Source of the DNA: Candidatus Moraniibacteriota bacterium
GTDB lineage: Bacteria > Patescibacteriota > Minisyncoccia > Moranbacterales > UBA1568
Direction of reading: 5' to 3'
NCBI GenBank assembly: GCA_016699875.1
Contig: CP064989.1
Location: 712,788 to 776,787, forward strand
DNA length: 64,000 nucleotides
The position numbers and the translations under genes were made by a program. The notes under the pieces were generated by a model. That model had not been told where the DNA came from, made no database searches, and saw only the letters and a list, made by a program, of their open reading frames with translations. This document shows positions 1 through 64,000 of this stretch, piece by piece (positions within the stretch are counted from its first letter, which is position 1; every line of letters begins with the position of its first letter).

Positions 1-1287
1 TCGTCCTAATAATATATCCAGATAGCATTGGCAGTTGAGTCGGACGTAATGGGGGAGGAGAAAGTGCGTGCGGACGGATTCTTGCGCGGCACGACCGATA
101 ACTTGTGCTTTCGCTGTGTCGGACAGCGTCTCGACGACGTGCTGCGCGATTGCTTCCGGAGTGTCGGCGAGGTAGCCGTTTTCGCCATGGGTGATTTGGA
201 GTTCGGCTCCGCGAGAGGGGCGGGCGATGACGACACGGGCTTTCCACATAGCTTCTGTGATGGTGAGTCCAAAGCCTTCGCGTCGGCTCATCTGAAGCGT
301 GCACTTGGTGAGTGTATTGACGGCATTGATGAAGAGGGCATTGCTTGTGTCATGCATGAGCTGGGAGAGATCCGAAAATATATGGATATCGGGATCTCTC
401 GATGCCGCAGAAGTGGTCTTGGCAACCCACTCGAGTGCTTCCGGATCATCGGATGCTTCGATGAATCCGGCGAGTATGAGCTGGAGCGTTGGCAAGGATT
501 GTTTTGCAATGCGATAAGTATCGATAGCGCCGAGAGGATCCTTCCATGTGTCGAAGCGGGATATCTGTGTAATGATGGGGCGTGCCGTATCGATACCGTG
601 TTTCTCGAGAATGTTTTGAGCGGAATCTCTATCGAGGGGGGAATTTTTCTCAGCGAGCGGATCGATGGCGGGGCGGATAATGACAGTCTGATCTTTGGAG
701 TATGTATCTATTGCTGAGCGATAATTACCGCTCGAAAGGATGATGCCGGAGGTTTGTTGAAGCATCGGCATGAGGAATTCGGCAATTGGTCTGTAAGGGG
801 TTGAGAGATCGATATGCAGCCGCGAGATAACAGGCGCGTATTGACGCGCTTGAGATATGAGCGGAAGCGGTTGCGGATCATGAAGGACTATGAGATTCGG
901 TTGAAAGTCGCGCGCGATAGTTTCAAATCGTTCATGGAGCGTTGCGGCGATTTCGAGATAGGCTGCTTGTTCAGTGGGAGTAATCATGTGGGCTGCACCC
1001 TGAAGACCATTGTGAATTTTCTTGGTAATGACAAAAAAATCGTGAGCGTCCTCGATAACGACCCGGGAACTCTCAATGCCAAGCGCGCGTTCGAATGCGC
1101 AACCGCTTCTGAGAAGTTCGGCAACGCCGCCGCCTTGCGCTGAGGAGCTGACGTGCAGTATTCGTTTGCCGGCAAGTGATGAAGTAATCTCCTTGAGAGA
1201 GGACGCGTCATCTGGGCTGATGGCGGCATATGTCGTGAGCGCGCTTTGCGTGAAGGAATCCGGAGTGACTGTTTTTAGTGTGGGCAT
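1..1287 (-). CDS. Glycosyltransferase family 4 (GT-B fold), partial; runs off the window start. ATG at 1287-1285.
   Basis: Manual reverse translation in the frame fixed by the ATG at 1287 is open down to position 1. It reads MPTLKTVTPDSF...AQGGGVAELLRS (N-terminal GGG motif)...QPNLIVLHDPQPLP...RPAIDPL...REGFGLTITEAMW (the GT4 E-x7-E/EGFGL region)...LLPHYVRLNCQCYLDILLGR. Frame continuity was spot-checked at 1-60, 220-360, 660-815 and 984-1287, not across the whole gene. The track ORF 28..717(+) is its antisense shadow. Confidence 0.7.
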   Translation of the reverse strand, partial: MPTLKTVTPDSFTQSALTTYAAISPDDASSLKEITSSLAGKRILHVSSSAQGGGVAELLRSGCAFERALGIESSRVVIEDAHDFFVITKKIHNGLQGAAHMITPTEQAAYLEIAATLHERFETIARDFQPNLIVLHDPQPLPLISQARQYAPVISRLHIDLSTPYRPIAEFLMPMLQQTSGIILSSGNYRSAIDTYSKDQTVIIRPAIDPLAEKNSPLDRDSAQNILEKHGIDTARPIITQISRFDTWKDPLGAIDTYRIAKQSLPTLQLILAGFIEASDDPEALEWVAKTTSAASRDPDIHIFSDLSQLMHDTSNALFINAVNTLTKCTLQMSRREGFGLTITEAMWKARVVIARPSRGAELQITHGENGYLADTPEAIAQHVVETLSDTAKAQVIGRAAQESVRTHFLLPHYVRLNCQCYLDILLGR

Positions 1288-1470
1288 ACGAAGAGTATAC
1301 CAACCGAGAAAGAAGCGAACAAATGTTTCTCTCTGTCATTTTGACTGGAGTAACTGGAGGGACAAGGCGGAGGAATTTCCGGACAGGATGTGTAAGAACT
1401 TGAAAAGCGCGGTTCTGCGACTGAGATTCCTCAACTTCGCTCGGAATGACATCAGGGAATAGTTTTCGGA

Positions 1471-1710
1471 TCAATACGACGAGGGCTTTTCTCTTTCGAG
1501 AATCGCATGAACAAGCATTGCCACCGGACAATAACCGGTTATGGCGAAAAACATAAGCATGCTACCGACAAAGAGTGCGGCCCAATGGAATCCCGGATGA
1601 AGGAAGATTCCGAGCAGTGTCAGTATGGCGACCAAGAGTCCGGCAATTAAGAAGATGATTCGATCAACGGTCCAGCGTTTTGTTTCGGCGCGATAGAAAA
1701 GTGGCGGCAT
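1471..1710 (-). CDS. DUF2892 (YgaP-like) small inner-membrane protein
   Basis: 79 aa with a DRIIFLIAGLLV...GYCPV pattern (DRII..G..L, then a hydrophobic helix, then GxCP), typical of DUF2892. It is the last gene of the minus-strand RND operon. Confidence 0.5.
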   Translation of the reverse strand: MPPLFYRAETKRWTVDRIIFLIAGLLVAILTLLGIFLHPGFHWAALFVGSMLMFFAITGYCPVAMLVHAILEREKPSSY

Positions 1711-1740
1711 AGGCTTATTTTTTAGGAATAAACGTGTGGC

Positions 1741-4700
1741 TTAAGAAGCTTTTTCTTCCCAGTGTTTTCGCTCGAAGATGAAATAGAGGAGAGGAAAGAT
1801 AATGAGAGTGAGGAAGGTGGACGCGGAGAGTCCGAAGATAATGGACCAGGCGAGTCCTTCCCAGACAGGATCGCTTACGATAGTGAGCGAACCGAGTATG
1901 GCGGCAAGCGAAGTTAGGACAATGGGGAGCAATCTAATGCGCCCGGCTTCTACAAGCGCTTCCCGCATTGGCATGCCGGCATGTCTGAGTGGCTCGAGGT
2001 ATTCCAAGTAGATGATAGCATTTTTTACGGAGAGCCCGGAAAGCGCGATGACGCCGATCATCGAGGTGGCATTGAAATACGTCCCTTTGACTGCTTGTAA
2101 GAATGCAAACCCGGGAAGTATGCCGATTAGTCCGAGCGGGATGCTTATCATGATGAGACCGGGTATGATGAGCGACTTTGTTCGTGCTGCCAAGACGAAG
2201 AATATGAGAAACAGGACAACTCCCATGACAATGCCCAGGTCACGGAACACTTCGATGGTCAGTTTCCATTCGCCGCCGATTTCTACGCGATACTGTTCGC
2301 CGGTCGATCGATCTTGATAGGTGACGCCGAGTGGCGACCAGGAAATCCTCTCCCCAGCATTGTCCGGGAGATGATAACTGAGAAGTGTGGGGAATATATC
2401 GAGCACGGCATAGACGATGCTTCGATTGCCCATCTCGGCGGATATGAACGTTGTTTCCAGACGATTATCGGAGAGTATGGCTTGCTCTGTCGGGGAGTTG
2501 ACCGGTTCAAGGAGATCGGTAATCGGTATGAGATCGCCGGACTTGCCAGAGATTTTTATACGTGACAGATCTTGTTCTTGCGAGCGATTTTCCGGCGCAA
2601 ACCGTATAACGATGTATCGCGGTTCTTTGGCAGGATTCTCGCGCGTCGTGCTGTGGAAGAGTCCCATGTTTGATCCGGAGAATGCTGTTTGAATTGACAT
2701 CTCAATATCCGGAAGTGAGACGCCAAGACGAGATGCCTTCTCTGTATTTATTCGATAGGTTGGGTTGATACCTCGTTCGGGAATCGAAGTGTCAATGTCG
2801 ACGACGCCATCTATATTTGCGGAAGCATTGGCGAGGTCGCGGGCGATTTGTTCTCGAATTTCGCTATTCGAACCCTTTACTTTCAGAAGAAAGGTTGAGA
2901 GAACTGGTGGCCCGGGTGGATCTTCAATGATGCGCGCGACAGCATCAGGAAATGCTTCGTGGAAATCGGTGAGGCTTTCCCGTACGCGAAAGGCAATTGC
3001 TTCTGATGTGATGCTGCGACTGTTCGATGCTGTGAGGTGAACTACGAGCGTTGCTTGGTTCTCAGTGGTTCTTTGGGAGCTTCCTTTGAAAAGTCCATTG
3101 AAATCAACTACGGGTGCCGTACCAACGAAACTCTCTACTTGGAGAATATCGGAATCTTTGAGAAGGATTGTTTCGATGGCGTGCGTCGCAGCATCGGTTG
3201 TATCGAGTGCTGTGCCGTCCGGAAGGTCGAGGTATACGGAGAAATGATCTTTGTCAGCTTTGGGAAGCATCCGAAAAGGTACGAGTGGCGTCAGGGGGAG
3301 TATAAGCGCGATAATGAGCGCCGCTCCGGTTGTCACGAGCACCAAGACGCGTTTCTTGCGGTGCATGAGAAGTGCGGACAGTGTTTGTTCGTATATCTTT
3401 TCAATTCTTTTGAACGTTCGTACGAAGAGATTGTCTTTCTCTGTATCTGCAAGGATTTTTCTTGGCATGGAAAGGAGGGAGAGAAACGGATTGAGCGTGA
3501 CGGAGATAATGAGTGACGCAAAGAGTGCTGCCGGCACGAAGAAGGGGATCGGTCCCATATAGGGTCCCATCATGCCGCTGACAAATGCCATAGGGAGAAA
3601 AGCGAGTGCCATAGTGAGAGTTGAAAGGGCGAGCGCGCCACCCACTTCGTCCACAGCCTGTACGATAAGCTTGATCCTGTTCTCATTTGGAAAGAGCCGA
3701 AAGGATCGTGCGATATTTTCTACCACGACTATAGCATCGTCAACGAGAAGTCCGAGCGAGAGTATGAGGGCGAAGAGTGTGATGCGATTTATTGTCTGAC
3801 CGGCAAGAAGTCCCATGCCGAAAACAGCAAGAAGCACGAGCGGTATTGATATCGATGCAACAAAGGCATTGCGCAGCCCAAGGAACAGTGCAAGGAGCGC
3901 GCCGACAATGACAATAGATTTAACGAGATCGAAAGAAAGCTTGGAAATTTCTTCGTGTGCTGTTGCGCCCTCATCGCGCAGAATCGATGTTTTGACTGTG
4001 TCCGGTACGAGAGTTTTTTGAAGATCTTCTAATTTTTTGAGTGCCTCGGTCGACACCGTAGTCGCGTTTTCTCCCTTGAGCTTCGAAAGAGTAATATGGA
4101 CTGTTTCACTGGCGTTTTCGTACCGCTCCGATATGCGGACATATTCCCGTATGTCGTCGGGCTCCAGGGAAATATCGGCGATATCTCCGAGTCGGAGTAT
4201 CGAATCACTTGCTTCTCGGATAGAGATATGTGAGAGATCATCGGGGTTCTCTATGATCCCAACAATGCTTATAAATGGATTCTTACCGATATTTTGGAGT
4301 TCGCTTATGGAGAGGGAGCCGTTTGATTTCCTTATGGCGTTCTCAATGTCGGCGATGGTGACATTTCTGGCGGTGAGTGCGTCGGCGTGCAGTGTTATTT
4401 TTAATTGCTCCGTATGTCCGCCGAGAATGTCTGCCGATGATATACCCGGTACCAGTTTGAGTATGTCGGCAATGTCGATGGCAAGTGCGCGTAAGGACGT
4501 CTCTGACAGTGTTGGCGATGTCAGGGCAATGTCGAGGATGGGAACATCGTCGGGACGTATTGATTGCACAAGCGGAGTTGAAGCGCCGAATGGCAGTGTC
4601 GTTTGTATATCTTGAAGCTTCTGATTAATTGCGAGTGTCGCGCTTTCTTCGGAATATCCGACGAGAAATTTCACGACGACAACGCTTTTCCCTCCGGCAA

Positions 4701-4998
4701 TTGATTGTGAGGAAATATCGTCTACTTTCGGCACTCCCGACACAGCGTCTCCCACTCGTTTTGTGAGAAGAGTGCTGACCTCTTCGGCTGAGGTGCCGGG
4801 AAGTTCGGTTGTTATGGTAAACGCAGGCGCGACAATCTCCGGGTTGTACTGCTTTGGCATGAGTGCAAACGAAAGCGTTCCCCAAACGATGAGTATGCCG
4901 ATAGTGAGCAGGGAAATTTTTTGGTTGGAGAGAAAAATTCGCGTAGCTCTTCCGGCAAATCCGACAGGCACATCAGTGGTTTCGAAAGGATGTTTCAT
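1741..4998 (-). CDS. RND efflux transporter permease (AcrB/HAE-type, 12-TM with large periplasmic loops)
   Basis: 1085 aa with a TM helix right after the N-terminus, periplasmic porter-domain-like segments, and C-terminal TM bundles (IISVTLNPFL, GLLVDDAIVVVENI). Length and organisation match AcrB/CzcA-family pumps. The HAE versus HME subfamily is not resolved. Confidence 0.9.
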   Translation of the reverse strand: MKHPFETTDVPVGFAGRATRIFLSNQKISLLTIGILIVWGTLSFALMPKQYNPEIVAPAFTITTELPGTSAEEVSTLLTKRVGDAVSGVPKVDDISSQSIAGGKSVVVVKFLVGYSEESATLAINQKLQDIQTTLPFGASTPLVQSIRPDDVPILDIALTSPTLSETSLRALAIDIADILKLVPGISSADILGGHTEQLKITLHADALTARNVTIADIENAIRKSNGSLSISELQNIGKNPFISIVGIIENPDDLSHISIREASDSILRLGDIADISLEPDDIREYVRISERYENASETVHITLSKLKGENATTVSTEALKKLEDLQKTLVPDTVKTSILRDEGATAHEEISKLSFDLVKSIVIVGALLALFLGLRNAFVASISIPLVLLAVFGMGLLAGQTINRITLFALILSLGLLVDDAIVVVENIARSFRLFPNENRIKLIVQAVDEVGGALALSTLTMALAFLPMAFVSGMMGPYMGPIPFFVPAALFASLIISVTLNPFLSLLSMPRKILADTEKDNLFVRTFKRIEKIYEQTLSALLMHRKKRVLVLVTTGAALIIALILPLTPLVPFRMLPKADKDHFSVYLDLPDGTALDTTDAATHAIETILLKDSDILQVESFVGTAPVVDFNGLFKGSSQRTTENQATLVVHLTASNSRSITSEAIAFRVRESLTDFHEAFPDAVARIIEDPPGPPVLSTFLLKVKGSNSEIREQIARDLANASANIDGVVDIDTSIPERGINPTYRINTEKASRLGVSLPDIEMSIQTAFSGSNMGLFHSTTRENPAKEPRYIVIRFAPENRSQEQDLSRIKISGKSGDLIPITDLLEPVNSPTEQAILSDNRLETTFISAEMGNRSIVYAVLDIFPTLLSYHLPDNAGERISWSPLGVTYQDRSTGEQYRVEIGGEWKLTIEVFRDLGIVMGVVLFLIFFVLAARTKSLIIPGLIMISIPLGLIGILPGFAFLQAVKGTYFNATSMIGVIALSGLSVKNAIIYLEYLEPLRHAGMPMREALVEAGRIRLLPIVLTSLAAILGSLTIVSDPVWEGLAWSIIFGLSASTFLTLIIFPLLYFIFERKHWEEKAS

Positions 4999-5013
4999 AG
5001 TGATAGTGTCGGA

Positions 5014-6195
5014 CTATTCGTGATGAACGGCATATACAGACATCCCTTCTTGCAGGGAGTGCAAGCCTTCAGTAATGACTGTGTCGCTGATGTCGAGTCC
5101 GTTGAGTATTTCTCTCGAGTCCCCGTATTGGTTTCCGGCGACAACCGGTTGCTTATGTGTCTTTGAATCAGTAACAGTAAAAACGAATGTTTCGCCATAC
5201 TGTCGGATCAGCGCCGAATCCGGAATGAGCAGTGTATCTCTCGATGGTTCGGTTGGGAGTTCAACCGAAGCGTATTGTCCGGGGAATATTGTCGAAGATG
5301 GGTCGTCATGTGCGAGTAGTCGTATGATGGCGATGGTTTCGCCGGTTGACGGATTGGCAACGGGTGCAATGGAAAATACTTCGCCGTCGATAGATTGATT
5401 TGAATGTTCCGGTAGTATAGAGACACTCGATCCTTTCTGGATTGACGCGGCAAGACGGATTGGTACGGAGACGGGAATTTCAATGTCATTGGGTGAGACG
5501 AGGGAATAGAGAACGCTATTTGGACTTGCGAATGAACCGACAGATGTTTGTTTGGTCGCGACAATTCCTGAGAATGGCGCTCGGACGAAGCGGTTTTCGA
5601 GAGCGGCTCTTGATATTGTTTCAGAACCCTGGAGAGCAGCAACGGAAGCGGCTGCTTGGGCGTTTTCGGTGTCACGCAATTTCTTGGCGGTTCGAACGGC
5701 ATCCTCGGCGACACGGACGTCTTTGTCGGTTGCTATTCCGCGCTTTCGATCATCCTTTGTTTTCGAGAGGGCCGTCTCTGCGGCATCGACCTGTTGCTTT
5801 GTATACTTCTCCATCCGGTCAAGTGAGGTGAGAGCAGCTGAAAGTGAGAGCGAAGCGCTTTGATTTCCAGCTATGAGCTCATTTCCATCGAGTATTGCAA
5901 GAAGGTCCCCGGATTGAACAGAATCCCCGGGTTCTTTGAGGAGCGCTATGACAGATCCCGATACTTTCGGACTGATATCCGCATGGCGAATGCCACGAGC
6001 AAATCCGGAGAAGGTTTCAGTTGGCTGAATCTGCGAACGGGAAACAGACACGGTCTGTACGGGCATCGATACTGTTGCCAATTCATGCTGGACTTCCGGG
6101 TCAGCGGAGGCGTTCCAAGAAATGACTGCCCCGAGAGTACCCGCGAGAAAGAGGAGAAGGAGCTTCATGTGCTTTCGTTCGGAAATGATTTGCAT
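5014..6195 (-). CDS. RND efflux periplasmic adaptor (membrane-fusion protein, HlyD/AcrA family)
   Basis: 393 aa with a signal/TM anchor (MKLLLLFLAGTLGAVISW), a coiled-coil hairpin (LDRMEKYTKQQVDAAETAL...AEDAVRTAKKL), a lipoyl-like segment (GDSVQSGDLLAILD) and a beta-barrel. It lies immediately upstream of the RND permease on the same strand. Confidence 0.8.
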   Translation of the reverse strand: MQIISERKHMKLLLLFLAGTLGAVISWNASADPEVQHELATVSMPVQTVSVSRSQIQPTETFSGFARGIRHADISPKVSGSVIALLKEPGDSVQSGDLLAILDGNELIAGNQSASLSLSAALTSLDRMEKYTKQQVDAAETALSKTKDDRKRGIATDKDVRVAEDAVRTAKKLRDTENAQAAASVAALQGSETISRAALENRFVRAPFSGIVATKQTSVGSFASPNSVLYSLVSPNDIEIPVSVPIRLAASIQKGSSVSILPEHSNQSIDGEVFSIAPVANPSTGETIAIIRLLAHDDPSSTIFPGQYASVELPTEPSRDTLLIPDSALIRQYGETFVFTVTDSKTHKQPVVAGNQYGDSREILNGLDISDTVITEGLHSLQEGMSVYAVHHE

Positions 6196-6251
6196 AAAGG
6201 TTGTTGTGAGTCGGAATTGCTTTGATGCTGAGAGTGATTACTTGAACCCGG

Positions 6252-6524
6252 TTACTTGTTCTGTGCTATATTGACGATTTTGAGGAGCTCTTTGTGGAGT
6301 GTTCGGATCTGCTTTGCTTGAGCGCCTGAAAGACTCTGCGCGGTATGTTCCATGTGACTCTCGAGCATGAGAAGATTGGCTGATTTGAGGAGTCCGATAA
6401 CGGAGAGGTTTTGCTGTATGACCGGGAAACAGTCAACATTTTGCGACTCGATAACAAAGAGAATTTTCTCGAGGCTGGTCTTGGCCTTCTTGAGAGCGAT
6501 AGCGATTTTATCTTTTCGTTCCAT
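6252..6524 (-). CDS. CsoR/RcnR/FrmR-family (DUF156) metal- or persulfide-sensing transcriptional repressor
   Basis: A 90-aa all-helical protein: KDKIAIALKKAKTSLEKILFVIESQNVDCFPVIQQNLSVIGLLKSANLLMLESHMEH. A conserved Cys sits in the second helix and a His pair (H-x2-H) near the C-terminal helix, as in W-X-Y-Z sensor positions. It is the first gene of the RND operon. Confidence 0.6.
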   Translation of the reverse strand: MERKDKIAIALKKAKTSLEKILFVIESQNVDCFPVIQQNLSVIGLLKSANLLMLESHMEHTAQSLSGAQAKQIRTLHKELLKIVNIAQNK

Positions 6525-6550
6525 AAGGCTTCCGCGTGAAGTATTATCCT

Positions 6551-6569
6551 ATACCTATGGTGTAGGTAT
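6551..6569. promoter_or_regulatory. Perfect 7-5-7 inverted repeat ATACCTA-tggtg-TAGGTAT between the repressor gene and the divergent gene; candidate operator
   Basis: Read directly from the sequence at 6551-6569, 27 bp upstream of the repressor start codon at 6524. CsoR-family operators are pseudo-palindromes of similar length. Confidence 0.4.
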
Positions 6570-6691
6570 ACATGAAGAGCATCGGCGTGTCAAATGGGGT
6601 AGTTCGGATGCAAATCACGATATACGAGGATAGCTTTGTCAGAAACTTTGTTTTATGTCAGAATAGCGCCGTAAGAGTATCTTCCAGCGAT

Positions 6692-7192
6692 ATGAATGAG
6701 AAATACAAAAAGTCTATGATATTCGTGCTCTTTGTTCTGGTTGTTGTGGCATCCCTCGGTATATTCGTTCTCTTTGCGCGGTTTTTGGGATTTGGCGGCG
6801 GAATAGACTCCGCTATAACAGTCCCGATTTCCGGACCGGTAACCGTAGGAGAGGATGGCGTGACGTTTACTCCGGACGAATCTCTTCGGATCACTCGGAC
6901 ATCGGGAAAAGTGTTGTTGCGATCTCAGCTGATCAGCGATGCGAACCTTGTTCAAGGGACGCTACTCTTGAAAGATGGCTCGACACGGAAGGTGTCTATC
7001 TCATTGGAAGATGCGTCCGGAAGAGAATATGTGCTCATTCTTACGAGTGTCGGTTCTGCGGTAGGTTTCGGATTTTCGGAAGACGATCTTTCGAGCATTG
7101 ATAAAAATATAAGTTTTCGCTCGGTGCGTATTCGATCAGATAAGCCGGTTGCAATCGATGCTCTCGAATGGTACTCATGGACGGGGAAATGA
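6692..7192 (+). CDS. Hypothetical membrane-anchored protein (track ORF 6572..7192; likely start at ATG 6692)
   Basis: MNEKYKKSMIFVLFVLVVVASLGIFVLF is a TM anchor, followed by a ~130-aa beta-rich extracytoplasmic segment. No family was recognised. Confidence 0.45.
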   Translation: MNEKYKKSMIFVLFVLVVVASLGIFVLFARFLGFGGGIDSAITVPISGPVTVGEDGVTFTPDESLRITRTSGKVLLRSQLISDANLVQGTLLLKDGSTRKVSISLEDASGREYVLILTSVGSAVGFGFSEDDLSSIDKNISFRSVRIRSDKPVAIDALEWYSWTGK

Positions 7193-7219
7193 TAGAAAGT
7201 TTCAGGAGAGTCTAAATTT

Positions 7220-7714
7220 TTGAGAGAAAATGAAGATATGAATATGATATTTGCTGTCGTGATGGGGTTGGCGGTATTGGGAGTCGGGATGTTGTTCTAT
7301 CGGTCATCGGATGCACAGGGAAGACAAAACGTTAATAAGATAACAGAGAACGCTATGATGTCAGATGAGTCAGCTACAGGGAAAGACTCGGGATTGAAAA
7401 TCGAAACGACGCAAGAGGGAACCGGTGATCAGGTAGTAAAATCTGGCGATACAATCACTGTTCATTATACGGGGCGACTGATGGATGGAACGAAGTTCGA
7501 CTCAAGCGTCGATCGCGGAACACCATTTACTTTTACCATTGGCGCGGGTCAAGTTATCAAGGGCTGGGATGAGGGACTCCTTGGCATGAAGGTGGGGGAG
7601 AAGCGGACGCTTACTATTCCGGCAGACAAAGGCTATGGCGCAACCGGAGCTGGCGGCGTTATCCCGCCCAATGCGACGCTTATATTCGATACTGAGCTCA
7701 TTTCTATCAAGTAG
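7220..7714 (+). CDS. FKBP-type peptidyl-prolyl cis-trans isomerase, membrane-anchored or secreted
   Basis: [89 protein letters not shown] is a canonical FKBP domain. The N-terminal hydrophobic segment is [18 protein letters not shown]. Confidence 0.9.
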
Positions 7715-7752
7715 GGAAATAGGGAGAAAATAGATCTTGTACACAACAAAAA

Positions 7753-7778
7753 CTCCCGCGACATTGCGGGAGTTTTTG
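7753..7778. terminator. Rho-independent terminator (bidirectional) between the convergent FKBP gene and the CpxP-like gene
   Basis: Stem CTCCCGC-gacatt-GCGGGAG is followed by TTTTTGTTGTTTT and preceded by an A-run. Confidence 0.6.
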
Positions 7779-7814
7779 TTGTTTTGTTGACTCTGTCTAT
7801 GATCTGCGTGTGAC

Positions 7815-8390
7815 CTACTCTTCGCGGCGACCCATCCCATCTCCGGGACCGTGCATGCCACCATCCATGCCAGGACCAACGAACTCATCGGGAATGTTAT
7901 TTGCTTCCGCCCAGGTTTTCATTTCCTCCCGATGTTTTTCGGCGTCTGCGCGGCGTTCTTCCGGTGTCATATCTTTGCGCGATTCAAAATTCGCTTCACG
8001 TTCTTTCTGAAGTTCCTCGTGCTTTGCGAGAATAAGAGCTTTTTGTTCTTCGGTAACTGTGCCGTTTGCGACGGCTTCGGAGAGTCTCTCTTCGAATCGC
8101 TGTTCCATTTCTGCTTGGTGCTCCTTCCGATCTTCGTCAAAGACGCTTTGTACGTCACTGGTGCTCAGATTGAATCGGCTGGCGATTCGTTCGATGAGGG
8201 ATGTCCTCGGAGCATTCCCTTCCGCCGAGGCATTGCCTATGAGGAAAAATCCTCCTGCGGCAAGCGTTCCAAATGCAATAACGAGTGCTGCGAGTATTCG
8301 TATTGAAATCATAAGAATTTTGTTAGCGATTATATCGGTCGTGTGCGCCACGCATTCCTTTATACGATTCATTTGGAAATGAGTTTGCAT
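7815..8390 (-). CDS. CpxP/Spy-family (LTXXQ-motif) periplasmic stress protein; likely start at an internal Met (~8312 or 8372)
   Basis: VTEEQKALILAKHEELQKER closely parallels E. coli CpxP [20 protein letters not shown]. A second LTxxQ-like motif is LSTSDVQ. An N-terminal signal/TM sequence is MISIRILAALVIAFGTLAAG. The protein is Glu/Arg-rich and helical. Confidence 0.5.
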   Translation of the reverse strand: MQTHFQMNRIKECVAHTTDIIANKILMISIRILAALVIAFGTLAAGGFFLIGNASAEGNAPRTSLIERIASRFNLSTSDVQSVFDEDRKEHQAEMEQRFEERLSEAVANGTVTEEQKALILAKHEELQKEREANFESRKDMTPEERRADAEKHREEMKTWAEANNIPDEFVGPGMDGGMHGPGDGMGRREE

Positions 8391-9147
8391 TCGGTTCTTG
8401 CCTATCGTTCAAGTTTTCTCTGAGCGGTCGGATGAAGAGTGCTTGAATAGTGTTGTTCTTTCCTGGTGTTCCGAGCACGAGTACATCCTCACCTGATTGA
8501 ATGCGCGCTCTCGGGCTTATGCGAGTGTTGCCATTCACCTGTATGGTCCAGGCTTCAGTATTTGGTGTTTGCAAGAGAAACGAGTCTGACTGTACGTCTG
8601 TTATCTTCCCGGCGAGGGCGCCGTCTTGCGGAGATGACCATCGAGATGCTCTTGGAGGGAGGATTCCGCGGAACATTTCCGGAGTCCTGTTTTCAAATGC
8701 TCGATCTATTCGCTCATCGATTTTGGTAAAATGTGCGAGAAGTGTCGCCGTGAGAATGGTGAGCGTGATGAGGCTGCCAACAAAAATTGTCCGATAGCGA
8801 TATCCTCGCTTGGTATTTCGGAATGTGAGAATGCCGAAGAGAACGGCAATGCCGAAAAGACTGATCCAAATAATCGGCGTGGAAAAAAAGAGAAAGAGTG
8901 GCGGATGCTGAAGTCCGAAAGAGCGGAATATTTCCGGTCCGATATCGAGAATATCAATCAATCCCAGAGAGAGAAATATTACGCCAATAATCCCCATGCT
9001 TCCGAGGAGTATCCAAAAAGCTGCGTTCTTGGCAAGAATAACCCACCGTGGCGTCGGTGTGATGCGTTTTTTCTTTATAGTTTCAACGATATCGGTGATG
9101 GAGTGTTGATTCATACGGAGAGGGAGAAATAGGGGTGATAATTTCAT
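8323..9147 (-). CDS. Polytopic membrane protein immediately downstream of the ECF sigma factor (candidate anti-sigma factor)
   Basis: 274 aa with 3-4 TM helices (FWILLGSMGIIGVIFLSLGL, LFLFFSTPIIWISLFGIAVLFGIL, IFVGSLITLTILTATLL) and a C-terminal soluble segment. The anti-sigma assignment rests on operon position only. Confidence 0.4.
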   Translation of the reverse strand: MKLSPLFLPLRMNQHSITDIVETIKKKRITPTPRWVILAKNAAFWILLGSMGIIGVIFLSLGLIDILDIGPEIFRSFGLQHPPLFLFFSTPIIWISLFGIAVLFGILTFRNTKRGYRYRTIFVGSLITLTILTATLLAHFTKIDERIDRAFENRTPEMFRGILPPRASRWSSPQDGALAGKITDVQSDSFLLQTPNTEAWTIQVNGNTRISPRARIQSGEDVLVLGTPGKNNTIQALFIRPLRENLNDRQEPNANSFPNESYKGMRGAHDRYNR

Positions 9148-9166
9148 GTGCGACGACAGGCAAGTG

Positions 9167-9784
9167 CTAGGGCGTATCGTCAGTGAGGCGGCTGTAAATT
9201 CCCTGTTTTTCTGCCTGCTCTTTGAGCAGCTTTCGTCCTCTGTTTATGAGGGAGGCGACAGTTCCTTTCGGTTTTTCGACGATGTCCATAATCTCCTCAT
9301 AACTTTTCTCTTCGAGGAATTTCAGGATGAGCACTTCCCGATAGATGAGTGGAAGCGATTCTATTATGGCGGAGATTTTCCGGAGTTGGTTTTTGATATC
9401 TATGGTGTGCGTGATATTTTCCGGATCTTGAAAGAGATGGGAAAAATCCTCCGTATCGAGACCGATTGTCTTTGGTCGGGAGGATTTCTTTCGTATCGAA
9501 TCAATGATGGTGTTTCGGCAGATATGGTAGATCCATGTAGAGAATGCGAGGTCGTCATCGAATGCGTTGAGATTCTTATAAACTTTGATAAATGTTTCTT
9601 GCAGAATATCTTCCACGTCTTCATCGGAGGAGAATGATATTCGGCGGACATATCGAAACAACCGGTCCCAGTATCGTTCGACGATACCCGAAAAAGCATC
9701 CGGATTAGCAACTGAAGCAATTACGATATCGCTGTCGCTCAGCTCGTGATGCTGGCTCTCTTGGAGATTCTCTTTGATTACCAT
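9167..9784 (-). CDS. RNA polymerase sigma-70 factor, ECF subfamily
   Basis: Region 2 (FSTWIYHICRNTIIDSIRK) and a region 4 HTH (LPLIYREVLILKFLEEKSYEEIMDIVEKPKGTVASLINRGRKLLKE). 205 aa. Confidence 0.9.
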   Translation of the reverse strand: MVIKENLQESQHHELSDSDIVIASVANPDAFSGIVERYWDRLFRYVRRISFSSDEDVEDILQETFIKVYKNLNAFDDDLAFSTWIYHICRNTIIDSIRKKSSRPKTIGLDTEDFSHLFQDPENITHTIDIKNQLRKISAIIESLPLIYREVLILKFLEEKSYEEIMDIVEKPKGTVASLINRGRKLLKEQAEKQGIYSRLTDDTP

Positions 9785-9811
9785 GAATGAGGTCTGTTTG
9801 ATCGATCTCTT

Positions 9812-9840
9812 ATTATACGAACCGGCATATCTAAGTTTGC
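9812..9840 (-). promoter_or_regulatory. Candidate sigma-70-type promoter for the ECF sigma operon: TGCAAA-18 nt-TATAAT on the minus strand
   Basis: Reverse complement of 9812-9840. The -10 TATAAT lies ~28 nt upstream of the start codon at 9784. Confidence 0.3.
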
Positions 9841-9965
9841 ATTCTTTTCAAAGTATACCGAAATAGAAGTCTAATTCAAGAATAGAGTTCTGATATGAAC
9901 AAAGAGCATTTTGAGGGTATTTTGCGACGTGGTATCGTGAGAGTGTCGTTTTTCTAAAAGTTCTT

Positions 9966-10646
9966 ATGGCGAGTTTCCGAACACACATTTCGTGGGGAAT
10001 AGCTTGCGGTGTCCTCGGTGTGTTCTTGTTGGTAATCTCTATGCTTGTGCCACAGTCGTGGAGTCTCTTTGTGCTCCTGTGGCTCATGGTAACCATCGGC
10101 GCCATTTTGCCGGATATGGACAGTGATTCAGGGATACCGTTCCATGTAACATTCGGAGCGCTGTCGATTATTGCTGGCGGATTGGCGTTTCTTGTGGCAT
10201 ACAAATACGTCCCGCAAAACCCTCTACGTATTGCGGAATGGACTATTGGATCGGCAATTTTTATGTGGGGGATTGTTGGGACACTTTTTCGGAGGTTTAC
10301 AAAGCATCGCGGCATGGCGCATTCGATTCCGAGCGCTGTGCTTGTCGGACTCTGTGTCTTTTCACTCGCTTCTTATTGGAGATTTGACGAATGGCAGTCA
10401 TTTCTCTTGGGAGTTGCGATGACATTTGGATATATTGTGCACTTAGTGCTTGATGAGGTTTATGCGGCTGTGAACTTTCACGGCGTGCCCTTTGTACCAA
10501 ACAAAGCATTGGGGAGTGCGCTCAAATTCTACTCAAAGAGCTGGCGAATCAATATGCTGGTTTATGGGAGCATTACTTTGCTGATTGTGCGAAGTAATGG
10601 AGAGATATTTCGTCTCGGGAAACATCTGGTGAATGCGTTGCACTAA
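9966..10646 (+). CDS. YdjM-like membrane-bound metal-dependent hydrolase (DUF457)
   Basis: FRTHISWGIA at the N-terminus, ILPDMDSDSG (LPDIDH-like) and HRGMAHSIPSA (HRGxxHS) match YdjM/DUF457 signature positions. The protein is polytopic. Confidence 0.7.
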   Translation: MASFRTHISWGIACGVLGVFLLVISMLVPQSWSLFVLLWLMVTIGAILPDMDSDSGIPFHVTFGALSIIAGGLAFLVAYKYVPQNPLRIAEWTIGSAIFMWGIVGTLFRRFTKHRGMAHSIPSAVLVGLCVFSLASYWRFDEWQSFLLGVAMTFGYIVHLVLDEVYAAVNFHGVPFVPNKALGSALKFYSKSWRINMLVYGSITLLIVRSNGEIFRLGKHLVNALH

Positions 10647-10780
10647 ATTTTTCCCATCAAATCTCCAGAGTTTATCTCGAAAAATTTTCAAAATCGCTCC
10701 GAAATTATTCTTGAGATGAGTTTTCCATGTCCGCTCCTCCGGCATTTCATGATGCGATAGGGAACACTCGAAAAATTTCT

Positions 10781-11434
10781 ATGATGGATATAAAAAAACG
10801 GGCAAGAGAAATACTGAATCGATTGAAAAAGATATATCCGAAACCGGGACCGTTTGTCGAATGGTCAAGTCCGCTCGAATTGGTAGTGGGAACCGTGCTT
10901 TCGGCGCAGTGCACGGATGAACGAGTGAATCGCGTAACAAAGAATCTGTTCAAGAAATACAGGACGGCGAAGGACTATATGGATGCTGATCCGATAGAAT
11001 TGGAACAAGATATCTATCAAACCGGATTCTATAAATCAAAAGCGAAATATCTCCGGGCTATCGGAGCGATACTTGTCGAGAAATTTGGCGGAGAGGTGCC
11101 AGGTGACTTTACATCACTCCTTACCTTTCCTGGCGTTGCACGGAAGACGGCGCATATCGTGATGGCGAAAGCGTTTGGGAAATACACGGGCGTTGCTGTT
11201 GATACACATGTGATGCGTATGGCGCCCCGGCTCGGGCTGACAAAGCACTCTGAACAAGAGAAGATCGCGAAAGATCTCGAAGGCTTGTTTCCAACGAATG
11301 AGTATCTCCACGTCAATGAGTACTTTATTACGCACGGTCGCGCTATTTGTACTCCGAGAAGACCAAAATGCGGAGAGTGTGCATTGTTGGAGCTCTGTCC
11401 ATCTGGAAGGGAATCGATAGGCAATCTGCCATGA
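10781..11434 (+). CDS. nth: Endonuclease III (DNA glycosylase / AP lyase), 4Fe-4S cluster loop present
   Basis: HhH-GPD region (LLTFPGVARKTAHIVMAKAFG), catalytic Lys-containing helix, and a C-terminal C-x6-C-x2-C-x5-C motif (CTPRRPKCGECALLELC). The track ORF starts at 10727; the likely start is MMDIKK at 10781. Confidence 0.9.
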   Translation: MMDIKKRAREILNRLKKIYPKPGPFVEWSSPLELVVGTVLSAQCTDERVNRVTKNLFKKYRTAKDYMDADPIELEQDIYQTGFYKSKAKYLRAIGAILVEKFGGEVPGDFTSLLTFPGVARKTAHIVMAKAFGKYTGVAVDTHVMRMAPRLGLTKHSEQEKIAKDLEGLFPTNEYLHVNEYFITHGRAICTPRRPKCGECALLELCPSGRESIGNLP

Positions 11435-11546
11435 TCATGACAGAGGGGGTGAAGAAGAGGAAATTAAGCACAAGGCTGGAATCGGGAAAGAAGCAAGCTT
11501 TGTTTCGGACTAGTGCTCGCCCTCATTTCCTCTACTTACTCCCATT

Positions 11547-14500
11547 TTAGTAGTTTGCCGTTACGATATATACGGAGGATGTTTGGTAGGTGGCTGCTGG
11601 CTGAGCGTTTGAAACCGAGACTTTGTAGGTAACTGTGAACTGCTCATTTGAAACGGCGCCAGTTGAACCATCTATGGCACTGGTGTGATCAGCAACCACA
11701 TCACCAGGGGAGGATTGTGTAAATGCCGCATACTTCGTCCCGCCTCCAAAGCGATTTGATCCTTGGACGTCTGTGTCGCTTGAGGTGTAGCCGAATCCAT
11801 ACGTGCCGCCACTCCAGGTAAGCGGTGTCGACCAATTTCCGGAGAAGTTGCCCACGGTATCGCTTGGATTTTCGAGTGAGGTGAGATTGGCAGTATTGTA
11901 AGCCTTCACCGTATATCCGCTTGATGCATTGGTTGAAGTGGTGACGGTAAGCGTTTTGGTGTCGGTGTAGCTGTTGCCATTATTGAGATTGCTGAACGTG
12001 ATGGTATTGGTGCTCAACGAGAAAGAGAGTGTTGGTAAGACCTGCTCCCCATTTGAATTAACGGCGGTGCCAACATTGCCAGCATTGTCCGTTGCCCGGA
12101 CACTTGTGTAGTACGTTGTGCCGGTTGCAAGGTTGAGGCTCGACTGAGTGTAGGAAGTGCTCGTTGAATTATCGCACCAGTTGGCACTTGCCTGCCAGCT
12201 TCCTGCACCGGAGCAGACGCTCCAGTAGTAGTCGTCTGATGCGCGGCGAATAGCATATTCGTATGTATTGAGACCGGAGACATTTGCATCAAACCCGCTC
12301 CAATTGCTAGAGAGGGAAGTGAGTGTGCCATTGTTCCAGTTTTCGTCACCGCTTGTGCCATCGTTTACCGTTCCGCCAGTTGGCGCGGTTGCATCTACTT
12401 TGAAATCCATCGTTCCCGCGACGCCGAATTCCACGTAGGCGGACTCGGCGCTATTGCTATCGATAGCTTTGACGCGCCACCAATAGCCAGTTGCGCTGTC
12501 GGAGAGTGTCGATGGGCATGTGCCAGAGCAGGATCCGCTGCCGTATGTGCCAACAATAAATTCGAATGTTGTACCGGAAGCTGAGAAGGATCCATGTGTG
12601 TAATCAAGGACAAGTGCGGAAAATCCGGAATCCGTTGCGACTTGTACTTCATACTTCACGGTGTCGGTATCTGGGTCGGTGATAGTGAAGCCGAGTTTCG
12701 GTGTGTTTGTTGTGGTCCACGCGGATTCACTAATAGAGGCATTGCTTGAGTTCTTCTGGGTGAGCGAAGTCGGCGCATCTGGATTCGCATTTCCACCGCA
12801 CGCACCTCCGTTTATGGTCCAGTTAGTATTGTTGTCGTTGTCGGCAGTTGAATTGCTTGCGGTGATTGCTGTGGTGACGGCGTTGCCATCGTGCACATCG
12901 GCATAACTCACGCTGACAGTTGCTCCAGTTACGGTGATATCCCATTGATTGCCGTTGGTGACAGATTTCAGAAAGACACGTCCGGTTGTGCAGCCAGATC
13001 CAGTGACAGTGAATGCATGTGTTACGATAGTGCCTTGACTCTCATCGAACTCGACTGTTTTCCCGCCGGTCGTGATGGATAAATTGTAAAAAGTTGTGTT
13101 GGCGGAATAGTTCAAGCTGGATATTTTCGTATTGTCATTAAAAACTACCGTGCCGTTGTTGTGAGTAAAGGTTCCATTATTCGTGAAGTCATCGCCGATT
13201 GTGAAGCTGTTCGATGCGTTTGCTTGAAGGGTGGTATTGGCAGAAATAGAGACGCTTCCTGCCACAGTTAGTGTTGTTGAGGCATTGTTAGCATTTACGA
13301 CAACGCTCGTGTTTGTGCCGTTCCCGATAGTGAGATCACCGTTTACCGTGACGGTTCCCGCAGCGAAGTTGGTGGTGATGCTATTGGCTGATGGCTCTAC
13401 TTGCAAGTTGTTGTAAGTAAAATCAGCATTTACGGTTTGCGCCGAGCTTCCGTTGAAGTTTACCGTTGATCCAGTGATGGTGTAAGAATTGCTTCCCGGT
13501 GTGAAGGTGCTCGCAATGCCGATAGTCCCGGAGTTTGCAAGAACGCGCACACCAGTGGATGAACTAGTGAGGTTATTATAGTTCAGCGCTGGAATGGTTT
13601 GTGATCCCGCACCATTGAAATCTACTGTCGAAATGTTTGCATTAAATGTTCCGCTTGAAGTAAGTGAACTGGAAACGTAGAGTGTATTGCCGTCGAGAGT
13701 GAGTGCTCCGGAATTCGAGAGGTTTTCTGCGGTGATGTTTCCAGAGCTTCCGCTATCGGAGCGATAGGTATTTCCTGAGAGAACGGAAAGCGTACAGCTG
13801 GTTGAGCCGGATGCAGAACAAGCTGTGAGGTCGTCATTACCGTCTACGTCATAAAAAATATCCTCATTGCCACTGACGCTGTTGTCATATTGGGAAATGT
13901 TGGTATTGGAAATAGTTTGATTGTCACTGCTGCCGAGTGAAAATGTAAGGGCGTTTAAGACCATGCCGGTAATATTGGATCCGGCATATTTTGTGACGCC
14001 GATTGCTTCGGCGCTGTCGCTTACACTATCAATCCAAACCGTAACTACGTCTCCCGAAGTTGGTTCGCTCACACCGGAAATGCTCCATGTGCCTGATGAG
14101 ATGGTTCCGGTCTGTGCTTTGAGAGTTCCATTAATGGCGACTTTGACAGTTGAACCATTTGAACCATTGGCGCTTCCGGTGATGCTAATTGTGGCACCGA
14201 TGATGGTAAGCTGGGGTGTGACAGAATAGGTGTATATTGGTGTGCCGTTTCTGGTAATGCGGAATTGGTACACGTCGCCGACGATAGCGGTATCGGTTGC
14301 CTTTAATGACCATTCCATTTCGGTGTAGAAATTGTTGGCGATGTCGACAGAATTACTTGGATTGGTGTCGTCTTGGATATAGCCAGCGGTAAAGTTGGAA
14401 GTGGTCTTGCCGCTTGGCGCAGTGAGTTGTGCGGTTGTGTTCGTGCCTCCGCCTGCCGAGATGTAGCTGGAGTCGCCAAGGAGAATAGGCTGAGAAACGG

Positions 14501-16139
14501 CAACAACTTTGAAAGCGGCGACCACCATGGCATAGTCGTCCGAGGCGATTGTCCAACTGATTGTTTGTGATCCGGTTCCAGCCTTGATGTAGTATTGGTG
14601 ATTGTCTGAATAGGCGCCATCATCCACTTCGGCAAGTGCAGTTCCGGTTCTGGCGGTTGGTGCAGTGGCGAGTCCGTCACCGAGGACAGCAACATATACA
14701 TCGCCAGCAACAGAGGCTGAAACGCTTGCGGATGGGTTTGCACCTGCGGTCGATTCACTGAAGCCGGAAGCATCAAAGGCGGAAGTGTATCCGTCACCTG
14801 CGCTGTAAGAAGAGGCGGTGGCATAGAGGGTGATGGCGCCGGTATTTGGGACACTGATCGTGTTTGCTCCGGATGGCGGATCAATCAAATACCAGAGTTC
14901 TGCGGATGTTTCATAGCCTGTAGCACCACCACGGGTCTGATCTGCCTGAGTCATGGAAACGCCGTTATAGGTGGGGGCGCCGCCAGCCCTTTGTATTGTG
15001 CCAGTACCAACAATGGTGAGGACAAGCAATGTTGCATCTGTGCCGCAGTCGAATGCACGGGCAGAGGGCGATCCGTTTCCTTTCCATCGTTTTGAATTGA
15101 CGAAAGCATGTGTGGATGAACCGCTCTCACTCGCCAGTACCTTTTTGTAGACGCTCTCGGTCGATTTTTTGTATTCGAGTCGAAATGGAATGGAAATCGG
15201 ATCGGATGGCGTATCAAGGAGCATACGAAGACGAACATTCGTATTTTTATATTGGCTGGCGTTGGTATCCTGATTTTGCATCCATGTAGCAGCTGACTCA
15301 CTGCCATCGTCATTTCTGAATCGGAAGCCTTCTTGTTCGATTGGGGAAATTTCTGTGAATGCCGCTTCGACAACTGACCAGTCGTCAGACGTGCCAAATG
15401 TCCACCCCATAGCCGTGTCGGACGAATCTGTTTTGATGAGGTATTGTGCACCGTCGCCATAGGAGCCATCGTCTACGTCATAGAGTTGGGTGCCGGTGCG
15501 TGCTGAGGGCGCCCAAGTAGTGGCGCCGCTTCCTACAACGGCGACGAGTACGTCGCCTGATACGAGCCCGGTAAGTGATGGTCCGGTTGGGTTAACTGAT
15601 GTGTTTCCATTGTCATCATCAGTTTTCAGCACAGTCTTATAGCCGGATGTTGCTTTGTAAGAAGATGCATCAGCGGTCAAATAGACATTATTGCTATCGG
15701 GAATATTTATCTGGTAGGCACTGCCGGTTCCTGGATTGAGAAGATACCAAAGTTCAACGATGGTTTCTGCGCCGGATGGCGCCTGACCATTCTGATCTGC
15801 CTGAGTCATGGAAACGCCGTTATAGGTGGGGGCGCCGCCAGTGCGTGCGGTAGTGCCACCGACGACAATGGTGAGTGTGAGAAGTGTTGTTCCTGATCCG
15901 CACGTATGGTTAAAAGTGACGCCACTGGTATTTCGTGTGCGTGTTTGGTGACTACTGGCATCAAAAGTGTGCGCCTCGGCTTTTGGGACGAAGGCGGTTC
16001 CGGAGAATACTGCGAGGAATAACACAAAACAACCGAAGAAAACGTTTCGTCGGGAAAAAAATACGGGAACGCGGAGCGCTTCGGCATGATGGCAATAATG
16101 CGCCATAATGTGCTCGGTTCGCAATGAAAAAGAAAGCAT
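11547..16139 (-). CDS. Giant secreted surface protein (1530 aa) with a Thr/Ser/Gly/Asn-rich beta structure, two tandem ~190-aa N-terminal domain repeats, FN3-like modules and a ~165-aa C-terminal module shared with the 402-aa protein at 17686..18894
   Basis: Signal peptide (FGCFVLFLAVFSGTAFVPKAEA). Two N-terminal repeats (TLLTLTIVVGGTTARTGGAPTYNGVSMTQADQ... and TLLVLTIVGTGTIQRAGGAPTYNGVSMTQADQ...). The C-terminus ...FTVTYKVSVSNAQPAATYQTSSVYIVTANY is paralogous to the C-terminus of the 402-aa neighbour. Confidence 0.8.
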   Translation of the reverse strand: MLSFSLRTEHIMAHYCHHAEALRVPVFFSRRNVFFGCFVLFLAVFSGTAFVPKAEAHTFDASSHQTRTRNTSGVTFNHTCGSGTTLLTLTIVVGGTTARTGGAPTYNGVSMTQADQNGQAPSGAETIVELWYLLNPGTGSAYQINIPDSNNVYLTADASSYKATSGYKTVLKTDDDNGNTSVNPTGPSLTGLVSGDVLVAVVGSGATTWAPSARTGTQLYDVDDGSYGDGAQYLIKTDSSDTAMGWTFGTSDDWSVVEAAFTEISPIEQEGFRFRNDDGSESAATWMQNQDTNASQYKNTNVRLRMLLDTPSDPISIPFRLEYKKSTESVYKKVLASESGSSTHAFVNSKRWKGNGSPSARAFDCGTDATLLVLTIVGTGTIQRAGGAPTYNGVSMTQADQTRGGATGYETSAELWYLIDPPSGANTISVPNTGAITLYATASSYSAGDGYTSAFDASGFSESTAGANPSASVSASVAGDVYVAVLGDGLATAPTARTGTALAEVDDGAYSDNHQYYIKAGTGSQTISWTIASDDYAMVVAAFKVVAVSQPILLGDSSYISAGGGTNTTAQLTAPSGKTTSNFTAGYIQDDTNPSNSVDIANNFYTEMEWSLKATDTAIVGDVYQFRITRNGTPIYTYSVTPQLTIIGATISITGSANGSNGSTVKVAINGTLKAQTGTISSGTWSISGVSEPTSGDVVTVWIDSVSDSAEAIGVTKYAGSNITGMVLNALTFSLGSSDNQTISNTNISQYDNSVSGNEDIFYDVDGNDDLTACSASGSTSCTLSVLSGNTYRSDSGSSGNITAENLSNSGALTLDGNTLYVSSSLTSSGTFNANISTVDFNGAGSQTIPALNYNNLTSSSTGVRVLANSGTIGIASTFTPGSNSYTITGSTVNFNGSSAQTVNADFTYNNLQVEPSANSITTNFAAGTVTVNGDLTIGNGTNTSVVVNANNASTTLTVAGSVSISANTTLQANASNSFTIGDDFTNNGTFTHNNGTVVFNDNTKISSLNYSANTTFYNLSITTGGKTVEFDESQGTIVTHAFTVTGSGCTTGRVFLKSVTNGNQWDITVTGATVSVSYADVHDGNAVTTAITASNSTADNDNNTNWTINGGACGGNANPDAPTSLTQKNSSNASISESAWTTTNTPKLGFTITDPDTDTVKYEVQVATDSGFSALVLDYTHGSFSASGTTFEFIVGTYGSGSCSGTCPSTLSDSATGYWWRVKAIDSNSAESAYVEFGVAGTMDFKVDATAPTGGTVNDGTSGDENWNNGTLTSLSSNWSGFDANVSGLNTYEYAIRRASDDYYWSVCSGAGSWQASANWCDNSTSTSYTQSSLNLATGTTYYTSVRATDNAGNVGTAVNSNGEQVLPTLSFSLSTNTITFSNLNNGNSYTDTKTLTVTTSTNASSGYTVKAYNTANLTSLENPSDTVGNFSGNWSTPLTWSGGTYGFGYTSSDTDVQGSNRFGGGTKYAAFTQSSPGDVVADHTSAIDGSTGAVSNEQFTVTYKVSVSNAQPAATYQTSSVYIVTANY

Positions 16140-16272
16140 TTTTGCTTTCCTATTATACCACTCTTATGGATGGGAGGTTGGAAATAAGAAGTTGGAGGTG
16201 TGATGTGGCGAGGTGATTAACAAGGGGCAAGGAGTTAAGAAATGGGGAATAAAGTATGGGAAATAGACAGGG

Positions 16273-17595
16273 CTAAACCATGCGCTTCTTTCTATTCCGT
16301 GGAGGAATTTTCGAGTTTTCCTGCATAGGGCGGGGCGTTTGATTTCCTTGGAATTGTTTTGGCTGCTCATGTGACTCTCGGATTCTATGTAGACCGGAAG
16401 AATTGTGTTGTTGTGCTGAGAATCCGGTTTCTTCAAAGGGCGTTTCTTTTGATTGGTGTAGAGGAATGGTTTTTTGGCTTCTTTCCGATTCCCGGCCTTG
16501 TGTTTCTAGCTCCCAATTTCTTCCTATTGATCGATAATTGTTTTCCGATGGTTTCTTTTGAGAATCAAAATGAGCTTTTTGACTGAATGCTGGAAAAAAA
16601 CCGCTGTTGTTTCTCTGTAACATCTGTTTTTTTCGTCTCTTTCGTATGATGAAGAATGTGATGAAGATTATGAGAAAGAGAACAAAGAAACCGAGAGCAA
16701 TAATGATCCACCAAGGAATTATCCAGAAGGCGATGCTTCTTTCAAGCGTGTGATGTTCTTCACCATAGACGGCTTTCAAATTTGCGTGAAACTTGCCGAT
16801 GGGGATATTCCAGAAGAATGATGTGTCGGGATTCCATGAGACATTGAATTCGCGACGGCTGTCTGGAAGCACACTTCCTTTCATGCTGTTTATCTCGAGC
16901 CGTTCTCGTGTATGGCCACGCCAGTCAGTTATGACAACATCGCCTGTTGGGCGTGTGTGCACGTTACCCGTATTACGGAGGAGAAGGGTAAAATCAACTG
17001 GTGGTGCAAAGAAAAACCAGGGCGCCGAGAATTCATCCACATCGAGCGATTCACGGACGTCGCCAGGCACACGTACCAGGAGGAGGCTGCCGACCATAGT
17101 GGAAAGCGCCACTTGGGAAGCTTGTTCTTTATCGGCAGGCGGTTTAGTTCCGAGAAAAACCACACCATAGTGTCCGCCCGGCTCGGCATCTCGCGGTACT
17201 TTGATGCGGAAGCGGAATTCCACGACTTGCTCGGGAAGAATGGCGACTTTCGGATCAAAGAAGCTTACCCAACTTGCGATAGAGTAGCGAGAGTCATTCT
17301 CAATAGCCTTGTCGCCAATCTCGTATTTCGGTTCGCCACCCTCGCCACCTGCCGAGAAATTTCCGGCAGAAGGGTAAAGTTCAACAAGGTTCTTTGTTGG
17401 ATTGGTAATGCGTATAGTATAGGCAGTTTCCGTGCCAGGATCGAGCGTCATCTCAAAAGACGGCGGGGAAAGTGTCATGCCCTCGGCGTCGTTTTTGAAG
17501 GGGGCGGATTGAGCCTCAGCGTATTCCGTATATCCAAAAAATGCCGCGAGGGCGGCAATGGAAAGGATGAATTTTTGAAGAAAGAAGCGATACAT
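16273..17595 (-). CDS. Surface protein with DUF916/DUF3324 (WxL-interacting protein, WxLIP)-like architecture: signal peptide, two beta-sandwich domains, one C-terminal TM helix, basic cytoplasmic tail
   Basis: Signal peptide MYRFFLQKFILSIAALAAFFG; domain segments TLDPGTETAYTIRITNPTKNLVELYP and GHYGVVFL; C-terminal TM FWIIPWWIIIALGFFVLFLIIFITFFII followed by RKRRKK. The architecture matches WxLIP proteins. The family assignment is from pattern, not a search. Confidence 0.55.
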   Translation of the reverse strand: MYRFFLQKFILSIAALAAFFGYTEYAEAQSAPFKNDAEGMTLSPPSFEMTLDPGTETAYTIRITNPTKNLVELYPSAGNFSAGGEGGEPKYEIGDKAIENDSRYSIASWVSFFDPKVAILPEQVVEFRFRIKVPRDAEPGGHYGVVFLGTKPPADKEQASQVALSTMVGSLLLVRVPGDVRESLDVDEFSAPWFFFAPPVDFTLLLRNTGNVHTRPTGDVVITDWRGHTRERLEINSMKGSVLPDSRREFNVSWNPDTSFFWNIPIGKFHANLKAVYGEEHHTLERSIAFWIIPWWIIIALGFFVLFLIIFITFFIIRKRRKKQMLQRNNSGFFPAFSQKAHFDSQKKPSENNYRSIGRNWELETQGRESERSQKTIPLHQSKETPFEETGFSAQQHNSSGLHRIRESHEQPKQFQGNQTPRPMQENSKIPPRNRKKRMV

Positions 17596-17685
17596 ACCGG
17601 CAATAGGGGTGACTGATGTAGAAACGAGAAATCCCGCGTCTCTACATGATATGTAAGAGTGGAATTATTGTACATCTAAAATTTT

Positions 17686-18894
17686 TCAGAAATTCCCCGT
17701 GGCAATGTACGTGATAGTCGTTGAATAGCTACCAGCCTCGGTGGTAGCGGCGACGTTGACAATGTAGGAAACGGTATAAGTAGTGCTGGCTGAAGCAGCG
17801 GATGCGCTTGCAAGCGTGGTCGTAGTATTAGTGATGTATCGGAATTGGTCGGCAGTATTGTAGTCGCTTGCTGCTGCACCAGATCCGCCGGAAGGATCGG
17901 TACCGGTATTTGGTGTTGCATTATCTTTCAGGTTGATACCAAACTGCTCCGTGCCGGTCGATGACGTTGTTTTTGTGCCCATAGCGCTGATTGTATTGGC
18001 GCCGCTTGTCAGGGTATCGCCGTAGTAGGTGATGGTGTAACCGCTTGTTGCATTGGTAGCGGCGGCGAGTGTGTTGGCGGTTCCATTATTAAAGCCAGTA
18101 TTTGATGAATCAGGGTTTCCTCCGCCAGATTTGGTGAGAGAGACTGTATTCTGCGAAATTGCAAAAGTGAGGTAGGGATCAATAGTAGTTGAAACGACTA
18201 CTTGATCGTCATCTACGATAGCGGTTGCCACCTGACCTGTATCTGAAGCGGTTGCAATGCCGATAATATATGTTCCAGCCGTTGTTGGATTTACGACTTG
18301 GTGAGTTCCTGTTCCTCCTGTTGTAGCATTCGTTCCTACCTCAATGATGACTTTCCAACCAGCGGTAATGGCGGTGCCGCCACTTGTCGGATAAGTGAGA
18401 GTGAGTGTTCGATTGCCGGTGCCACCAAAAGCCGCTCCCCATGTTGACGCTCCGGCGGTTCCGGCAAGTGTCTGGTCGTTTTCTGTGCCGCCAGCTCCGT
18501 AGGAAAGGTCTATGTCACTAAAGACAACGCCAGTCGTAACATAATCGGAGGGAAGTGTAACGACAATAGTGCCACTCGACATGGCCGATGTCGAAGTGAA
18601 GAGAAGTGTGTGGTTGGCCGCGGTGTTTTTCTTGATGCGACTCTGGGTATCGGAGAGCGCGGTGAGCGAGGCGGCGGATGTGGTTTGTACGTATGCGGCT
18701 GAAAGTAAAGAAAAAGAGAGGATAATGACAAGCCCCCCGGTTACAATACTTTTATTTATCCGCGCTCGAATATTTCTTTGAATGTGCACTCCGAACGACA
18801 TATTTTTGGTTTTGCAGTGAGGCACTTTCCAAACAACACACAACGAGTGCTTCTCGCGTGACATAAGTATAGAGCTTTTCTGTTTTTTCGACAA
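17686..18894 (-). CDS. Secreted Thr/Gly/Ser-rich surface protein (402 aa in the track ORF; likely start at Met ~18801) carrying the same C-terminal module as the 1530-aa protein (WxL-like or spore-coat-U/Csu-pilin-like)
   Basis: Signal peptide (IVTGGLVIILSFSLLSAAYV). C-terminal DPYLTFAISQNTVSL...TYTVSYIVNVAATTEAGSYSTTITYIATGNF aligns with PTLSFSLSTNTITFSNL...FTVTYKVSVSNAQPAATYQTSSVYIVTANY of the giant neighbour. Confidence 0.65.
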   Translation of the reverse strand: MSKKQKSSILMSREKHSLCVVWKVPHCKTKNMSFGVHIQRNIRARINKSIVTGGLVIILSFSLLSAAYVQTTSAASLTALSDTQSRIKKNTAANHTLLFTSTSAMSSGTIVVTLPSDYVTTGVVFSDIDLSYGAGGTENDQTLAGTAGASTWGAAFGGTGNRTLTLTYPTSGGTAITAGWKVIIEVGTNATTGGTGTHQVVNPTTAGTYIIGIATASDTGQVATAIVDDDQVVVSTTIDPYLTFAISQNTVSLTKSGGGNPDSSNTGFNNGTANTLAAATNATSGYTITYYGDTLTSGANTISAMGTKTTSSTGTEQFGINLKDNATPNTGTDPSGGSGAAASDYNTADQFRYITNTTTTLASASAASASTTYTVSYIVNVAATTEAGSYSTTITYIATGNF

Positions 18895-18966
18895 AGGAAC
18901 AAATGCTGCGTGTCAAGAGGCTGCCTACCCTTCACTTTTCTTGGGCGCTCCGCTAGGATAGGGAGT

Positions 18967-20616
18967 ATGAAGAAAATATTGCAGCAGGCTCTACGAGAGG
19001 CATTCCAATCGCTGTGTCGCGAAGGTGTCTTTTTGATTTCACAAGAACAGCGGGAGGGACTGATATTTGAGGTGACGGTTCCGAAAGATGATTTGCATGG
19101 GGATTACACATCGAGTGTTGCACTGTCTCTGGCTGGTCGTCTGAAGCAGTTGCCGATTGATATCGCGCATACCTTAAAAGAGAAACTCTCGCAGAACGAG
19201 CGATTGAGCCAATTTTCGGTCGAAGTCGTTGCGCCTGGTTATGTCAATTTCTCTCTTACTCCAGAAGCATTGTCGGATATGGTGGCTGATATCTGCAGAC
19301 AAGGGAGGACATATGGATCTCGTGCCGACGATAAGCAACGGAAGATCCTTTTGGAGTTTGTGTCTGCCAATCCGACCGGGCCGCTCCATATGGGGAATAC
19401 GCGGGGAGGTTTTTTCGGGGAGACGCTCGCGCGGGTTTTGAGGAAGTGTGGCGCCAATATTGCCACGGAATATTATGTGAATGATGCCGGGGAACAGGTG
19501 GACAAGCTGGGACACAGTGTGCTTCGAGATGCTGACGCGGTATATGCAGGTGATTATATAGACCGTCTTGCTGAGAGATGGTCACGAGAGGGCGAAGGTT
19601 TTCGTGGGACTGATCCGCGATCGATCGGAGAATGGGCGGGGAGCATTATTCTCGAAGAATATATCAAGCCAACACTTCGTGAGAAAATGGGTATAGCTTT
19701 CGATGTGTTCATTTCCGAGAGAGATGACATTATCCGGTCAGGTTTTGTTGATAAAGCAATTTCACTGCTTGCGGAGAAAGGATTGACGTATGAGGAATCG
19801 GGTGCACTGTGGCTTCGGACGACCCAGTATGGTGACGACAAGGATCGCGTGCTTGTGAAGGCGAATGGGATCAAAACCTATTTCGCATCGGATTGCGGAT
19901 ATCTGCTCCACAAACGAGAACGCGATTTCGAAGAAATTTACGAAGTGTGGGGCGCGGATCACCACGGATATGTGGCGAGGTTCCTCGCGGCAGCGGAGGC
20001 GCTTGGATTCTCTCGGGATCAGGTGAAATTCACATTGGTTCAAATGGTGCGGCTCGTGAAGGATGGCAAGGAAGTCCGCATGTCCAAGCGCGCCGGGAAC
20101 GTCGTGACGGTAGATGAGTTGCTCGGTCGAATCGATGCGGAAGTTGTAAGATTCTTTTTCCTTATGTATTCTCCCGATACGCACATGAACTTTGACATGG
20201 GACTCGCTGAGGAACAAAGTAAGAAGAACCCGGTCTTCTACGTGCAATATGCGCATGCTCGTATGGCGAGTATTTTCCGAAAAGCAGAAGAGGAACTTGA
20301 TCTAGATTCGAGTCAATATTCTGCTAAAGAGAGTGGAACACATTTGCGAAATTCGAAAGAAATTCTTCTGGCGCGGCATCTGGCGAAGTTTCCGGACATG
20401 CTCTGCCTGATTGCTGAAACATCCGCTGTGCATCAGTTGCCGCAATATGCCATTCGATTGGCGGATCTTTTCCACTCGTTTTATGGTGAATGCACCGTGA
20501 TCGATACGGAAGATATGAATACGACTCGGTTGCGCCTGGCGCTTGTGGGCGCGACAAAGAATGTGCTTGCCGAGACACTTCGGTTGATCGGCGTATCGGC
20601 ACCGGAGAAAATGTAG
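18967..20616 (+). CDS. argS: Arginyl-tRNA synthetase
   Basis: Class I HIGH-type motif (PTGPLHMGNTRG), MSKRAGN (KMSK), and an anticodon-binding DALR-type C-terminal domain. The track ORF starts at 18910; MKKILQQ at 18967 is the likely start. Confidence 0.95.
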   Translation: MKKILQQALREAFQSLCREGVFLISQEQREGLIFEVTVPKDDLHGDYTSSVALSLAGRLKQLPIDIAHTLKEKLSQNERLSQFSVEVVAPGYVNFSLTPEALSDMVADICRQGRTYGSRADDKQRKILLEFVSANPTGPLHMGNTRGGFFGETLARVLRKCGANIATEYYVNDAGEQVDKLGHSVLRDADAVYAGDYIDRLAERWSREGEGFRGTDPRSIGEWAGSIILEEYIKPTLREKMGIAFDVFISERDDIIRSGFVDKAISLLAEKGLTYEESGALWLRTTQYGDDKDRVLVKANGIKTYFASDCGYLLHKRERDFEEIYEVWGADHHGYVARFLAAAEALGFSRDQVKFTLVQMVRLVKDGKEVRMSKRAGNVVTVDELLGRIDAEVVRFFFLMYSPDTHMNFDMGLAEEQSKKNPVFYVQYAHARMASIFRKAEEELDLDSSQYSAKESGTHLRNSKEILLARHLAKFPDMLCLIAETSAVHQLPQYAIRLADLFHSFYGECTVIDTEDMNTTRLRLALVGATKNVLAETLRLIGVSAPEKM

Positions 20617-20667
20617 ATTTCTTACCGAAAGGGCGCGTGCCTTTGACAGTGATTGACACCTTGTTAT

Positions 20668-20695
20668 GCTGACCAAAGTGTCAGCTTTTCTTTTC
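20668..20695 (+). terminator. Rho-independent terminator after argS
   Basis: GCTGAC-caaagt-GTCAGC followed by TTTTCTTTT. Confidence 0.45.
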
Positions 20696-20747
20696 GAATC
20701 TCATTTGGGAATCGTGCAAAGAGGAGTCTTTTATACTTCTTCGTGCT

Positions 20748-22592
20748 ATGTCGACGCCGCTTCATATATTGAAAACACAATTCGGATTCGAATCGTTCCG
20801 AGAACATCAGGAAGCGATTATCGAAGCGGTACTCGCAGGGAAAGATGCGTTCGTCCTTATGCCGACCGGAGGAGGAAAGTCTCTCTGCTATCAAATCCCG
20901 GCGCTTTTATTGCCTCACGTCACTGTGGTAGTGTCACCACTCATTGCGCTTATGAAGGATCAGGTGGAGGTGCTTCGGGTGGCGGGTGTTGCGGCGGAAT
21001 ATCTCAATTCCTCGCTTTCGATGGATGAGCAAGATCGTGTACTTGCTTCGCTTGCGCGCGGGAAGACGAAACTTCTCTATATCGCTCCCGAGCGGCTCTT
21101 TGGCGCGTCATCACTTGTGCCGTTTTTGCAAGAAGTGGGCGTGTCGCTCTTTGCGGTTGATGAGGCGCATTGTATTTCGTCATGGGGACATGATTTCCGT
21201 CCGGAATACCGATTTCTCTCCGATCTCAAAAAATTTTTCTCTGGAACGCCGACTCTCGCGCTCACGGCTACAGCAGACAATCTCACGAGTCGAGATATCA
21301 TTGAGCGGTTGGCGCTCCGGTCGCCCGTCTGCTTTCAGTCGAGCTTTGATCGTCCGAATATCCGCTACGCTATCGAACCAAAAGCGAAGAGCTTCGATCG
21401 TCTGCTCCGCTATCTCTCTGCTCGGCGCGGTGACTCCGGCATCATCTACACGCTTTCGAGAAAGTCGGCTGACAGTGTGGCGAAGCGCTTGGCTGATGCG
21501 GGGTTCTCGGCGCTTCCGTATCATGCAGGGCTCGATGCGGCCGTGCGCGACCGTCATCAACAGAAGTTCTTGCGCGACGAGACCAAGATTGTCGTGGCAA
21601 CTATCGCTTTTGGTATGGGGATAAATAAATCCAATGTGCGCTTTGTGGTGCATATGGATCTCCCCAAGAATATCGAAAGTTACTATCAGGAAACGGGCCG
21701 GGCAGGCCGGGATGGATTGCCGAGCGAGGCGCTTCTTTTTTACTCTCCGGCGGATGTGCGGAAGCTCGCGCGATTTGCAAAAGTTGATGGAAACGAGGAG
21801 CAATCGGCGGTGATGCTTCGTAAACTCAAACAGCTGGCGGATTTATGCGAGGCGTCCGTCTGTCGTCGTCACCTCCTTCTGCGGTATTTCGGCGAATCAT
21901 CTCCTCAGTCATGCGACGCTTGCGATGTATGCCTTTCTGAACAGACGACTTTTGACGGTACGCTCATTGCGCAAAAACTACTCTCGGCGGTGTTTCGTCT
22001 TCATGAGCGGTTCGGCTTGGGCTATACGATCGATGTGCTTCGCGGTTCGAAGTCTGAGAAGATTCGTCCTGAACATCGTGTCCTGAAGACATTTGGTGCG
22101 GGCGCTGATATCTCTCGCGAGCTTTGGTTCCGATATGCGAAGGATCTTATCGCGCTTGGGTTCCTCAGGCAAGCGGGCGAGCCATATCCGACACTTTCTC
22201 TTACCGAGAAGAGCGCGGCCGTGCTTCGTGGCGAGATACGAGTGATGCTTACTGCATTGGCTGATAATACAAAGAGGGAGGTGAAATCGGAGGCTCCTGA
22301 GTATGAAGCGACATTATTCGATCAGCTCAAAGCGCTTCGCACGGAATATGCTCGCAAGGAAAATGTCCCACCCTATATCATTTTCTCTGACGCAACGCTT
22401 CTCGAATTGGCGACTTTTCTTCCGACAAATATATCGGAACTGCCTCGCATTTCAGGTTTTGGCGAAGTAAAAACGCGTCGATATGGAAAAGCATTTCTCA
22501 ACGTTGTTGCGAAGTATTGCGCAGAACACAACCTTTTATCAAGGATGTCGGAGAAGGTATCTGCTCGCTCGCGTCGAAGTCGAAGAAGATAG
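20748..22592 (+). CDS. recQ: ATP-dependent DNA helicase RecQ (helicase core, RQC and HRDC domains)
   Basis: FRE(H)Q, Walker A (PTGGGKS), DEAH box (FAVDEAHCISSWGHDFRPEY), a Zn-binding Cys cluster (CRRHLLLRYFGE...CDACDVC) and a C-terminal HRDC region. 614 aa. Confidence 0.95.
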   Translation: MSTPLHILKTQFGFESFREHQEAIIEAVLAGKDAFVLMPTGGGKSLCYQIPALLLPHVTVVVSPLIALMKDQVEVLRVAGVAAEYLNSSLSMDEQDRVLASLARGKTKLLYIAPERLFGASSLVPFLQEVGVSLFAVDEAHCISSWGHDFRPEYRFLSDLKKFFSGTPTLALTATADNLTSRDIIERLALRSPVCFQSSFDRPNIRYAIEPKAKSFDRLLRYLSARRGDSGIIYTLSRKSADSVAKRLADAGFSALPYHAGLDAAVRDRHQQKFLRDETKIVVATIAFGMGINKSNVRFVVHMDLPKNIESYYQETGRAGRDGLPSEALLFYSPADVRKLARFAKVDGNEEQSAVMLRKLKQLADLCEASVCRRHLLLRYFGESSPQSCDACDVCLSEQTTFDGTLIAQKLLSAVFRLHERFGLGYTIDVLRGSKSEKIRPEHRVLKTFGAGADISRELWFRYAKDLIALGFLRQAGEPYPTLSLTEKSAAVLRGEIRVMLTALADNTKREVKSEAPEYEATLFDQLKALRTEYARKENVPPYIIFSDATLLELATFLPTNISELPRISGFGEVKTRRYGKAFLNVVAKYCAEHNLLSRMSEKVSARSRRSRRR

Positions 22593-22594
22593 CG

Positions 22595-22670
22595 TGGGCG
22601 CCGACTCCTCTTTTCTTGCGTCATCTCAATCCACGATCGGAACAGGGCACCTACAAGGGGCGCCCTACCC
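22595..22670. repeat. REP-like GC-rich palindromic repeats (GTGGGCGCC; CTACAAGGGGCGCCC) downstream of recQ
   Basis: Copies of the CAAGGGGCGCC core, containing the GGCGCC palindrome, at 22595-22607 and 22647-22670. They match the copies at 22957-23009. Confidence 0.5.
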
Positions 22671-23021
22671 ATACAATTCATCCCCCTTCCACATTTCCGG
22701 ATTCTTTTCGATATATTTCACAATCAAGTTCCATTCTCGATCATTCCGAATAATGTGTTCGTAATAATTCCGTTGCCATATTGATTTTTCAAATCGCGGG
22801 AATTCTTTGGTTTTAACGTGTTGAATGTATTCATTTGCGGTCAACGATTTAAAGGCACCAATAATATTTCCAAGGGTTGTGCCGATCGGGATCGGTAGGG
22901 GCGACGGCTTGTCCTCGCCATGTTCCCGATTGTCTGTTTGCGAATAATGTAGATGGGACACCCACAAGGGGCGCCATGCAAAAGGGCGCCCACAAGGGGC
23001 GCCCCTACCATTCAGAAACAT
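22665..23021 (-). pseudogene. Truncated REP-associated tyrosine transposase (RAYT / IS200-like Y1 transposase) remnant
   Basis: The C-terminal 75 aa (GNIIGAFKSLTANEYIQHVK...SIWQRNYYEHIIRNDREWNLIVKYIEKNPEMW) match the FKS and WQRxYYDHIIR...NP motifs of the RAYT/IS200 TnpA C-terminus. A possible HuH (SHLHY) is present, but the N-terminal ~50 aa are missing. The ORF N-terminus is a translation of REP-like repeats. Confidence 0.6.
22957..23009. repeat. Two adjacent REP-like repeats (CCCACAAGGGGCGCC ... GGGCGCCCACAAGGGGCGCCCC, including a 10-bp perfect palindrome GGGGCGCCCC) upstream of the RAYT remnant
   Basis: Read directly from the sequence. Same core as the copies at 22595-22670. Confidence 0.55.
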
Positions 23022-23063
23022 GATACAATGTTTCTATGTTCTCTTTCTCTCCCGCTTTCTCCT

Positions 23064-24491
23064 ATGAAACTCTCCTGGACACGCGCCATTCAATGGGTTG
23101 GCATTCTTGCGGTGTTGGTTTTTGTTGTGGCTCTTCGATATGAGGCACCGTCAGAGGCGGGCATGCAAATGAATGCCTCTCCGGACTCACCCTTCTCCCA
23201 ATCCCTCCGCGGCTACTGGAAACTCGACGACGGCACTGGCACCAACGCCACGGACTCAAGTGGCAATGGGAACACTCTTGCCATGACTGGATCCCCAAGT
23301 TGGGTGACCGGACAAATTGGTCCCTCCGCCCTCGACTTCTCCGGAAGTGGACAGTATCTCTCCATCGCCTCTCCCTCAAGCGCTCTCGACTTTACCGATG
23401 GAGCGAGCTTTACATTGACCGGCTGGTTCAATAGAGACACATTTGCCAATGATCACACCATCCTCTCCACCAAGAGCGGACAGTCTACTGAAAGTGATGG
23501 CTACATCGCATATATTGACGATGCAACGGATCAGCTTATCATTCGCTTTGATGAAAATGGATCAACCGATGCAAGAACGTTTACATCCACATCCACCTTT
23601 ACGGCTACCGGTTGGCATAGCTTTGCTCTCTCTTGGAATGAAAGCGCTCCCGATGCCGTTCTCTATATCGATGGTAAACCCGATGGGTCAGGAAGCGGAA
23701 CCGTCTTTGCCAGTATGGGAGATCTTTCCAACTCAAATGCTTTCTACATTGGTGCTGAAACCGATGCTGGGAATCCTTTCGATGGCAAACTCGATGATAT
23801 CCGTATCTATGGTTATGCCCTCAGTGCTGAGCAGGTGAAGAAACTGTACAACACCACCGCTCCCACCCAACCCGTTGATACAAGCTTAGTAGGACACTGG
23901 ACCTTTGATGGGACGGATATACAGGGGACCACCGCAATTGATAGAAGCAGCTTTGGGAATAACGGGACGATAACGGGAGCAACGAAGACTATTGGGAAGT
24001 TGGGTCAGGCACTCAGTTTTAATGGGACGAGTGATTATGTGGATGTAGGAACAGCGCTAGATTGTAGCGGCACCAAAACAGTCAGTCTTTGGTTTAAAGA
24101 ACTTGGCAATGAAGATACGCTCTTTTTCTCATCGACAGGTGGAACGAGCGACTATATTTTAATTGAGTTCTATAATTCAGATAGGATAGCAGTCGAGGTG
24201 GAAGATACATATCCAAGTTCAAAAAGCAGGCAAGTGAGTGGATTTAATACGGATGAATGGTATCATCTCGTTGTAACCAAAACAGCAGGAGGTGTTACTG
24301 GTATTTATGTTAATGGTTTTGATGAAGCTGGATCTGGAGGTAATTTCTCACCGTTTGGAGGAACGAACAAAACATATATCGGCAGACATCCAAGCGGAGG
24401 ATATTTTGAAGGATCAATTGACGATGTACGCATCTACAATCGCACGCTTTCCACAACGGAAATCACAAATTTGTATAATTTGGGGAAATAG
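23064..24491 (+). CDS. Secreted protein with two tandem LamG-like (concanavalin A-like lectin/glucanase) domains
   Basis: LRGYWKLDDGTGTNATDSSGNGNTLAMTGSPSWVTGQIGPSALDFSGSGQYLS...LTGWFNRD...FDGKLDDIRIYGYALSAEQVKKLYN, then a second copy LVGHWTFDG...FEGSIDDVRIYNRTLSTTEITNLYN. The track ORF begins at 22953 inside the REP repeats; the TM/signal start MKLSWTRAIQWVGILAVLVFVV at 23064 is more likely. Confidence 0.8.
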   Translation: MKLSWTRAIQWVGILAVLVFVVALRYEAPSEAGMQMNASPDSPFSQSLRGYWKLDDGTGTNATDSSGNGNTLAMTGSPSWVTGQIGPSALDFSGSGQYLSIASPSSALDFTDGASFTLTGWFNRDTFANDHTILSTKSGQSTESDGYIAYIDDATDQLIIRFDENGSTDARTFTSTSTFTATGWHSFALSWNESAPDAVLYIDGKPDGSGSGTVFASMGDLSNSNAFYIGAETDAGNPFDGKLDDIRIYGYALSAEQVKKLYNTTAPTQPVDTSLVGHWTFDGTDIQGTTAIDRSSFGNNGTITGATKTIGKLGQALSFNGTSDYVDVGTALDCSGTKTVSLWFKELGNEDTLFFSSTGGTSDYILIEFYNSDRIAVEVEDTYPSSKSRQVSGFNTDEWYHLVVTKTAGGVTGIYVNGFDEAGSGGNFSPFGGTNKTYIGRHPSGGYFEGSIDDVRIYNRTLSTTEITNLYNLGK

Positions 24492-24508
24492 GGAATAACG
24501 AAAAAACT

Positions 24509-27500
24509 ATGAGGAGGAAAGTATTTTTGAGTTCAATGGGAGTTTTAATGAGTTTCTTCTTGGTGCAGGAAGCAACTGCATCGCCTTCGATTTCTTCTGT
24601 TTCTGGCACATGGAATCACAAGTCCACGATCACAGTGAGTGGTTTAGGATTTGGTACGAAGGCTACCGTGGCGCCGATAGTGTGGGATGATGCATCGGGG
24701 AGTAACATTTTGAATAACTGGAGTGGCGCATGGCCGACGTCAGCGGCGGGGTCGTCGCAAATGAATTATTATTTACCAATGCGCGGAGTCGCTCTACCTC
24801 ACAACAACATTACAAAATATATAGCAGGTTGTATAAGCGGTGGTGGTGCTGATACTGGCAATAATGCAGATTTATTTAAAACAATTTCAAATGTACAATT
24901 CCCGTCTTATATGTATGTTTCTTGGTATCATAGAGCTGATCCGGCATGGGTATTTACAGGAAGTGAACACAACTACAAATTGTTTGATTGGTCTATTGGA
25001 ACCGAGCCGATGGGTAGTGACAACTGGTATTTCGAATATAATCCGCCGCCTTTAAACAATACACCTACCGGTTCGGATCCATTCAATGATCCGAACTATC
25101 ATACCAATAACAATGGTGGTATGGGAATGTTCAGTACATGGGGTGATTATGCCTATAAACCAATGAATGGATGGGTCAAACTCGAACTTGAGATAAGATT
25201 CGACAGAACAGCATCAGGATATGTAAAAGCTTGGGAAAATGGGAAACAAGTTTTTAATAATAGTGGCGTAACAGATGCTACATCTGGATCGCAGAGAACG
25301 GTTACTGTGGGCGGATATACAATGCCGAGAAGTAGTAACCAATGGATGTATTTTGCTGACGTCTATATTGATACTGCCCGCCAGCGTATTGTCCTTGCTA
25401 ACAACCCCAATATCAACAACGCCACCATTAAAGAAGTCCAGATCCCGAGCGCATGGAACGATACGTCAATCAGCCTCTCTTCCAATCTTGGTAAGTTCAC
25501 GAGCGGTCAAACCGCATACCTCTTTGTCTATGACTCGACCGGCACACCAAATACAACTGGTTATCCGGTGACGATCGGCGGCGGAGGTGGTGGTGACACC
25601 ACTCCTCCCACTTCTCCCACCAACCTTGTCGCAAATGCCACCAGCCAATCAAGCATTACCGTCTCTTGGACTGCTGCTACTGACAACATCGGAGTAGCAG
25701 GCTACCAAGTGGAACATTGTTCTCCTTCTGGTTGCTCCACATTTACCCAAGTAGGAACTCCAACATCTTCTCCTTTTATTGATTCAGGATTAACAGCAAA
25801 TGCCTTCTACAACTACCACGTCCGTGCCGTCGATGCTGCCGGCAATACTTCAGGCTGGAGCAATGTTGTGGGAGCAACTACTCAAGCCGCTTCACAAACG
25901 CCCACCATCTCCCTCTCTGCAAACCCGACGAGTATCACCTCCGGACAATCCAGTACTCTTACTTGGAGTTCCACTAACGCCACTAGCTGTACGGCTTCCG
26001 GAAGTTGGTCTGGTACCAAAGCCACAAGCGGCACCCAGTCTGTTTCTCCCGCCACAACGAGTACCTACACCCTCACCTGTACCGGTACGGGAGGAGCGAC
26101 CAATCAGAGCGCGACGGTAACGGTGGGGAGTGGAGGAAGTAATGTTTCTATGAATGAGTGCTCAACAATGCAAAATGGTTGGATTTTCTGCAATGACTTC
26201 GATACCAATGTCACCACTGATACGCAACGAAGAGCACAGTGGGATGATTATGACGGCGCGACCGACGTCAACTTCCCACAGGACAATGGACCATCGCAGA
26301 ATTCCAGCAACCATGTTGCCCAATTCCTCATTCCACAGAATGCGTCTGCCGGTGCCGATCTTGTCAAAGTTTTTGGCAGTTCCTATCAGAAACTCTATCT
26401 GCGCTACTACACCAAATACGCTACTGGTTTTCCATTTACCATGGGGAATCATGGAGGAGGCTTAACCGCAGGTGATCGAGCACATCTCGCTACCTCTGGC
26501 TATCGACCTGGTGATCCAGCAACGCCAAGTGGTTCCGACGAATGGGCGGACTTTCGAGTGCAGTACAATAAGGGATCGAATCCGATTCCCTACGCTTACT
26601 CATACAATGTTGGCATGTATCAAGACTGTCCAAGCTCTGGAAGCTGCTTTGGAGATTCTTACCCGTGCGTCTATGACAGCGGCCAATCCTACTGTACAAA
26701 AGCTGTTGATCGACCAACAGCCACTATGCCGACTATTACAGCTGGTAACTGGCATTGTGTCGAGGAAACGGTTGATATGGGAACAGCGGGACAGTCAAAT
26801 GGAACATTTCAGCTTACATGGGATGGCGCCTATGCAGGCAATCTGGTCAATATGCATTTCCGAAACAATGCAAACAATTTGTTACACAATCTCTACTTAT
26901 CGCTCTACAGTGGTGATGCGACGCATGCTCTAGCTGATCAGCGACTCGACAATATCGTTGTCTCCACACAGCCCATTGGGTGTGGGAACACCTCCACCCC
27001 CGACACCACCCCTCCCACCAGTCCAACCAACCTCGCTGCCAATGCCACCAGTGAGTCCAGCATCACCGTCTCTTGGGACCCAGCAACCGACAACATTGGA
27101 GTCACTGGCTACCAAGTCGAACGCTGTCTTGGTCTCTCATGCTCCAACTTTACTCAAGTCGGAACTACCACAAGCTCTCCCCTTACAGACTCCAACCTGA
27201 CCGCTTCTACCGGCTACTCCTACCATGTAAGAGCTGTCGATGCCGCAGGGAACACCAGTGACTGGTCTAATGTCGTCGGTACAACGACTCAAGGTACACC
27301 CACCCCCACCTCCTGCTCCACCGTCACCCCCACCAACTTCACCACCTCAACCTACACCGGCTACGGTGCTCCCTATGACGTCTTTGTGAGTAACACTCCT
27401 CTTATCTCCACCACCTGTACCAGCAGCGATACCCACACGATAAACGCTACCCTCGGTATTACCGGAGACACTACCCGTATCGTCTACACCAAAGGCTACT

Positions 27501-27748
27501 ACTATGATCCCGGTATATCTGACTGGACCTCCTTCACCGGAACCTGTACCGGAGCCTTGAATGGAGACTGGTGCCAAGGAAGTGTCTCTGCCACTCTCAC
27601 CGATACCGATATCTCTACAGCAAGCGCTTCCGATCCCGCCTACCTGGTCGGTATGACCTGTAGCATACAGGGAGGTACGTGGAAGTGCGGATGCAGAGAC
27701 ACAACGTGTTCTACGTTCTACTGGCAGGTGCAGGGGGCGGGACTCTGA
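24509..27748 (+). CDS. Large secreted protein (1079 aa) built from two units, each a beta-jelly-roll domain (polysaccharide-lyase/glucanase-like, assignment uncertain) plus an FN3 domain, and a Cys/Thr-rich C-terminus
   Basis: Signal peptide. FN3 repeats TPPTSPTNLVANATSQSSITVSWTAATDNIGVAGYQVEHC...YHVRAVDAAGNTSGWSNV and TPPTSPTNLAANATSESSITVSWDPATDNIGVTGYQVERC...YHVRAVDAAGNTSDWSNV. Confidence 0.75.
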   Translation: MRRKVFLSSMGVLMSFFLVQEATASPSISSVSGTWNHKSTITVSGLGFGTKATVAPIVWDDASGSNILNNWSGAWPTSAAGSSQMNYYLPMRGVALPHNNITKYIAGCISGGGADTGNNADLFKTISNVQFPSYMYVSWYHRADPAWVFTGSEHNYKLFDWSIGTEPMGSDNWYFEYNPPPLNNTPTGSDPFNDPNYHTNNNGGMGMFSTWGDYAYKPMNGWVKLELEIRFDRTASGYVKAWENGKQVFNNSGVTDATSGSQRTVTVGGYTMPRSSNQWMYFADVYIDTARQRIVLANNPNINNATIKEVQIPSAWNDTSISLSSNLGKFTSGQTAYLFVYDSTGTPNTTGYPVTIGGGGGGDTTPPTSPTNLVANATSQSSITVSWTAATDNIGVAGYQVEHCSPSGCSTFTQVGTPTSSPFIDSGLTANAFYNYHVRAVDAAGNTSGWSNVVGATTQAASQTPTISLSANPTSITSGQSSTLTWSSTNATSCTASGSWSGTKATSGTQSVSPATTSTYTLTCTGTGGATNQSATVTVGSGGSNVSMNECSTMQNGWIFCNDFDTNVTTDTQRRAQWDDYDGATDVNFPQDNGPSQNSSNHVAQFLIPQNASAGADLVKVFGSSYQKLYLRYYTKYATGFPFTMGNHGGGLTAGDRAHLATSGYRPGDPATPSGSDEWADFRVQYNKGSNPIPYAYSYNVGMYQDCPSSGSCFGDSYPCVYDSGQSYCTKAVDRPTATMPTITAGNWHCVEETVDMGTAGQSNGTFQLTWDGAYAGNLVNMHFRNNANNLLHNLYLSLYSGDATHALADQRLDNIVVSTQPIGCGNTSTPDTTPPTSPTNLAANATSESSITVSWDPATDNIGVTGYQVERCLGLSCSNFTQVGTTTSSPLTDSNLTASTGYSYHVRAVDAAGNTSDWSNVVGTTTQGTPTPTSCSTVTPTNFTTSTYTGYGAPYDVFVSNTPLISTTCTSSDTHTINATLGITGDTTRIVYTKGYYYDPGISDWTSFTGTCTGALNGDWCQGSVSATLTDTDISTASASDPAYLVGMTCSIQGGTWKCGCRDTTCSTFYWQVQGAGL

Positions 27749-27920
27749 AATCGGAGAGGGAAAAGGGAAATGCGACAACACAGAGGCGAGAGTCTCTTGT
27801 GGTGTTGTTTTGGGCGGGGTTAGGTGCTTTTTCTGTTGCCTTGTCTTTCTCTGCTGACCTATTTCTTTGGTTAAAGATATCCATGGTACAATAAAGACAT
27901 ATATTTTTTGTGATGCGCCT

Positions 27921-29084
27921 ATGCCGCAGCCACACGGACTCGGGAGGGGGTTGTCTTCGCTTATTCCGCAAAATCAGAAGAAGTCGGAAGTATCAACTGG
28001 GGACAGTCCCCAGCCTGTTTCATCGGCAGCTACCGCTCAAAAGGCGAGTCCATTTGGTGTGAAGATGGCGCCGCTTCAGAAGCTGCCGCCTGTGCCTTCT
28101 GAAACAAGAGAGAAAAGTGTGAAATCGGCTGATCAAACTATCGCATCGGGCGCCTCCTCGGGTGTATCACAAAAACAGCAGGGTCTGTCCTCTCCAGTGT
28201 TTGATATTCCGGCGGTGCAGGTGGAAAATCCGAGCAGTCCTACGGAAATGTCATCAAGTTCTGTTGAAAATCCGCCGGTATCGACGGGAGAGGGGGTGGC
28301 ACTGTCAGTGCCTATTGGGAACGTGATACCAAATCCGCATCAGCCACGCATACAATTCAGCGAAGAAAAGCTCATGGAGCTCGCGCAATCAATCAAAGAG
28401 CATGGCATTCTCCAGCCGCTCATTGTGACGCGCTCAGGGGGTAATTTTGAGCTTATAGCGGGGGAACGCCGATTGCAGGCGGCGCGAATTGTCGGTCTTT
28501 CGGAAGTGCCGGTTATTGTGCGCGAGGCGGAGAATCAGGAAAAATTTGAGCTGGCTATTATTGAGAACATTCAGAGACACGATCTCAATCCGATCGAGGA
28601 AGCAAGAGCGTATGATCGGCTCTCGAAAGAATTTCAATTGTCGCAAGAATCCATAGCGAAGAAAATGGGGAGAAGCCGGAGTGCTATTGCCAATACGATG
28701 CGGCTTTTGCAGCTGCCGGTCGATATACAGCGCGCCGTTGCTGATGATAAGATTTCCGAAGGGCACGCAAAGGCATTGCTTGCTATCGATAATGCTGAGA
28801 AGCAGCGCGCGCTTTTTGAGATGATCGTGCAGCAGAGTCTCACTGTGCGTGAAGCGGAAGCAAAGTCTCGAGGTGTTTCGACTCGACCTCCGAAGAGAGT
28901 ATCGAAGGATCCGGAAATCGAAGGTCGGGAGAATACTTTGTCAGAAATATTTGGCACAAAAGTTCGCATCGCCAAGACAGCTTCCGGCGGAACAATTCGC
29001 ATCGAGTATTTCTCCGATGAAGAGTTTAAAAATATCTTCTCGAAACTTTCCGGAAAACATGAAGACGGAACCGGCAGTATGTGA
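27921..29084 (+). CDS. parB: ParB/Spo0J-family chromosome partitioning protein with an inserted ~120-aa low-complexity segment after the N-terminal GLGRGL motif; no adjacent parA
   Basis: MPQPHGLGRGLSSLIP ... IPNPHQPRIQFSEEKLMELAQSIKEHGILQPLIVT...ELIAGERRLQAARIVGL...VIVRE (ParB box and HTH) ... EGHAKALLAI. Confidence 0.9.
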   Translation: MPQPHGLGRGLSSLIPQNQKKSEVSTGDSPQPVSSAATAQKASPFGVKMAPLQKLPPVPSETREKSVKSADQTIASGASSGVSQKQQGLSSPVFDIPAVQVENPSSPTEMSSSSVENPPVSTGEGVALSVPIGNVIPNPHQPRIQFSEEKLMELAQSIKEHGILQPLIVTRSGGNFELIAGERRLQAARIVGLSEVPVIVREAENQEKFELAIIENIQRHDLNPIEEARAYDRLSKEFQLSQESIAKKMGRSRSAIANTMRLLQLPVDIQRAVADDKISEGHAKALLAIDNAEKQRALFEMIVQQSLTVREAEAKSRGVSTRPPKRVSKDPEIEGRENTLSEIFGTKVRIAKTASGGTIRIEYFSDEEFKNIFSKLSGKHEDGTGSM

Positions 29085-29140
29085 TCGCCTTTTTTGACGC
29101 TGCTTTCTGCTTTTGAGCGTCGCAGTCTCTCTTGGTCTGC

Positions 29141-30265
29141 TCAAAGGTAATTATCGCCTTTTTCTTGCCGTATCTTTTCCAAGAGTGTCTTCATTTCGGA
29201 AACCTTGTCTTTGCTGGCGACTAAAATACAGTCGTCTGTTTCGACGACAACGACGTTTTCGAGTCCGATTGTGGCAATGAGCTTTTTGTCTGAGAGAATG
29301 AGGCATTTCTCACTTCCCACATCGATATGATTTCCGCGTGCGATGATGGAGACTTCATGCCGCTTCTCGAGAAGATCAAAGAGCGCAGACCAGTTGCCGA
29401 CATCGCTCCATTCGAGTGGTGCCGGTATGACAGCTCGTTTTTCCGGGGGGAGTTTTTCAATAATGGCGGGTTCTATCGGATCATTCGGCAGTTCTTCAAA
29501 AAGCTTCTGTGTTTCTTGGGGATTATCTCTGGTGTTTCTCATGCGTTCGAGTGTCTGTGAGAGTTCCGGGGTGAAGACTCTTATTTGGGCCAAAAAAGCG
29601 CGTGCTGAGAAAATGAAATACCCGGCATTCCAGAGGTATTCCCAGTTTTTCAGATACTCCTCAGCGGTTTCTCGATCGGGCTTCTCTTTGAAGGAGTCGA
29701 TTGAAAAGACTCGGTGGTCGTGAACAACGCCGAGATCCTCACCCATTTTTATGTATCCAAAACCAGTGTCCGGAGCCGTGGGATTGATGCCTATAGTGAC
29801 TATTTTGTCATTGAATTTTGACGCAGTTTCGAATGCGGAAAGAAGTGCCGGAGAGAATGCATCGCCATTGGTGATAACGTGATCGGAAGCGATGGTGGCG
29901 ACGATGGCGTCGGGATCGCGATCAAATATTTCCTGTGCTGCCAGAGCGATAGCGGCGGCGGTACCGCGGGGAGCTGGCTCGATAATGAGATGATCGGCTT
30001 CGATTTCCGGGAGAAGATCGAGAACTTTCCGGCGATATCGGTCGCTCGTACCCACGAATATATTGCCGGTACCGGCGAGTGTCTTCCGAAGCCGTTCCCA
30101 GGTGTCTTCCAGGAGGGTCGATCCGCTTTCCGACAAGAAATTATGGAATTGTTTCGGTTTGGATTTTCTAGAGAGCGGCCAGAGTCGAGTGCCGCTCCCG
30201 CCCGCCATGATGACAGCGTAGAAGTGTGGATACTGAATAGGCTGTTCGCAAGTGTCTTCCGGCAT
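29141..30265 (-). CDS. Mannose-1-phosphate guanylyltransferase (GDP-mannose pyrophosphorylase)-like nucleotidyltransferase
   Basis: N-terminal AVIMAGGSGTRLWPLSRKSKPKQF (G-x-G-T-R-L nucleotide-binding motif), then a left-handed beta-helix-less NTP-transferase core. 374 aa. Confidence 0.8.
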   Translation of the reverse strand: MPEDTCEQPIQYPHFYAVIMAGGSGTRLWPLSRKSKPKQFHNFLSESGSTLLEDTWERLRKTLAGTGNIFVGTSDRYRRKVLDLLPEIEADHLIIEPAPRGTAAAIALAAQEIFDRDPDAIVATIASDHVITNGDAFSPALLSAFETASKFNDKIVTIGINPTAPDTGFGYIKMGEDLGVVHDHRVFSIDSFKEKPDRETAEEYLKNWEYLWNAGYFIFSARAFLAQIRVFTPELSQTLERMRNTRDNPQETQKLFEELPNDPIEPAIIEKLPPEKRAVIPAPLEWSDVGNWSALFDLLEKRHEVSIIARGNHIDVGSEKCLILSDKKLIATIGLENVVVVETDDCILVASKDKVSEMKTLLEKIRQEKGDNYL

Positions 30266-30412
30266 AGGACTTTTCGAAGTTATGTGCGATATGACAGGTT
30301 AAACGATGAGATAAAACAAACGGCGTATCCTCGAGAAGATCGTCTTCTTAAGGGGATTGAATTTCGTCCAAAGCTTTCCCTGATATTCGCACCATAGCGC
30401 GTTTTCTGTTTT

Positions 30413-31201
30413 TTGCAAGGGTTTTGCTATAATGCCAACATGATTGAGAAATTGAAATCTCCTTGGCGCCGGAGAGATGATCAATGGAACGATGATCGGG
30501 AGATCCCCTCGAAGATGTCGGGAAAGTTTCGTCGTGTTGTGAGGAGTGTTGCGATTCTTCTTGGGGTGGCGGTGATTGGCGGGTCAATAGCGGGCGGGGT
30601 CAACATGTGGCTTGCTCGTCGATCGGAACAATCGAAGCTACTGGCGGTTGAGAATGGAAAATCACAGGAGAGCGCTTTAAATGCCATAGAAGGTTCGCCG
30701 GTTGAATCGAATCCGGTGGCGGAAGTGCTGGGAGAGAATGATTTGGGAAGTATCGGCGTGCTTTCAAGTGAGAATTACCGTGTCGGGCAAATTGTACTTG
30801 GAGGCGATGTGGGATTGCTCTCGCAGGGTGATGAGCTGACTGAGCTTGGCATAAACGATATTCGCGGCGAAACATTGAGCAGTAAAAACCAAAATGAGGG
30901 TCGCGCGCTTATTACCTGGAGAACCAGTAAGGCAGCAAAGTCGACCCTGACTTATAGTAAAACGGCTGGCGGAAGCGAAAAGTCCATTGACGAGGATGGA
31001 TTCGGTATGTCACATAGCGCCGTTCTTTCCAACCTGGATCTTTCTTCGACGTATCTCTATACGGTGACGGTCCGTGATCGCTATGGAAATGAGGTGACGA
31101 GTGATCCGCATGCGGTATATACGGGGACTCGCGTCGTATCGCTTTTCGAGCTTATTACCAATGCGTTGCAAGAGGTCTTCGGGTGGGCAGTAAAGAAATA
31201 A
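30413..31201 (+). CDS. Hypothetical single-pass membrane protein with a C-terminal FN3/Ig-like beta domain
   Basis: TM AILLGVAVIGGSIAGGVNMWLA. C-terminal LITWRTSKAAKSTLTYSKTAGG...YLYTVTVRDRYGNEVTS is FN3-like. Confidence 0.5.
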   Translation: MQGFCYNANMIEKLKSPWRRRDDQWNDDREIPSKMSGKFRRVVRSVAILLGVAVIGGSIAGGVNMWLARRSEQSKLLAVENGKSQESALNAIEGSPVESNPVAEVLGENDLGSIGVLSSENYRVGQIVLGGDVGLLSQGDELTELGINDIRGETLSSKNQNEGRALITWRTSKAAKSTLTYSKTAGGSEKSIDEDGFGMSHSAVLSNLDLSSTYLYTVTVRDRYGNEVTSDPHAVYTGTRVVSLFELITNALQEVFGWAVKK

Positions 31202-31220
31202 CAAGTATCAAATTCTCTGT

Positions 31221-31238
31221 GGGAACCGCGCGGTTCCC
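31221..31238 (+). terminator. 18-bp perfect palindrome GGGAACCGCGCGGTTCCC after the preceding gene (terminator-like hairpin, weak T-tract)
   Basis: Read directly from the sequence. Followed by TTGGG. Confidence 0.35.
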
Positions 31239-31519
31239 TTGGGTCATTGAGTACGTGGATCATTCGAGGTGATTTTGACACGAAGAAGCTGAAGAATAGC
31301 AACGGATCATTTGGTTCGAACGCCGAGAACGGAATCTGTTTTGCGTAGTGGAGAAAGGATTTTATCTCTCTTGACAGAGCTCGGACGAGCTTTGTTTTTT
31401 TATCAATTTTGTAGTACTATTATGACTAAGCACATGGGTGCATTTTCTTAATTCAGATGCTCTCGACTGAAGTGGCGAGGAGAACACGCTTTTGTTCTCC
31501 CGAAGCACTTCGATCCTGA

Positions 31520-34500
31520 ATGCATTTCTTCAATCAAAACAAAAAGAGGAGCCTCTTCACTTTGATTCGTTCGGTGTTGCAGGCAGAAGAGCATTTCATT
31601 GTACTTCTTTCGGTAGGAATACTGGCGGGAGTTTGTCTCTGGGGAATGGCTTCTCAGTCTGTTTTTGCGCAGGCAATTCCCGGCACGGCACAGGTGCTGG
31701 GGAGTGAGAAGCAAATCAGTGCTTCGGCAATACTTCTGGATGGCAAAGGATCGCCAGTGCCAAATGGCGAGTATGAAGTGCGGTTTAGTATCTACCGTGC
31801 CGACCGGACAACGAGCGATCCGTATCCATCTGACACGGATGCCCCGCTTCGTGTGTGGGAGGAAACGCAAACAGCGACCGTGAAGAATGGCATCATGAAT
31901 GCCTATCTCGGTGTCACGACGCCTTTCCCTGGAAATCTTACTTTCGAAGGCGGGGAATACTTTCTTGGGGTTCGCGTGGGAACGGATTCGGAAATGATTC
32001 CGCGGAAGAAGTTCGGCACTTTCACCAATGCGATTAATTCGCAGTTTTTGCGTGGTCGGACATTTGGCACAAATGCGGGAGATATTGCGACCTATGGCAC
32101 CAATGGGAAATTTGATATCAAGCAGCTTCCGACGGGAACGAGCGGGAATAAGTTGCTTCTTGCAAACAATAAGGATTTTACGGGAGTGCTCGATGATGTA
32201 TCGGGTCTCTTGGATGATGTCTCAACGCTTCAGAACGACAGTCATGCGCAGAATACCGATACGGGGACAGACTCCCTGACATTCAATGTAGGATCCGATA
32301 CGGCAGTCGGCTCATCAAACTTTGGTTTTACTGTTTCGAGCGCTGGCACGAAACCGGAGCTCCGATATAACAGCTCTTTGAGTCAGTGGGAATTCTCCGA
32401 TGACGGTTCGGTCTTTACGGCACTCAATGCTGGTTCTGGAGGTGGCGTGAATGGATCGGGCACGAGCGGACAGATTGCCTACTGGACAGGGACAAGCACG
32501 CTTGGATCGGAAGCACATCTCTCAGCTTCGCGTGGTGGAACGGGTATCGACACATCAAGCTCGACGGGTGTGCCAGTTGTTTCGTCCGGCACATGGAGCA
32601 TTGCCTCGGCACTTGGCGTGTCGCAGGGCGGCACAGGACTTTCCTCAACACCAGCGAATGGGGAATTGCTTATCGGGAATGGATCCGGGTTTGCACTTGC
32701 GACGCTTTCGACTGGAAGTGGTCTTGCGCTTTCGAATGGGGCAGGATCAATTAACTTGGCACTTGACGTGACGACGACAGGCACAACTGCTACAACGCAG
32801 TCGAATTCTGGACTTGAGCTGGTTGCATCGGGACTTCGGCTTCTTGGCGGATGCTCCGATGGGGAAATACTTAAATGGGACAGTGGAAGCTCGGTGTGGG
32901 CATGTTCGAGTGATCTTGGTGGTGCAACGGCGATTATCAATGTGAATGAAGGGTCGACAGCCTATACTGGCATTGATACGCTTACATTTGACGCGGATGA
33001 CTTCAGTATTTCCCAACTCGGAAGCGAAGCAACAGTGACGATTGATTATGCAAATTCCGGTATCGCTCGGCTTGGTCAGGATGAAACCGTGACGGGGGCT
33101 TGGGACTTTTCCGGAAATACTACTTTTGGCACGATTGTTGGTGGTGTCTGGAATGGTACAGCGATCGGTGCGACCTATGGTGGCACTGGCATTAATACCT
33201 CCGGCTCAACTGGCGTACCGTATATAACGGGTGGCACATGGAGCGTTGATGCGACGGCGCTCTCGGTTGCACATGGAGGAACGGGTGCGACGAGTCTTGC
33301 AAACTTGATTGCCCTCACCACCGACACCACCGGCAACTACGTCCAATCCATTACCAATGGCAACGGTATCACTGGTGGAAACGGAGGATCTGAAGGAGCA
33401 ACTCTCACCCTCTCCCTCAACCTCCTCACCTCCGCAGACGGCACCGGCTCCACCTCCTCCAACTCCGGCCTCGAATTCCAAGGCACCAGCTCCAATGAAC
33501 TCTCTCTCCTCCAAGGATGTGCTAACAACGAAGTCCTTTCTTGGAACGACTCTACAAATGTCTGGCAATGTGCCAGCGTCTCCGGAGTAGGCGGTGTTAC
33601 CGGAAGCGCCACCAGCGGACAGGTTGCCTATTGGACCGGAACCTCAACGCTCTCCGGAGAAGATCAGGTAACTGTTGCCCAAGGGGGAACGGGAATCGGA
33701 AGCTATACCACCGGAGACATTCTCTATGCGTCAGGAGCCACAACTCTTGCCAAACTTGCTGATGTTGCAACCGGAAATGTTCTTATCTCCGGAGGGGTGG
33801 GAGTGCAACCGCAGTGGGGGAAGGTGGCGCTCGGAAGTGCTGTGAGTGGGACTCTTCCGGTAGCGAATGGAGGAACGGGGGCGACTACGCTCACGGCCAA
33901 CGGAGTCATTTATGGAAACGGTACTGGCGCCATTCAAGCGACTTCTGCCGGAACCGACGCTCAAATACTCATAGCCAATGCTTCCGGTGTGCCTACGTTC
34001 GTTACTCTGGGCGGCGACGCTACGGTCAACAATTCCGGATCTCTCACCATTGCTGCCAACAGTGTTGCCCTCACCACCGACACCACCGGCAACTACGTCC
34101 AATCCATTACCAATGGCAACGGTATCACTGGTGGAAACGGAGGATCTGAAGGAGCAACTCTCACCCTCTCCCTCAACCTCCTCACCTCCGCAGACGGCAC
34201 CGGCTCCACCTCCTCCAACTCCGGCCTCGAATTCCAAGGCACCAGCTCCAATGAACTCTCTCTCCTCCAAGGATGTGCTAACAACGAAGTCCTTTCTTGG
34301 AACGACTCTACAAATGTCTGGCAATGTGCCAGCGTCTCCGGAGTAGGCGGTGTTACCGGAAGCGCCACCAGCGGACAGGTTGCCTATTGGACCGGAACCT
34401 CAACGCTCTCCGGAGAAGATCAGGTAACTGTTGCCCAAGGGGGAACGGGAATCGGAAGCTACACCACCGGAGACATTCTCTATGCGTCAGGAGCCACGAC

Positions 34501-37500
34501 TCTCGCTAAACTTGCTGATGTCGCAACCGGAAATGTTCTTATCTCCGGAGGGGTGGGAGTGCAACCGCAGTGGGGGAAGGTGGCTTTGGGCACATATACC
34601 TCAGGGAATTACGTGGCGAATGCGAGTACGTCGACACTTACAGGGTTGACTGGCGGGTCCGGCGGATCGGTGGGCGCGTCGCTCTCGCTCGCTTTTGACT
34701 ACACGACTCCGCTTACGGGTGACCCGGCGCTTTCGGCAAACAATGCTATCTTTGGAACCAACGGACTCATCTTCGAAGGGGCGACCGCGAATACATTTGA
34801 GACCTATGTCACTTTGACTGACCCAACGGCAGATCGAACGCTGACGCTTCCCAATGTGACTGGAACGATTGCAACGCTGAATGGCGGTCAAATATTTACT
34901 TCCGCCACATGGAACGGCACGGCGATCGGCGCGACCTATGGCGGTACAGGCATCAATACGATTGGTTCAACCGGTGTGCCATATATAAATGGCGGGGCAT
35001 GGAGCGTCGACTCAGCGGCGCTTGCCGTGGCGCATGGTGGGACGGGACTTACGACTTTTGGCGGGACAAATACGCTTCTTTATACGACAACTGCTAATAC
35101 GCTCGCGTCTATTTCGGCTGCGGCAAATAGTATTCTGGTGACGAACGGGTCGAATGTTCCTTCGCTTTCGACCGATATCCCGACGGCGGTTACTATTGGT
35201 TCCGCCTATATCTACCGTGTGGGCGGTACTGATGTGTCGCTCGCCGACGGCGGCACCGGCTCCTCTCTCTCCGACCCCAATGCCGACCGCATCCTCTTCT
35301 GGGACGACTCCGCCGGAGCTGTCACCTGGCTTTCTCCTTCTTCCAACCTCTCTATTAGTACAACCACTCTTGATCTCGCCTCTTCCATAAACATCAATAC
35401 GCTCCAACTCGGCACCGACGGCACCGACGGTTCTTTCATCATCTACTCCGAACAAGGGGCAACTGACTATACCACTACCTTCCAACCGGGAGCACAGTCA
35501 CAAAACATTACCTATACGCTTCCGAATGATGATGGAACAAGCGGACAGGTGCTTATTACGGATGGGACGGGAGCACTCTCGTGGTCGAGTGTTTCCGGTG
35601 CGGGCGGTGTGACAGGGACAAGCACGAGCGGGTATGCAGTCTATTGGGATAGTACGAACTCGATTGCTGGCGAGCCATACCTCTCCTTAACTCGCGGTGG
35701 AACAGGAACAACGCTTTCCGATCCGGGAGCCGATCGCATTCTCTTCTGGGACGATTCGGTCGGTGCGATTGATTGGCTTTCTGCCGGATCAAATCTTTCT
35801 ATTAGTGGAACGACCATTAACCTCGCGTCGAGCATACAACTCGGATCGGACGGATCGGACGGAGTGCTTACCATTTATTCCGAGCAGGGTGCAACCGATT
35901 ATACCTCGACTTTCCAGCCGGGAACGCAGACGCAGAATATCACTTATACGCTGCCGGCGGATGATGGTGCTGCGAGTCAGGTACTCGTCACTGATGGGAC
36001 CGGGAACCTTTCGTGGCAATCGGTGTCTGGCGTTGGCGCGCTCGATGGATCAGGTTTAACTGATGCTGTTGCCTACTGGGTGGATAGCAACACGCTTACC
36101 TATGAAACAGCGCTCGCCCTTTCCCGTGGCGGCACCGGCTCCTCTCTCTCCGACCCCAATGCTGACCGCATCCTCTTCTGGGACGACTCTGCTGGAGCGG
36201 TCACTTGGCTTTCTCCTTCTTCCAACCTCTCTATTAGTACAACCACTCTTGACCTCGCTTCTTCTGTAAACGTCAATACTCTCCAACTCGGTACCGACGG
36301 CACCGACGGTTCTTTCATCATCTACTCCGAACAAGGGGCAACTGACTATACCACTACCTTCCAACCGGGAGCACAGTCACAGAACATCACCTATACGCTT
36401 CCGAATGATGATGGAACAAGCGGACAGGTGCTCATCACGGATGGATCAGGCATACTCTCCTGGACATCCGCTGGCTCTGGCGGTATCGGTGACATTACCG
36501 CGATCGGAGATGTAGCGAGTGGGGATGCCTTTACGGCAAGTGGTACCCAGGGAACCAGTCTCTACTTCTATGATGTGGATGGAAGGGGACAACTCACGAT
36601 TGCCAATCTCACGGCTGCTCGGATGTATACGCTTCCAGATGCCACTGGAACTATTATCACTACGGGCAATCTCACCGGTATTACCGCAACAGGCACGATT
36701 GCGAGTGGGACGTGGAATGGGACAGCGATCGGTGCAGCGTATGGCGGAACCGGACTTGATACATCCGGTGGTTCGACGACTGGAGTGCCTACTATTAGTA
36801 GTGGGGTGTGGAGTGTCTCGAGTTCGCTTGATGTGACGCTTGGTGGTACCGGCACGAGCGCACTTTCCTCCGGCGGTCTTCTCTATGGTAATGGCACTTC
36901 GGCAATCGGCGCTTTGAGCGTGATGACGAATGGCCAACTCCTTATCGGCGATGGCACGGGCGTGCCGACACTTGCGACGCTTTCGGAAGGGGATGGGGTT
37001 ACGGTGACAAATGGCGCCGGTTCCATCACCCTCTCCCTCAACCTCCTCACCTCCGCAGACGGTACCGGCTCCACCTCCTCCAACTCCGGCCTCGAATTCC
37101 AAGGCACCAGCTCCAATGAACTCTCTCTCCTCCAAGGATGTGCTAACAACGAAGTCCTTTCTTGGAACGACTCTACAAATGTCTGGCAATGTGCCAGCGT
37201 CTCCGGAGTAGGCGGTGTTACCGGAAGCGCCACCAGCGGACAGGTTGCCTATTGGACCGGAACCTCAACGCTCTCCGGAGAAGATCAGGTAACTGTTGCC
37301 CAAGGGGAACGGGAATCGGAAGCTATACCACCGGAGACATTCTCTATGCGTCAGGAGCCACAACTCTTGCCAAACTTGCTGATGTCGCAACCGGAAATGT
37401 TCTTATCTCCGGAGGGGTGGGAGTGGCACCGAGCTGGGGGAAGGTGGCATTGGGTACGCATACCTCGGGGAATTATGTTGCAAATGCGAGCACGTCGACC

Positions 37501-40500
37501 TTGACCGGTCTTACGGGCGGATCCGGCGGATCGGCGGGCGCGTCGCTCTCGCTCGCTTTTGACTACACGACTCCGCTTACGGGTGATCCGGCGCTTTCGG
37601 CAAATAATACAATCTTTGGAACAAACGGCCTTATATTTGAAGGGGCGACCGCGAATACATTTGAGACCTATGTCACTTTGACTGACCCAACGGCAGATCG
37701 AACACTGACACTTCCCAATGTGACCGGAACGATTGCAACGCTGAATGGCGGTCAAACATTTACTTCCGCCACATGGAACGGCACGGCGATCGGTGCGACC
37801 TATGGCGGTACAGGTATCAATACGATTGGTTCAACCGGTGTGCCATATATAAATGGCGGGGCGTGGAGCGTCGACTCAACAGCGCTTGCCGTGGCACATG
37901 GTGGCACGGGACTTACGACTTTTGGCGGGACAAATACGCTTCTTTATACGACAACTGCTAATACGCTCGCGTCTATTTCAGCTGCGGCAAATAGTATTCT
38001 GGTGACGAACGGGTCGAATGTTCCTTCGCTTGCAACTGATATCCCGACGGCGGTTACTATTGGTTCTGCCTATATCTACCGTGTGGGCGGTACTGATATA
38101 TCGCTCGCCGACGGCGGCACCGGCTCCTCTCTCTCCGACCCCAATGCTGACCGCATCCTTTTCTGGGACGACTCTGCCGGAGCGGTCACCTGGCTTTCTC
38201 CTTCTTCCAACCTCTCTATTAGTACAACCACTCTTGACCTCGCTTCTTCCGTAAACATCAATACTCTCCAACTCGGCACCGACGGCTCCGACGGCTCCTT
38301 CATCATCTACTCCGAACAAGGGGCAACTGACTATACCACTACCTTCCAACCGGGAGCACAGTCACAAAACATTACCTATACGCTTCCGAATGATGATGGA
38401 ACAAGCGGACAGGTGCTTATTACGGATGGGACGGGAGCACTCTCGTGGTCGAGTGTTTCCGGTGCGGGCGGTGTGACAGGGACAAGCACGAGCGGGTATG
38501 CAGTCTATTGGGATAGTACGAACTCGATTGCTGGCGAGCCATACCTCTCCTTAACTCGCGGTGGAACAGGAACAACGCTCTCCGACCCCAATGCTGACCG
38601 CATCCTTTTCTGGGACGACTCTGCCGGAGCGGTCACCTGGCTTTCTCCTTCTTCCAACCTCTCTATTAGTACAACCACTCTTGACCTCGCTTCTTCCGTA
38701 AACATCAATACTCTCCAACTCGGCACCGACGGCTCCGACGGCTCCTTCATCATCTACTCCGAACAAGGGGCAACTGACTATACCACTACCTTCCAACCGG
38801 GAGCACAGTCACAAAACATTACCTATACGCTTCCGAATGATGATGGAACAAGCGGACAGGTGCTTATTACGGATGGGACGGGAGCACTCTCGTGGTCGAG
38901 TGTTTCCGGTGCGGGCGGTGTGACAGGGACAAGCACGAGCGGGTATGCAGTCTATTGGGATAGTACGAACTCGATTGCTGGCGAGCCATACCTCTCCTTA
39001 ACTCGCGGTGGAACAGGAACAACGCTCTCCGACCCCAATGCTGACCGCATCCTTTTCTGGGACGACTCTGCCGGAGCGGTCACCTGGCTTTCTCCTTCTT
39101 CCAACTCTCTCTATTAGTACAACCACTCTTGACCTCGCTTCTTCCGTAAACATCAATACTCTCCAACTCGGCACCGACGGCTCCGACGGCTCCTTCATCA
39201 TCTACTCCGAACAAGGGGCAACTGACTATACCACTACCTTCCAACCGGGAGCACAGTCACAAAACATTACCTATACGCTTCCGAATGATGATGGAACAAG
39301 CGGACAGGTGCTTATTACGGATGGGACGGGCATACTCTCCTGGACATCCGCTGGCTCTGGCGGCATCGGTGACATTACCGCGATCGGAGATGTAGCGAGT
39401 GGGGATGCCTTTACGGCAAGTGGTACCCAGGGAACCAGTCTCTACTTCTATGATGCGGACGGCAGAGGACAACTCACGATTGCCAATCTTTCTGCGGCAC
39501 GGACGTATACGTTGCCGGATGTGAGTGGCACAATTGCAACACTGAATGGCGGACAGACCTTTACGAGTGCTACGTGGAACGGATCGACAGTCGGAGTGGC
39601 GTATGGCGGAACAGGCGTTACTACCTTTGGCGGGACGAATACGCTCCTCTATACGACTTCCGCCAATACACTGACATCACTCGCTACGGCAAACAGCTCG
39701 ATTCTTATTACGAATGGCTCCGGTGTTCCATCCATTGCAACCGATATCCCGACAGCAGTTACTATCGGCTCTTCCTATATCTATCGTGCGGGCGGGACTG
39801 ATGTGTCGGTTGCGGATGGTGGTACGGGCTTGAGTTCCTATACTGCTGGCGATCTTCTCTATGCTTCCAATACAACAACGCTCGCCGGGCTCGCCGATAT
39901 TGCCACCGGAAACGTGCTCCTCTCGGGTGGCGTTAGTTCGTCGCCATTGTGGGGAAAGGTAGTGCTTGGGACGCATACGACCGGGAACTATGTCGCATCG
40001 GCAACGGCGAGTGGGGGACTCACGATGACCGGGACGGCTGGAGGAAGTCTCGGCATTCTTCTTCAGCCTTCGACGGACGCGCTCTCCTCGACCACGAGCT
40101 CCGGATCAGGCATGGAACTTCTCTCGACTGGACTCTCACTTTTACAGGGTTGTTCAAATGAACAAGTGCTTTCTTGGAACGAAGCATCCGATGTGTGGGA
40201 ATGTTCGGACAAAACTGCTGGCACGAGCGACTGGACAGCAGTGATTGGGACGCCGAATTTCTCCTATCTCACTGATACGAGTGCACATTTGGTGGTAGGT
40301 GGATCGACGGAAGCGGCTGGTGCTTTTGATTTTGATGTGACTACCACAAAGCTCAATATTGGCGCGGCGGCAAGTTTTGACACATTCATTATTGCTCCGG
40401 TTACGAAGGGAACAACGTCCCATTCTGGGACATTGACTACTGCCGATCTTACAACAGCAAGTCGCACATGGACCCTCCCCGACGAAACTGGCACCATCTG

Positions 40501-43500
40501 TACCACTGGCAGCGTCTGCTCCGGCTACCAAGCTGCCGGCTCCTACCTCACCACTTCTACTTCCTTTGCCGGCGGAGACATTGCTTCCGGAACCTACAAT
40601 ACTCTCTCTCTTGCTTCCAGTATCACTCGCGATACCGAATGGGATACCGCTGCCGAGATCAATGCGGCTACAACAGACACCGACTTCGCTTACGCCGCCC
40701 TCTCCAACCTCGCCTCCGTCGCCATCAACACGAGCCTCATCTCCGATACGGACAATACCGATGATCTCGGTTCTGCTGCTATTGGCTGGAAAGATATTTA
40801 CTCCCGCACCCTCAAGCTTGATGGATCTACCTCTGGCACGATTACTCTCCAAGCAGCTGCTACTGCAGGTACCAATACTATCACCCTTCCGGCAAGCACG
40901 GGGACAGTAGCGCTTACGAGCGATCTTCACTCCGCTGTCACATTCGGAGTCTCATCTTACGACTATCTCACCCTTTCCGGACAAGAAATCACTCTTGGAC
41001 AAATTGATCTCACAACCGATGTGACAGGAACGCTGCCGGTGGGGAATGGGGGGACGGGCGTAGCGACCTTCGGCGGGACGAATACACTTCTCTATACTTC
41101 TTCTGCTAATACGCTTGCATCGATTGCGACTGCAAATTCTTCATTCTTGACCACGAACGGTTCTGGTGTGCCGAGCTTTGCCGCGCTTTCTGCAGACACA
41201 TTTACTCAGTATGCACTTCTTGCCGGAAGAAGCGGAGGGCAGACCATTATTGGCGGAACAGGTGCGGGCGATGACCTCACATTCCAGACAACCTCCAATG
41301 GTACCAAAGGCTCATATATCTTCTCCGAACTCGGAAGTGGACTGGTGCTTTCAACATCGGGAACGCTTTCAGTGGTTACAAATACGCTTCATACACAGAA
41401 TACGGACACAGGAACAGATGGCACGACATTCACGGTTGGGGATGGCACTACGGTATTTACGGTTGATACCAGCGCGACCAACGATACTATTATTATCGAG
41501 CAGGGAACATACGATTCTATACTCTCTTTCACTCAACCGGGTGCTGCTGACCAAACCTATACGTTCGCAACAGGAGGAACAGTTTGTACCACTGGCAGCG
41601 TCTGCTCCGGCTACCAAGCCGCCGGCTCCTACCTCACCACTTCTACTTCCTTTGCCGGCGGAGATATCGCTTCCGGAACCTACAATACTCTCTCTCTTGC
41701 TTCCAGTATCACTCGCGATACCGAATGGGATACCGCTGCCGAGATCAATGCGGCTACAACAGACACCGACTTCGCTTACGCCGCCCTCTCTAATCTCTCC
41801 TCCGTCGCCATCAACACGAGCCTTATCTCCGATACGGACAATACCGATGATCTCGGTTCTGCTGCTATTGGCTGGAAAGATATTTACTCCCGCACCCTCA
41901 AGCTTGATGGATCTACCTCTGGCACGATTACTCTCCAAGCAGCCGCTACTGCAGGTACCAACACCATCACCCTTCCGGCAAGTACAGGGACAGTAGCGCT
42001 CACCAGTGATCTTCACTCTGCGGTTACCCTCTCTGGATCCTACGACTACATCACCCTCTCTGGACAAGACATCGTCCGAGGACAAATCGACCTTACGACC
42101 GATGTGACAGGGACACTGCCGGTGGGGAATGGGGGGACGGGCGCGATTACATTTACCACGAATGGTATTCTCTATGGCAATGGTACGAGTGCTATTGCGG
42201 TAACAGCAGCTGGAACAGATACGCAAATACTTTCCAATTCATCGGGCACGCCGGGATGGATCAATCAGTCCTCTATTAGTGCGGGCACACTCGACGGTAT
42301 CGATTCGCTCTCATTCCTCCGATCCGACACGAGTGACTCTTTCACGAGCGGCACGCTTTCATTTTCCGACGGAACACTGCTCGATCTCTCATCAATTGCT
42401 CATGATGACTCGGCTCCACAAGGTTTGAAACTCCCACAGAACACAACGCTCACAAATATCGTTGGCGGTGGGGCAGGGTATATCGCGTATGATACGACGG
42501 CGAATACGGTAAAGATGTTTAATGGCACCTCTTGGCTGAGCATTGGTGGTGCTTCAACTACACTTCAAGATGCGTACAGTAATGATGTTGATGGATCTGA
42601 CGCAACGATTTCTCTCACAACCGCCGATGATTCACTTATCTTTACCAATCCATCTTCAAGCGGGACGGACTCCGCGTTTTTGCTCCAGCTTAATCAGGCT
42701 AATACGACCGCTGGTGTTGTTGCGCTTGACATTATTCAGTCATCAAACAATGCGAATGCTGTCAACATCACTGCCAACTCAATCGATACGGAGACAGGAC
42801 TCTCTGTTACGGCGAATGCGCTTACAACTGGAACGGGTTTAAGCGTTACACATACTACAAGTGTCATTGCTAATGGTGGATCGCTTTTGCGTCTTTCTTC
42901 AAGTTCGGTTGATACCAGTACGACAACGGGGACACTTCTCGATCTTTCTTCCACCGGATCAACTGCCGGAACGATTGCGCTTATTACCAACAACACGGCT
43001 TCATTCACAGGAATTACTCAAAGCATCGTAGCGAACGGTATTTCGTCGGGTACCGGTCTTGCTATTGCCTCTTCCTCTGCCGCTATGACCGGTTCTCTCC
43101 AGTCCATCACGCTTTCCGGAAGCAATGCTTCAAACACAGGCAATCTTCTCTATCTCAATAGTTCCGGTGCGAACAGTGTTGCGAAAGCTTTGAACGTTGC
43201 TATTGCCTCGACCGGGAACTTCTCGACAACCGGAGGTGTGAACTTTACCTTTAGTGGAGCACACACGGGGACAGGATTTGCCGTAAGCGATGCAACGGCA
43301 ACCGGGACAGCAGTCTCTATCACGGCAAACAGTATCTCGACCGGCACGGGTGTGAGTATTGCTTCGACGTCGACCGCTGGCGGTGCGAGTGGATCTTCCT
43401 ATCTCCTCAATCTCTCCCGAAGCGGTGCGAATTCCAATTCGAGCCATACAGCATACGGCATATATTCCTCAGTGACGAATACCGGTACCTCGGCAGTCAA

Positions 43501-45298
43501 TTACGCGGGATATTTCAGTTCGACCACTTCCGGAACAACCTCAACAGCTGTTGGTGGCTACTTCAGTGCTAGTGGTGGAACGACAGCAAATTACGGACTC
43601 CTTGTTGCGGCAGGAAGTGTTGGTATTGGTACGACAGCGCCGGTCTCCGGTCTCGAGCTCTATTCTTCCGCCGCAAGCGACGACATTTTTACACTGACAT
43701 CCGCTACAGCCACGAATGATCCACTCCTCAAATTCCGTACTGGTACAACACCAGCTGTTCAATTCTCGCTCGGTGTCGACACGAGTGATTCCAATACGTT
43801 CAAGATTGACTCCAATGATGGACTTTCTACCTCGCCAGACTTCAAGATCGACTCGACCGGACAAACTACGATTGCGAATGCCGTCTTGGGTGCACAGAGT
43901 TTTCCGGAGGATGCGGGTATCGTGAGCTGGGTGGATATGAGCGTGACCAGCTCTTCGGCTGATAATACGGTTGAGAGCTATTCGGCGCAGATTGATAGTA
44001 ATCCGATTCTCACAATTTATGCGCTTTCTGATGGAGCAGGGAGTATCGATAACAAAGGTGTCGGCATTGGTACGACAGCGCCGTCTTATATGCTTGATGT
44101 GTATGACGATACGGCATCAGACTATGCGGCACGGTTCTTTAATGATGGAAACAATGCAAATCGATATGGCATTGTGATTCAGGCGGGAGCTGATGATGCA
44201 AGTGGTACCACTTATTATTTAAATGCTCTTGATGGTGATGGCGGGCAAGTTGGATATATTGCCAATACATCTGGAACTTTCGCACTTACTGATGTTTCTG
44301 ATGTTCGAACAAAGACAAATATAGAGAGTACCACTTTTGAAGGGCTTGATATAATTAATGCTCTTCGAGTTGTTGATTTTAATCGTTTGAGCAATCCTGA
44401 TGGACCAGAAATTACAGGATTTATTGCGCAAGAGGTATTATCGGTATATCCGAAAGCAGTAACTATCAGTTCGAGCGGATACTTTGGTATTGCAAAGAGC
44501 GAATTTATTCCAGTTATTGTAAAAGCACTCCAAGAAGAAGACTCTCGTGTTAATAGTATTGAAACAAAGGTGGACACCCTATTTCAAGGGAATGCGAGCA
44601 AATTGACGAGTCTTGTGCTTGAAACAAATAGTCAAGCAACAACACTTTCTGGACTGAAAATATCAGTAGATGAGCAGTTCGCGCTTGCGGCAGCACAGCT
44701 CAATGCGATGAGTGCGCGCCTCTCAACACTCGAGACGGCGAGCACTGACTACGAAGCGCGCCTCGCAGCAAATGAGACGGCGATTACCGGATTTGAATCG
44801 CGTCTCGCGACACTTGAAGAAACAAATGATGCGCTTCTCGATTTCTACAATGCATTCGAGCTTGGGAATGTGCTTGCCAAGGATACGGAAGGCAATCTGG
44901 ATCTTTTGAACGGACGGCTCCGCGCAAAGACAGTACGGACCGGTGCACTCGAAATCGAGATTGTAGACAGTGCCAATCCCACCATTGGCACGCTCGAAAT
45001 TCTACCAGTCGCCAAAGACGAAGACGGCGACGGAATCGATGATTGGTCGAAGCTCGCTCTGGACGATCCGGAAGTGGTAGCGCGCGATGGAAAGACGGCA
45101 AAGGTGTTGACGGGCGCAGTTACAAATCTTTCTCGCGTCTTCGTGAACTTTGTAGATAATCCCGGCTCCACTTCATGGCGCGAGCGTTCTCGCGGTGGGG
45201 ATGGGGAATATGACGGCTTCCTGATTCATCTGGCTGAGCCGGTTTCGGCGCCGGTCCGGGCGGACTGGTTCCTGGTGGAGGAGCGTGATGTTGAATAA
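31520..45298 (+). CDS. Giant (~4590 codons if repaired) phage tail-fibre-like repetitive surface protein. It appears as three ORFs (31520..37504, 37162..39117, 39008..45298) because of two frameshifts inside repeat copies. Either a pseudogene, phase-variable, or an assembly artefact.
   Basis: N-terminal signal anchor (FIVLLSVGILAGVCLWGMASQSVFAQA). Many GGTG-containing ~159-aa repeats (LSRGGTGSSLSDPNADRILFWDDSAGAVTWLSPSSNLSISTTTLDLASS...). Near-identical DNA repeats throughout. A C-terminal intramolecular-chaperone (S74-like) domain. Protein sequence on each side of both frame breaks continues the same repeat unit. Confidence 0.8.
33309..34590 (+). repeat. Two near-identical direct copies (~520 bp each, period 756 bp) of repeat family A inside the giant gene
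   Basis: 33309-33830 versus 34065-34590 (ccctcaccaccgacaccaccggcaactacgtccaatcc ... ggggtgggagtgcaaccgcagtgggggaaggtggc). They are almost identical at the DNA level. Confidence 0.85.
37027..38580 (+). repeat. ~1.55-kb segmental duplicate of 34065..35710 (repeat families A+C+B in the same order), carrying the G5-to-G4 frameshift
   Basis: 37027-37445 matches 34175-34590; 37445-38105 matches 34590-35255; 38105-38580 matches 35255-35710. All are near-identical DNA. Confidence 0.8.
38105..39300 (+). repeat. Tandem array of ~2.5 near-identical copies of the 477-bp (159-aa) B repeat
   Basis: The unit starting ctctccgaccccaatgctgaccgcatcc recurs at 38105, 38582 and 39059. Further copies lie at 35255 and 36125. 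The second frameshift lies in the third tandem copy. Confidence 0.85.
40499..42145 (+). repeat. Two copies of repeat family D (~390 bp near-identical, ~560 bp homologous; period 1086 bp)
   Basis: 40499-40890 versus 41585-41975 (tgtaccactggcagcgtctgctccggctaccaagc ... ccggcaag). Divergent but homologous to ~41060 and ~42145. Confidence 0.8.
44290..44580 (+). other. Intramolecular chaperone auto-processing domain (peptidase S74 / chaperone of endosialidase-like) near the C-terminus of the giant protein
   Basis: DVSDVRTKTNIESTTFEGLDIINALRVVDFNRLSNPDGPEITGFIAQEVLSVYPKAVTISSSGYFGIAKSEFIPVIVKALQEE. It matches the S-D-x-R-x-K ... GFIAQEV ... P-x-AV ... GY ... L-IP-L-EA-K pattern of phage tail-fibre/tailspike C-terminal chaperone domains. 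A further ~240-aa coiled-coil-rich tail follows. Confidence 0.7.
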
Positions 45299-45383
45299 GT
45301 GATTGATTGATAGAGGAAACCTTATTCCGTAAAACGGCACTTCACAGTATGCGATCAAGAAAAAGACAAAATCGGTTTGTACA

Positions 45384-45938
45384 ATGGTTCTTCATTGCTC
45401 TCTTCCTCATCCTTGGCGTTGGGGGTATTTTTGGTACCAGTCGAAAGCGGGTATTACTACAAATGTGAACGATAGCTACAACGAAACTGTAACCAGCGGC
45501 CTTGCCGGACAGTGGACATTCGATGCGGCTGATATGGATTGGAGCACAGCGAATGAAGTGGTTGATAGAACAGCCAATAGCAATGATGGAGATGTCGGCT
45601 CCGCAATCGATACGAGCAACATGACAGGTGGAAAGATAGGGCAGGCGATGAAGTTCAATGGAGTCGACGAATACGTCTCTATTGCCGACAATGCAACACT
45701 CGATGTCGATGCTTCGAGCGATATCACGCTCTCAGGCTGGTTCAATCGGGTGCCATCTTGGGGGACATCGTATGATTCTCCGGCATCAAACGTGTTTTCT
45801 CTCGCCACTGATTCCACCAACCACTCTACCAATAATGTCATTTATGCCAGTAGCGGGAGTGCGGGCATCATCTACCGTTGCGATATCGCCGCCACCAACT
45901 GCGACGCCGGTAGCGATTGGACCGAATGGGATGGATAA
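45384..45938 (+). CDS. Small LamG-like (jelly-roll lectin) domain protein. A TM anchor is encoded in a different frame just upstream (ATG 45349); probable frameshift at a G5/T5 tract.
   Basis: LAGQWTFDAADMDWSTANEVVDRTANSNDGDVGSAI...GQAMKFNGVDEYVSIADNATLDV...ITLSGWFNRV is a LamG signature. Frame +1 from ATG 45349 encodes MRSRKRQNRFVQWFFIALFLILGVGGIFG..., which stops at 45464-45466. Confidence 0.6.
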   Translation: MVLHCSLPHPWRWGYFWYQSKAGITTNVNDSYNETVTSGLAGQWTFDAADMDWSTANEVVDRTANSNDGDVGSAIDTSNMTGGKIGQAMKFNGVDEYVSIADNATLDVDASSDITLSGWFNRVPSWGTSYDSPASNVFSLATDSTNHSTNNVIYASSGSAGIIYRCDIAATNCDAGSDWTEWDG

Positions 45939-46022
45939 AATGTGAAATGGGGGCGTTTCTGTGGCTTGTGTCTGTTCTCTTTGAGAAGACACGTGTCAGC
46001 CTGTTTCTCAATGGTAGTCTTA

Positions 46023-46051
46023 TTGACTTTCCCGCTATTTTCGAAGATACT
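46023..46051 (+). promoter_or_regulatory. Candidate sigma-70 promoter for the atp operon (TTGACT-17 nt-GATACT)
   Basis: Hexamers at 46023-46028 and 46046-46051, ~60 nt upstream of atpB. Confidence 0.3.
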
Positions 46052-46110
46052 GGAAGCAAGGGAAGGTTTGAATTTTATCTGCTTTTGAGCAGAATGTTTT
46101 TGTTTGTGGT

Positions 46111-46857
46111 ATGAATATATCCATTGCGGCGGAAACACTCTTTCATTTGTGGGGGTTTCCGGTCACAAATACCATTATTCTGACACTGATAATCAGTGTC
46201 ACACTTATGTTGTTTTCGGCGCTTTTTTTTAAGAAGCTTTCCCTGGTGCCAGGCCGAGTGCAAGCGGGGGTTGAAGCGGTATTTGAAGCACTCTGGAATC
46301 TTGTGGCAGATGTTGCCGGGAATGAGCGATTGGCACGGAAATTTTTCCCGATAGTGGCGACCATTTTTCTTTTTGTGCTCTTTTCGAACTGGATCGAATT
46401 GGTGCCAGGCCTCGGTACGATTGGTCTTCGCGAGGGACATGAGGTGATTCCATTTTTGCGGAGCGCGTCTGCGGACCTTAATATGACGCTTGCGATCTCT
46501 CTCGTAGTAGTTTTTTCGGTGCAATTCATCGGAATTGCCACGATCGGTACGGCGAAATATGCGAGTAAGTTCTTGGTAAGTCCGTTTCGGAAACCCTATG
46601 GCGTCGGGACATTTATGGGAATTCTGGAGCTTATGGGCGAAGCGACACGTGTTATCTCGTTCTCTTTTCGTCTTTTCGGGAATATTTTCGCGGGCGAAGT
46701 GCTCCTCATTGTCGTGTTAAACTTAGTTCCGTATTTTGTGCCGCTTCCTTTTCTCTTCCTCGAGCTCTTTGTGGGCGTGGTGCAGGCGGCTGTCTTTTCT
46801 ATTTTGACGCTGGTTTTCCTCAAGATGGCAACTCTCGAACCGGAGCATGCTCATTGA
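46111..46857 (+). CDS. atpB: F0F1 ATP synthase subunit a
   Basis: Polytopic membrane protein with the RLFGNIFAGEVLL motif containing the essential Arg. Confidence 0.95.
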   Translation: MNISIAAETLFHLWGFPVTNTIILTLIISVTLMLFSALFFKKLSLVPGRVQAGVEAVFEALWNLVADVAGNERLARKFFPIVATIFLFVLFSNWIELVPGLGTIGLREGHEVIPFLRSASADLNMTLAISLVVVFSVQFIGIATIGTAKYASKFLVSPFRKPYGVGTFMGILELMGEATRVISFSFRLFGNIFAGEVLLIVVLNLVPYFVPLPFLFLELFVGVVQAAVFSILTLVFLKMATLEPEHAH

Positions 46858-46879
46858 GGAATGTTTATTAACTGTTTAA

Positions 46880-47161
46880 GTGGTAATCAATACGTTTATG
46901 GAAGAAGCAAAGATGGCGGCGGAGACGCTCGCGGGGAATTCGGAAGGGCTGAAGTATATCGGCGCGGCACTGGCAATTGGATTGGGCGCGCTTGGGACAG
47001 GGCTTGGTATGGGCCTTTTCTTTAGCAAGGTGATGGAATCCTTGGGGCGAAACCCGGAGGCGAGTTCGAAGATGCAAATCCCGATGTTTTTGGGTGTTGC
47101 GTTTACCGAGGCGATCGCTATCTATTCGCTCGTGGTGGCGCTTATCATACTTTTTAGCTAG
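46880..47161 (+). CDS. atpE: F0F1 ATP synthase subunit c
   Basis: Hairpin proteolipid: GLGALGTGLGMGLFFSKVMESLGRNPEASSKMQIPMFLGVAFTEAIAIYSLVVALIILF, with the carboxylate Glu in helix 2. The likely start is the internal Met at ~46898. Confidence 0.9.
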   Translation: MVINTFMEEAKMAAETLAGNSEGLKYIGAALAIGLGALGTGLGMGLFFSKVMESLGRNPEASSKMQIPMFLGVAFTEAIAIYSLVVALIILFS

Positions 47162-47226
47162 TTTTCCGGTAAGTAAGGAGACGATGGGCTACGAGATATA
47201 AGTAGAGCTGGTTTTCTCTTGTTGTT

Positions 47227-47718
47227 ATGGATGTATTGTCCAAACTCGGCATTGATTGGAAGTTGCTTGTCGCGCAAGTGATAAACTTTTTGGTGCTCCT
47301 ATGGGTGCTGCGGAAGTTTGCCTATCGCCCCATGTTGGAATTTCTTGAGAAGCGGGCAAAACACATAGAATCCGGACTTCGCGATGCCAAGCGCGCGACG
47401 GAGAAACTCTCCGAAATCGAAGCGAAGGAGCGCGAAGTGCTCGAAGAGGCGCGCAAGGAATCGGCGGCAATCGTGGCTCGTGCTCGGGAATCGGCGGAAA
47501 AGATAGCAGACAAGGTTATGGCTGAATCGCGCGAAGAATCCGAACGGATCCTTGTTGAAACACGCAAGAAGTTGGAAGCAGAGCGCGAGAGTGTGCGAGT
47601 GGAGATGAAGCGCGAGCTTGTCGGACTGGTGCTCTTGGCAACAGAGAAAGTGCTGGCCGAGAAACTCAACAGAGCGGATGATGAAGTTTTGATACGGAAA
47701 GCTGTTGAAAAGCTTTAA
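47227..47718 (+). CDS. atpF: F0F1 ATP synthase subunit b
   Basis: N-terminal TM (LLVAQVINFLVLLWVL) followed by a long Glu/Arg/Lys/Ala-rich helix. 163 aa. Confidence 0.85.
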   Translation: MDVLSKLGIDWKLLVAQVINFLVLLWVLRKFAYRPMLEFLEKRAKHIESGLRDAKRATEKLSEIEAKEREVLEEARKESAAIVARARESAEKIADKVMAESREESERILVETRKKLEAERESVRVEMKRELVGLVLLATEKVLAEKLNRADDEVLIRKAVEKL

Positions 47719-47721
47719 TCT

Positions 47722-48132
47722 ATGCGTATCACGCCGAGACAATATGCGGAGGGATTATATGAGGCAATGAGACATGTCGGTGATTCCGATCGTCGGACGA
47801 AACTCATTGACCGGTTTCTCTTGATGCTTGTGCGCGATCGCCGTCGGAGCGACATCCCGCTTGTTCTCCGCCACCTTGATCGGATAGCCGAGCGGGAAAC
47901 GGGCGTGAAGTTTGTTGAAGCTGTGTCTGCAAAGCCGCTTCATGCCACATCGAAAACATCACTGGAACGAGTTGGGGAAAAACTATTCGGCGGAAAAGAG
48001 GTACGTTTGCGGCAAAAGGTGAGTGCGACGCTCCTTGGTGGAGCGCTGCTTCAGACAGAAGACGAATCAGTCGATATGAGCATTGGCGGGCGGTTTGGGC
48101 AGTTGGCACGGTTTATACAGGGCAGTTTGTAA
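47722..48132 (+). CDS. atpH: F0F1 ATP synthase subunit delta (OSCP), short form
   Basis: Position in the operon between b and alpha. The C-terminal LLGGALLQTEDESVDMSIGGRFGQLARFI resembles the delta-subunit C-terminal motif. Only 136 aa. Confidence 0.7.
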   Translation: MRITPRQYAEGLYEAMRHVGDSDRRTKLIDRFLLMLVRDRRRSDIPLVLRHLDRIAERETGVKFVEAVSAKPLHATSKTSLERVGEKLFGGKEVRLRQKVSATLLGGALLQTEDESVDMSIGGRFGQLARFIQGSL

Positions 48133-48149
48133 AATATATACTCTCGGCC

Positions 48150-48557
48150 ATGAAAAGTCTTGATTTGGTTATTCTTGTCGATGCGGTTCATACCTTCATT
48201 ATTGAAGACAATGAGAATTTTTCTGTTTCAGAAGAAATGTTTGCACTTTTGGAGAAATTTCCGCAGAGAAAGATTCTTCTTACGGGAGCGGATGACAATC
48301 AGTATAAGAAATTCGGATTGGATGCTGTTCCCTACGAAGTTTTTACAATGAAACATCATCCGGAAAAAACCGATCCGACGTATTTCCATACATTCCTGGA
48401 GACATTTGGTTTGAAACCGGATCAAGTTATCTATTTTGAACACGATAAGGAGGCGGTAAAAAGTGCGGAATCTGTTGGAATTAAAACGTACTTCTATAAT
48501 TCTAAAGAACGTGATTTGAAATCATTGGAGGAATTCTTGCGAGCGCATCTCAAATAG
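48150..48557 (+). CDS. Small HAD-like hydrolase-fold protein inserted between atpH and atpA (motif I degenerate: DAV instead of DxD)
   Basis: LVILVDAVHTF (motif I-like), KILLTGA (motif II Thr), KKFG (motif III Lys), VIYFEHDKEAVKSAESVGI (motif IV). 135 aa. Confidence 0.45.
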   Translation: MKSLDLVILVDAVHTFIIEDNENFSVSEEMFALLEKFPQRKILLTGADDNQYKKFGLDAVPYEVFTMKHHPEKTDPTYFHTFLETFGLKPDQVIYFEHDKEAVKSAESVGIKTYFYNSKERDLKSLEEFLRAHLK

Positions 48558-48575
48558 CTTATCTAGCGATATCTT

Positions 48576-50078
48576 ATGACACAGAATTCAATCGTGGAGG
48601 AGATTCGGAAGCGAATAGAACAATTTGAGTCGACAGTGAAACGCGAAGAGACGGGCGCCGTGCTCGAAGTGGGCGATGGCGTAGCACGCGTCTCGGGACT
48701 TGCGAATGTTGCCGCGGGAGAGATGGTGGAGTTTGAAAATGGCGTTTTAGGAATGGCGCTCAATCTTGAGGAAGATATGGCGGGGGTTATCCTCTTGGGT
48801 GAGGCGGGCGATCTTCGAGAGGGAAGCCGTGTCAAATCAACGGGAAAAATTCTCTCGGTGCCGGTCGGGAAGAATGTGATCGGGCGCGTAGTGAATGCTC
48901 TGGGTGTTCCGATTGATGGCAGGGGCGAGATGGTGCCCGATGCGTTCCGTTCGGTTGAGCGGGTAGCGCCCGGCGTGATGGCGCGCGAGTCAGTGAAGCA
49001 GCCTTTGCAGACCGGTATCAAGGCGATCGATGCGCTCATCCCGGTCGGGCGCGGTCAGCGCGAACTCATCATTGGTGACCGACAGACCGGGAAAACCGCA
49101 GTTGCAATTGATACAATCCTGAATCAAAAGGGTCAAAACGTTCTCTGCTTCTACATTGCAATCGGACAGAAAGAATCCAAAGTAGCGCGCATTGTGTCTG
49201 AGTTGGAAAAAGGTGGCGCCATGGAATATACGACGGTGGTCGTTGCTGGTGTATCGGAGCCGGCGGCGCTCTCATTTCTCTCGCCCTATGCGGGGTGCGC
49301 GATGGGTGAGTACTTCATGGAGCAGGGAAAGGACGTACTTGTTGTTTACGACGATCTCTCGAAACATGCCGCTGCTTACCGACAAATCTCGCTCATCCTT
49401 CGTCGGCCGCCGGGGCGCGAGGCATACCCGGGCGATGTGTTTTATTTGCACTCGCGACTTCTCGAGCGAAGTGCGAAACTTTCCAAAGATATGGGGAGCG
49501 GATCCATTACGGCACTTCCTATTATTGAGACGCAGGCGGGTGATGTGTCGGCGTATATCCCGACCAATGTTATCTCGATTACCGACGGACAGATTTACCT
49601 CGAGGCCGACCTGTTCTACAAAGGTATTCGTCCGGCTTTGAATGTGGGACTCTCCGTGTCGCGTGTCGGGAGTTCGGCTCAGATCAAAGCGATGAAGCAG
49701 GTCGCGGGGACACTCCGGTTGGATTTGGCGCAGTTCCGCGAGCTTGAAGCCTTTGCGCAGTTCGGTTCCGATCTCGATGAGAAGACGAAAGAACAGATCG
49801 AACGCGGCAAGCGCGGTGTCGAGGTGCTCAAACAGAAACAGTACTCGCCGCTTTCGGTTGAGCAGGAAGTTGCTGTGCTTTACGCGCTCACACGCGGACA
49901 TCTCGACAAGGTGCCGGTTGAGAGGATGGGCGAATGGGAAGAGAAATTTCTCGAGTATCTCGAGACGGATGGCGATGATTTTCTCGGAGCGCTTGGGAGC
50001 AAGAAATCGCTCGATGAAGAAACGGAAGAAATGCTCAAGAGACATATCGAGACATTTCAAAAGAGCTTTTCGATGTGA
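48576..50078 (+). CDS. atpA: F0F1 ATP synthase subunit alpha
   Basis: Walker A GDRQTGKT, alpha-specific regions, 500 aa. Confidence 0.95.
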
Positions 50079-50089
50079 TATTTTTTTGT

Positions 50090-50218
50090 TCGTCATTCCC
50101 GTGAAAACGGGAATCCAGTTGCGACTCGTTCAGGATTGCATTCTGTGAATGAAACTTGCAACGATATTTGTTGAGGGTGAGTGGAACCTGGTTCCCCGCC
50201 TTCGCGGGGATGACGAGT
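50090..50218 (+). repeat. 129-bp hairpin-rich palindromic repeat element in the atpA-atpG intergenic region; same family as the in-frame copy in leuS
   Basis: Terminal inverted repeats CGTCATTCCCG / CGGGGATGACG. 5' hairpin ATTCCCGT-gaaa-ACGGGAAT (GNRA loop). 3' hairpin TCCCCGC-cttc-GCGGGGA. A central stem GTTGC...GCAAC. The 5' 27 nt and 3' ~25 nt are homologous to 56395-56467. Confidence 0.6.
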
Positions 50219-50241
50219 GTGGATAAAATCTATTTTGCTTT

Positions 50242-51156
50242 ATGGCTGGGACACGTGAAATCAGGCGGCGGATCAAGAGTGTGAAAAACACGGGGAAGAT
50301 AACCCGTGCCATGGAAATGATCTCGTCGGTCAAAATGCGCAAGGCGGCGGCAAGTGTCGCGGCGCTCCGGCCGTATGCGAAGAGTGCGTGGGATGTGCTC
50401 TCTGTGGTATCGCGTGCGCGCGATGTGCGGGAATCAATGCCGCTTCTTGAAGAGCGCTCGGTGAGGAGACAGCTTTTCGTCGTGGTGACATCGAATCGCG
50501 GTTTGTGCGGATCGTTCAATACGCAGGTGTTTCGCCAGCTTCGGGCGGAAATAGCCTTGACTCGGGAGCGTTATGCGGGAGCGGGGATCGATTTTGTGTC
50601 GCTTGGGCGGAAGGGTGACGCGGGGTTGAAATTTCTGAACGGAGAGATTGTCGCGTCTTTTCCGGAGGTGATCGCGGATCCGTCCGCTTCGGAAATCCGT
50701 TCGATCACGAAGTTTCTCTTTGAAGGATTTGAATCCGAACGATGGGATCGCGTTTCACTGGTGTATACCGACTTTGTTTCGGCGCTTGTGCAAACGGTGC
50801 GTGTCCATCAGGTGTTGCCGCTCTTCGAGCGTGACGCCGAGGAGCAGATCGCCGAGATGGGCGGTGAGGAACCGACTGGAGCGGCGGATGTTCTTAAAGC
50901 CGAGTATGCGATAGAGCCGGCGCCTGAGTCAGTGCTTCACGCACTTCTCTTCCGCTTGGTTGAGATGCAGGTGCTTCATGCCGTACTGGAGTCGAACGCT
51001 TCGCAAGAAGCGGCGCGCATGACCGCGATGCGCAATGCGAGCGACGCCGCAAAGGATATGACTGAGAGCTTCACACTTCTCTACAACCAACTCCGCCAGG
51101 CAAAAGTGACGCAAGAAATCGCCGAACTCTCGGCGGGTATGGCGGCAGTGTCATAG
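50242..51156 (+). CDS. atpG: F0F1 ATP synthase subunit gamma
   Basis: N-terminal EIRRRIKSVKNTGKITRAMEMISSVKMRKA and C-terminal KVTQEIAELSAGMAAV helices typical of gamma. Confidence 0.9.
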   Translation: MAGTREIRRRIKSVKNTGKITRAMEMISSVKMRKAAASVAALRPYAKSAWDVLSVVSRARDVRESMPLLEERSVRRQLFVVVTSNRGLCGSFNTQVFRQLRAEIALTRERYAGAGIDFVSLGRKGDAGLKFLNGEIVASFPEVIADPSASEIRSITKFLFEGFESERWDRVSLVYTDFVSALVQTVRVHQVLPLFERDAEEQIAEMGGEEPTGAADVLKAEYAIEPAPESVLHALLFRLVEMQVLHAVLESNASQEAARMTAMRNASDAAKDMTESFTLLYNQLRQAKVTQEIAELSAGMAAVS

Positions 51157-51366
51157 ATGGGAAAGAAGGAGAGGGAGAAGAAATTGGGAATAAATTGGTG
51201 GAGAGGTGTGAGAGAAATATACTTTCAAAGGTTGACTCAAAACCATCATTCGGGATTTTAGGAGAGCTTTCTGAAATTTCGAACCGTTGTTTTGAGAATC
51301 TGGGGAAAGTAAAAACCCCATCAATTTGAATGATGAGGTTTCTTTCGGAGCGTGTGTGTCTGGTGT

Positions 51367-51729
51367 CTACCAGACCGACATGTGCCACAACTTGTAAATG
51401 CCGTAAGTTACGACACCTATTCCCACAAGGAGCGCTGCATGGGTTGCGAATACGGCTACATACCCTAGCCACGCCTTTAGAAGGACAGGTAGGAAATATT
51501 CTAGACGATCTTCTTGGAAGCTGAGTCGTACTTTTTCGGTGGGAGTTTCACCTGATAGGCTATCCTTGTTGTAGAAAAAGTTCCAGTTATGGTCTTTTGA
51601 CCACGTAAAAAGTCGCAGGAGTATTCCCATGAGCAGTATACTGATTGACACTAGTATGAGCGATATTAGCGTCAAAATAGCATATGATGGTAGTTCATTT
51701 ACTACTACGACTTCGATCATCTCAATCAT
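51367..51729 (-). CDS. Hypothetical 2-TM membrane protein encoded antisense within the atp operon, between atpG and atpD
   Basis: 120 aa with two clear hydrophobic helices (AILTLISLILVSISILLMGILLRLF and LGYVAVFATHAALLVGIGVVTYGI). The overlapping plus-strand ORF is not protein-like. It is flanked by unusually long (150-210 bp) non-coding spacers. Confidence 0.45.
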   Translation of the reverse strand: MIEMIEVVVVNELPSYAILTLISLILVSISILLMGILLRLFTWSKDHNWNFFYNKDSLSGETPTEKVRLSFQEDRLEYFLPVLLKAWLGYVAVFATHAALLVGIGVVTYGIYKLWHMSVW

Positions 51730-51845
51730 CTCGGTACTCCTTTCTTGGGGCTGTAGTTGAAAGCAGGGTTGTTCAAGAGCGATTTGTATTTATAGCATGT
51801 TACAAAAAGTTTGTCAATATACATTGATTGTTTATACTCATTTAA

Positions 51846-53258
<1,413 letters not shown>

Positions 53259-53263
53259 TTATT

Positions 53264-53710
53264 ATGACATCTTTTACCCTTTCACTCGTGACGCCGGAAC
53301 GGAAACTGCTTGAAGAAGCGGTGGCGCAAGTGACGCTGCCGACGGAAACGGGCGAGGTGACGATATTGCCGGATCATATTCCATATATCGCAACGCTCAA
53401 GCCGGGTGAGGCTCGCGTTGAGACGGCGCGTGGCGAGGTGCAGAGCTTCGCAGTCTTAGGTGGATTCGTCGAGTTTCATGACAACAAGCTCTCGGTTCTG
53501 GCGGATGCAGCGGAGCGAGCGGATGAGATCGATGTGGAACGGGCGGAGCGCGCCGAAGAGCGTGCACGGGAACTTCGCGAGAAGCACATCGATGTATCTG
53601 CCGAGGAACATGAAATGCATGTTGCAGCGCTTGAGCGCGCGTGGGCGCGGCTTCATGTTGGGAAGAAACACCGAAGCCACCGCGATTCGAATCCGGAGAC
53701 AGCTATGTAA
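53264..53710 (+). CDS. atpC: F0F1 ATP synthase subunit epsilon
   Basis: N-terminal beta-sandwich (LSLVTPERKLLEEAVAQVTLPTETGEVTILPDHIPYI) and a C-terminal helical hairpin. 148 aa. Confidence 0.9.
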   Translation: MTSFTLSLVTPERKLLEEAVAQVTLPTETGEVTILPDHIPYIATLKPGEARVETARGEVQSFAVLGGFVEFHDNKLSVLADAAERADEIDVERAERAEERARELREKHIDVSAEEHEMHVAALERAWARLHVGKKHRSHRDSNPETAM

Positions 53711-53726
53711 AACCTCTGCGTATCTT

Positions 53727-53768
53727 GAAATTCCCGTCTGCGAAATGCGCGGGAATTTTCTTTGTTAC
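53727..53768 (+). terminator. Rho-independent terminator of the atp operon
   Basis: AAATTCCCG-tctgcgaaatgcg-CGGGAATTT hairpin followed by TTCTTTGTT. Confidence 0.6.
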
Positions 53769-53811
53769 TCTCCCGGGTGTATACTTGAGAAGTACATCCT
53801 AAATAATATCT

Positions 53812-54918
53812 ATGAATCAAGAGGTTTTTGTGAAAATAACCCGATGGTTAGCGTATGCGGCGATTGGGGTATTGTTGGTTGCAATATTCATTGTCTTTTT
53901 CGGGAAGGGAATCAACCGCGGAACGTCGTACCAACAGAATGGGCTGGGAGTTTCCGGCGAGGCATCGTCTTGGCGGGGGATGAGCAATATGATGGGGGGA
54001 GATGCTGATGAATCTGGGGTTACGACAGAATCGTCGGTTCCGGTTGCGGCAGATGCGGCTGGATCGGGGTATGCCGGGAAAATGATGGCAGCGGGAAACC
54101 CCGACTTCTCGACGGTCGCGCCGGATATGATGGAGGGGAATAGTGCTGTAGCTGAAACGGAAAAACGCGTGGTGCGGAACGGAGATCTATCAATTCGCGT
54201 CGAAGACGCCGAATGGTCAGCGGACGAAATCGATCGCATCGCGACGCGGCTCGGCGGGTTTACGGCATCTCGGTCGATCAGTAGCAGCATGCCGGGGTAT
54301 CCGATGCCGATGGTGCAGGATGAATCAATGGGATACGGTATTTAAAAACAGTCGTCGAACGCTCCGCAAACCGGAGTGGTGACAATCAAAATTCCTTCTG
54401 ACAAGTTTGCCGAAGCAAATGCGGCGATTCGTAGCATCGCGAGTGTTGTATTGAATGAATCGTCGTCGGCGAGCGATGTGACAGCACAGTTTGCCGATCT
54501 TGAGGCACGTATCAAGAATAAGTATGCCGAGGAAGAAGCGTTTACCAAGATTCTTAATACGACATCGGGGAAGGTGGCGGATATTTTGCAGGTGACGCGC
54601 GAGCTTTCACGGGTTCGCAGTGAGATCGAACAGCTCGAAACACAGAAAAAGTATATGGAGTCGCAGACCGACATGGCGTCGATCTCGGTTTCTCTGAGTG
54701 AAGATGTGAAGGTGGGCACGACGACAAATTCCTGGCGGCCATGGCAAACCGTGAAGTCGGCTGTGAATGCTCTGATCTCCCAATGTCGAAATTTCATCGA
54801 CGGCGCGATCTATTTCGTGGTCTCGGTGGTTCCGGTGTTTCTGCTGTACCTTTTGGGAGTGTACGTGGTATACAAAGCTGGGAAAGGAATATATCGGAGA
54901 TTGTATCCAAGAGTTTAG
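53812..54918 (+). CDS. DUF4349-family membrane-anchored protein interrupted by an in-frame TAA (54343-54345). The track shows two same-frame ORFs, 53812..54345 and 54376..54918.
   Basis: N-terminal TM (LAYAAIGVLLVAIFIVFF). The DUF4349 core begins KRVVRNGDLSIRVEDAEWSADEIDRIATRLGGF before the stop and continues VTIKIPSDKFAEA...SSSASDVTAQFADLEARIKNK...LSRVRSEIEQLETQKKYMESQTDMASISVSL after it. A C-terminal TM follows. Both parts are in the same frame. Confidence 0.6.
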
Positions 54919-54957
54919 TTCATTGGCACGTTTTTTGACGGTAGGTAAAACTGTGGA

Positions 54958-55428
54958 GTGTTCAAGATGCCAAGTTCGTTCTCCGTTTATTTGCGGCGAG
55001 GCAATGCCTTGTTCGTGTTGTTGTTCTTACTGGCAGACAAGAATATAGGGCTTCTCAAGGATGCCTATGTGCAAGGAGATGCGCACATATTCATTCGCCA
55101 ATGTAGATCTTTCAGATGTCCAATTGTGGATCCATGGGCTGCAAACATCCTTGCAGTCGCTTTGCTTGTCGGGTTGGACGGAATATCCGATGAGAACGAT
55201 GAGGAGGCAATTTCTTTATTGCGCAAAGTAACATCTATCGGGGGTTGTCCATCGGCATGGCATTCTCTCGGAGTGTGTTACTTGCACGGTATAGGGATGT
55301 CTCCGGATAGAAACGAAGCAACGCGGTGTTTCTTGGAGGGGGCAAAACGAGGATGCCTTCTTTGCCGTAGTAACTTTCACGATATCCCACTCCCGCATAA
55401 TTCAGGGAAGGTGATATCTCAACTGTAG
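54958..55428 (+). CDS. Sel1-like repeat (TPR-like) protein
   Basis: [33 protein letters not shown] fits the Sel1 repeat consensus. N-terminal hydrophobic segment. Confidence 0.5.
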
Positions 55429-55526
55429 TGAAAGGAGCTGTGTCAGTTTTGGCCAGCTCCTCATTTATTATCTTGAAAAACCCCCTTCTTCGGGCTAGGA
55501 TGGAGCTACTTGTTAAACTGTGGCCT

Positions 55527-58500
55527 ATGAAACATGCTTCATATGATCCGAAAGAAATAGAGCCGAAGTGGCAGAAATATTGGGAGGAGCAGGGGCTTTT
55601 TCATGCGAAGACCGGATCGAAAAAGAAGAAATTTTACGGGTTGGTCGAGTTTCCATACCCGTCTGGAGACGGGCTTCATACCGGGCATGTGCGCGGGTAT
55701 ACGGCGATGGATGTGATCGCACGGAAGCGGCGGCACGAAGGATTTGAAGTACTTTATCCGATCGGATGGGATGCGTTTGGACTCCCGACCGAGAATTTTG
55801 CTATCAAGCACGGCGTGCGTCCGGAAGTGGTGACGAAGAAAAACACGGATAATTTCCGGCGACAGATGCAGTCGCTCGGGTTTTCGTTTGACTGGTCGCG
55901 GGAAATAAATACGACCGATCCAGAATACTATAAGTGGACGCAGTGGATATTTCTTCAGCTTTTCAAAAAAGGGTTGGCATATAAACAGAAAATGGAAATC
56001 AACTGGTGTCCGTCATGCAAGATCGGTCTTGCGAATGAAGAAGCGCAGGGCGGCGTGTGCGAACGGTGTGGTGGTCCAACGGAAAAAAAAGAGAAAGAGC
56101 AGTGGATGTTGGCGATTACAAAATACGCCGATCGGTTGGACAAGGATTTGGACAGTGTTAACTATCTCGACAAGATAAAAGTTCAACAAAGAAACTGGAT
56201 CGGGAGGTCGGAGGGAGCGCTGGTGAAATTTAAAATTTCTTCCTCCTCCCACCCTCATCAAGATGAGAGTTCTTCTCGGTTAGAGGATCGGGAACGATAT
56301 ATCGAGGTATTCACGACGCGAGTGGATACGATTTTCGGGTGCACATATGTGGTGGTGGCGCCGGAGCACCACATTATTGCACATCTTTTGCAATGTCATT
56401 CCCGCGAAGGCGGGAATCCAGGCTCTGCGAACATTCTGGATCCCCGGGTCAAGCCCGAGGATGACAGCTTACTTTTGGTTGAGAATGCAGAGAAGATTCG
56501 AGAGTATATAGAAGAGGTGAAAAAGAAATCCGAGGAAGATCGGCTCGATGCGACGAAAGAAAAAACCGGCGTAAAGCTCGAAGGGATTGAGGCAGTGAAT
56601 CCGTTTACCGGTGAAAGTGTGCCGGTATTCGTTGCTGACTATGTATTGGGAAATTATGGCACGGGTGCGGTGATGGCAGTCCCGGCGCATGACGAACGGG
56701 ATTGGGAATTTGCGAAGAAGTACCGACTTCCCTTGAAATCGGTAGTTATTCCGAGTGTTGTAAATCAGAAGAATCTCCCGGTTCCAGGAAAATCAGTCGT
56801 GTTTCGAGAGACTATCAGTGCCATCGTGTATGACCCGAAGAAAAATAAGTATCTTGCTCTGAAGTGGAAAAAAAATGATTGGACTACATTCGTGATTGGC
56901 GGGGTGGAACAAGGGGAGGATGTTATTGATGCGGCAAAGCGAGAAGTTCGAGAGGAAACAGGCTATACCGATCTCAAATATATTCGGACTTTGGGCGGAC
57001 CGGTAGAGGCGAAATATTTCGTGTCACATAAAGACGAAAATCGCATGGCACATATACATGCCGTGTTGTTTGAATTGGAGAGTGAAGACAGAATATCTGT
57101 TTCAGAAGAGGAGAAAGAAAAACATCCGACAATATGGATTGAGGAATCGTCTCTTAGTCCGGATGTAATGTTTGATGTCGATGCTCCATTCTGGTTTGCT
57201 CGCCTAAAGTCTGAGGAAAATGAGGTTGTTACTGAAAGCGGCGTCCTCATTGAATCTGGAGAATTCTCCGGTCTGAAATCCGAAGAAGCGCGGGAGAAAA
57301 TGATCCAATGGCTGGAGGAAAAAGGACTCGGGAAGAAGCAGACGAATTACAAACTTCGAGACTGGGTATTTTCTCGGCAGCGATATTGGGGCGAGCCGAT
57401 TCCCTTGGTGAAATGTGATGCGTGCGGATGGGTACCGGTTTCCGAAGACGAGCTTCCTGTCGAATTGCCAAGAGTCGAGTCGTATACACCGACGGACACG
57501 GGGGAGTCGCCCCTCTCGGCGATGGAGGAATGGGTCGCGACGAAGTGTCCGAAGTGCGGCGGACCGGCACAGCGCGAGACGGACACGATGCCTAACTGGG
57601 CGGGATCGAGCTGGTACTTTCTTCGATACGCCGATCCGGAAAATACGAAAGCACTTGCATCAAAGAGCGCGCTCGAATATTGGACGCCCGTCGATTGGTA
57701 CAATGGCGGCATGGAGCACACGACGCTTCACCTCTTGTATTCTCGTTTTTGGCACAAGTTTCTCTATGATATCGGCGTAGTGCCGACCTCCGAGCCGTAT
57801 CAGAAGCGCACCTCGCATGGGCTTATCCTTGCCGAGGGCGGCGTCAAGATGAGCAAGTCGAAAGGGAATGTGGTGAATCCGGATGATATTGTGCGGCGGT
57901 TCGGCGCGGATACGCTTCGGGTGTACGAAATGTTCATGGGACCATTCGATCAAAATGTCGCCTGGAGTACGGAGAGTATTGCCGGGTCAAGACGGTTTTT
58001 GGAGAAAGTGTGGAAATTGGGTATTGGAATGAAGAATCAGGAAACGGGAAGAAAGAAGGAAGATGCTCACGCGGGAAATGTTTCCGTGAAAACTCTGCTG
58101 CATAAAACGATCAAAAAAGTGTCTGAGGATATCGAGGCGATGCGGTTTAATACGGCGATTAGCGCGCTCATGATTTTGGTGAATGAGATGGAGAAAACAG
58201 AGTCGATGTCGCGAGAAGATTTTGAAACGCTGCTCGTATTACTTTCTCCGTTTGCACCGCATGTTGCGGAAGAGCTCTGGAGTCTTGTCGGGAATGCGGG
58301 GTCAATTCTCTCGACCAAGTGGCCGGAAGCAAACCCGAAGTATCTCGTGGCAGATGAAGTGGAAGTGGTAGTGCAAGTCAACGGAAAACTTCGCGCGCGG
58401 CTTCGTATTGTCTCCGGATCGACGAGAGAAGAAGTGGAGAGCGCGGCACGTGCTGATCTTCTTGTGTCGAAGCATCTCGATGGAAAAGAAGTTCGAAAGA

Positions 58501-58544
58501 CCGTCTTTGTCCAAGACCGCCTGGTGAATTTCGTGGTGGGTTGA
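55527..58544 (+). CDS. leuS: Leucyl-tRNA synthetase carrying (i) a 24-aa insertion in the editing domain encoded by a repeat element and (ii) an embedded Nudix hydrolase domain
   Basis: HIGH-type HTGH, KMSKS (VKMSKSKGN), the LeuRS zinc knuckle ([12 protein letters not shown]...CERCGG), editing-domain markers ([19 protein letters not shown] ... [22 protein letters not shown]) and the C-terminal [11 protein letters not shown] domain. The track ORF starts at 55428; [21 protein letters not shown] at 55527 is the typical LeuRS start. Confidence 0.95.
56395..56467 (+). repeat. ~72-bp copy of the hairpin repeat element inserted in-frame in the leuS editing domain
   Basis: GTCATTCCCGCGAAGGCGGGAATCCAGG...CTGGATCCCCGGGTCAAGCCCGAGGATGACAG. 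Its ends are homologous to the atp-operon element at 50090-50218, including compensatory stem changes. It is translated as [25 protein letters not shown]. Confidence 0.55.
56755..57235 (+). other. Nudix hydrolase domain embedded in LeuRS, between the editing domain and the return to the catalytic core
   Basis: [51 protein letters not shown] contains a complete Nudix box (G-x5-E-x7-R-E-U-x-E-E-x-G-U). E. coli LeuRS has ~25 aa at this position versus ~165 aa here. Confidence 0.7.
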
Positions 58545-59039
58545 AGTTGACAGGCGTCCGGGAATTTGGCTAGGATAGCGGTGAGCTTTGCGAAACCGCA
58601 AGGCGGGGCAGTTGATTTACCAATTTGTTGAGGAGATTCGAGATGATCAAGAAACCAGTCATTTTCCCGATTGATGGACAAACGACATATACGAATGTGA
58701 TAGATTCGTTTTTCAATCTATTCCAACATGATGCGGCAAGAGAAATGGTTGGGATGGTTAAGTTTAACGATGCGTTGCACATCTCTCCTGGTGGAGGCAA
58801 GGAACTTATCACTGGAATTCGAGATGTTTCGAGAGAGAATGGATGGAGTATGGCGGAAATTTTCCTTGATCTGAAATTATTCGATGTCTCGGGGACGATT
58901 AGTAATATGCTAAAACAGTATGCTGAAATGTCCCCAGCAGTTATTACGGTGTCATCGGAGGTTTCATGCCAATCGCTCCTTAGAACCTGTTTACAATCTT
59001 CTGGTACACTGAGGACATAATCCTCAAACCAAAAGAACC

Positions 59040-59486
59040 ATGTATCCAAGCGACATAACCCGAGAACAATTCGAACACATCAGACCATTTCTCGAATCAA
59101 CCAGGAAGAGAACCAAACCAAAGACACTTGATTCCTATGACGTATTCAACGCTCTGCTCTACATTCTGGTCACGGGTTGCCAATGGAGGGCACTTCCCAA
59201 GGATTATCCAAAATGGCAGAGTGTCTATCGACACTTCCTTGTCTGGAAGGAACGAAAAAACAAACAGACAGAGAGTATGCTTGAGCAAGTCTTAAAAAAA
59301 TTGGTCGAACAAGAACGTATGAAAAATGGCAAACAATGCAAAACCAGTTTCTGCATCGTTGATGCTCAAAGTGTCAAGAATACAGATACGGCTCGAGAAA
59401 AAGGTTATGATGCAGGAAAAAAGTTTCCGGTATCAAGCGACATATTCTCGTTGACACCAACGGATTGCCGCATGCGTTCACGGTAA
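59040..59486 (+). CDS. IS5-family transposase OrfA (N-terminal HTH / DUF4096-like part)
   Basis: YDVFNALLYILVTGCQWRALPKDYPKWQSVYRHFLVWKE is typical of IS5/IS1031 transposase N-termini. Slippery heptamer A-AAA-AAG at ~59419-59425. Confidence 0.8.
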   Translation: MYPSDITREQFEHIRPFLESTRKRTKPKTLDSYDVFNALLYILVTGCQWRALPKDYPKWQSVYRHFLVWKERKNKQTESMLEQVLKKLVEQERMKNGKQCKTSFCIVDAQSVKNTDTAREKGYDAGKKFPVSSDIFSLTPTDCRMRSR

Positions 59487-59821
59487 CCACTGCTAACGTC
59501 ACTGATCGAAATGGAGCTATCCAAGCCGTCAAGGCAAACAAAAAACACCTTTCACGGGTGGAGAAACTCTTGACTGATGGTAGTTATACCGGAGAAAACT
59601 TCGCCAAAGCGATCAAAGCATGTATCGGTGCGGAAGTGGGAGTAGCTAAACGAAACGAATTGCATACGTTTGCCGTTCTTCCTCAGCGCTGGGTGGTCGA
59701 GAGAAGCTTCTCCTGGCTGGAGAAATGCCGAAGGCTCTGGAAGAATTGCGAACGGACACTGGATTCGAGCTTACAGATGATGGTTTTAAGTTTTGCTCGA
59801 TTGTTGTTGAAAAGATTGTAA
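59420..59821 (+). CDS. IS5-family transposase OrfB (DDE catalytic part), probably expressed as an OrfAB fusion by -1 frameshifting
   Basis: The -1 frame continues KVSGIKRHILVDTNGLPHAFTVTTANVTDRN...LTDGSYTGENF...PQRWVVERSFSWLEKCRRL (DDE_Tnp_1-like). The track ORF is 59465..59821. Confidence 0.75.
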   Translation, partial: KVSGIKRHILVDTNGLPHAFTVTTANVTDRNGAIQAVKANKKHLSRVEKLLTDGSYTGENFAKAIKACIGAEVGVAKRNELHTFAVLPQRWVVERSFSWLEKCRRLWKNCERTLDSSLQMMVLSFARLLLKRL

Positions 59822-60482
59822 ACAGGTTCTTAGGATACGTGAAATATTTCCGAGTGCACTCATTGCCTTGGTTGGAGCTCTTACGGATATCTCGGAGGAT
59901 GAATTCAGGAGGAAGCATGGAATGACTCCTGCAGAATATATCGCAGAAATGCTCCTGTTCTTCGAAGATGAAATTGGTGAGGAGAATCCGATAGGTGCTT
60001 TTGTATGTAGTCCGCTCGAAGTACGGTGTCTCAAGGATGAATTTGGTGACCGATTCAAGGCAATTGTCCCCGGAGTTCGGAGTTTATTCATGGAGCCGGA
60101 TCATCAGAAACGGGTGGCGAGTCCATACGACGCACTTCTGGCTGGTGCGGAATATTTGGTTATCGGTTCGCAGCTCAAGGAGGGTTTGAAAGCGGGGCTT
60201 TTTCAGGAAGATCGGGTGAATCGCACGAACGCAGAGATTAAACGTGCTTATACGCAGCTTGTTCACTGATAGCTAGCGAGTTTTAGGTGTCGAGAGAGCA
60301 TCAGAGACACTCTCTCACTTTCTAAAGTGGAGGAAATAGCTGGTACCCCGGTTCATGCGGTCTCAACATGTTCCGGACTTTTGCAGATGTTGGATGACCT
60401 CGGAATGAATCGAGAGGCAGATGCAATTCGATCATATCGAGAACAATATGGATTCTTCTAAAAGACGAAAAAGCCTGTTTAT

Positions 60483-60518
60483 CGGGACAGTCATCAAGCG
60501 CTGCCCCGATTTTTTTTG
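60483..60518 (+). terminator. Rho-independent terminator-like hairpin plus T8, 215 nt downstream of pyrF with no long ORF in between
   Basis: CGGGACAG-tcatcaagcg-CTGCCCCG followed by ATTTTTTTTG. Confidence 0.45.
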
Positions 60519-60576
60519 TGACGGGAGCGGTAATATGTGATACCATTTGACAAGTATTTTTCTTTTTTTCTCGCAT

Positions 60577-61233
60577 ATGCGTTCTACAATTCCCGATCTT
60601 CTTCCACTTGAACGGCCGCTGGTGGTGTTTGACCTTGAAACGACCGGGCTTACGCCGGGAGAAGACAAGACAGTCGAGATTGCGTATCAGAAGATTATGC
60701 CGAGCGGGGAGGTGATTGCAGCGGTGCAGCGGCTCAATCCGTTGCGGCCGATCCCGAAGGATTCGACAGCCGTGCATGGTATCACCGACGAAGACGTTGC
60801 CAATGCGCCGTCTTTTGCCAAGCTCTGCTATGAGCTCTGGAGTATTTTCGAAGGAGTGGATGTTGGCGGGTTCAATGTGTACGGGTACGATCTTCCTTTC
60901 TTGCGGGCGGAATTCGCCACAGTGGGAAAAAACTTTGATTATTCGAACCGGAAAATTCTCGATGCGAAATTTATTTTCCACAAATTTGCACCGCGAGATA
61001 TGGTATCTCGGCGGGATTTGTCGGCGGCTACCAAGGAATACTGTGGCGAGACGCATACAAGTGCACACACAGCCGAAGGTGATGTGGCTGTGACGGTCAA
61101 GGTGCTCGAGAAACAATTGGAACGGTACCCGGAATTTCGAAACTGGGATGCGGTGATGGATCTCCTTGGGCGGCGTAAGTCGGTTGAAGTGGAATCGGCA
61201 GCTCCTCAAGTGCCGCGTGGGACTCTGTTTTAG
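60577..61233 (+). CDS. DnaQ-like 3'-5' exonuclease (DEDDh family; DNA polymerase III epsilon-like)
   Basis: Exo I VVFDLETTGL, Exo II AVHGITDEDV, Exo III HTAEGDVAVT. The track ORF starts at 60547. Confidence 0.8.
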   Translation: MRSTIPDLLPLERPLVVFDLETTGLTPGEDKTVEIAYQKIMPSGEVIAAVQRLNPLRPIPKDSTAVHGITDEDVANAPSFAKLCYELWSIFEGVDVGGFNVYGYDLPFLRAEFATVGKNFDYSNRKILDAKFIFHKFAPRDMVSRRDLSAATKEYCGETHTSAHTAEGDVAVTVKVLEKQLERYPEFRNWDAVMDLLGRRKSVEVESAAPQVPRGTLF

Positions 61234-61312
61234 TTTCATGTCTCTCATCATTCTCCTCTGAAGAGAGCCGATGTGATATACTGAACACGTCGGCTTTCTT
61301 GTTTTTCTTCCC

Positions 61313-62458
61313 ATGACCGCGTCTTCTCAGCATATTGCGTGCGATCTTGCCGGCAAGGACCGATGGATGATTGAAGCATTCGAGTCAGTCGGCGATGCGA
61401 TCTTCGTGACAGATGTTCACGGAGTGATTTCATTTGTGAATCCGAAAGCCGTTGCGCTTTCCGGATGGAGCGCTGAGGAGGCTATTGGGCAGCCGGTTGG
61501 ATCGGTCGTGAAGTTTTCTATCGATGATGATTTGCAAACGGTGCTTTCCTCGTCACCCTATGCGCCTTCGGAGTCGCCGCAGGAGTTTACCGGGAGGATT
61601 TCTTTGGTAAAGAAAGATGGTCATTCAAAGAGTCCGGTAAAAGGACGAGCAGTGCCGTTTTCTGATGAAGAAGGAAATCGACAAGGGACAATTATTCTCT
61701 TGGGGGATGCAACGATCGAGCACCGGTTGATCCAGGCGAAAGATCATTTCCTCTCCATAGTGGCGCATCAGTTGCGGACGCCCTTGGGGAGCGCTCGATG
61801 GTGTATGGATATGCTTCTGTCGGGGGATCTGGGCGCTCTGCCGGAAGAAGCTCGACGAGCAATAATCAGTCTCTACGCGAGTAATCAGCAGATGATCGAG
61901 CTGGTAAACGATCTGCTTGATATGGCAAAATTCAACCGGACAAACGGTGTTGAAGAATCTGTGCCGGTTGATGTGGCGGAGGTAGTCGAGAGTATTTTCC
62001 GGTTTCTTGAACTCGATGCGCAGCGTCGCCGCGTAGTATTCGGTCTGAAAGGTGACACGGGCGTTCCAAAGATTCTCTTGCCCAGGAGGCGATTTTACGA
62101 AGTGATACGGAATCTTCTTTCGAACGCGGTAAAATACAGTAAACCCGGAGGGCATGTCTTGGTGGGAATTGCAAAAGCTGGCGATGAGTGTCTTATCTCG
62201 GTCAAAGACGATGGAATCGGCATTCCGATTGATGAGCAACAGAATATCTTCTCGAAATTTTTCCGGGCAAGCAACGCAGTTCATTCGCAAACGGAAGGGT
62301 CGGGACTTGGTCTTGCTGTCGTGAAAATGTTTATTGAATCATGGGGAGGGGCTGCATCCTTTAAGAGCACCGAAGGGAAGGGAACGACATTCTTTATCAA
62401 GCTTCCTATCAATCGGAAAATCGAGAAATCATCGGATGCTGATTCGAAGTCGAGCTAA
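61313..62458 (+). CDS. Sensor histidine kinase with an N-terminal PAS domain (cytoplasmic)
   Basis: PAS-like region (VTDVHGVISFVNPKAVALSGWSAEEAIGQPV). HisKA H-box (VAHQLRTPLGSARW). HATPase_c N/G boxes (LSNAVKYS...VKDDGIGIP...GSGLGLAVVK). Confidence 0.85.
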   Translation: MTASSQHIACDLAGKDRWMIEAFESVGDAIFVTDVHGVISFVNPKAVALSGWSAEEAIGQPVGSVVKFSIDDDLQTVLSSSPYAPSESPQEFTGRISLVKKDGHSKSPVKGRAVPFSDEEGNRQGTIILLGDATIEHRLIQAKDHFLSIVAHQLRTPLGSARWCMDMLLSGDLGALPEEARRAIISLYASNQQMIELVNDLLDMAKFNRTNGVEESVPVDVAEVVESIFRFLELDAQRRRVVFGLKGDTGVPKILLPRRRFYEVIRNLLSNAVKYSKPGGHVLVGIAKAGDECLISVKDDGIGIPIDEQQNIFSKFFRASNAVHSQTEGSGLGLAVVKMFIESWGGAASFKSTEGKGTTFFIKLPINRKIEKSSDADSKSS

Positions 62459-62476
62459 TCTTTAACGCGTACGCGT

Positions 62477-62938
62477 ATGACAGAAGACATGGTTGGAACC
62501 GCACCGCAAGGAAACGGTACGGCAGAGAATGCGGAGAGAACAGCACTTCTCTTGGTAGCGGAAGATGATCAGTTTTATGCCAATCTCTATCGGACGAAAC
62601 TTGAGAAAGAAGGGTTTGGCGTAGTGACTGCTGCCAATGGCAAGGAGACGTTGGAACTTCTAAAACAGCACCATCCGAATTTGATTATTCTTGATCTCGT
62701 GATGCCGGAGATGGACGGCTTCGAGGTATTGAAGAAAATCAAAGAAGATAATGCTCTGCGAGATGTTCCGGTTATCATCCTGTCGAATCTCGGACAGCAG
62801 GAGGATATTGAACGAGCTCAATCGCTTGGTGTTTTCAAATATATCATCAAGTCGAACGTTTCCATTCATCAGATGGTGGAGAGTGTTGAAGAGGCGCTTT
62901 CATCTGCTGCTGATCAGGCTCGGCAGGCATCGAAGTAG
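62477..62938 (+). CDS. Single-domain response regulator (CheY-like receiver)
   Basis: LLVAEDD, a phospho-acceptor Asp in LIILDLVMPEMDG, and a conserved Lys near IIKSN. 153 aa with no output domain. Confidence 0.9.
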   Translation: MTEDMVGTAPQGNGTAENAERTALLLVAEDDQFYANLYRTKLEKEGFGVVTAANGKETLELLKQHHPNLIILDLVMPEMDGFEVLKKIKEDNALRDVPVIILSNLGQQEDIERAQSLGVFKYIIKSNVSIHQMVESVEEALSSAADQARQASK

Positions 62939-62971
62939 CTTTCCGGAAGTTCCAGAGAATTTTCTGTCTCT

Positions 62972-64000
62972 ATGATTATCGATGAATCAGCTCTTGTACG
63001 GCTCATTGCGGAGATGCATCTGGTATCGGATGAGGCATTGAAGGATGCGCAGAAGGCGGCGGCAACAAACAAAGTGCCACTCCTGTCTCTCTTGGTGTCC
63101 GATGGGCACATGAGCGAACGAGAGGCGGCGGAAATGGTCGGCGATATTCTGGGAGTCTCTGTTGTCCGTATTTCGGATATTGCGATTCCCGATCATGTGC
63201 TTCGGATGATTCCGATCGTTGTGGCGCGCGCCCAGCGCATCATCGCCATATCATGTGACGAACGAGGACTTGCTGTTGCCATGGAAGACCCGACCAATTT
63301 GCAGGTATGCGATTTCTTGGTGAAGAAAACCGGTATGCCACTCCGTGTTTTTCTGGCTACGGCATCCGATATTGACCTGGGACTGAGTCTCTATACCAAA
63401 GATATCGGCAAAACGTTCGATGAGATGATGACGGCGCATGTTGCGACGGCGGAAGAACGTTCCGGAAAGAGCGGGGAAGTGCCGGATGCGCCGATTATCC
63501 GTATTGTGGATACGTTATTCTTGTATGCTTATCAGAATAAGGCGTCGGATATTCATATCGAACCTCGTGCAGAGATAGCGATTGTCCGCTTTCGCATAGA
63601 CGGCATTCTTTATGATGTCCTTTCTTTTTCCCGGAAGATACACGAACAAGTGGTTGCTCGACTCAAAGTGCTCTCAAAACTTCGAACTGACGAGCATCAA
63701 GTGCCGCAGGACGGGAAAATTCGAGCATCTCTTGAAGGAAGCGAATCACCTATAGATATTCGACTCTCCGTCGTGCCGACGACAGACGGCGAAAAAATAG
63801 TCTTGCGGCTCCTGGCGGAGCATGTTCGGCAGTTCTCGCTCTCGACGCTTGGACTTTCCGCATCGGATCTTGGGAAAATGGCCGATGCCTATCGAAAACC
63901 TCACGGAATGATATTGTCGACGGGTCCGACGGGAAGCGGAAAGACAACGACACTCTACGCCATACTGAAAATATTGAACAAGCCGAATATAAATATCATG
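62972..64000 (+). CDS. PilB/GspE-family secretion ATPase (type IV pilus assembly / T2SS ATPase), 5' part; continues beyond the window end
   Basis: Manual translation from ATG 62972 gives an N-terminal GSPII_E-N-like domain, then the ATPase core ending with Walker A (GPTGSGKTTTLYAIL) at the window edge. It is absent from the ORF track because it is open at the 3' end. Confidence 0.85.
   Translation, partial: MIIDESALVRLIAEMHLVSDEALKDAQKAAATNKVPLLSLLVSDGHMSEREAAEMVGDILGVSVVRISDIAIPDHVLRMIPIVVARAQRIIAISCDERGLAVAMEDPTNLQVCDFLVKKTGMPLRVFLATASDIDLGLSLYTKDIGKTFDEMMTAHVATAEERSGKSGEVPDAPIIRIVDTLFLYAYQNKASDIHIEPRAEIAIVRFRIDGILYDVLSFSRKIHEQVVARLKVLSKLRTDEHQVPQDGKIRASLEGSESPIDIRLSVVPTTDGEKIVLRLLAEHVRQFSLSTLGLSASDLGKMADAYRKPHGMILSTGPTGSGKTTTLYAILKILNKPNINIM

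Follow-up and report, generated by a model that had tools for sequence, protein, structure and literature searches.

What surface structure is built by three adjacent minus-strand genes that encode a small and a giant secreted protein and, between them, a membrane-anchored protein? For CPR bacteria, which live attached to host cells, the attachment mechanism is largely unknown. The genes lie in a window of 64,000 nucleotides (the whole stretch of DNA analyzed) from a Candidatus Moraniibacteriota bacterium. The three ORFs (1530, 440, and 402 aa) lie on the minus strand at the coordinates given in an earlier reading made without database searches (the sequence-only reading), which had taken them for a cluster of the Csc type whose WxL domains have diverged. 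The analysis described below identifies the locus as most likely a variant of the Pam system, first reported in 2026, and not a WxL cluster. With a probability of about three in four, we interpret it as a minimal Pam-type pilus operon of a Candidatus Moraniibacteriota-like CPR bacterium. Its products are most likely a pilin, an assembly chaperone anchored in the membrane, and a giant protein that is probably the tip adhesin, which would form a surface filament without an usher.

Pam pili were discovered in one cultivated Saccharimonadia parasite, and the structure of the pilin filament is described in the 2026 preprint (bioRxiv 10.64898/2026.03.03.709456). In Candidatus Mycosynbacter amalyticus, the parts comprise the pilins PamA, PamB, and PamE, the chaperones PamC and PamD, the tip protein PamT, and the anchor PamR (bioRxiv 10.64898/2026.03.03.709456). 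Table 1 lists the features of the locus studied here.

Table 1. Genes and predicted features of the locus, with window positions and residues of the ORFs as listed.
Feature	Positions	Strand	Residues or length	Basis or remark
Pam-type major pilin gene	17686..18894	−	402 aa (ORF as listed)	
Pilin signal peptide, MSFGVH...YVQTTSA	18673..18801	−	32–74	Read from sequence; profile matches start just past it
Pilin N-terminal β-sandwich domain	18214..18672	−	75–227	pamNTD profile, E = 9e-62
Pilin interdomain linker DDDQVVVSTTIDP, putative donor strand	18175..18213	−		Conservation, monomer model, analogy to the preprint
Pilin C-terminal domain, ending ...YSTTITYIATGNF-COOH	17689..18174	−	241–402	NF058581; pamCTD profile, E = 8e-81
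PapD/WxLIP-like membrane-anchored chaperone gene, PamC/PamD-like	16273..17595	−	440 aa	
Chaperone domain 1, DUF916/WxLIP_PGBD-like	17164..17460	−	46–144	PF06030, subthreshold
AEPGGHYG motif, end of chaperone domain 1	17164–17187	−		Near-invariant family-wide
Chaperone long β-hairpin, GGHYGVVFLG...MVGSLLLVRV	17068..17178	−	140–176	Model
Chaperone transmembrane helix, followed by RKRRKK	16645..16725	−	291–317	Sequence; model helix 268–303 (fragment numbering)
Chaperone cytoplasmic tail, low-complexity	16276..16638	−	~120 aa	Poorly conserved
Giant secreted protein gene, candidate tip adhesin with Pam C-terminal domain at its end	11547..16139	−	1530 aa	
Giant, uncharacterized domain copy 1 (~180 aa)	15378..15902	−	80–254	
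Giant, uncharacterized domain copy 2	14532..15047	−	365–536	
Giant, Ig/Fn3-like domain	12432..12713	−	1143–1236	PF25788 Ig_Rha78A_N, E = 2.3e-5, 25 bits (cutoff 27.4)
Giant, divergent Pam C-terminal domain, ending ...YQTSSVYIVTANY-COOH	11550..12044	−	1366–1530	pamCTD profile, NF058581

Gene order and conservation of the locus

The operon is bordered by argS and nth. The same genes with the same flanks occur in the Moraniibacteriota genome CP064974, in the order argS, pilin, chaperone, a 1576-aa giant, and nth. A search of genome contigs for the AEPGGHYG motif of the chaperone returned 181 chaperone-family loci, almost all labeled CPR, and 68 of 82 CPR loci have a gene for a Pam C-terminal domain (CTD) protein at most 400 bp from that of the chaperone. 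In the window itself, a profile scan detected only two CTD-bearing ORFs. Promoter and terminator scans were uninformative overall, the promoter scans doing no better than shuffles, and the PDB sequence set, searched with single sequences and with profiles, yielded nothing for any of the three proteins, for either main family profile, or for the profile of the N-terminal domain of the giant.

The shared C-terminal module is that of Pam pilins

The ends of the 402-aa and 1530-aa proteins had been called clearly homologous. The module is real, but the relationship is not evident pairwise: BLASTP aligned only the final 28 residues (39% identity, E = 0.011), so that this comparison was almost blank, and profiles were needed to reveal the module. 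When 120 relatives of the small protein were combined into a profile, it matched the end of the 1530-aa protein with E = 7e-12. A profile of the CTD only (pamCTD) gave 46 bits on residues 1366–1530 of the giant, and its last 170 residues in isolation gave 53.6 bits. In a control with 2000 shuffles, the mean score was −8 bits and the maximum 5.8 bits, and other windows of this S/T/N-rich protein reached at most 0.9 bits.

Two NCBIfam models cover Pam proteins, NF058579 (PamT equivalog, cutoff 240) and NF058581 (CPR_Pam_pilin_C, cutoff 55), and the latter identified the module. The 402-aa protein matches NF058581 over residues 266–402 with 132.5 bits (E = 1.2e-38), well in excess of the cutoff. 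The giant scores 27.6 bits (E = 2.7e-6), which is below the cutoff, with model positions 3–148 of 148 aligned end to end with residues 1377–1530. The two proteins thus share the C-terminal domain of the Pam pilins, a structurally characterized family.

The sequence-only reading had likened the terminal motif of the module to the distal motif of WxL domains, with Tyr in place of Trp, and also to the ends of spore-coat-U/Csu pilins. Neither PF13731 (WxL) nor PF05229 (SCPU) matched any of 91 relatives at E ≤ 1, dual Trp-x-Leu motifs are absent from the module, and in the small protein the module lacks Trp altogether. No WxL chain turned up in the PDB profile search or among the 50 best Foldseek hits for the pilin either. 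A match to an unrelated, well-characterized family was an outcome that the sequence-only reading itself had named as refuting its proposal. Because the module matches the characterized Pam pilin family (NF058581), that proposal of a new Csc-like cluster in which the WxL domains are divergent was wrong as filed. Its idea of donor-strand-like C-terminal ends was a good one, and the WxL-like resemblance that it recorded remains interesting.

The pilin

The 402-aa ORF shows the complete layout of a Pam pilin, that is, a signal peptide, an N-terminal β-sandwich, a conserved linker, and a C-terminal domain. Its 523 homologs are mostly 350 to 375 aa long, and a promoter-like site overlaps the TTG at 18894, although promoter scans overall did not outperform shuffles; on these grounds, the true start is probably the ATG at 18801 (M32), which yields a product of 371 aa. 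In the AF2 model (pLDDT 96.9), a linker of 14 residues that is not part of a strand joins the two β-domains. Together with the C-terminal strand, this linker ranks with the best-conserved parts of the family (mean column conservation of the linker 0.74). The same two segments are the most conserved in PamA and PamB, and cryo-EM structures show the interdomain linker of these pilins as the donated strand (bioRxiv 10.64898/2026.03.03.709456). By analogy, we consider the linker a putative donor strand and the C-terminal domain a putative truncated Ig-like strand acceptor.

Structural searches with Foldseek assigned the N-terminal domain to a BslA/YweA-like Ig fold (TM 0.6–0.68 relative to the target). 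The whole model otherwise retrieved generic two-Ig adhesins such as ClfA and SdrG (TM about 0.2), which leaves the C-terminal domain unsettled, and matches to chaperone-usher subunits were weak (CfaE, E = 8.8e-4, TM 0.22). The pilin profile found no PDB chain at E ≤ 10 other than chance-level matches (E > 1) to FtsZ and ribosomal protein L6.

The membrane-anchored chaperone

For the 440-aa protein, the previously proposed layout of a signal peptide, two β-domains, and a single C-terminal transmembrane helix was borne out, but the supposed basic tail is a low-complexity cytoplasmic tail of 120 residues that begins with RKRRKK. The alignment with the Moraniibacteriota ortholog collapses beyond the transmembrane helix, and more distant relatives among the 172 homologs are only 315 to 345 aa long.

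The AF2 model (pLDDT 89) consists of two Ig-like β-sandwich domains and a helix. Its best PDB folds are the WxLIP of E. faecium (9i1y and 9i25_C, E = 2.5e-11 to 2.5e-10), aligned with the whole model over 249 to 273 columns, followed by the chaperones CfaA, CsuC, FimC, and Caf1M (1e-9 to 1e-7). PF06030 scores 22.6 bits on the protein itself (E = 1.1e-4, cutoff 27.3) and matches 55 of 61 relatives at E ≤ 0.1, the best with E = 1.8e-8. PF11797 (DUF3324) matches neither the protein nor any of the 61 relatives, and 9i1y is missed when its sequence is searched with the family profile. The suggested likeness to WxLIP is supported by the fold and by the PF06030 matches across the family, and a second Ig-like domain and a transmembrane helix are present despite the absence of a PF11797 match.

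NCBIfam contains no model for PamC/PamD chaperones, and the protein is likened to these by description: its fold is that of PapD/FimC-like chaperones, and its C-terminal transmembrane helix is a feature described for both PamC and PamD (bioRxiv 10.64898/2026.03.03.709456). P112 and H115 of the AEPGGHYG motif are invariant, and the other motif residues are at least 90% conserved. In the model, strands 113–122 and 140–149 are connected by a loop with a pLDDT of 64 to 75. Judging from the analogous hairpin of WxLIP and from the chaperone models of the preprint, this hairpin is a candidate for the complementing strand, equivalent to the F1–G1 hairpin of the chaperones of usher systems.

A WxLIP consists of DUF916, DUF3324, and a transmembrane helix, and the WxL clusters of Lactobacillales pair short with long WxL proteins, the combination of one WxLIP with a short and a long WxL protein being the commonest (98 of 179 clusters; PMC10599100). 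The locus could therefore be read as a WxL/Csc-like display module, in which the WxLIP-like protein would hold the small and the large protein noncovalently by strand insertion, with no filament. The structural match, the PF06030 matches of the family, this gene layout, and the lack of a gene for the terminator and anchor PamR are all in line with such a module. We nevertheless consider it unlikely, since the shared domain did not behave as a WxL domain in any test, and the small protein, which scores above the NF058581 cutoff, carries an N-terminal domain and a strongly conserved linker, the polymerizing element of PamA and PamB. Moreover, the same chaperone family occurs in operons with true PamT, which exceeds the equivalog cutoff of 240 in 2 of the 82 chaperone loci (246.5 and 291.1 bits).

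The giant protein

The two N-terminal domain copies of the giant are 49% identical (E = 8e-46) and belong to a family with 819 representatives at E ≤ 1e-3, found in many other protein contexts and lacking any Pfam or PDB match. Orthologous giants (740 to 2539 aa), each with the CTD as its exact end, recur in about 19 related loci that span several CPR lineages, and their C-terminal strand has the motif Y-x-T-x-x-x-[YF]-[IV]-x-T-x-N-[FY]-COOH in common with the pilins. The QVxVSTT donor linker is missing upstream of the C-terminal domain of the 1530-aa protein, and none of 15 giants ending exactly in the CTD shows this motif when aligned to the pilin profile. Because the conserved donor linker is absent, the giant probably sits at the pilus tip, where it may substitute for PamT. 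Giants and small PamT-like ORFs occur together in 1 of the 82 loci, compared with ~3.7 expected, a difference that is not statistically strong in a set in which contig ends truncate many of the loci.

It is quite improbable that the giant stands outside the pilus as an independent surface or S-layer-like adhesin, bound to the membrane chaperone through a borrowed Pam-like CTD that serves as an export or anchoring tag: the divergence of this CTD, the wide distribution of the N-terminal domain family, and a TATAAT box immediately upstream of the start of the giant, which may mean a promoter of its own, would fit such a role, but CTD-ending giants recur within pilin–chaperone clusters, share their C-terminal strand with the pilins, and are almost never found beside PamT, which suggests that they take its role.

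A proposed assembly pathway

In the Pam-type reading, all three products would be exported by Sec. The 440-aa protein would be kept in the cell membrane by its C-terminal helix, with the two Ig-like domains facing outward, and would act as a PapD/FimC-like chaperone of the PamC/PamD type. In subunits just exported, the C-terminal domain, an incomplete Ig-like fold, would be capped by a strand of the long chaperone hairpin. Donor-strand exchange would then extend the filament from its base: each incoming pilin would insert its linker strand (DDQVVVSTTID) into the C-terminal domain of the subunit before it and thereby displace the strand of the chaperone. With an acceptor domain but no donor linker, the 1530-aa protein could enter only as the first and most distal subunit, and its adhesin-like domains, ~1300 residues in all, would be displayed at the tip, as in FimH and PapG, in place of the small PamT. 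Since no PamR-like terminator is encoded at the locus, the base of the filament would probably be held by the membrane-anchored chaperone itself.

Relation to chaperone-usher pili, WxL clusters, and other Pam systems

Chaperone-usher pili of Gram-negative bacteria (Fim, Pap, CFA/I, Csu, and Caf1) resemble the locus in the fold of the chaperone, in the logic of donor-strand complementation and exchange proposed here, and in the conserved, aromatic extreme C terminus of the subunit. The giant parallels their two-part tip adhesins, in which the pilin domain can receive a strand but gives none. The differences are as follows: the chaperone is membrane-anchored, the subunits have two domains, the putative donor strand is an internal linker rather than an N-terminal extension, and no sequence similarity is detectable. 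No outer-membrane usher was found among the three genes or the window ORFs scanned, and CPR bacteria are not known to have an outer membrane.

With WxL/Csc clusters, the locus shares the best fold of the middle protein, whose domain 1 is weakly PF06030-like, and the gene logic of a small protein, an anchor protein, and a large protein, with the same domain at the extreme C terminus of the small and the large one. Interaction by strand insertion is predicted in both cases. Unlike in WxL clusters, the shared domain has neither a PF13731 match nor Trp-x-Leu, the middle protein has no PF11797 match, the small protein has an additional N-terminal domain and donor linker, there is no LPXTG partner, and the genes belong to a CPR bacterium, not to a Firmicute.

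The putative WxLIP link of the chaperone hints at a shared ancestry of Pam and WxL. Because WxLIP is the closest structural relative of the chaperone, a connection that can be tested now exists among chaperone-usher pili, WxL clusters, and Pam pili, which have so far been treated separately. That Pam (in CPR) and WxL/Csc (in Lactobacillales) are branches of one ancient, usher-less system of chaperone-assisted strand complementation in single-membrane bacteria is a tentative idea, and we lean against it. If it were true, WxLIP would be a membrane-anchored homolog of PapD-type chaperones, WxL proteins would be held, and perhaps even polymerized, by donor-strand complementation, giants that end in an acceptor domain would be the means of presenting adhesins common to both, and the three-gene operon of Moraniibacteriota would be nearest to the common plan. 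WxL is not mentioned in the Pam preprint (10.64898/2026.03.03.709456), and the literature searched contained no such link.

The locus shows a pared-down Pam system in the Parcubacteria group, to which its Moraniibacteriota host belongs, whereas the preprint emphasizes Saccharimonadia and Microgenomatia. Giants ending in a pilin acceptor domain are a recurrent, previously undescribed component and obvious candidates for host-recognition tips. Compared with the approximately seven or more genes of M. amalyticus, there are three here, with one pilin and one chaperone, the latter with a long cytoplasmic tail, and the presumed tip role falls to a 1530-aa CTD protein of a kind absent from the preprint. 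PamT, PamE, and PamR are missing: no window ORF reaches the NF058579 cutoff (the pilin scores 102 bits vs 240), and BLAST with the PamR-like ORFs of loci L004–L006 found no counterpart in the window. In common with M. amalyticus, the system is CPR-restricted, its pilin belongs to the same C-terminal domain family, above the cutoff, and follows the same plan of N-terminal domain, conserved linker, and C-terminal domain, and the wider neighborhood contains an ATP synthase operon and a tail-fiber-like gene.

Gene organization

Candidatus Moraniibacteriota CP064974, the closest genome, and the window agree in gene order: argS, pilin (358 aa in CP064974), chaperone (439 aa), giant (1576 aa), nth, YdjM, and sigma-70. 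On this synteny the window derives from a close relative within the Parcubacteria group. All three minus-strand ORFs described in the sequence-only reading were found, and they form a compact block bounded by the divergent argS and the convergent nth (Table). Relatives of the small protein are 350–375 aa long and a promoter-like site overlaps its annotated TTG start, so the true start is probably the ATG at 18801 (M32). The GGTATAAT box 10 nt 5′ of the giant's first ATG (16139) points either to an internal promoter, whose transcript would be nearly leaderless, or to M12 (16106) as the real start.

Table. Features of the window and PamR-like ORFs at three loci of other lineages (locus coordinates)
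Feature	Position	Strand
RND efflux permease (1085 aa) and membrane-fusion adaptor (393 aa)	1741..6195	minus
nth	10727..11434	plus
Giant ORF, 1530 aa	11547..16139	minus
Giant, two tandem ~180-aa uncharacterised domains (residues 80–536)	14532..15902	minus
GGTATAAT box	16150..16157	minus
Chaperone ORF, 440 aa	16273..17595	minus
Chaperone cytoplasmic tail, ~120 residues	16276..16638	minus
Pilin ORF, 402 aa	17686..18894	minus
argS	18910..20616	plus
512-aa protein	22953..24491	plus
1079-aa protein	24509..27748	plus
1994-aa ORF	31520..37504	plus
651-aa ORF	37162..39117	plus
2096-aa protein	39008..45298	plus
F-type ATP synthase operon (subunits a, b, alpha, gamma, beta)	46111..53258	plus
PamR-like ORF, L004, right after chaperone gene	10145..11059	
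PamR-like ORF, L005, right after chaperone gene	9951..10841	
PamR-like ORF, L006, right after chaperone gene	9987..10805	

The small and giant proteins share a Pam pilin domain

We consider it likely (roughly 75%) that the three genes encode a minimal Pam-type pilus. Pam pili as a kind of system are known, and NCBIfam covers their pilin domain with NF058581 (“Pam pilus system pilin subunit”; length 148, cutoff 55 bits), a family originating in a 2026 preprint (10.64898/2026.03.03.709456). That work solved cryo-EM structures of Candidatus Mycosynbacter amalyticus PamA and PamB filaments, reported that the C-terminal domain takes up the neighbouring subunit's linker, and proposed that PamC and PamD are chaperones of the PapD/FimC kind bearing a transmembrane helix at the C terminus, PamT a single-domain tip, and PamR a membrane anchor (10.64898/2026.03.03.709456). 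NF058581 matches residues 266–402 of the 402-aa protein (132.5 bits, E = 1.2e-38) and, below cutoff, residues 1377–1530 of the giant (model positions 3–148; 27.6 bits, E = 2.7e-6).

The C-terminal module that the sequence-only reading called clearly homologous in both proteins is indeed common to them, but its obviousness was overstated: by BLASTP, only the final 28 residues align (39% identity, E = 0.011). A profile of 120 small-protein relatives matches the giant's end at E = 7e-12, and a profile of the C-terminal domain (CTD) alone scores 46 bits on residues 1366–1530 and 53.6 bits on the last 170 residues in isolation, compared with a mean of −8 and a maximum of 5.8 bits for 2000 shuffles and at most 0.9 bits for windows elsewhere in this S/T/N-rich protein.

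The pilin model (AF2, pLDDT 96.9) has two β domains separated by a 14-residue nonstrand segment, DDDQVVVSTTIDPY. Scored in 12-residue windows across 91 relatives, the most conserved segments are TEAGSYSTTITY in the C-terminal strand, SSTGTEQFGINL, and DDQVVVSTTIDP in the linker, the same pattern of donated linker and binding site as in the Pam preprint (10.64898/2026.03.03.709456).

One alternative is a WxL-like display module that does not polymerize. The fold of the middle protein, described below, speaks for it; against it, PF13731 (WxL) matches 0 of the 91 relatives at E ≤ 1, and we regard this alternative as unlikely. The other proposed identity of the shared module, PF05229 (SCPU), likewise matches 0 of the 91 at E ≤ 1. 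Foldseek of the pilin against the PDB gave nothing beyond generic two-Ig adhesins, a match of the N-terminal domain to BslA, and a weak one to CfaE, with no WxL chain among the top 50; the sole PDB sequences that the pilin profile hit at E ≤ 10 were FtsZ and ribosomal protein L6, both at chance level (E > 1).

The middle protein resembles both WxLIPs and chaperone-usher chaperones

The chaperone has 172 homologs. The model of its residues 28–335 (AF2, pLDDT 89, pTM 0.76) comprises two β-sandwich domains and a long C-terminal helix. Its top PDB match is the Enterococcus faecium WxL-interacting protein (WxLIP) 9i1y (E = 2.5e-11); 9i25_C, a WxLIP in complex with a long WxL protein, is also among the best, followed by CfaA, CsuC, FimC, Caf1M, and DraB (chaperone-usher chaperones, E = 1e-9 to 1e-7), and RbmA is likewise listed. 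As for sequence, PF06030 (WxLIP_PGBD) hits 55 of the 61 relatives scanned, at best with E = 1.8e-8, but stays under its cutoff here (22.6 versus 27.3 bits), and PF11797 matches neither this protein nor those relatives. The structural closeness of chaperone and WxLIP is new relative to the preprint, which does not mention WxL (10.64898/2026.03.03.709456), and no paper in the searched literature relates WxL proteins to donor-strand systems.

The motif AEPGGHYG, present throughout the family (invariant P and H, at least 90% conservation at the other positions), starts a long hairpin with a loop modelled at low confidence. Reasoning by analogy from the chaperone models of the preprint and from WxLIP, where a hairpin completes the WxL sandwich, we infer that this hairpin is the complementing strand. 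The cytoplasmic tail, of low complexity with many K, R, Q, E, and S residues, is common to nearest relatives only and poorly conserved there; distant family members terminate shortly past the transmembrane helix.

Chaperone loci across CPR lineages

NCBIfam holds no model for the chaperone. Retrieval by chaperone motif gave 181 loci, nearly all labelled CPR (Saccharimonadia, Moraniibacteriota, Parcubacteria, Berkelbacteria, Gracilibacteria, and others). In 68 of 82 nonredundant loci, the chaperone gene has a Pam-CTD gene on its own strand no more than 400 bp away; in Saccharimonadia the order is chaperone, pilin, chaperone. Two loci contain PamT above the equivalog cutoff of 240 bits (246.5 and 291.1 bits), linking this chaperone family with canonical pam operons.

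Other lineages carry a 272–304-aa ORF directly 3′ of the chaperone gene (Table). Those of L005 and L006 each encode a signal peptide, a donor-like strand at the N terminus (VTVTAQVPSP or LVAVAATVPSKV), an Ig-like domain, and a transmembrane helix at the C terminus; that of L004 has a signal peptide, a β-rich middle, and a C-terminal helix, with no donor-like strand identified. They look like candidate PamR-type terminators or anchors, and neither the window nor its closest relative has a counterpart. The three-gene form in Moraniibacteriota is new relative to the preprint.

The giant protein as a putative tip

The giant comprises a signal peptide, two tandem domains (49% identical, E = 8e-46), an extended central region rich in S/T/N, a segment with a weak Ig-like match, and the Pam domain at the C terminus. 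The tandem domain is a member of a family of 819 representative clusters at E ≤ 1e-3 (136 at E ≤ 1e-30), usually at the N terminus of proteins of 200–2500 aa, with no Pfam or PDB sequence match. Giants of 740–2539 aa ending exactly in the CTD occur in ~19 related loci; their recurrence is likewise new relative to the preprint.

When both are aligned with the profile of the pilins, the pilins retain DDQVxVSTTIDPYLTF; giants have a deletion or unrelated sequence at the QVxVSTT position. Giants would therefore accept a strand while being unable to donate one, and we propose a distal tip position, as for FimH or PapG. Only 1 of 82 loci has both a giant and a small PamT-like ORF, weak evidence for exclusion since ~3.7 such loci are expected by chance and many loci are cut short by contig ends. 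That the giant is an independent surface adhesin that merely borrowed the domain seems improbable beside the recurrence of such giants.

For the minimal Pam-type pilus, Sec would export all three proteins, the membrane-anchored chaperone would cap the C-terminal domains of new subunits, and the filament, tipped by the giant, would grow at its base by donor-strand exchange via the pilin linker. Because PamR is absent, the base is probably held by the chaperone itself.

Other genes in the window

The RND efflux genes, in an apparent CPR genome, have no outer-membrane factor seen with them. Two domains of the 512-aa protein are LamG/ConA-like (PF13385, E = 5e-49), and the protein scores far below threshold against the NCBIfam “TafC family fimbrial protein” (76 bits, cutoff 410); the 1079-aa protein after it has polysaccharide-lyase-like and fn3 domains, and the same neighbours lie beside recQ in the Moraniibacteriota genome. 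The 1994-aa and 651-aa ORFs, without Pfam or NCBIfam match, form with the 2096-aa ORF a ~14-kb block of giant genes. The latter, tail-fibre-like and with a Peptidase_S74 (endosialidase chaperone) domain, lies directly upstream of the ATP synthase operon; both are ~27 kb from the pam genes, and both are reported as conserved neighbours of pam operons (10.64898/2026.03.03.709456).

Follow-up and report, generated by a model that had tools for sequence, protein, structure and literature searches.

Does a small, probably host-dependent bacterium carry a phage-like fibre of its own, and is the gene that would encode it a single, working gene? The question arises from a 64,000-nt window, the whole stretch of DNA analysed here, in the circular genome CP064989 (1,088,644 bp, ~1.09 Mb), which comes from activated sludge and belongs to the Moranbacterales (CPR/Patescibacteria); AtpD of the window is 90–96% identical to Moraniibacteriota proteins. 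CANU produced the assembly from Nanopore reads, and Racon and medaka were used for polishing. On its plus strand, a gene with the traits of a phage tail fibre occupies positions 31520..45298 but is interrupted twice.

The initial annotation joined three ORFs (31520..37504, 37162..39117 and 39008..45298, in frames 2, 1 and 2) into one protein. Its coordinates are exact and its reading as one interrupted gene holds: repair of two 1-nt indels (one G added, one T removed) gives an ORF of 13,779 nt and 4592 aa with zero internal stops. Frame break 1 (37304..37307, plus strand) is a run of four G (GGGG) where both sister copies have five (GGGGG), and produces a −1 shift. Frame break 2 (39106..39106, plus strand) is an extra T compared with four sister copies; the resulting +1 shift restores the original frame. 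Relative to near-identical sister repeats in the fibre gene, the change at break 2 is AACCTCTCT → AACTCTCTCT. Between the breaks, the gene differs from a sister copy by 119 substitutions, of which 77 affect codon position 3 of the repaired frame; the changed codons are synonymous in 64 cases versus non-synonymous in 28. That the ORFs are three separate genes is extremely unlikely. They are indeed called individually, and the public protein QQS15441.1 on CP064989 is ORF1 (1980 aa, with the alternative TTG start at 31562, preceded by GAGGAG). Against this, ORF2 and ORF3 begin in out-of-frame junk, and their sister-repeat similarity begins precisely at the indels; both lack export signals, and homologues with an intact single ORF exist.

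Export of the repaired protein would rely on its N-terminus (31520..31675), where a scan of Kyte–Doolittle hydropathy finds the sole hydrophobic segment of the fibre (aa 26–44). The proposed signal anchor thus keeps its hydrophobic segment, while the anchor reading is open to an alternative: A-Q-A follows at aa 50–52, and the segment may instead be a cleavable signal peptide. Next comes a domain of aa ~55–330 (31682..32509), presumed to be the cell-proximal end, which is conserved at the N-termini of many large relatives. Its best matches lie at residues ~10–345 of proteins of 2000–5600 aa, and it also occurs at two related loci (L022 and L024); as a single sequence against the PDB it has no real matches.

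The shaft (32510..42196) consists of ~3200 aa of repeats, with five Cys pairs spaced 17 residues. Its GGTG modules are present as announced, and 25 were counted, so that the ‘dozens’ of the earlier description were generous. Nested recent duplications of 447, 756, 879, 1086 and 2864 nt run through the shaft at 90–98% identity, and aa 345–432 match the tail-fibre family phrog_31660. Substitutions between repeat copies have a spectrum without adenine bias; a DGR variable protein, or DGR targeting of the repeats, is ruled out by the absence of adenine-specific mismatches between copies.

Between shaft and chaperone, directly upstream of the latter, lies a Ser/Thr/Gly/Ala-rich beta region (aa ~3560–4259, 42197..44296) in which the capping-loop motif VGIGTTAP...L occurs twice, at aa 4034 and aa 4181. 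In a profile search against the PDB, this region matches structures of Bdellovibrio MAT (mosaic adhesive trimer) fibres, Bd2133 included (8ond, 7.6e-5; 8oml, 9.6e-5; 8ol4, 2e-3); as a single sequence it finds neither these nor any other real match. It would form the distal tip once the fibre is cleaved.

The chaperone itself, an S74 domain expected near the C-terminus, is supported alike by Pfam, by a PDB profile search and by the predicted fold. The Peptidase_S74/intramolecular chaperone core (44297..44464) scores 44.4 bits with PF13884 (cut-off 22, E 2e-11) over 58/58 profile positions (1–58). Ser4260 (codon 44297–44299) and Lys4265 (codon 44312–44314), the dyad whose presence was to be checked, stand in the motif S4260-D-V-R-T-K4265, which follows the S-D-x-x-x-K pattern. 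The C-terminal profile matches the phage tail fibre 8jov, 6f45 and MyRF 7dc3 in the PDB, where the single sequence gives no real matches. With Foldseek, the predicted fold retrieves the MyRF ICA (7dc3, probability 1.00) and the endoNF chaperone (3gw6, probability 0.99); it also matches 291 viral S74 models at E ≤ 0.001. For the fibre as a whole, Pfam finds S74 only, and the NCBIfam and PADLOC profiles yield nothing useful.

S74 domains typically have about 130–155 aa between Ser and C-terminal end, a usual size rather than a strict criterion; the 332 aa from Ser4260 to the end of the fibre lie outside it. Structure prediction resolves the 277 aa beyond the Pfam core into a 120-aa helix, a linker and a confident beta-sandwich. 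The ~240-aa coiled-coil tail first described is therefore correct for its helical 120 aa, the rest being linker and sandwich. The helix (aa 4326–4445, 44495..44854) is single and has a heptad periodicity that 7 of 2000 shuffles also attain; it is predicted to be a trimeric coiled-coil stalk. The beta-sandwich (aa ~4479–4589, 44954..45286; pLDDT >90) resembles the C-terminal sandwiches of tailspike depolymerases (9K4A, 7W1C, 4RU4, 7EEA) in fold, with identities of only 5–19%; it differs from them in its place, for it follows S74 and coiled coil, whereas theirs directly adjoin an enzymatic beta-helix. Relatives from CPR and from contigs labelled Bdellovibrionales keep the tail as one conserved unit.

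Related fibres occur at 48 genome loci, mostly of CPR, in ORFs of 400 to >4000 aa, and aa 1–1200 of the fibre are matched by 9994 clusters. Three large homologues (P0259, 4205 aa; P0290, 4231 aa; P0252, 3186 aa) have in common the N-terminal domain and the C-terminal S74, and the intact ones of ~4.2 kaa share the architecture of the fibre at both ends. In two others (P0244 and P0245) the N-terminal domain is present and S74 absent. The sister genome CP064994 encodes a 1416-aa S74 protein upstream of the atp operon. A literature search for S74 or tail-fibre proteins in Patescibacteria found nothing.

The closest known system is the S74 subgroup of the MAT fibres of Bdellovibrio bacteriovorus, exemplified by Bd3182. 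Among MAT fibres, 13 of 21 end in S74 (Caulton et al. 2024, PMC10769870), and self-cleavage by S74 and surface location have been shown experimentally (PMC10769870). Because cellular S74 fibres with proven cleavage are thus already known (PMC10769870), the finding is less novel than the first reading implied: the fibre is a giant version, found in CPR, of the known MAT-like kind and not a wholly new system. Both are cellular, non-phage, tail-fibre-like proteins of organisms living on other cells, with an export signal, then a conserved N-terminal domain, a long mosaic shaft, a beta-helix with capping loops (V-G-x-x-x-x-P-x-x-x-L as defined in PMC10769870) and a C-terminal S74 with SDxxxK. Both families also place S74 and non-S74 endings on a common scaffold. 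The MAT N-terminal domain is beta-rich and of ~130 aa; the conserved N-terminal domain of the CPR fibre is analogous to it and at most a candidate homologue. Beyond its lineage, the CPR fibre differs in being about 4–5 times longer (4592 aa versus roughly 900–1000 aa for Bd3182 and Bd2133) and in its shaft, where GGTG and Cys-pair modules have undergone internal duplication very recently. It also has 332 aa after the Ser versus 140 in Bd3182, because it adds the 120-aa helix and the tailspike-like beta-sandwich. The structure that best matches the S74 core comes from outside bacteria: the MyRF ICA (7DC3; Foldseek E 1e-4, TM 0.63 on target), likewise an S74 reused by cells. Its biology is unrelated: MyRF is a membrane-bound transcription factor of eukaryotes whose N-terminal part is set free from the membrane by cleavage.

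We consider it probable that a single gene here encodes a very long, Sec-exported, homotrimeric surface fibre of a Moranbacterales bacterium, built from phage-tail-fibre modules and related to MAT fibres. We infer its trimerisation, self-cleavage, surface display and role in host attachment from homology. The chain would be exported unfolded, N-terminus leading. Three chains would then be set in register by S74, coiled coil and beta-sandwich acting as one C-terminal module, which would also nucleate folding of the triple beta-structure, proceeding from C- to N-terminus. Cleavage by the Ser–Lys dyad after Ser4260 would release a 332-aa chaperone fragment and expose the conserved beta-helical tip. 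The N-terminal domain or anchor would tether the fibre to its cell, with the shaft extending the tip towards a host or partner cell. Across CPR lineages, conservation is highest (60–73% identity) in the tip immediately before S74; such strong conservation is unexpected for a variable receptor-binding tip and counts against this explanation.

Two rival explanations concern the nature of the fibre. A tail fibre of a prophage, a tailocin or another phage-derived particle would account for the PHROG tail-fibre matches and for an S74 domain, which is common in phage fibres, and is nevertheless very unlikely. The ~30 kb on either side contain no genes for capsid, portal, tail, terminase or integrase, which agrees with the cellular, non-prophage setting proposed in the initial annotation. 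The surroundings are housekeeping genes: ParB and GDP-mannose pyrophosphorylase (ManC-like) and the atp operon adjoin, together with RecQ, ArgRS and LeuRS. The fibre carries an N-terminal export signal, unlike the phage proteins that provide the intramolecular chaperone domains 3GW6 (K1F endosialidase) and 4UW8 (T5 pb1). These share with it the S74 fold, the Ser–Lys dyad and a position C-terminal to trimeric beta-structure; they are sited among virion genes and release a domain of only ~133–153 aa. In the 80 best viral contigs, matches end at about query residue 194 and never cover the tail. The other rival accepts a cellular fibre and holds that S74 does not release the tail, so that coiled coil and beta-sandwich stay on as a distal ligand-binding tip. 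Besides the conservation of the tail as a unit, S74 is missing from three relatives that have the tail (P0010, P0012 and P0013), one locus (L052) has a 90% identical tail although its S74 part is of a different subtype, and the stretch after the Ser is longer in CPR relatives (200–375 aa) than in Bacteroidota relatives (113–171 aa). Retention of the tail is all the same improbable, as the Ser/Lys dyad is kept in the fibre and in nearly all relatives, all S74 domains tested so far cleave, one cellular domain included (PMC10769870), and tailspike C-terminal beta-sandwiches also aid trimerisation.

It remains to decide where the two frame breaks come from. We lean towards residual assembly errors rather than a very recent null allele. 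A genuine, recently inactivated pseudogene or null allele in this strain is possible, if less probable: translation would stop 66 codons past break 1, and the truncated product of 1994 aa would lack the trimerising S74 module, so that the strain would make no fibre. ORF1 already stands in the public record as a separate 1980-aa protein. Moreover, 12 kb of conserved neighbour genes (atp operon, LeuRS) contain zero frameshifts; general indel noise is therefore not seen there, the assembly is not generally indel-ridden, and there is room for real breaks. A nearby DUF4349 gene in the window carries an in-frame TAA, and a homologous 4205-aa fibre has a natural nonsense allele (GAA→TAA) that distinguishes two contigs (L053 and L054), 99.96% identical and from two samples. 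A close relative (L003, AtpD 96% identical) has no fibre gene at the corresponding locus, which is thus dispensable or variable. Against inactivation stand the sites of the indels, in a homopolymer and a CT-rich run within repeats that are 90–98% identical, in an assembly from Nanopore reads; polishing with short reads works least well at such sites. The two indels also cancel out, the repaired frame is stop-free throughout, and the codon-position-3 bias between the breaks shows selection in the repaired frame until very recently. An exact-pattern metagenome scan spanning break 2 gave 0 matches, and hence no independent assembly of the strain. Phase variation at the breaks is unlikely: five G make a short run, and the change at break 2 does not correspond to the slip of a unit.

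To our knowledge, little has been learned about the means by which ultrasmall CPR bacteria recognise and hold their hosts, and type IV pili are the only well-studied CPR adhesion device. An abundant phage-fibre-like family in Saccharibacteria, Paceibacteria and Moranbacteria would offer concrete candidates for host-range determinants, in parallel with the prey-recognition fibres of Bdellovibrio, and some members occur in Saccharibacteria that are amenable to genetics. From the extended chaperone tail comes a testable idea on the extracellular assembly of very long trimeric fibres. It is tempting, and quite tentative, to propose that CPR/Patescibacteria hold a very large, as yet undescribed repertoire of MAT-like surface fibres derived from phage tail fibres, many of 2–7 kaa, and that these chiefly determine to which host cells an episymbiont attaches. 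The addition of coiled coil and beta-sandwich to the chaperone module would have served to align three very long chains extracellularly; modules would be swapped among CPR, Bdellovibrio-like predators and phages, and frequent null alleles would reflect an arms race with hosts or with fibre-using phages. Four contigs with related fibres (L005, L007, L025 and L026) are labelled Bdellovibrionales, by label only; in the last of these the setting is cellular, with an FG-GAP giant protein, DsbB and M23.

The fibre gene (31520..45298, + strand) is interrupted exactly as the initial annotation had described, with ORFs at 31520..37504, 37162..39117 and 39008..45298; they lie in frames 2, 1 and 2. At the first break (37304-37307), a G4 run stands where sister repeat copies of the same gene read G5; at the second (39106), there is one T too many relative to the sister repeats (AACCTCTCT -> AACTCTCTCT). 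The heads of the second and third ORFs are out-of-frame junk, and similarity to the sister repeats begins exactly at the indels. Adding one G and removing one T yields a single 13,779-nt ORF, which encodes 4592 aa and is free of internal stops, in agreement with the proposed protein of ~4590 residues. The first ORF, from its residue 15 onward, is identical to protein QQS15441.1 (IPK84_03665). Among the 472 codons between the breaks that can be aligned with a sister repeat copy, 77 of 119 substitutions fall at position 3 of the repaired frame; changed codons are synonymous in 64 cases and non-synonymous in 28. This position-3 bias and synonymous excess point to purifying selection on the repaired frame until very recently. 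A hairpin resembling a terminator, with a T run (31373-31396), separates the fibre gene from the fn3-like gene upstream of it and suggests that the fibre gene has its own promoter.

An assembly artefact is somewhat favoured over genuine breaks. The 1,088,644-bp CP064989, which carries QQS15441.1, is a CANU assembly of Nanopore reads, with later polishing by Racon, medaka and Illumina reads. Both indels sit in a homopolymer or CT-rich run within near-identical repeats, which short reads cannot polish. The two indels also offset each other, and the repaired frame shows no decay. These points weigh against a gene truly frameshifted in CP064989, a slightly less probable reading in favour of which stand the conserved neighbouring genes without frameshifts, an in-frame TAA in another gene of the window and a nonsense allele documented in a homologous fibre. 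The TAA (54343-54345) lies in a DUF4349-family gene (53812-54918), which reads GYGI*KQSS where the relative L003 reads through (GYGASTRSS); it reflects a nonsense mutation or else an error in the base. The nonsense allele comes from a comparison of two JGI contigs (L053 2929-2931 versus L054) with 99.96% identity across 14.8 kb. In one, the 4205-aa S74 fibre is intact; the other has it split into 478 + 3703 aa by GAA->TAA, among four clustered substitutions. The split gene represents a naturally occurring null allele of a giant fibre.

The repaired protein starts with a signal peptide or anchor (aa 1-52). The claimed N-terminal signal anchor corresponds to a lone hydrophobic segment (aa 26-44), followed by A-Q-A. 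Next comes an N-terminal domain (aa ~55-330) that many related proteins share at their N-termini, and then a shaft (aa ~330-3560) of 25 GGTG modules, with five Cys pairs at a spacing of 17 residues, nested duplications of 447-2864 nt (90-98% identity) and a PHROG tail-fibre match at aa 345-432. The pre-S74 beta region (aa ~3560-4259), rich in Ser/Thr/Gly/Ala, contains two VGIGTTAP...L motifs, both fitting the 'capping loop' consensus of the mosaic adhesive trimer (MAT) fibres of Bdellovibrio (PMC10769870). The proposed S74 domain is confirmed by Pfam (E 2e-11), with its core at aa 4260-4315 and Ser4260 and Lys4265 in place. It is followed by a single helix of 120 residues (aa 4326-4445), whose heptad periodicity is equalled in just 7 of 2000 shuffles. 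Where a coiled-coil tail of ~240 aa had been predicted, there is this helix and, behind a linker, a beta-sandwich (aa ~4479-4589).

Compared with PDB, the C-terminal family profile matches phage tail fibre 8jov (5e-9), S16 gp37 (6f45) and MyRF (7dc3), as well as several Bdellovibrio 'cell wall surface anchor' structures and bd2133. The AlphaFold model of the C-terminus (pLDDT 81.7) resembles the MyRF ICA (E 1e-4, probability 1.0) and the endoNF chaperone 3gw6 (probability 0.99), and matches 291 viral S74 models.

Singleton et al. 2021 list CP064989 in their supplement as the circular MAG Fred_18-Q3-R57-64_MAXAC.421_sub_cln from activated sludge (Patescibacteria; Paceibacteria_A; Moranbacterales; UBA1568). 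The AtpD of the window shares 90-96% identity with Candidatus Moraniibacteriota proteins. The cellular context suggested earlier is borne out by the neighbours, namely AcrB/HlyD, ArgRS, RecQ, a LamG protein, a PL14/fn3 protein, ParB, mannose-1-phosphate guanylyltransferase, the F1Fo ATP synthase operon, LeuRS and a histidine kinase. Searches of the window for tRNAs and Rfam families gave no matches. In the sister genome CP064994, a 1416-aa S74 protein lies upstream of the same atp operon, and a LamG protein adjoins it there too; in L003, a closer relative, this locus has no S74 protein. The vicinity of the fibre gene encodes further large proteins that are probably secreted, at 11547-16139 (-), 22953-24491 and 24509-27748; these are a 1530-aa protein with just a weak Ig-like match, a double LamG protein and a polysaccharide-lyase-14/fn3 protein. 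The LeuRS gene (55428-58544) has a NUDIX domain (aa 460-576) inserted beside the editing domain, as in L003. Between atpD and atpC, L003 has an Avd/23S_rRNA_IVP-type gene (11414-11806), perhaps accessory to a diversity-generating retroelement.

The closest known system is that of the 21 MAT fibres of B. bacteriovorus (Caulton et al. 2024; PMC10769870). A signal peptide, a conserved N-terminal domain and a trimeric fibre are common to all of them, and 13 of the 21 terminate in S74 with the SDxxxK motif. Self-cleavage of Bd3182 occurs at S782 and is prevented by S782A, and the fibres are located on the predator surface with a role in prey handling. The window protein follows the same overall logic, and a profile shows its pre-S74 region to be homologous, but it differs in size, lineage and shaft modules; its released part would count 332 aa, versus 140 aa in Bd3182. 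In the proposed mechanism, the chain would be exported via Sec, coiled coil, beta-sandwich and S74 would align three chains in register, and folding would proceed from C- to N-terminus. Cutting after Ser4260 would then uncover a conserved tip, while the N-terminal end would anchor the fibre to the cell. Scaled roughly from Bd2133, where 370 residues cover 142-150 A (PMC10769870), the fibre may extrapolate to a length of the order of 150-200 nm. Cells are already known to have S74 fibres, and NCBI already gives the CPR proteins a generic name. In full-text literature searches, no account of S74 or tail-fibre-like proteins turned up for Patescibacteria. As a lead to host recognition in CPR, the fibre is of moderate interest.

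Relatives keep the complete C-terminal module of S74, helix and beta-sandwich at 38-57% identity; in MAGs of Moraniibacteriota and Patescibacteria, the proteins that carry it go by the name 'tail fiber domain-containing protein, partial'. When species-representative genomes were scanned, 48 loci emerged, mainly in Saccharibacteria, Moraniibacteriota, Paceibacterota and Nomurabacteria, and partly on contigs labelled Bdellovibrionales, Gammaproteobacteria or Bacteroidota. Their ORFs range from 400 to >4000 aa, with 200-375 aa after the catalytic Ser in CPR versus 113-171 aa in Bacteroidota. In the best 80 viral contigs, matches end near query residue 194 and lack the tail. A full HMMER search with aa 1-1200 retrieved 9994 representative clusters (563 at E<=1e-30), including many proteins of 4-7 kaa. 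The family is a mosaic, since N-terminal domain, S74 and tail occur in varying combinations: N-terminal domain with C-terminal S74 (P0259, 4205 aa; P0290, 4231 aa; P0252, 3186 aa), N-terminal domain without S74 (P0244, P0245), tail without S74 (P0010, P0012, P0013), or, in L052 (Logan SRR17907852), a tail 90% identical to that of the window behind a different S74 subtype (CSSDERLKKNI). The L052 fibre gene also contains a frame shift. Four 'uncultured Bdellovibrionales' contigs (L005, L007, L025 and L026) contain both the full C-terminal module, with identity of up to 52%, and shaft modules that reach 69% identity to the window protein, reflecting either cross-lineage sharing or mis-binning. 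In L026, a 2012-aa FG-GAP protein, DsbB and an M23 peptidase lie downstream of the fibre.

Follow-up and report, generated by a model that had tools for sequence, protein, structure and literature searches.

The window, a stretch of 64,000 nucleotides of the contig CP064989.1 (positions 712,788 to 776,787, forward strand), carries a giant gene, which sits chromosomally at the conserved parB-atp locus and is read in the deposited sequence as three adjacent and overlapping open reading frames (Table 1). Two single-base corrections join these frames into one, which has a single stop codon at its end. The organism is a tiny wastewater bacterium, and its circular Moranbacterales genome of 1,088,644 bp is a metagenome-assembled genome (MAG) listed as Fred_18-Q3-R57-64_MAXAC.421_sub_cln (Singleton 2021; PMC8012365, Supplementary Data 3). 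Raw reads of this Fredericia sample are publicly available (PRJNA629478).

Table 1. Features of the giant gene, with positions given in the window
Feature	Position	Strand	Description
Whole giant gene	31520..45298	+	A single ORF of 13,779 nt and 4,592 codons after adding back a G to the run at 37304-37307 and deleting the T at 39106
N-terminal signal or anchor sequence	31520..31675	+	MHFFNQNKKRSLFTLIRSVLQAEEHFIVLLSVGILAGVCLWGMASQSVFAQA; hydrophobic core and AQA motif read by eye from the translation
ORF1	31520..37504	+	1,994 aa; GenBank IPK84_03665 (1,980 aa), 100% identical; final 66 codons out of frame
Repeat copy 1	33680..33693	+	G5 intact; codons CAA GGG GGA ACG GG = Q G G T G
Repeat copy 2	34436..34449	+	G5 intact
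ORF2	37162..39117	+	651 aa from the first TTG; GenBank IPK84_03670 (555 aa, from 37450), 100% identical; middle section of the protein
Frameshift 1, repeat copy 3	37301..37313	+	CAAGGGGAACGGG; G4, run at 37304-37307; -1 change
ORF3	39008..45298	+	2,096 aa; C-terminal section of the same protein
Frameshift 2	39099..39115	+	TTCCAAC-T-CTCTCTATT; extra T at 39106
Peptidase_S74 domain	44297..44464	+	PF13884, 44.4 bits (cut-off 22), ORF3 residues 1764-1819, profile positions 1-58 of 58

The N-terminal region with the putative signal or anchor sequence is kept in the orthologue from CP064974, a sister MAG. ORF2 and ORF3 both lack a signal peptide, and at their 5' ends they consist of ordinary repeat sequence that other copies carry in frame. 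The corrected protein contains GGTG repeats, with 17 other codon combinations being used at other GGTG motifs. The Peptidase_S74 domain, which is the intramolecular chaperone of endosialidase and tail fibres, begins with the motif SDVRTK (residues 4260-4265 of the reconstructed protein), presumably an SDxRxK-type motif with the Ser/Lys catalytic pair of this family. Domain and motif are both intact.

The PHROG search returned a long tail fibre match for the giant protein, the NCBIfam search of the fibre gave nothing useful, and the PDB sequence search with the last 596 residues gave no match. The protein shares PF13884, the SDxRxK-type motif and PHROG tail-fibre matches with phage tail fibres and endosialidase tailspikes. 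Unlike these, it is encoded on the chromosome at parB-atp, has a putative N-terminal signal sequence, and reaches 4,592 aa with about 280 residues beyond the S74 domain. Its long, repetitive Gly/Thr/Ser-rich modules resemble those of the giant beta-strand-repeat surface proteins annotated in Patescibacteria, and homologues of 1,400-3,400 aa were found in Moranbacteria and other Patescibacteria. Literature searches for giant Moranbacteria surface proteins, and for these accessions or locus tags, found nothing relevant.

The sequence CAAGGGGGAACGGG has two exact copies in the window, compared with 0.05 expected by chance. In the third copy one G is missing, which is the sole gap in the three-copy alignment and follows 203 aligned columns that are identical across the copies. 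Copy 3 is exactly identical to its sister copies over 240 nt to the left of the site, a stretch shared by all three copies, and over 78 or 18 nt to the right, being distinguishable only by a T at 37326 (C in copy 2) and a C at 37386 (T in copy 1). The spacing between repeats across the site changes from 2865 to 2864 nt. Past this point, which lies 42% along the giant gene, ORF1 reads an unrelated GERESEAIPPETFSMRQ... up to its stop at 37504, and GTGIGSYTTGDILYASGATTLAKLADVATGN is carried by the frame of ORF2, into which the deletion shifts translation. The sequence-only reading had described a reduction from G5 to G4 in one of three repeat copies, so that translation leaves the 31520 ORF for the 37162 ORF within one giant gene; the alignment bears this out, and the true positions of the repeat copies fall inside the ranges given there. 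Its label of the site as the first frameshift is apt, since a second one, the additional T at 39106, follows downstream.

The second frameshift, located 1.8 kb from the first, shifts translation from ORF2 to ORF3 at a position where four other copies read TTCCAACCTCTCTATT. The additional T stands beside (CT)3, in a low-complexity context, and is not a homopolymer-length change; a TAG stop codon follows within five codons. Exact identity with the preceding copy reaches 528 nt to the left of the site and 224 nt to its right. We considered that mis-mapped reads could have copied the TCCAACTCTCTCTAT variant into 39106 from another repeat copy, but the window holds no other copy of it. Both frameshifts fall within the 13.8% of the gene in which the centred 151-mer is exactly duplicated (0.138 squared, about 0.02).

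Elsewhere in the window, the other Pfam-bearing genes of the remaining 50 kb or so give full-length profile matches, except for one nonsense codon and an IS transposase. The DUF4349 gene is disrupted by a TAA at 54343 where all relatives have Ser, which may reflect some real gene decay in this genome. What had looked like a frameshift in the atpH of the window proved to be a small HAD-like gene of its own, lying between atpH and atpA.

Two sister MAGs from the same pipeline have orthologous, syntenic genes that are interrupted as well. The gene of CP064974 shows one indel (C3 to C4), downstream of which 3,402 codons can be read without a stop up to where the locus ends; this shift lies 24 nt away in another motif, a counterpart to frameshift 1 being absent, and nine perfect 660-nt tandem copies in the same genome have no lesion. 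The CP064975 gene shows C4 to C5 and A2 to A3 changes, which are 65 nt apart, and furthermore C3 to C2 in two repeat copies, and single-base fixes alone reopen at least 4,134 codons. One of its lesions, at 19599, is located in a diverged copy where short reads should map uniquely. The lesion density rises as the Illumina depth falls, with 1 per 16.4 kb at 20.1x (CP064974), 2 per 13.8 kb at 12.8x (CP064989) and 4 per 12.4 kb at 9.8x (CP064975), a trend drawn from three genomes with the fibre gene; in a fourth genome, CP064994 with an Illumina depth of 5.4x, the single-copy atpH is frameshifted at a T6 run.

The search for independent sequence across frameshift 1 returned no match in the metagenomes scanned for the site, with either G4 or G5 accepted, and no independent assembly of the CP064989 species was found. 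The protein search with the reconstructed segment matched the annotated ORF2 (100%) and one 84% fragment, which starts right after the motif, and yielded no sequence from an independent source that crosses the site. A scan of genome contigs with the N-terminal domain found 18 loci, 16 of which end inside the gene; short-read assemblies therefore do not sample the repeats. No frameshift was seen over about 16,000 visible codons of the short-read MAG homologues, whose contigs usually break at repeats.

We regard it as extremely improbable that programmed ribosomal frameshifts, of -1 in the G run and +1 at 39106, let the cell bridge the interruptions, or that ORF1, ORF2 and ORF3 are genes in their own right. 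Slipping by -1 on GGG-G would yield the canonical QGGTGIG, and the nearby TAG behind the second site would also suit a programmed event. However, the X XXY YYZ heptamer is absent at 37301-37310, and the orthologues shift at other positions and motifs, which leaves no conserved slippery site. Separate genes, each with its own promoter, are made less plausible by the missing signal peptides of ORF2 and ORF3 and by the search for promoter-like sites, which found none near either ORF junction. All of these candidates were rejected on these grounds.

Phase variation, which the sequence-only reading listed first, would make the G tract a slipped-strand contingency switch, with G5 and G4 interchanging in the population to toggle a host-attachment fibre. 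The known contingency loci of Neisseria, Haemophilus and Campylobacter have long poly-G/C tracts in surface or adhesin genes, and the giant gene is similar to them in having a homopolymeric G run inside a surface-protein gene that sets the frame. The recurrence of frameshifts in this gene in three related species, and the weak mismatch repair that is common in reduced genomes, would also suit such a switch. It differs in that its tract is only four to five bases, short beside the long tracts of those loci. The run is GGG-GGA, the plain Gly-Gly of the GGTG motif, at a site far inside the gene, and it does not rise above the genomic background, as the window counts 34 G5 and 5 G6 runs, of which 8 and 2, respectively, lie in the giant gene. 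Neither is the tract kept at the same site in the orthologues; the CP064975 equivalents of the motif are coded GGT GGG ACC and GGA GGG ACG, and the lesions of the sister genomes lie at C2-C5 and A2-A3 runs. Tract length alone does not switch the product, because with G5 restored the additional T at 39106 is still present, and this other lesion, at a non-homopolymer site, would need to be undone too. Such a switch at the G tract is therefore poorly supported, and we consider it very unlikely.

A broader version of reversible switching does not depend on the G tract, and holds that the frameshifts are real and that Moranbacterales episymbionts toggle the giant host-attachment fibre by slippage at ordinary short runs. 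Reduced genomes are often weak in mismatch repair, which would increase slippage at short tracts, and a switch of this kind, possible with weak mismatch repair, would account for the repeated frameshifting of the same gene in three related species. We give this version the same slight chance as the contingency switch.

A further alternative is that the G4 and additional T alleles are genuine, recent and present in the dominant population, so that the fibre ends after 1,994 residues without its chaperone domain and the gene is a young pseudogene; loss of the fibre would possibly be selected, as it evades recognition by phages or predators. The lesions are present in the deposited sequence, the orthologues of two sister species are interrupted too, and the DUF4349 gene shows a disruption elsewhere in the window. 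The MAG has a polymorphic rate of 0.0019, indicating some strain heterogeneity (PMC8012365), which also agrees with a real frameshift. The lesions are, moreover, located in a surface fibre gene, and such genes are often dispensable and under diversifying pressure.

Several observations speak against this alternative. The lesions are single-base indels in short runs only, with zero nonsense substitutions or larger deletions after correction, over 4,592 codons here and at least 4,134 in CP064975. Hundreds of flanking bases agree fully with the sister copies, so that each lesion would have to postdate the latest homogenisation of the repeats, and this independently in each of three species. The CP064975 insertions 65 nt apart are unlikely to be independent mutations, both lesions of the window fall in exactly duplicated sequence, and there is no biological reason for lesion density to track sequencing depth. 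A real and recent frameshift hence seems unlikely to us, if less so than any form of switching. The fixed pseudogenising mutation named in the sequence-only reading fares no better as an old event, because two single-base corrections leave 4,592 codons open; a decayed pseudogene would be expected to have several lesion types and to have lost downstream motifs, whereas the S74 domain and SDVRTK are intact.

The G4 tract is instead most likely an uncorrected base-calling or consensus error of the Nanopore-based metagenome assembly and not a property of the organism. The genome was assembled with CANU from Nanopore reads and polished with Racon, two rounds of medaka 0.6.5 and a single Racon round with Illumina reads, at depths of 33.2x for Nanopore and 12.8x for Illumina (PMC8012365). 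Such an assembly is built on error-prone long reads and received limited polishing with short ones; according to the literature, most of the gain from polishing is reached by 25x, and at low depth many polishers introduce errors. In addition, the lesions are changes of one base in homopolymer or low-complexity runs (low-complexity only for frameshift 2), short reads are not uniquely placeable at either frameshift, and lesions are commoner at lower depth within the one pipeline, as far as three or four genomes can indicate. The otherwise full-length genes of the window, the similar lesions of the sister MAGs, which single-base edits mend, and the short-read homologues free of frameshifts in their visible codons point the same way.

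The long GGTG-rich modules would be kept alike by concerted evolution, and a one-base length error may have arisen in a single repeat copy. The Illumina reads of this copy would fit the error-free sister copies equally well or better, because a one-base gap costs more than a single distinguishing SNP; the erroneous copy would be starved of correcting reads, and the error would therefore survive. The additional T at 39106, which lies within 752 nt of exact identity to the neighbouring copy, could have persisted by the same route. The sequence-only reading had offered its three explanations unranked, and it is the consensus or assembly error that the indirect evidence favours, although an unpolished long-read error is likelier than the collapsed repeat suggested there.

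The Polypolish paper describes leftover long-read errors as mostly of homopolymer length and as often persisting in repeats despite short-read polishing (PMC8812927). With such residual errors of R9-era Nanopore assemblies, the giant gene shares the combination of long-read assembly and short-read polishing, and the lesions are likewise single-base changes in short runs, at sites that are not uniquely mappable, commoner at low depth, with the ORF restored by single-base edits. The cases differ in that the sequence here comes from a metagenome bin, covered about 13x by Illumina reads, and not from an isolate, and in that one lesion, the T beside the CT repeat, is not in a pure homopolymer.

Some observations fit a consensus error less well. 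The additional T is not a homopolymer-length error, and a purely context-driven Nanopore error should hit all identical copies; as just one copy is affected, the explanation needs stochastic correction at low depth. The 19599 lesion of CP064975, in a copy that should be uniquely mappable, and the lesion-free tandem copies of CP064974 also argue against it, as does the small basis of the depth trend, and repeated lesions in one surface gene of three species would be expected from recurrent biological inactivation as well.

With the interruptions taken as consensus errors, the gene is probably intact in the cell. Its product, as predicted from the corrected translation, would be a secreted fibre some 4,592 residues long, with a signal peptide, GGTG-rich modules and a C-terminal S74 chaperone, the kind of domain that folds trimeric phage tail fibres.

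If the frameshifts were real, they would indicate that an uncultured symbiont has recently lost, or switches, what is probably a structure for host attachment. If they are artefacts, a single secreted fibre of 4,592 residues, which the organism probably makes, is entered in GenBank as three hypothetical proteins (IPK84_03665, IPK84_03670 and one more), and the orthologues of CP064974 and CP064975 are fragmented likewise. Counts of giant proteins, of pseudogenes or of phase-variable genes in Patescibacteria would then be wrong where they draw on these Nanopore-era MAGs.

The sequence-only reading had reported a G lost from one copy of a triplicated repeat in the giant fibre gene (lesion FS1), and this observation is accurate. 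Copies 1 and 2 of the repeat carry the 14-mer CAAGGGGGAACGGG, which the window has at these two places only (chance expectation, 0.05); copy 3 reads CAAGGGGAACGGG. When the three copies are aligned, the missing G is the sole gap; it follows 203 identical aligned columns and changes the repeat spacing across the site from 2865 to 2864 nt. Leftward of the site, the three copies are exactly identical for 240 nt; rightward, copy 3 matches copy 1 for 78 nt and copy 2 for 18 nt. The reported move from the frame of the first ORF (ORF1) to that of the second (ORF2) is upheld by translation: past the lesion, ORF1 reads ...EDQVTVAQGERESEAIPPETF... up to its stop, and the ORF2 frame encodes GTGIGSYTTGDILYASGATTLAKLADVATGN, the in-frame sequence of copies 1 and 2.

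ORF2 in turn terminates because of an extra T (lesion FS2). The affected copy of a 447-nt repeat reads TTCCAAC-T-CTCTCTATT, where the four other copies read TTCCAACCTCTCTATT, and apart from the T it matches the preceding copy exactly over 528 nt to the left and 224 nt to the right. With the G put back and the T taken out, a single ORF of 13,779 nt, or 4,592 codons, is open, and the two lesions together define one gene. The reconstructed product starts with a putative hydrophobic signal-like sequence ending in AQA, read by eye from the translation, followed by modules with GGTG motifs (about 3.5 kb-equivalents). It carries a Peptidase_S74 domain (44.4 bits, cut-off 22), which serves endosialidases and tail fibres as an intramolecular chaperone, together with an SDVRTK motif (residues 4260-4265) and PHROG tail-fibre matches at both ends. 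The neighbours of the gene are cellular, namely, parB, a nucleotidyltransferase gene, and the atp operon.

Positions of the features discussed, in the window or in the sister locus named
Feature	Locus	Position	Strand
ORF1	window	31520-37504	
ORF2	window	37162-39117	
ORF3	window	39008-45298	
Repeat copy 1	window	33680-33693	
Repeat copy 2	window	34436-34449	
Repeat copy 3, with missing G (FS1)	window	37301-37313	
Extra T (FS2)	window	39106	
Conserved parB-atp locus	window	27867-47200	
C3 to C4 insertion, CP064974	L001	about 16283	
Four lesions, CP064975	L021	12331, 12396, 18841, 19599	
atpH frameshift, CP064994	L020	about 20150-20165	
HAD-like hydrolase gene	window	48145-48557	+
DUF4349 gene	window	53812-54918	+
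In-frame TAA of DUF4349 gene	window	54343-54345	+
Leucyl-tRNA synthetase gene	window	55428-58544	+
IS4/IS5-family transposase	window	59013-60269	+
DUF4096 frame	window	59013-59486	+
DDE_Tnp_1 frame	window	59411-59821	+
Large envelope/surface gene	window	1741-6195	-
Large envelope/surface gene	window	11547-16139	-
Large envelope/surface gene	window	22953-27748	+

Reading the ORFs as separate genes is unlikely: no promoter-like sites were found near the ORF junctions, and ORF2 and ORF3 have no signal sequence of their own. Programmed frameshifting is unlikely as well, the G run being without a slippery heptamer and the shift sites varying among species; jointly, we give these two readings almost no weight. 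An old pseudogene, one form of the fixed pseudogenising mutation that was among the three explanations first offered for the lost G, is likewise unlikely, as 4,592 codons are open after two single-base edits and the chaperone motif at the C-terminal end is preserved.

Phase variation at the G tract, another of the three explanations, is poorly supported, and we regard it as very improbable. Known contingency tracts are considerably longer than G5, and G5 runs are commonplace here: the window has 34 G5 and 5 G6 runs, and the gene alone has 8 and 2, respectively. The run simply encodes the Gly-Gly pair (GGG-GGA) of one GGTG motif; the protein has 25 such motifs, spread over 18 codon combinations, and the counterpart motifs in the sister genome CP064975 read GGT GGG ACC and GGA GGG ACG. 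The site lies 42% into the gene, and reversion to G5 alone would not restore the protein, because the extra T, at a non-homopolymer site, must go too.

The remaining explanation, a consensus or assembly error, is probably the right candidate. We consider it probable that both lesions are uncorrected consensus artefacts, and FS1 is most probably not a biological feature. The centred 151-mer is exactly duplicated elsewhere in the gene at only 13.8% of corrected-gene positions, including both lesions (0.138 squared, or about 0.02, for both in the duplicated fraction), and judging from the sequence, the lesions lie where short-read polishing would be blind. Outside the fibre gene, the ORFs with Pfam domains match their profiles essentially end to end, except for an IS5-type transposase with the usual two overlapping frames and a DUF4349 gene with one in-frame TAA.

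ORF1 and ORF2 are 100% identical to IPK84_03665 and IPK84_03670, both from a Candidatus Moraniibacteriota MAG with a 1,088,644-bp contig. CP064989 is the circular bin Fred_18-Q3-R57-64_MAXAC.421_sub_cln (o__Moranbacterales f__UBA1568), with 12.8x Illumina and 33.2x Nanopore depth (Singleton et al. 2021, PMC8012365, Supplementary Data 3). The assemblies of that study were made with CANU on Nanopore reads; polishing consisted of Racon on these reads, medaka 0.6.5 run twice, and a single Racon round using Illumina reads (PMC8012365). Leftover long-read errors are described in PMC8812927 as mostly affecting homopolymer length and as often being kept in repeats by alignment-based polishers. Most of the polishing gain is reached by 25x, and at low depth many polishers introduce errors. 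The lesion pattern fits the published behaviour of pipelines combining long reads with short-read polishing. In the mechanism that we propose, a copy 3 read with G5 would align perfectly to copy 1 or 2, and one spanning the single distinguishing SNP would still have only one mismatch against the sister copy. A one-base gap at copy 3 would be costlier than that mismatch, so the erroneous copy would be deprived of correcting reads.

Three further circular UBA1568 MAGs in Singleton et al. 2021 carry the fibre gene in synteny. Lesions number one per 16.4 kb of fibre gene in CP064974 (Illumina 20.1x, Nanopore 41.3x), two per 13.8 kb in CP064989, and four per 12.4 kb in CP064975 (9.8x, 18.4x), an inverse relation to depth that, in this small sample, an artefact predicts and biology does not. 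A C3 to C4 insertion splits the CP064974 orthologue into 2,147 aa and at least 3,334 aa; it falls in the final copy of the 447-nt repeat of that genome, 24 nt away from where the window has its extra T, and the downstream frame is open for 3,402 codons, up to the locus end. The CP064975 orthologue is called as four genes. The breaks come from C4 to C5 and A2 to A3 changes with a spacing of only 65 nt, judged against a paralogous copy of 98.7% identity, and from the same C3 to C2 deletion in two repeat copies, the third being intact; once the four bases are corrected, at least 4,134 codons are open. In CP064994 (5.4x, 10.9x), the fibre gene is short and intact, and the single-copy atpH (ATP synthase delta) is frameshifted at a T6 run (CGATTTCTTTTTTGCTTCGG); gene calling yields a delta-alpha fusion ORF of 623 aa there. 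Two lesions from different genomes have the context CCCTCG in common, and a systematic base-calling error, possibly linked to methylation, might be the reason.

All seven fibre-gene lesions in the three genomes are single-base changes, with no nonsense codons, which, together with the two lesions 65 nt apart, favours poor local consensus over mutation. A real frameshift would have to be very recent, since the lesion-bearing copies match their neighbours for hundreds of bases, and we give it a small probability. A metagenome scan for the FS1 site gave 0 matches, a protein search with the segment spanning it returned no independent sequence crossing the site, and in short-read MAGs the contigs end inside the fibre gene at 16 of 18 loci. 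Several facts fit an artefact poorly: the extra T is not a homopolymer error, each error affects only one of several identical copies, one CP064975 lesion lies within a diverged copy, and CP064974 has no lesion in its nine perfect 660-nt copies. On these grounds, we rate a consensus artefact as no more than probable.

In the DUF4349 gene, the stop (GGT ATT TAA AAA CAG) separates profile positions 2-40 from positions 42-212. All orthologues have Ser there, and a short-read Logan contig from SRR14234116 has TCA (95.8% identity over 2,124 nt, gap-free); the TAA stems either from a real nonsense mutation or from a consensus error, C to A, between runs of T and A. The layout of the transposase looks like the two-frame arrangement common in the IS4/IS5 family. 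Immediately after the transposase comes an OMP-decarboxylase fragment, covering only profile positions 108-207 at a sub-threshold 23.6 bits (cut-off 27), and the IS may have interrupted pyrF. The leucyl-tRNA synthetase (1,038 aa) has an unusual insertion, a NUDIX domain (residues 460-576; 47.9 bits, cut-off 21.1), between the editing domain and the remaining catalytic core. Other large envelope or surface genes in this 1.09-Mb genome, which all appear intact, include those for an AcrB-type pump with its HlyD partner, a 1,530-aa protein without clear domains, a Laminin_G_3 protein, and a 1,079-aa protein with polysaccharide lyase and fn3 domains. The small HAD-like hydrolase gene lies between atpH and atpA, a place where CP064994 has none.

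The fibre gene (window 34000-44000) has a negative GC skew (-0.01 to -0.13), and its GC content reaches 0.53-0.55; nearly everywhere else in the window, the skew is strongly positive (+0.1 to +0.2) regardless of gene orientation, being lower also at 22-28 kb. Homologues of the fibre N-terminal domain are found on contigs binned as "uncultured Bdellovibrionales" (L004, L011, L018, and L019), which could be mis-binned Patescibacteria contigs or reflect horizontal transfer. In a related Moraniibacteriota assembly (GCA_037975565.1, GCA_037201605.1; 346-kb contig), nearly all genes of the syntenic locus are shattered (BacA, 47 aa; ParA, 143 aa; fibre, at least 5 pieces); it resembles a long-read assembly left unpolished and is unsuitable for gene-content inference.

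The window and the three sister loci share one gene order: parB, then a nucleotidyltransferase gene (opposite strand), a small gene (~260 aa), the fibre gene, and finally the atp operon. Fibre protein length ranges from 1,416 aa in CP064994 through 4,592 aa in the window to >5,400 aa in CP064974 and CP064975. The fibre repeats are much more similar inside one genome than across genomes, with nine 100% identical 660-nt tandem copies in CP064974, and this difference indicates concerted evolution of the repeats. The real feature here is most probably, on these sequence comparisons, an intact gene for a giant tail-fibre-like surface protein at a conserved parB-atp locus, most probably split in public records by consensus errors.

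Follow-up and report, generated by a model that had tools for sequence, protein, structure and literature searches.

An Ssn-related hairpin-repeat dimer inserted between atpA and atpG of a Moranbacteria-like (Patescibacteria) genome

Among the repetitive extragenic palindromes (REPs) that carry a CGTC tag, family CGTC-1 is marked by a stem of 8 bp that opens with AT, a loop of 4 nt and a CCA tail. Most of its copies form dimers with the tags outward (HH); they lie close behind ORFs and sometimes in frame within genes, including tRNA synthetase genes. Neisseria dRS3 and Rickettsia RPE-6 are members (Di Nocera 2013, PMC3733652). The motif has also been defined as the 28-nt NTS (CGTCATTCCCGCGMAVGCGGGAATCYRG, one mismatch allowed), together with the degenerate SRM (Chenal 2025, Nat Commun, PMC11893778). 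SsnA, a single-domain GIY-YIG protein of ~100 aa, binds and cuts the motif as single-stranded DNA (ssDNA) only, not as double-stranded DNA or RNA (PMC11893778). As a rule, inverted motifs flank the ssn gene on both sides (NTS-ssnA-NTS), and control of natural transformation has been proposed as the role of Ssn (Chenal 2025, PMC11893778). Neisseria doublets have, in addition, been described as REPINs tied to a Group 2 RAYT (Bertels and Rainey, bioRxiv 10.1101/2021.07.10.451892), so that both Ssn and a RAYT are candidates for the enzyme that mobilises the repeat.

Here, we describe two dimers of this kind in a 64-kb window (the whole stretch of DNA that was analysed, 64,000 nt) from a Moranbacteria-like genome of the Patescibacteria. 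The first is an HH dimer of two Ssn-related hairpin motifs (NTS/SRM, the same as the CGTC-1 REP and Neisseria dRS3), inserted into an originally short spacer between atpA and atpG, and its sister is an in-frame insertion in leuS. This kind of repeat is already described, and the present member comes from a new host phylum. The explanation that we hold, with good confidence, to be the best overall is an inserted SRM HH dimer with Ssn-type DNA behaviour and co-option at the RNA level at the atpA-atpG junction. By AtpG, the closest proteins are those of Candidatus Moraniibacteriota and further Patescibacteria MAGs; because the nearest named neighbours are Moraniibacteriota, we take the labels "uncultured Bdellovibrionales" and "uncultured Gammaproteobacteria" on some relatives to be unreliable. 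Look-ups with the AtpG of the window, and with P0001, which is 100% identical to it, led to no contig.

Anatomy and identity of the two hairpin dimers

The coordinates of the element, its modules and its surroundings are collected in Table 1. The atpA-atpG spacer, given as 164 nt in a first-pass annotation made from the sequence, is there but is 163 nt long (atpA end 50078, atpG start 50242). The same annotation had described 11-bp terminal inverted repeats, a 5' hairpin with a GAAA tetraloop, a central stem and a perfect 3' hairpin, and all of these were recovered: the repeats are CGTCATTCCCG (50091-50101) and CGGGGATGACG (50205-50215), complementary at 10 of 11 positions; the 5' hairpin, ATTCCCGT-GAAA-ACGGGAAT, has 8 bp and spans 50095-50114; in the central stem GTTGC (50118-50122) pairs with GCAAC (50158-50162), as read from the sequence; and the 3' hairpin is TCCCCGC-CTTC-GCGGGGA (50193-50210), found in 0 of 100 shuffles. 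Neither hairpin sequence occurs in shuffled windows. The two ends of the element represent the same module in opposite orientation and differ by two compensated changes in the stem, one of them at stem position 3, where the 3' module has C-G and the 5' module T-A.

Table 1. Coordinates of the atp and leuS dimers, their modules and neighbouring features in the window
Feature	Coordinates	Strand	Composition and remarks
atpA	48576..50078	+	Pfam
Flank, atpA stop codon to element, 12 nt	50079..50090	+	Identical in the lineage with 88% identical AtpG
Whole atp element, 125 nt	50091..50215	.	HH dimer (tag-outward) of two SRM/CGTC-1 hairpin modules and a 69-nt structured spacer
atp 5' module, 28 nt	50091..50118	+	CGTC-ATTCCCGT-GAAA-ACGGGAAT-CCAG; tag, 8-bp stem, 4-nt loop, tail; matches the SRM search sequence
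Internal spacer, 69 nt	50119..50187	+	Own stems; sequence unique to the lineage
atp 3' module, 28 nt	50188..50215	-	Minus-strand reading CGTC-ATCCCCGC-GAAG-GCGGGGAA-CCAG; 7 bp and one A/A mismatch
Flank, element to atpG start codon, 26 nt	50216..50241	+	Conserved save one 2-nt indel (against L222-L224)
atpG	50242..51156	+	Pfam; last gene before the minus-strand ORF that splits the operon
atpC intrinsic terminator	53728..53762	+	AAATTCCC(gtct)GCG-aaatg-CGCGGGAATTT then T-run; only the core in common with the element
leuS dimer, 73 nt	56394..56466	.	Second HH dimer, in frame in the editing-domain region of leuS; encodes ~24 aa
leuS 5' module	56394..56421	+	TGTC-ATTCCCGC-GAAG-GCGGGAAT-CCAG; 27/28 against the Neisseria NTS consensus
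leuS 3' module	56436..56466	-	TGTC-ATCCTCGGG-CTTGA-CCCGGGGAT-CCAG; 9-bp stem, 5-nt loop, CGTC-3/4-like

Folded as RNA, the 163-nt spacer reaches -60.2 kcal/mol (z = -5.1); as ssDNA, the 125-nt element reaches -26.4 kcal/mol (z = -4.2) and the hairpin of its 5' module -7.8 kcal/mol (z = -4.2). With DNA parameters all four modules of the window fold into oriented ssDNA hairpins that leave the 5' tag and the 3' tail unpaired, at z scores between -2.5 and -4.6. These four are the only SRM-type modules in the 64 kb and make up the two dimers. A search of the spacer against Rfam 15 gave no family at its gathering score (best FtrB, 21 bits against a threshold of 66), and permissive thresholds returned noise only.

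The degenerate SRM search sequence (HGTCWYN(0-2)YYVSBRHN(0-5)WNVSBRGN(0-2)RNCYNB) is matched by all four modules, at 50091(+), 50215(-), 56394(+) and 56466(-), against a shuffle mean of 0.44; one further match in the window, at 50654, is due to chance. The strict NTS consensus has no exact match in the window, the leuS 5' module departing from it at one position (T1) and the atp modules at two to three. Judged by sequence, the modules are best classed as SRM-type variants, not as canonical NTS. The CGTC-1 definition (CGTC or TGTC tag, 8-bp stem with A-T then T-A, 4-nt loop, CCA tail) fits three of them, one with an A/A mismatch at the first pair; the stem of the fourth has 9 bp and its loop 5 nt. 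In both elements the units are inverted, with the tags outside and a short spacer between, which is the arrangement that defines an HH dimer.

As the first-pass annotation had noted, the ends of the atp element match the intragenic leuS copy, over 31 nt (50184-50214 against 56395-56425, 87% complementary). The modules are 69 nt apart in the atp dimer and 14 nt apart in the leuS dimer, so that the two doublets of the window differ in spacer as well as in partner module, and the near-identical doublet population that marks REPINs is not seen.

Covariation, proposed earlier as a check, bears out the stem: in sequences picked by tag and tail alone, stem position 3 is UA in 12, CG in 10 and GC in 4, and the observed score was reached by 0 of 500 shuffles. 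The pattern of the 5' module (GTCATTCCCG-N6-CGGGAATCCAG) occurs in at least 120 viral contigs, many of the matches being inverted pairs ~100 nt apart, and its exact variant (T-A closing pair, GAAA loop) in at least 120 metagenome contigs; dimers are typically 57-112 nt long. The first-pass suggestion of a REP/MITE-type mobile repeat was therefore correct, the modules being CGTC-1 REPs (NTS/SRM) in tag-outward dimers. Its view of the atp element as the founding copy of a small repeat family was wrong, since this is one member of a cross-phylum superfamily treated in papers from 2000 to 2025.

The breadth of the superfamily also bears on a local origin, by duplication or capture of the atpC terminator hairpin, which the first-pass annotation had thought plausible. 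The resemblance that it saw between that terminator and the 5' module holds for the ATTCCCG/CGGGAAT core; the GTC tag and the CCAG tail are missing and the stem has a 4-nt bulge, and with the core alone in common, a relationship between terminator and element is uncertain. The module, tag and tail included, is near-identical in Neisseria, phage and environmental contigs and brackets a GIY-YIG nuclease gene in relatives, whose own atpC terminators are unrelated in sequence. Its identity across phyla leaves an origin from the atpC terminator unsupported, and we regard such capture as scarcely credible in spite of the shared ATTCCCG...CGGGAAT. If the two are related at all, a decayed solo module now serving as the atpC terminator is the likelier direction.

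Other repeats of the window are of different kinds. Inverted repeats of 24 nt (96% complementary) at 58977-59835 enclose two overlapping ORFs (DUF4096 and DDE_Tnp_1), which makes this an IS4/IS5-type insertion sequence, probably with a frameshifted transposase. Several families of direct repeats of 80-300 nt (D1-D16; 94-100% identical) extend over ~9 kb at 33000-42200 and are presumably repeat modules within surface-protein genes of very large size. At 7743-7782, a 17-bp inverted repeat without mismatches encloses a 6-nt loop (ACAACAAAAACTCCCGC / GCGGGAGTTTTTGTTGT) and looks like a bidirectional terminator.

Empty sites and nuclease-bracketed units in relatives

Both copies are insertions, because relatives carry the corresponding sites without them. 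The atpA-atpG spacer measures 10-34 nt in L122, L123, L124, L129, L177, L225 and L353, and the 24-aa LeuS insert is absent from eight relatives (L121, L133, L134, L135, L136, L177, L225 and L227). A LeuS-fragment protein search for the lineage with 88% identical AtpG returned distant fragments only.

Independent CGTC dimers of other subtypes occupy the same atpA-atpG junction in L133, L135, L140 and L144, and other relatives have different palindromes, an unrelated spacer, an extra gene or a ~220-nt "element X" there. Element X lies in the atpA-atpG spacer of two other lineages (L121 9778-10000; L354 297-559), with a core that is ~90% identical between them and a closing stem that differs by several compensatory changes. 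Rfam has no match for it, and it may represent either a structured RNA that is not yet described or a mobile element of the miniature kind.

The atp operon of the window is also interrupted downstream, between atpG and atpD, by a minus-strand ORF of 120 aa (51367-51729; region 51157-51878) that has no Pfam match. At the atpA/atpG, atpG/atpD and atpD/atpC junctions of relatives (L222-L232, L353) other cargo is found, including a 287-297-aa ORF, an ORF6N and a 23S_rRNA_IVP/bAvd-like ORF. L353 keeps a compact order, atpA-12 nt-atpG-20 nt-atpD.

The leuS region varies likewise. In L133 (6073-9236) LeuS has a CGTC-type insert, in frame but elsewhere in the protein (VIASEARQSP...). The leuS gene of this genome is preceded, close to its true start, by a CGTC dimer and is followed directly by a complete module-GIY-YIG-module unit. 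The LeuRS of the window (55428-58544) has a NUDIX domain inserted inside the enzyme (aa 460-576, Pfam), an unusual fusion for a tRNA synthetase, and LeuRS-internal NUDIX domains are also found in L225 (two NUDIX matches) and L227.

The CPR relatives commonly carry CGTC/SRM dimers, and some pairs of modules enclose a gene. In L133 the bracket around an ORF of 97 aa directly downstream of leuS is formed by a module identical to the 5' one of the leuS dimer, and L138 has a decayed version of the same bracket; the ORF flanked by the inverted modules in L133/L138 is a GIY-YIG protein (PF01541, E = 1.8e-17). When loci were picked by the GIY-YIG protein pattern alone, about 19 of 21 had flanking modules, mostly as a tag-outward bracket, and the published NTS-ssnA-NTS association is thereby reproduced independently. 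We do not present this bracket as a new discovery, as it was published in 2025 as Ssn/NTS. Ssn-like homologues number in the thousands and include proteins named from Moraniibacteriota and Patescibacteria MAGs. The L133 nuclease (8904-9194) is 67-68% identical to Methylomonas/Rhodocyclaceae proteins (P0184, P0186, P0216), far above the relatedness of the hosts, which suggests cross-phylum transfer of the unit. No ssn gene was found in the 64-kb window (tblastn).

By analogy with the published family, each module would act as an oriented ssDNA hairpin, with a GTC tag, an 8-9-bp stem (A-T and T-A first), a 4-5-nt loop and a C-rich tail, that a small single-domain GIY-YIG Ssn would bind and cut as ssDNA only. 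The short dimers look like derivatives of the nuclease unit, because ssn genes are bracketed by the same inverted modules; they may be non-autonomous, internally deleted forms of it, or satellites. A RAYT-mobilised REPIN, in which an IS200/IS605-type tyrosine transposase and not Ssn would have moved the doublet, would have the same anatomy, and a Group 2 RAYT is the enzyme to which Bertels and Rainey tie the ATTCCCGCGCAGGCGGGAATC doublets of Neisseria. We think this unlikely, as the bracketed gene is a GIY-YIG gene both in the CPR relatives and in the loci selected by protein, and no tyrosine transposase flanked by CGTC repeats was found by Di Nocera et al. (PMC3733652).

Conservation of the spacer and a possible role in atp mRNA

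An orthologous element occupies the same place in L222, L223 and L224, three contigs from different samples whose AtpG is 88% identical to that of the window. Samples that contain this lineage include ERZ22666141, ERZ22666005 and ERR12510810. The 163-nt spacer differs from theirs by two substitutions and one 2-nt indel (98.8% identity), against 83% nucleotide identity of atpA and atpG in the L222 lineage, with third codon positions at 58-61%. The binomial probability of so few changes in the spacer is 3e-10 at the coding rate and ~3e-27 at a rate of 35%, itself set below the ~40% divergence of third positions; the comparison is one between a single pair of lineages, as L222, L223 and L224 are near-identical to one another. 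Other long intergenic regions of the window do not align with the L222 lineage at all, and across 7 kb no other bin exceeds 92% identity. The conserved block begins directly behind the stop codon of atpA, whose last 19 nt contain three mismatches, and extends to the start codon of atpG. A 25-aa ORF within the spacer (50148-50225) was considered as a candidate and rejected, the 2-nt indel of L222 shifting its frame.

Both substitutions are neutral to the fold. One falls in a predicted loop; the other is G-C in the L222 fold and, by inspection, G-U in an alternative stem of the window, where the minimum free energy structure pairs the substituted base 50178 with A50154 and not as in the alternative stem. 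Searches for a second copy of the 69-nt internal spacer in the window, across 3.3 Mb of fetched loci (blastn-short; orthologues only) and in a JGI metagenome scan (0 matches) yielded none.

A near-invariant spacer amid genes that are 83% identical is much better preserved than would be expected of a junk insertion, and suggests that the element was co-opted, probably as an mRNA structure, or otherwise that it spread very recently. On sequence comparison it would be read most simply as purifying selection on the whole spacer, acting on an mRNA structure and on the atpG initiation region. Lying inside the predicted atpA-atpG transcript, the element must also form a very stable RNA structure, and after co-option it would most likely serve, between the genes for alpha and gamma, as a structure for mRNA stability, processing or translation coupling. 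Because SsnA does not bind RNA, such a role would be independent of the known biochemistry of the family. With the minus-strand ORF 51367-51729 lying between atpG and atpD, atpA and atpG would end one transcription unit, and a stabilising or attenuating hairpin between them would be meaningful there. The structured RNA element put forward in the first-pass annotation is plausible: the contrast in identity between spacer and genes favours it, and both substitutions fit an RNA fold.

The main competitor is a purely selfish or neutral Ssn/REP miniature element with no host function, whose near-identity in the two lineages would reflect recent horizontal spread or gene conversion. We treat this as a serious possibility that we do not favour. 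Close relatives show great plasticity at the atpA-atpG junction, the distribution of the element is patchy, palindromic spacers are common throughout these genomes, and the 67-68% identity of Ssn-like proteins between CPR and Proteobacteria points to frequent transfer; with conservation read from one lineage pair, recent spread with site preference would also fit. Against it, conservation stops sharply at the atpA stop and atpG start codons and extends beyond the inverted repeats over the flanks of 12 nt and 26 nt; the absence of any other bin above 92% identity in the 7 kb, and of a second copy of the 69-nt spacer in the window, the fetched loci and the metagenome scan, likewise tells against it.

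Attenuation by REPs of the BIME type is known in E. coli. GC-rich hairpins directly after atpA might in the same way terminate or attenuate transcription, so that less atpG than atpA is expressed, which would fit the alpha3:gamma1 stoichiometry of the enzyme. This is improbable here, as neither hairpin is followed by a T-run and a terminator scan of the spacer finds nothing. Nor does the spacer hold a promoter-like site for atpG, so that atpG depends on read-through.

A broader form of the co-option reading, in which an Ssn-type dimer was domesticated in a Moranbacteria lineage as a cis-acting atp mRNA element, at a junction that in these reduced genomes serves as a slot repeatedly filled by different structured elements, element X among them, is offered tentatively. 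Its domestication part draws on near-invariance (98.8%) at a divergence where ~40% of synonymous sites have changed. As for the slot, a z below -3 is found for 46% of the atpA-atpG spacers in 24 relatives, as against 26% of 114 other co-directional spacers, a difference that is not significant (P = 0.058), so that structure at this junction may simply reflect where palindromic elements land and recurrent occupancy is by itself weak evidence.

These observations extend Ssn-related repeats, together with the GIY-YIG nuclease, to the ultra-small bacteria of the candidate phyla. There the targets of insertion include core operons and an essential tRNA synthetase gene, whose reading frame is kept. 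The observations also supply one concrete case of a repeat seemingly under strong purifying selection after insertion. Were the mRNA role true, the ATP synthase operon would have gained a regulatory part from a mobile repeat; otherwise, the element is an ordinary member of a known repeat superfamily. To what is already described, the present analysis adds the evidence from empty sites, the insertion within the leuS reading frame, and strong sequence conservation suggestive of co-option.

Comparison with described repeat systems

The closest described system is NTS/SRM with Ssn (PMC11893778), with which the window shares the oriented hairpin, the GTC tag, the ATTCCCGC stem, the 4-nt loop and the C after the palindrome, and its relatives share the NTS-ssn-NTS unit with identical modules. 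It differs in its host, the Patescibacteria (Moranbacteria-like) being absent from the main text of PMC11893778, in having no ssn within the window and a low density of two dimers per 64 kb, and in that one copy lies inside an operon and is unusually conserved.

The CGTC-1 HH dimers of PMC3733652 have the same tag, the same 8-bp stem beginning AT, the same 4-nt loop and the same CCA tail. Tag-outward dimers with 20-100-bp spacers predominate among them, and the atp and leuS dimers are likewise tag-outward; position just downstream of an ORF in a co-directional pair, and in-frame intragenic dimers that encode 20-30 aa, including those in tRNA synthetase genes, are further points in common. In contrast, the hosts listed in that survey belong to five phyla, with Alphaproteobacteria in the majority, and no enzyme dedicated to the repeats came to light there. 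The leuS dimer also differs in joining a CGTC-1 module to one whose stem has 9 bp and whose loop has 5 nt. CGTC-1 REPs reach tens to thousands of copies per genome; the 64 kb analysed here contain two dimers.

REPINs and RAYTs (Bertels and Rainey 2011; bioRxiv 10.1101/2021.07.10.451892) likewise consist of two inverted REPs that form one long hairpin, and are non-autonomous, with a single-copy enzyme gene bracketed by the same repeats. In the relatives studied here, however, the bracketed gene encodes a GIY-YIG nuclease and not a tyrosine HUH transposase, and no population of near-identical copies is visible in the window. The leuS copy, finally, resembles the Rickettsia palindromic elements RPE-4 (CGTC-4) and RPE-6 (CGTC-1) in being a palindromic insertion that stays in frame and leaves an essential protein gene undisrupted, although the host phylum is another and the window holds a single such case.
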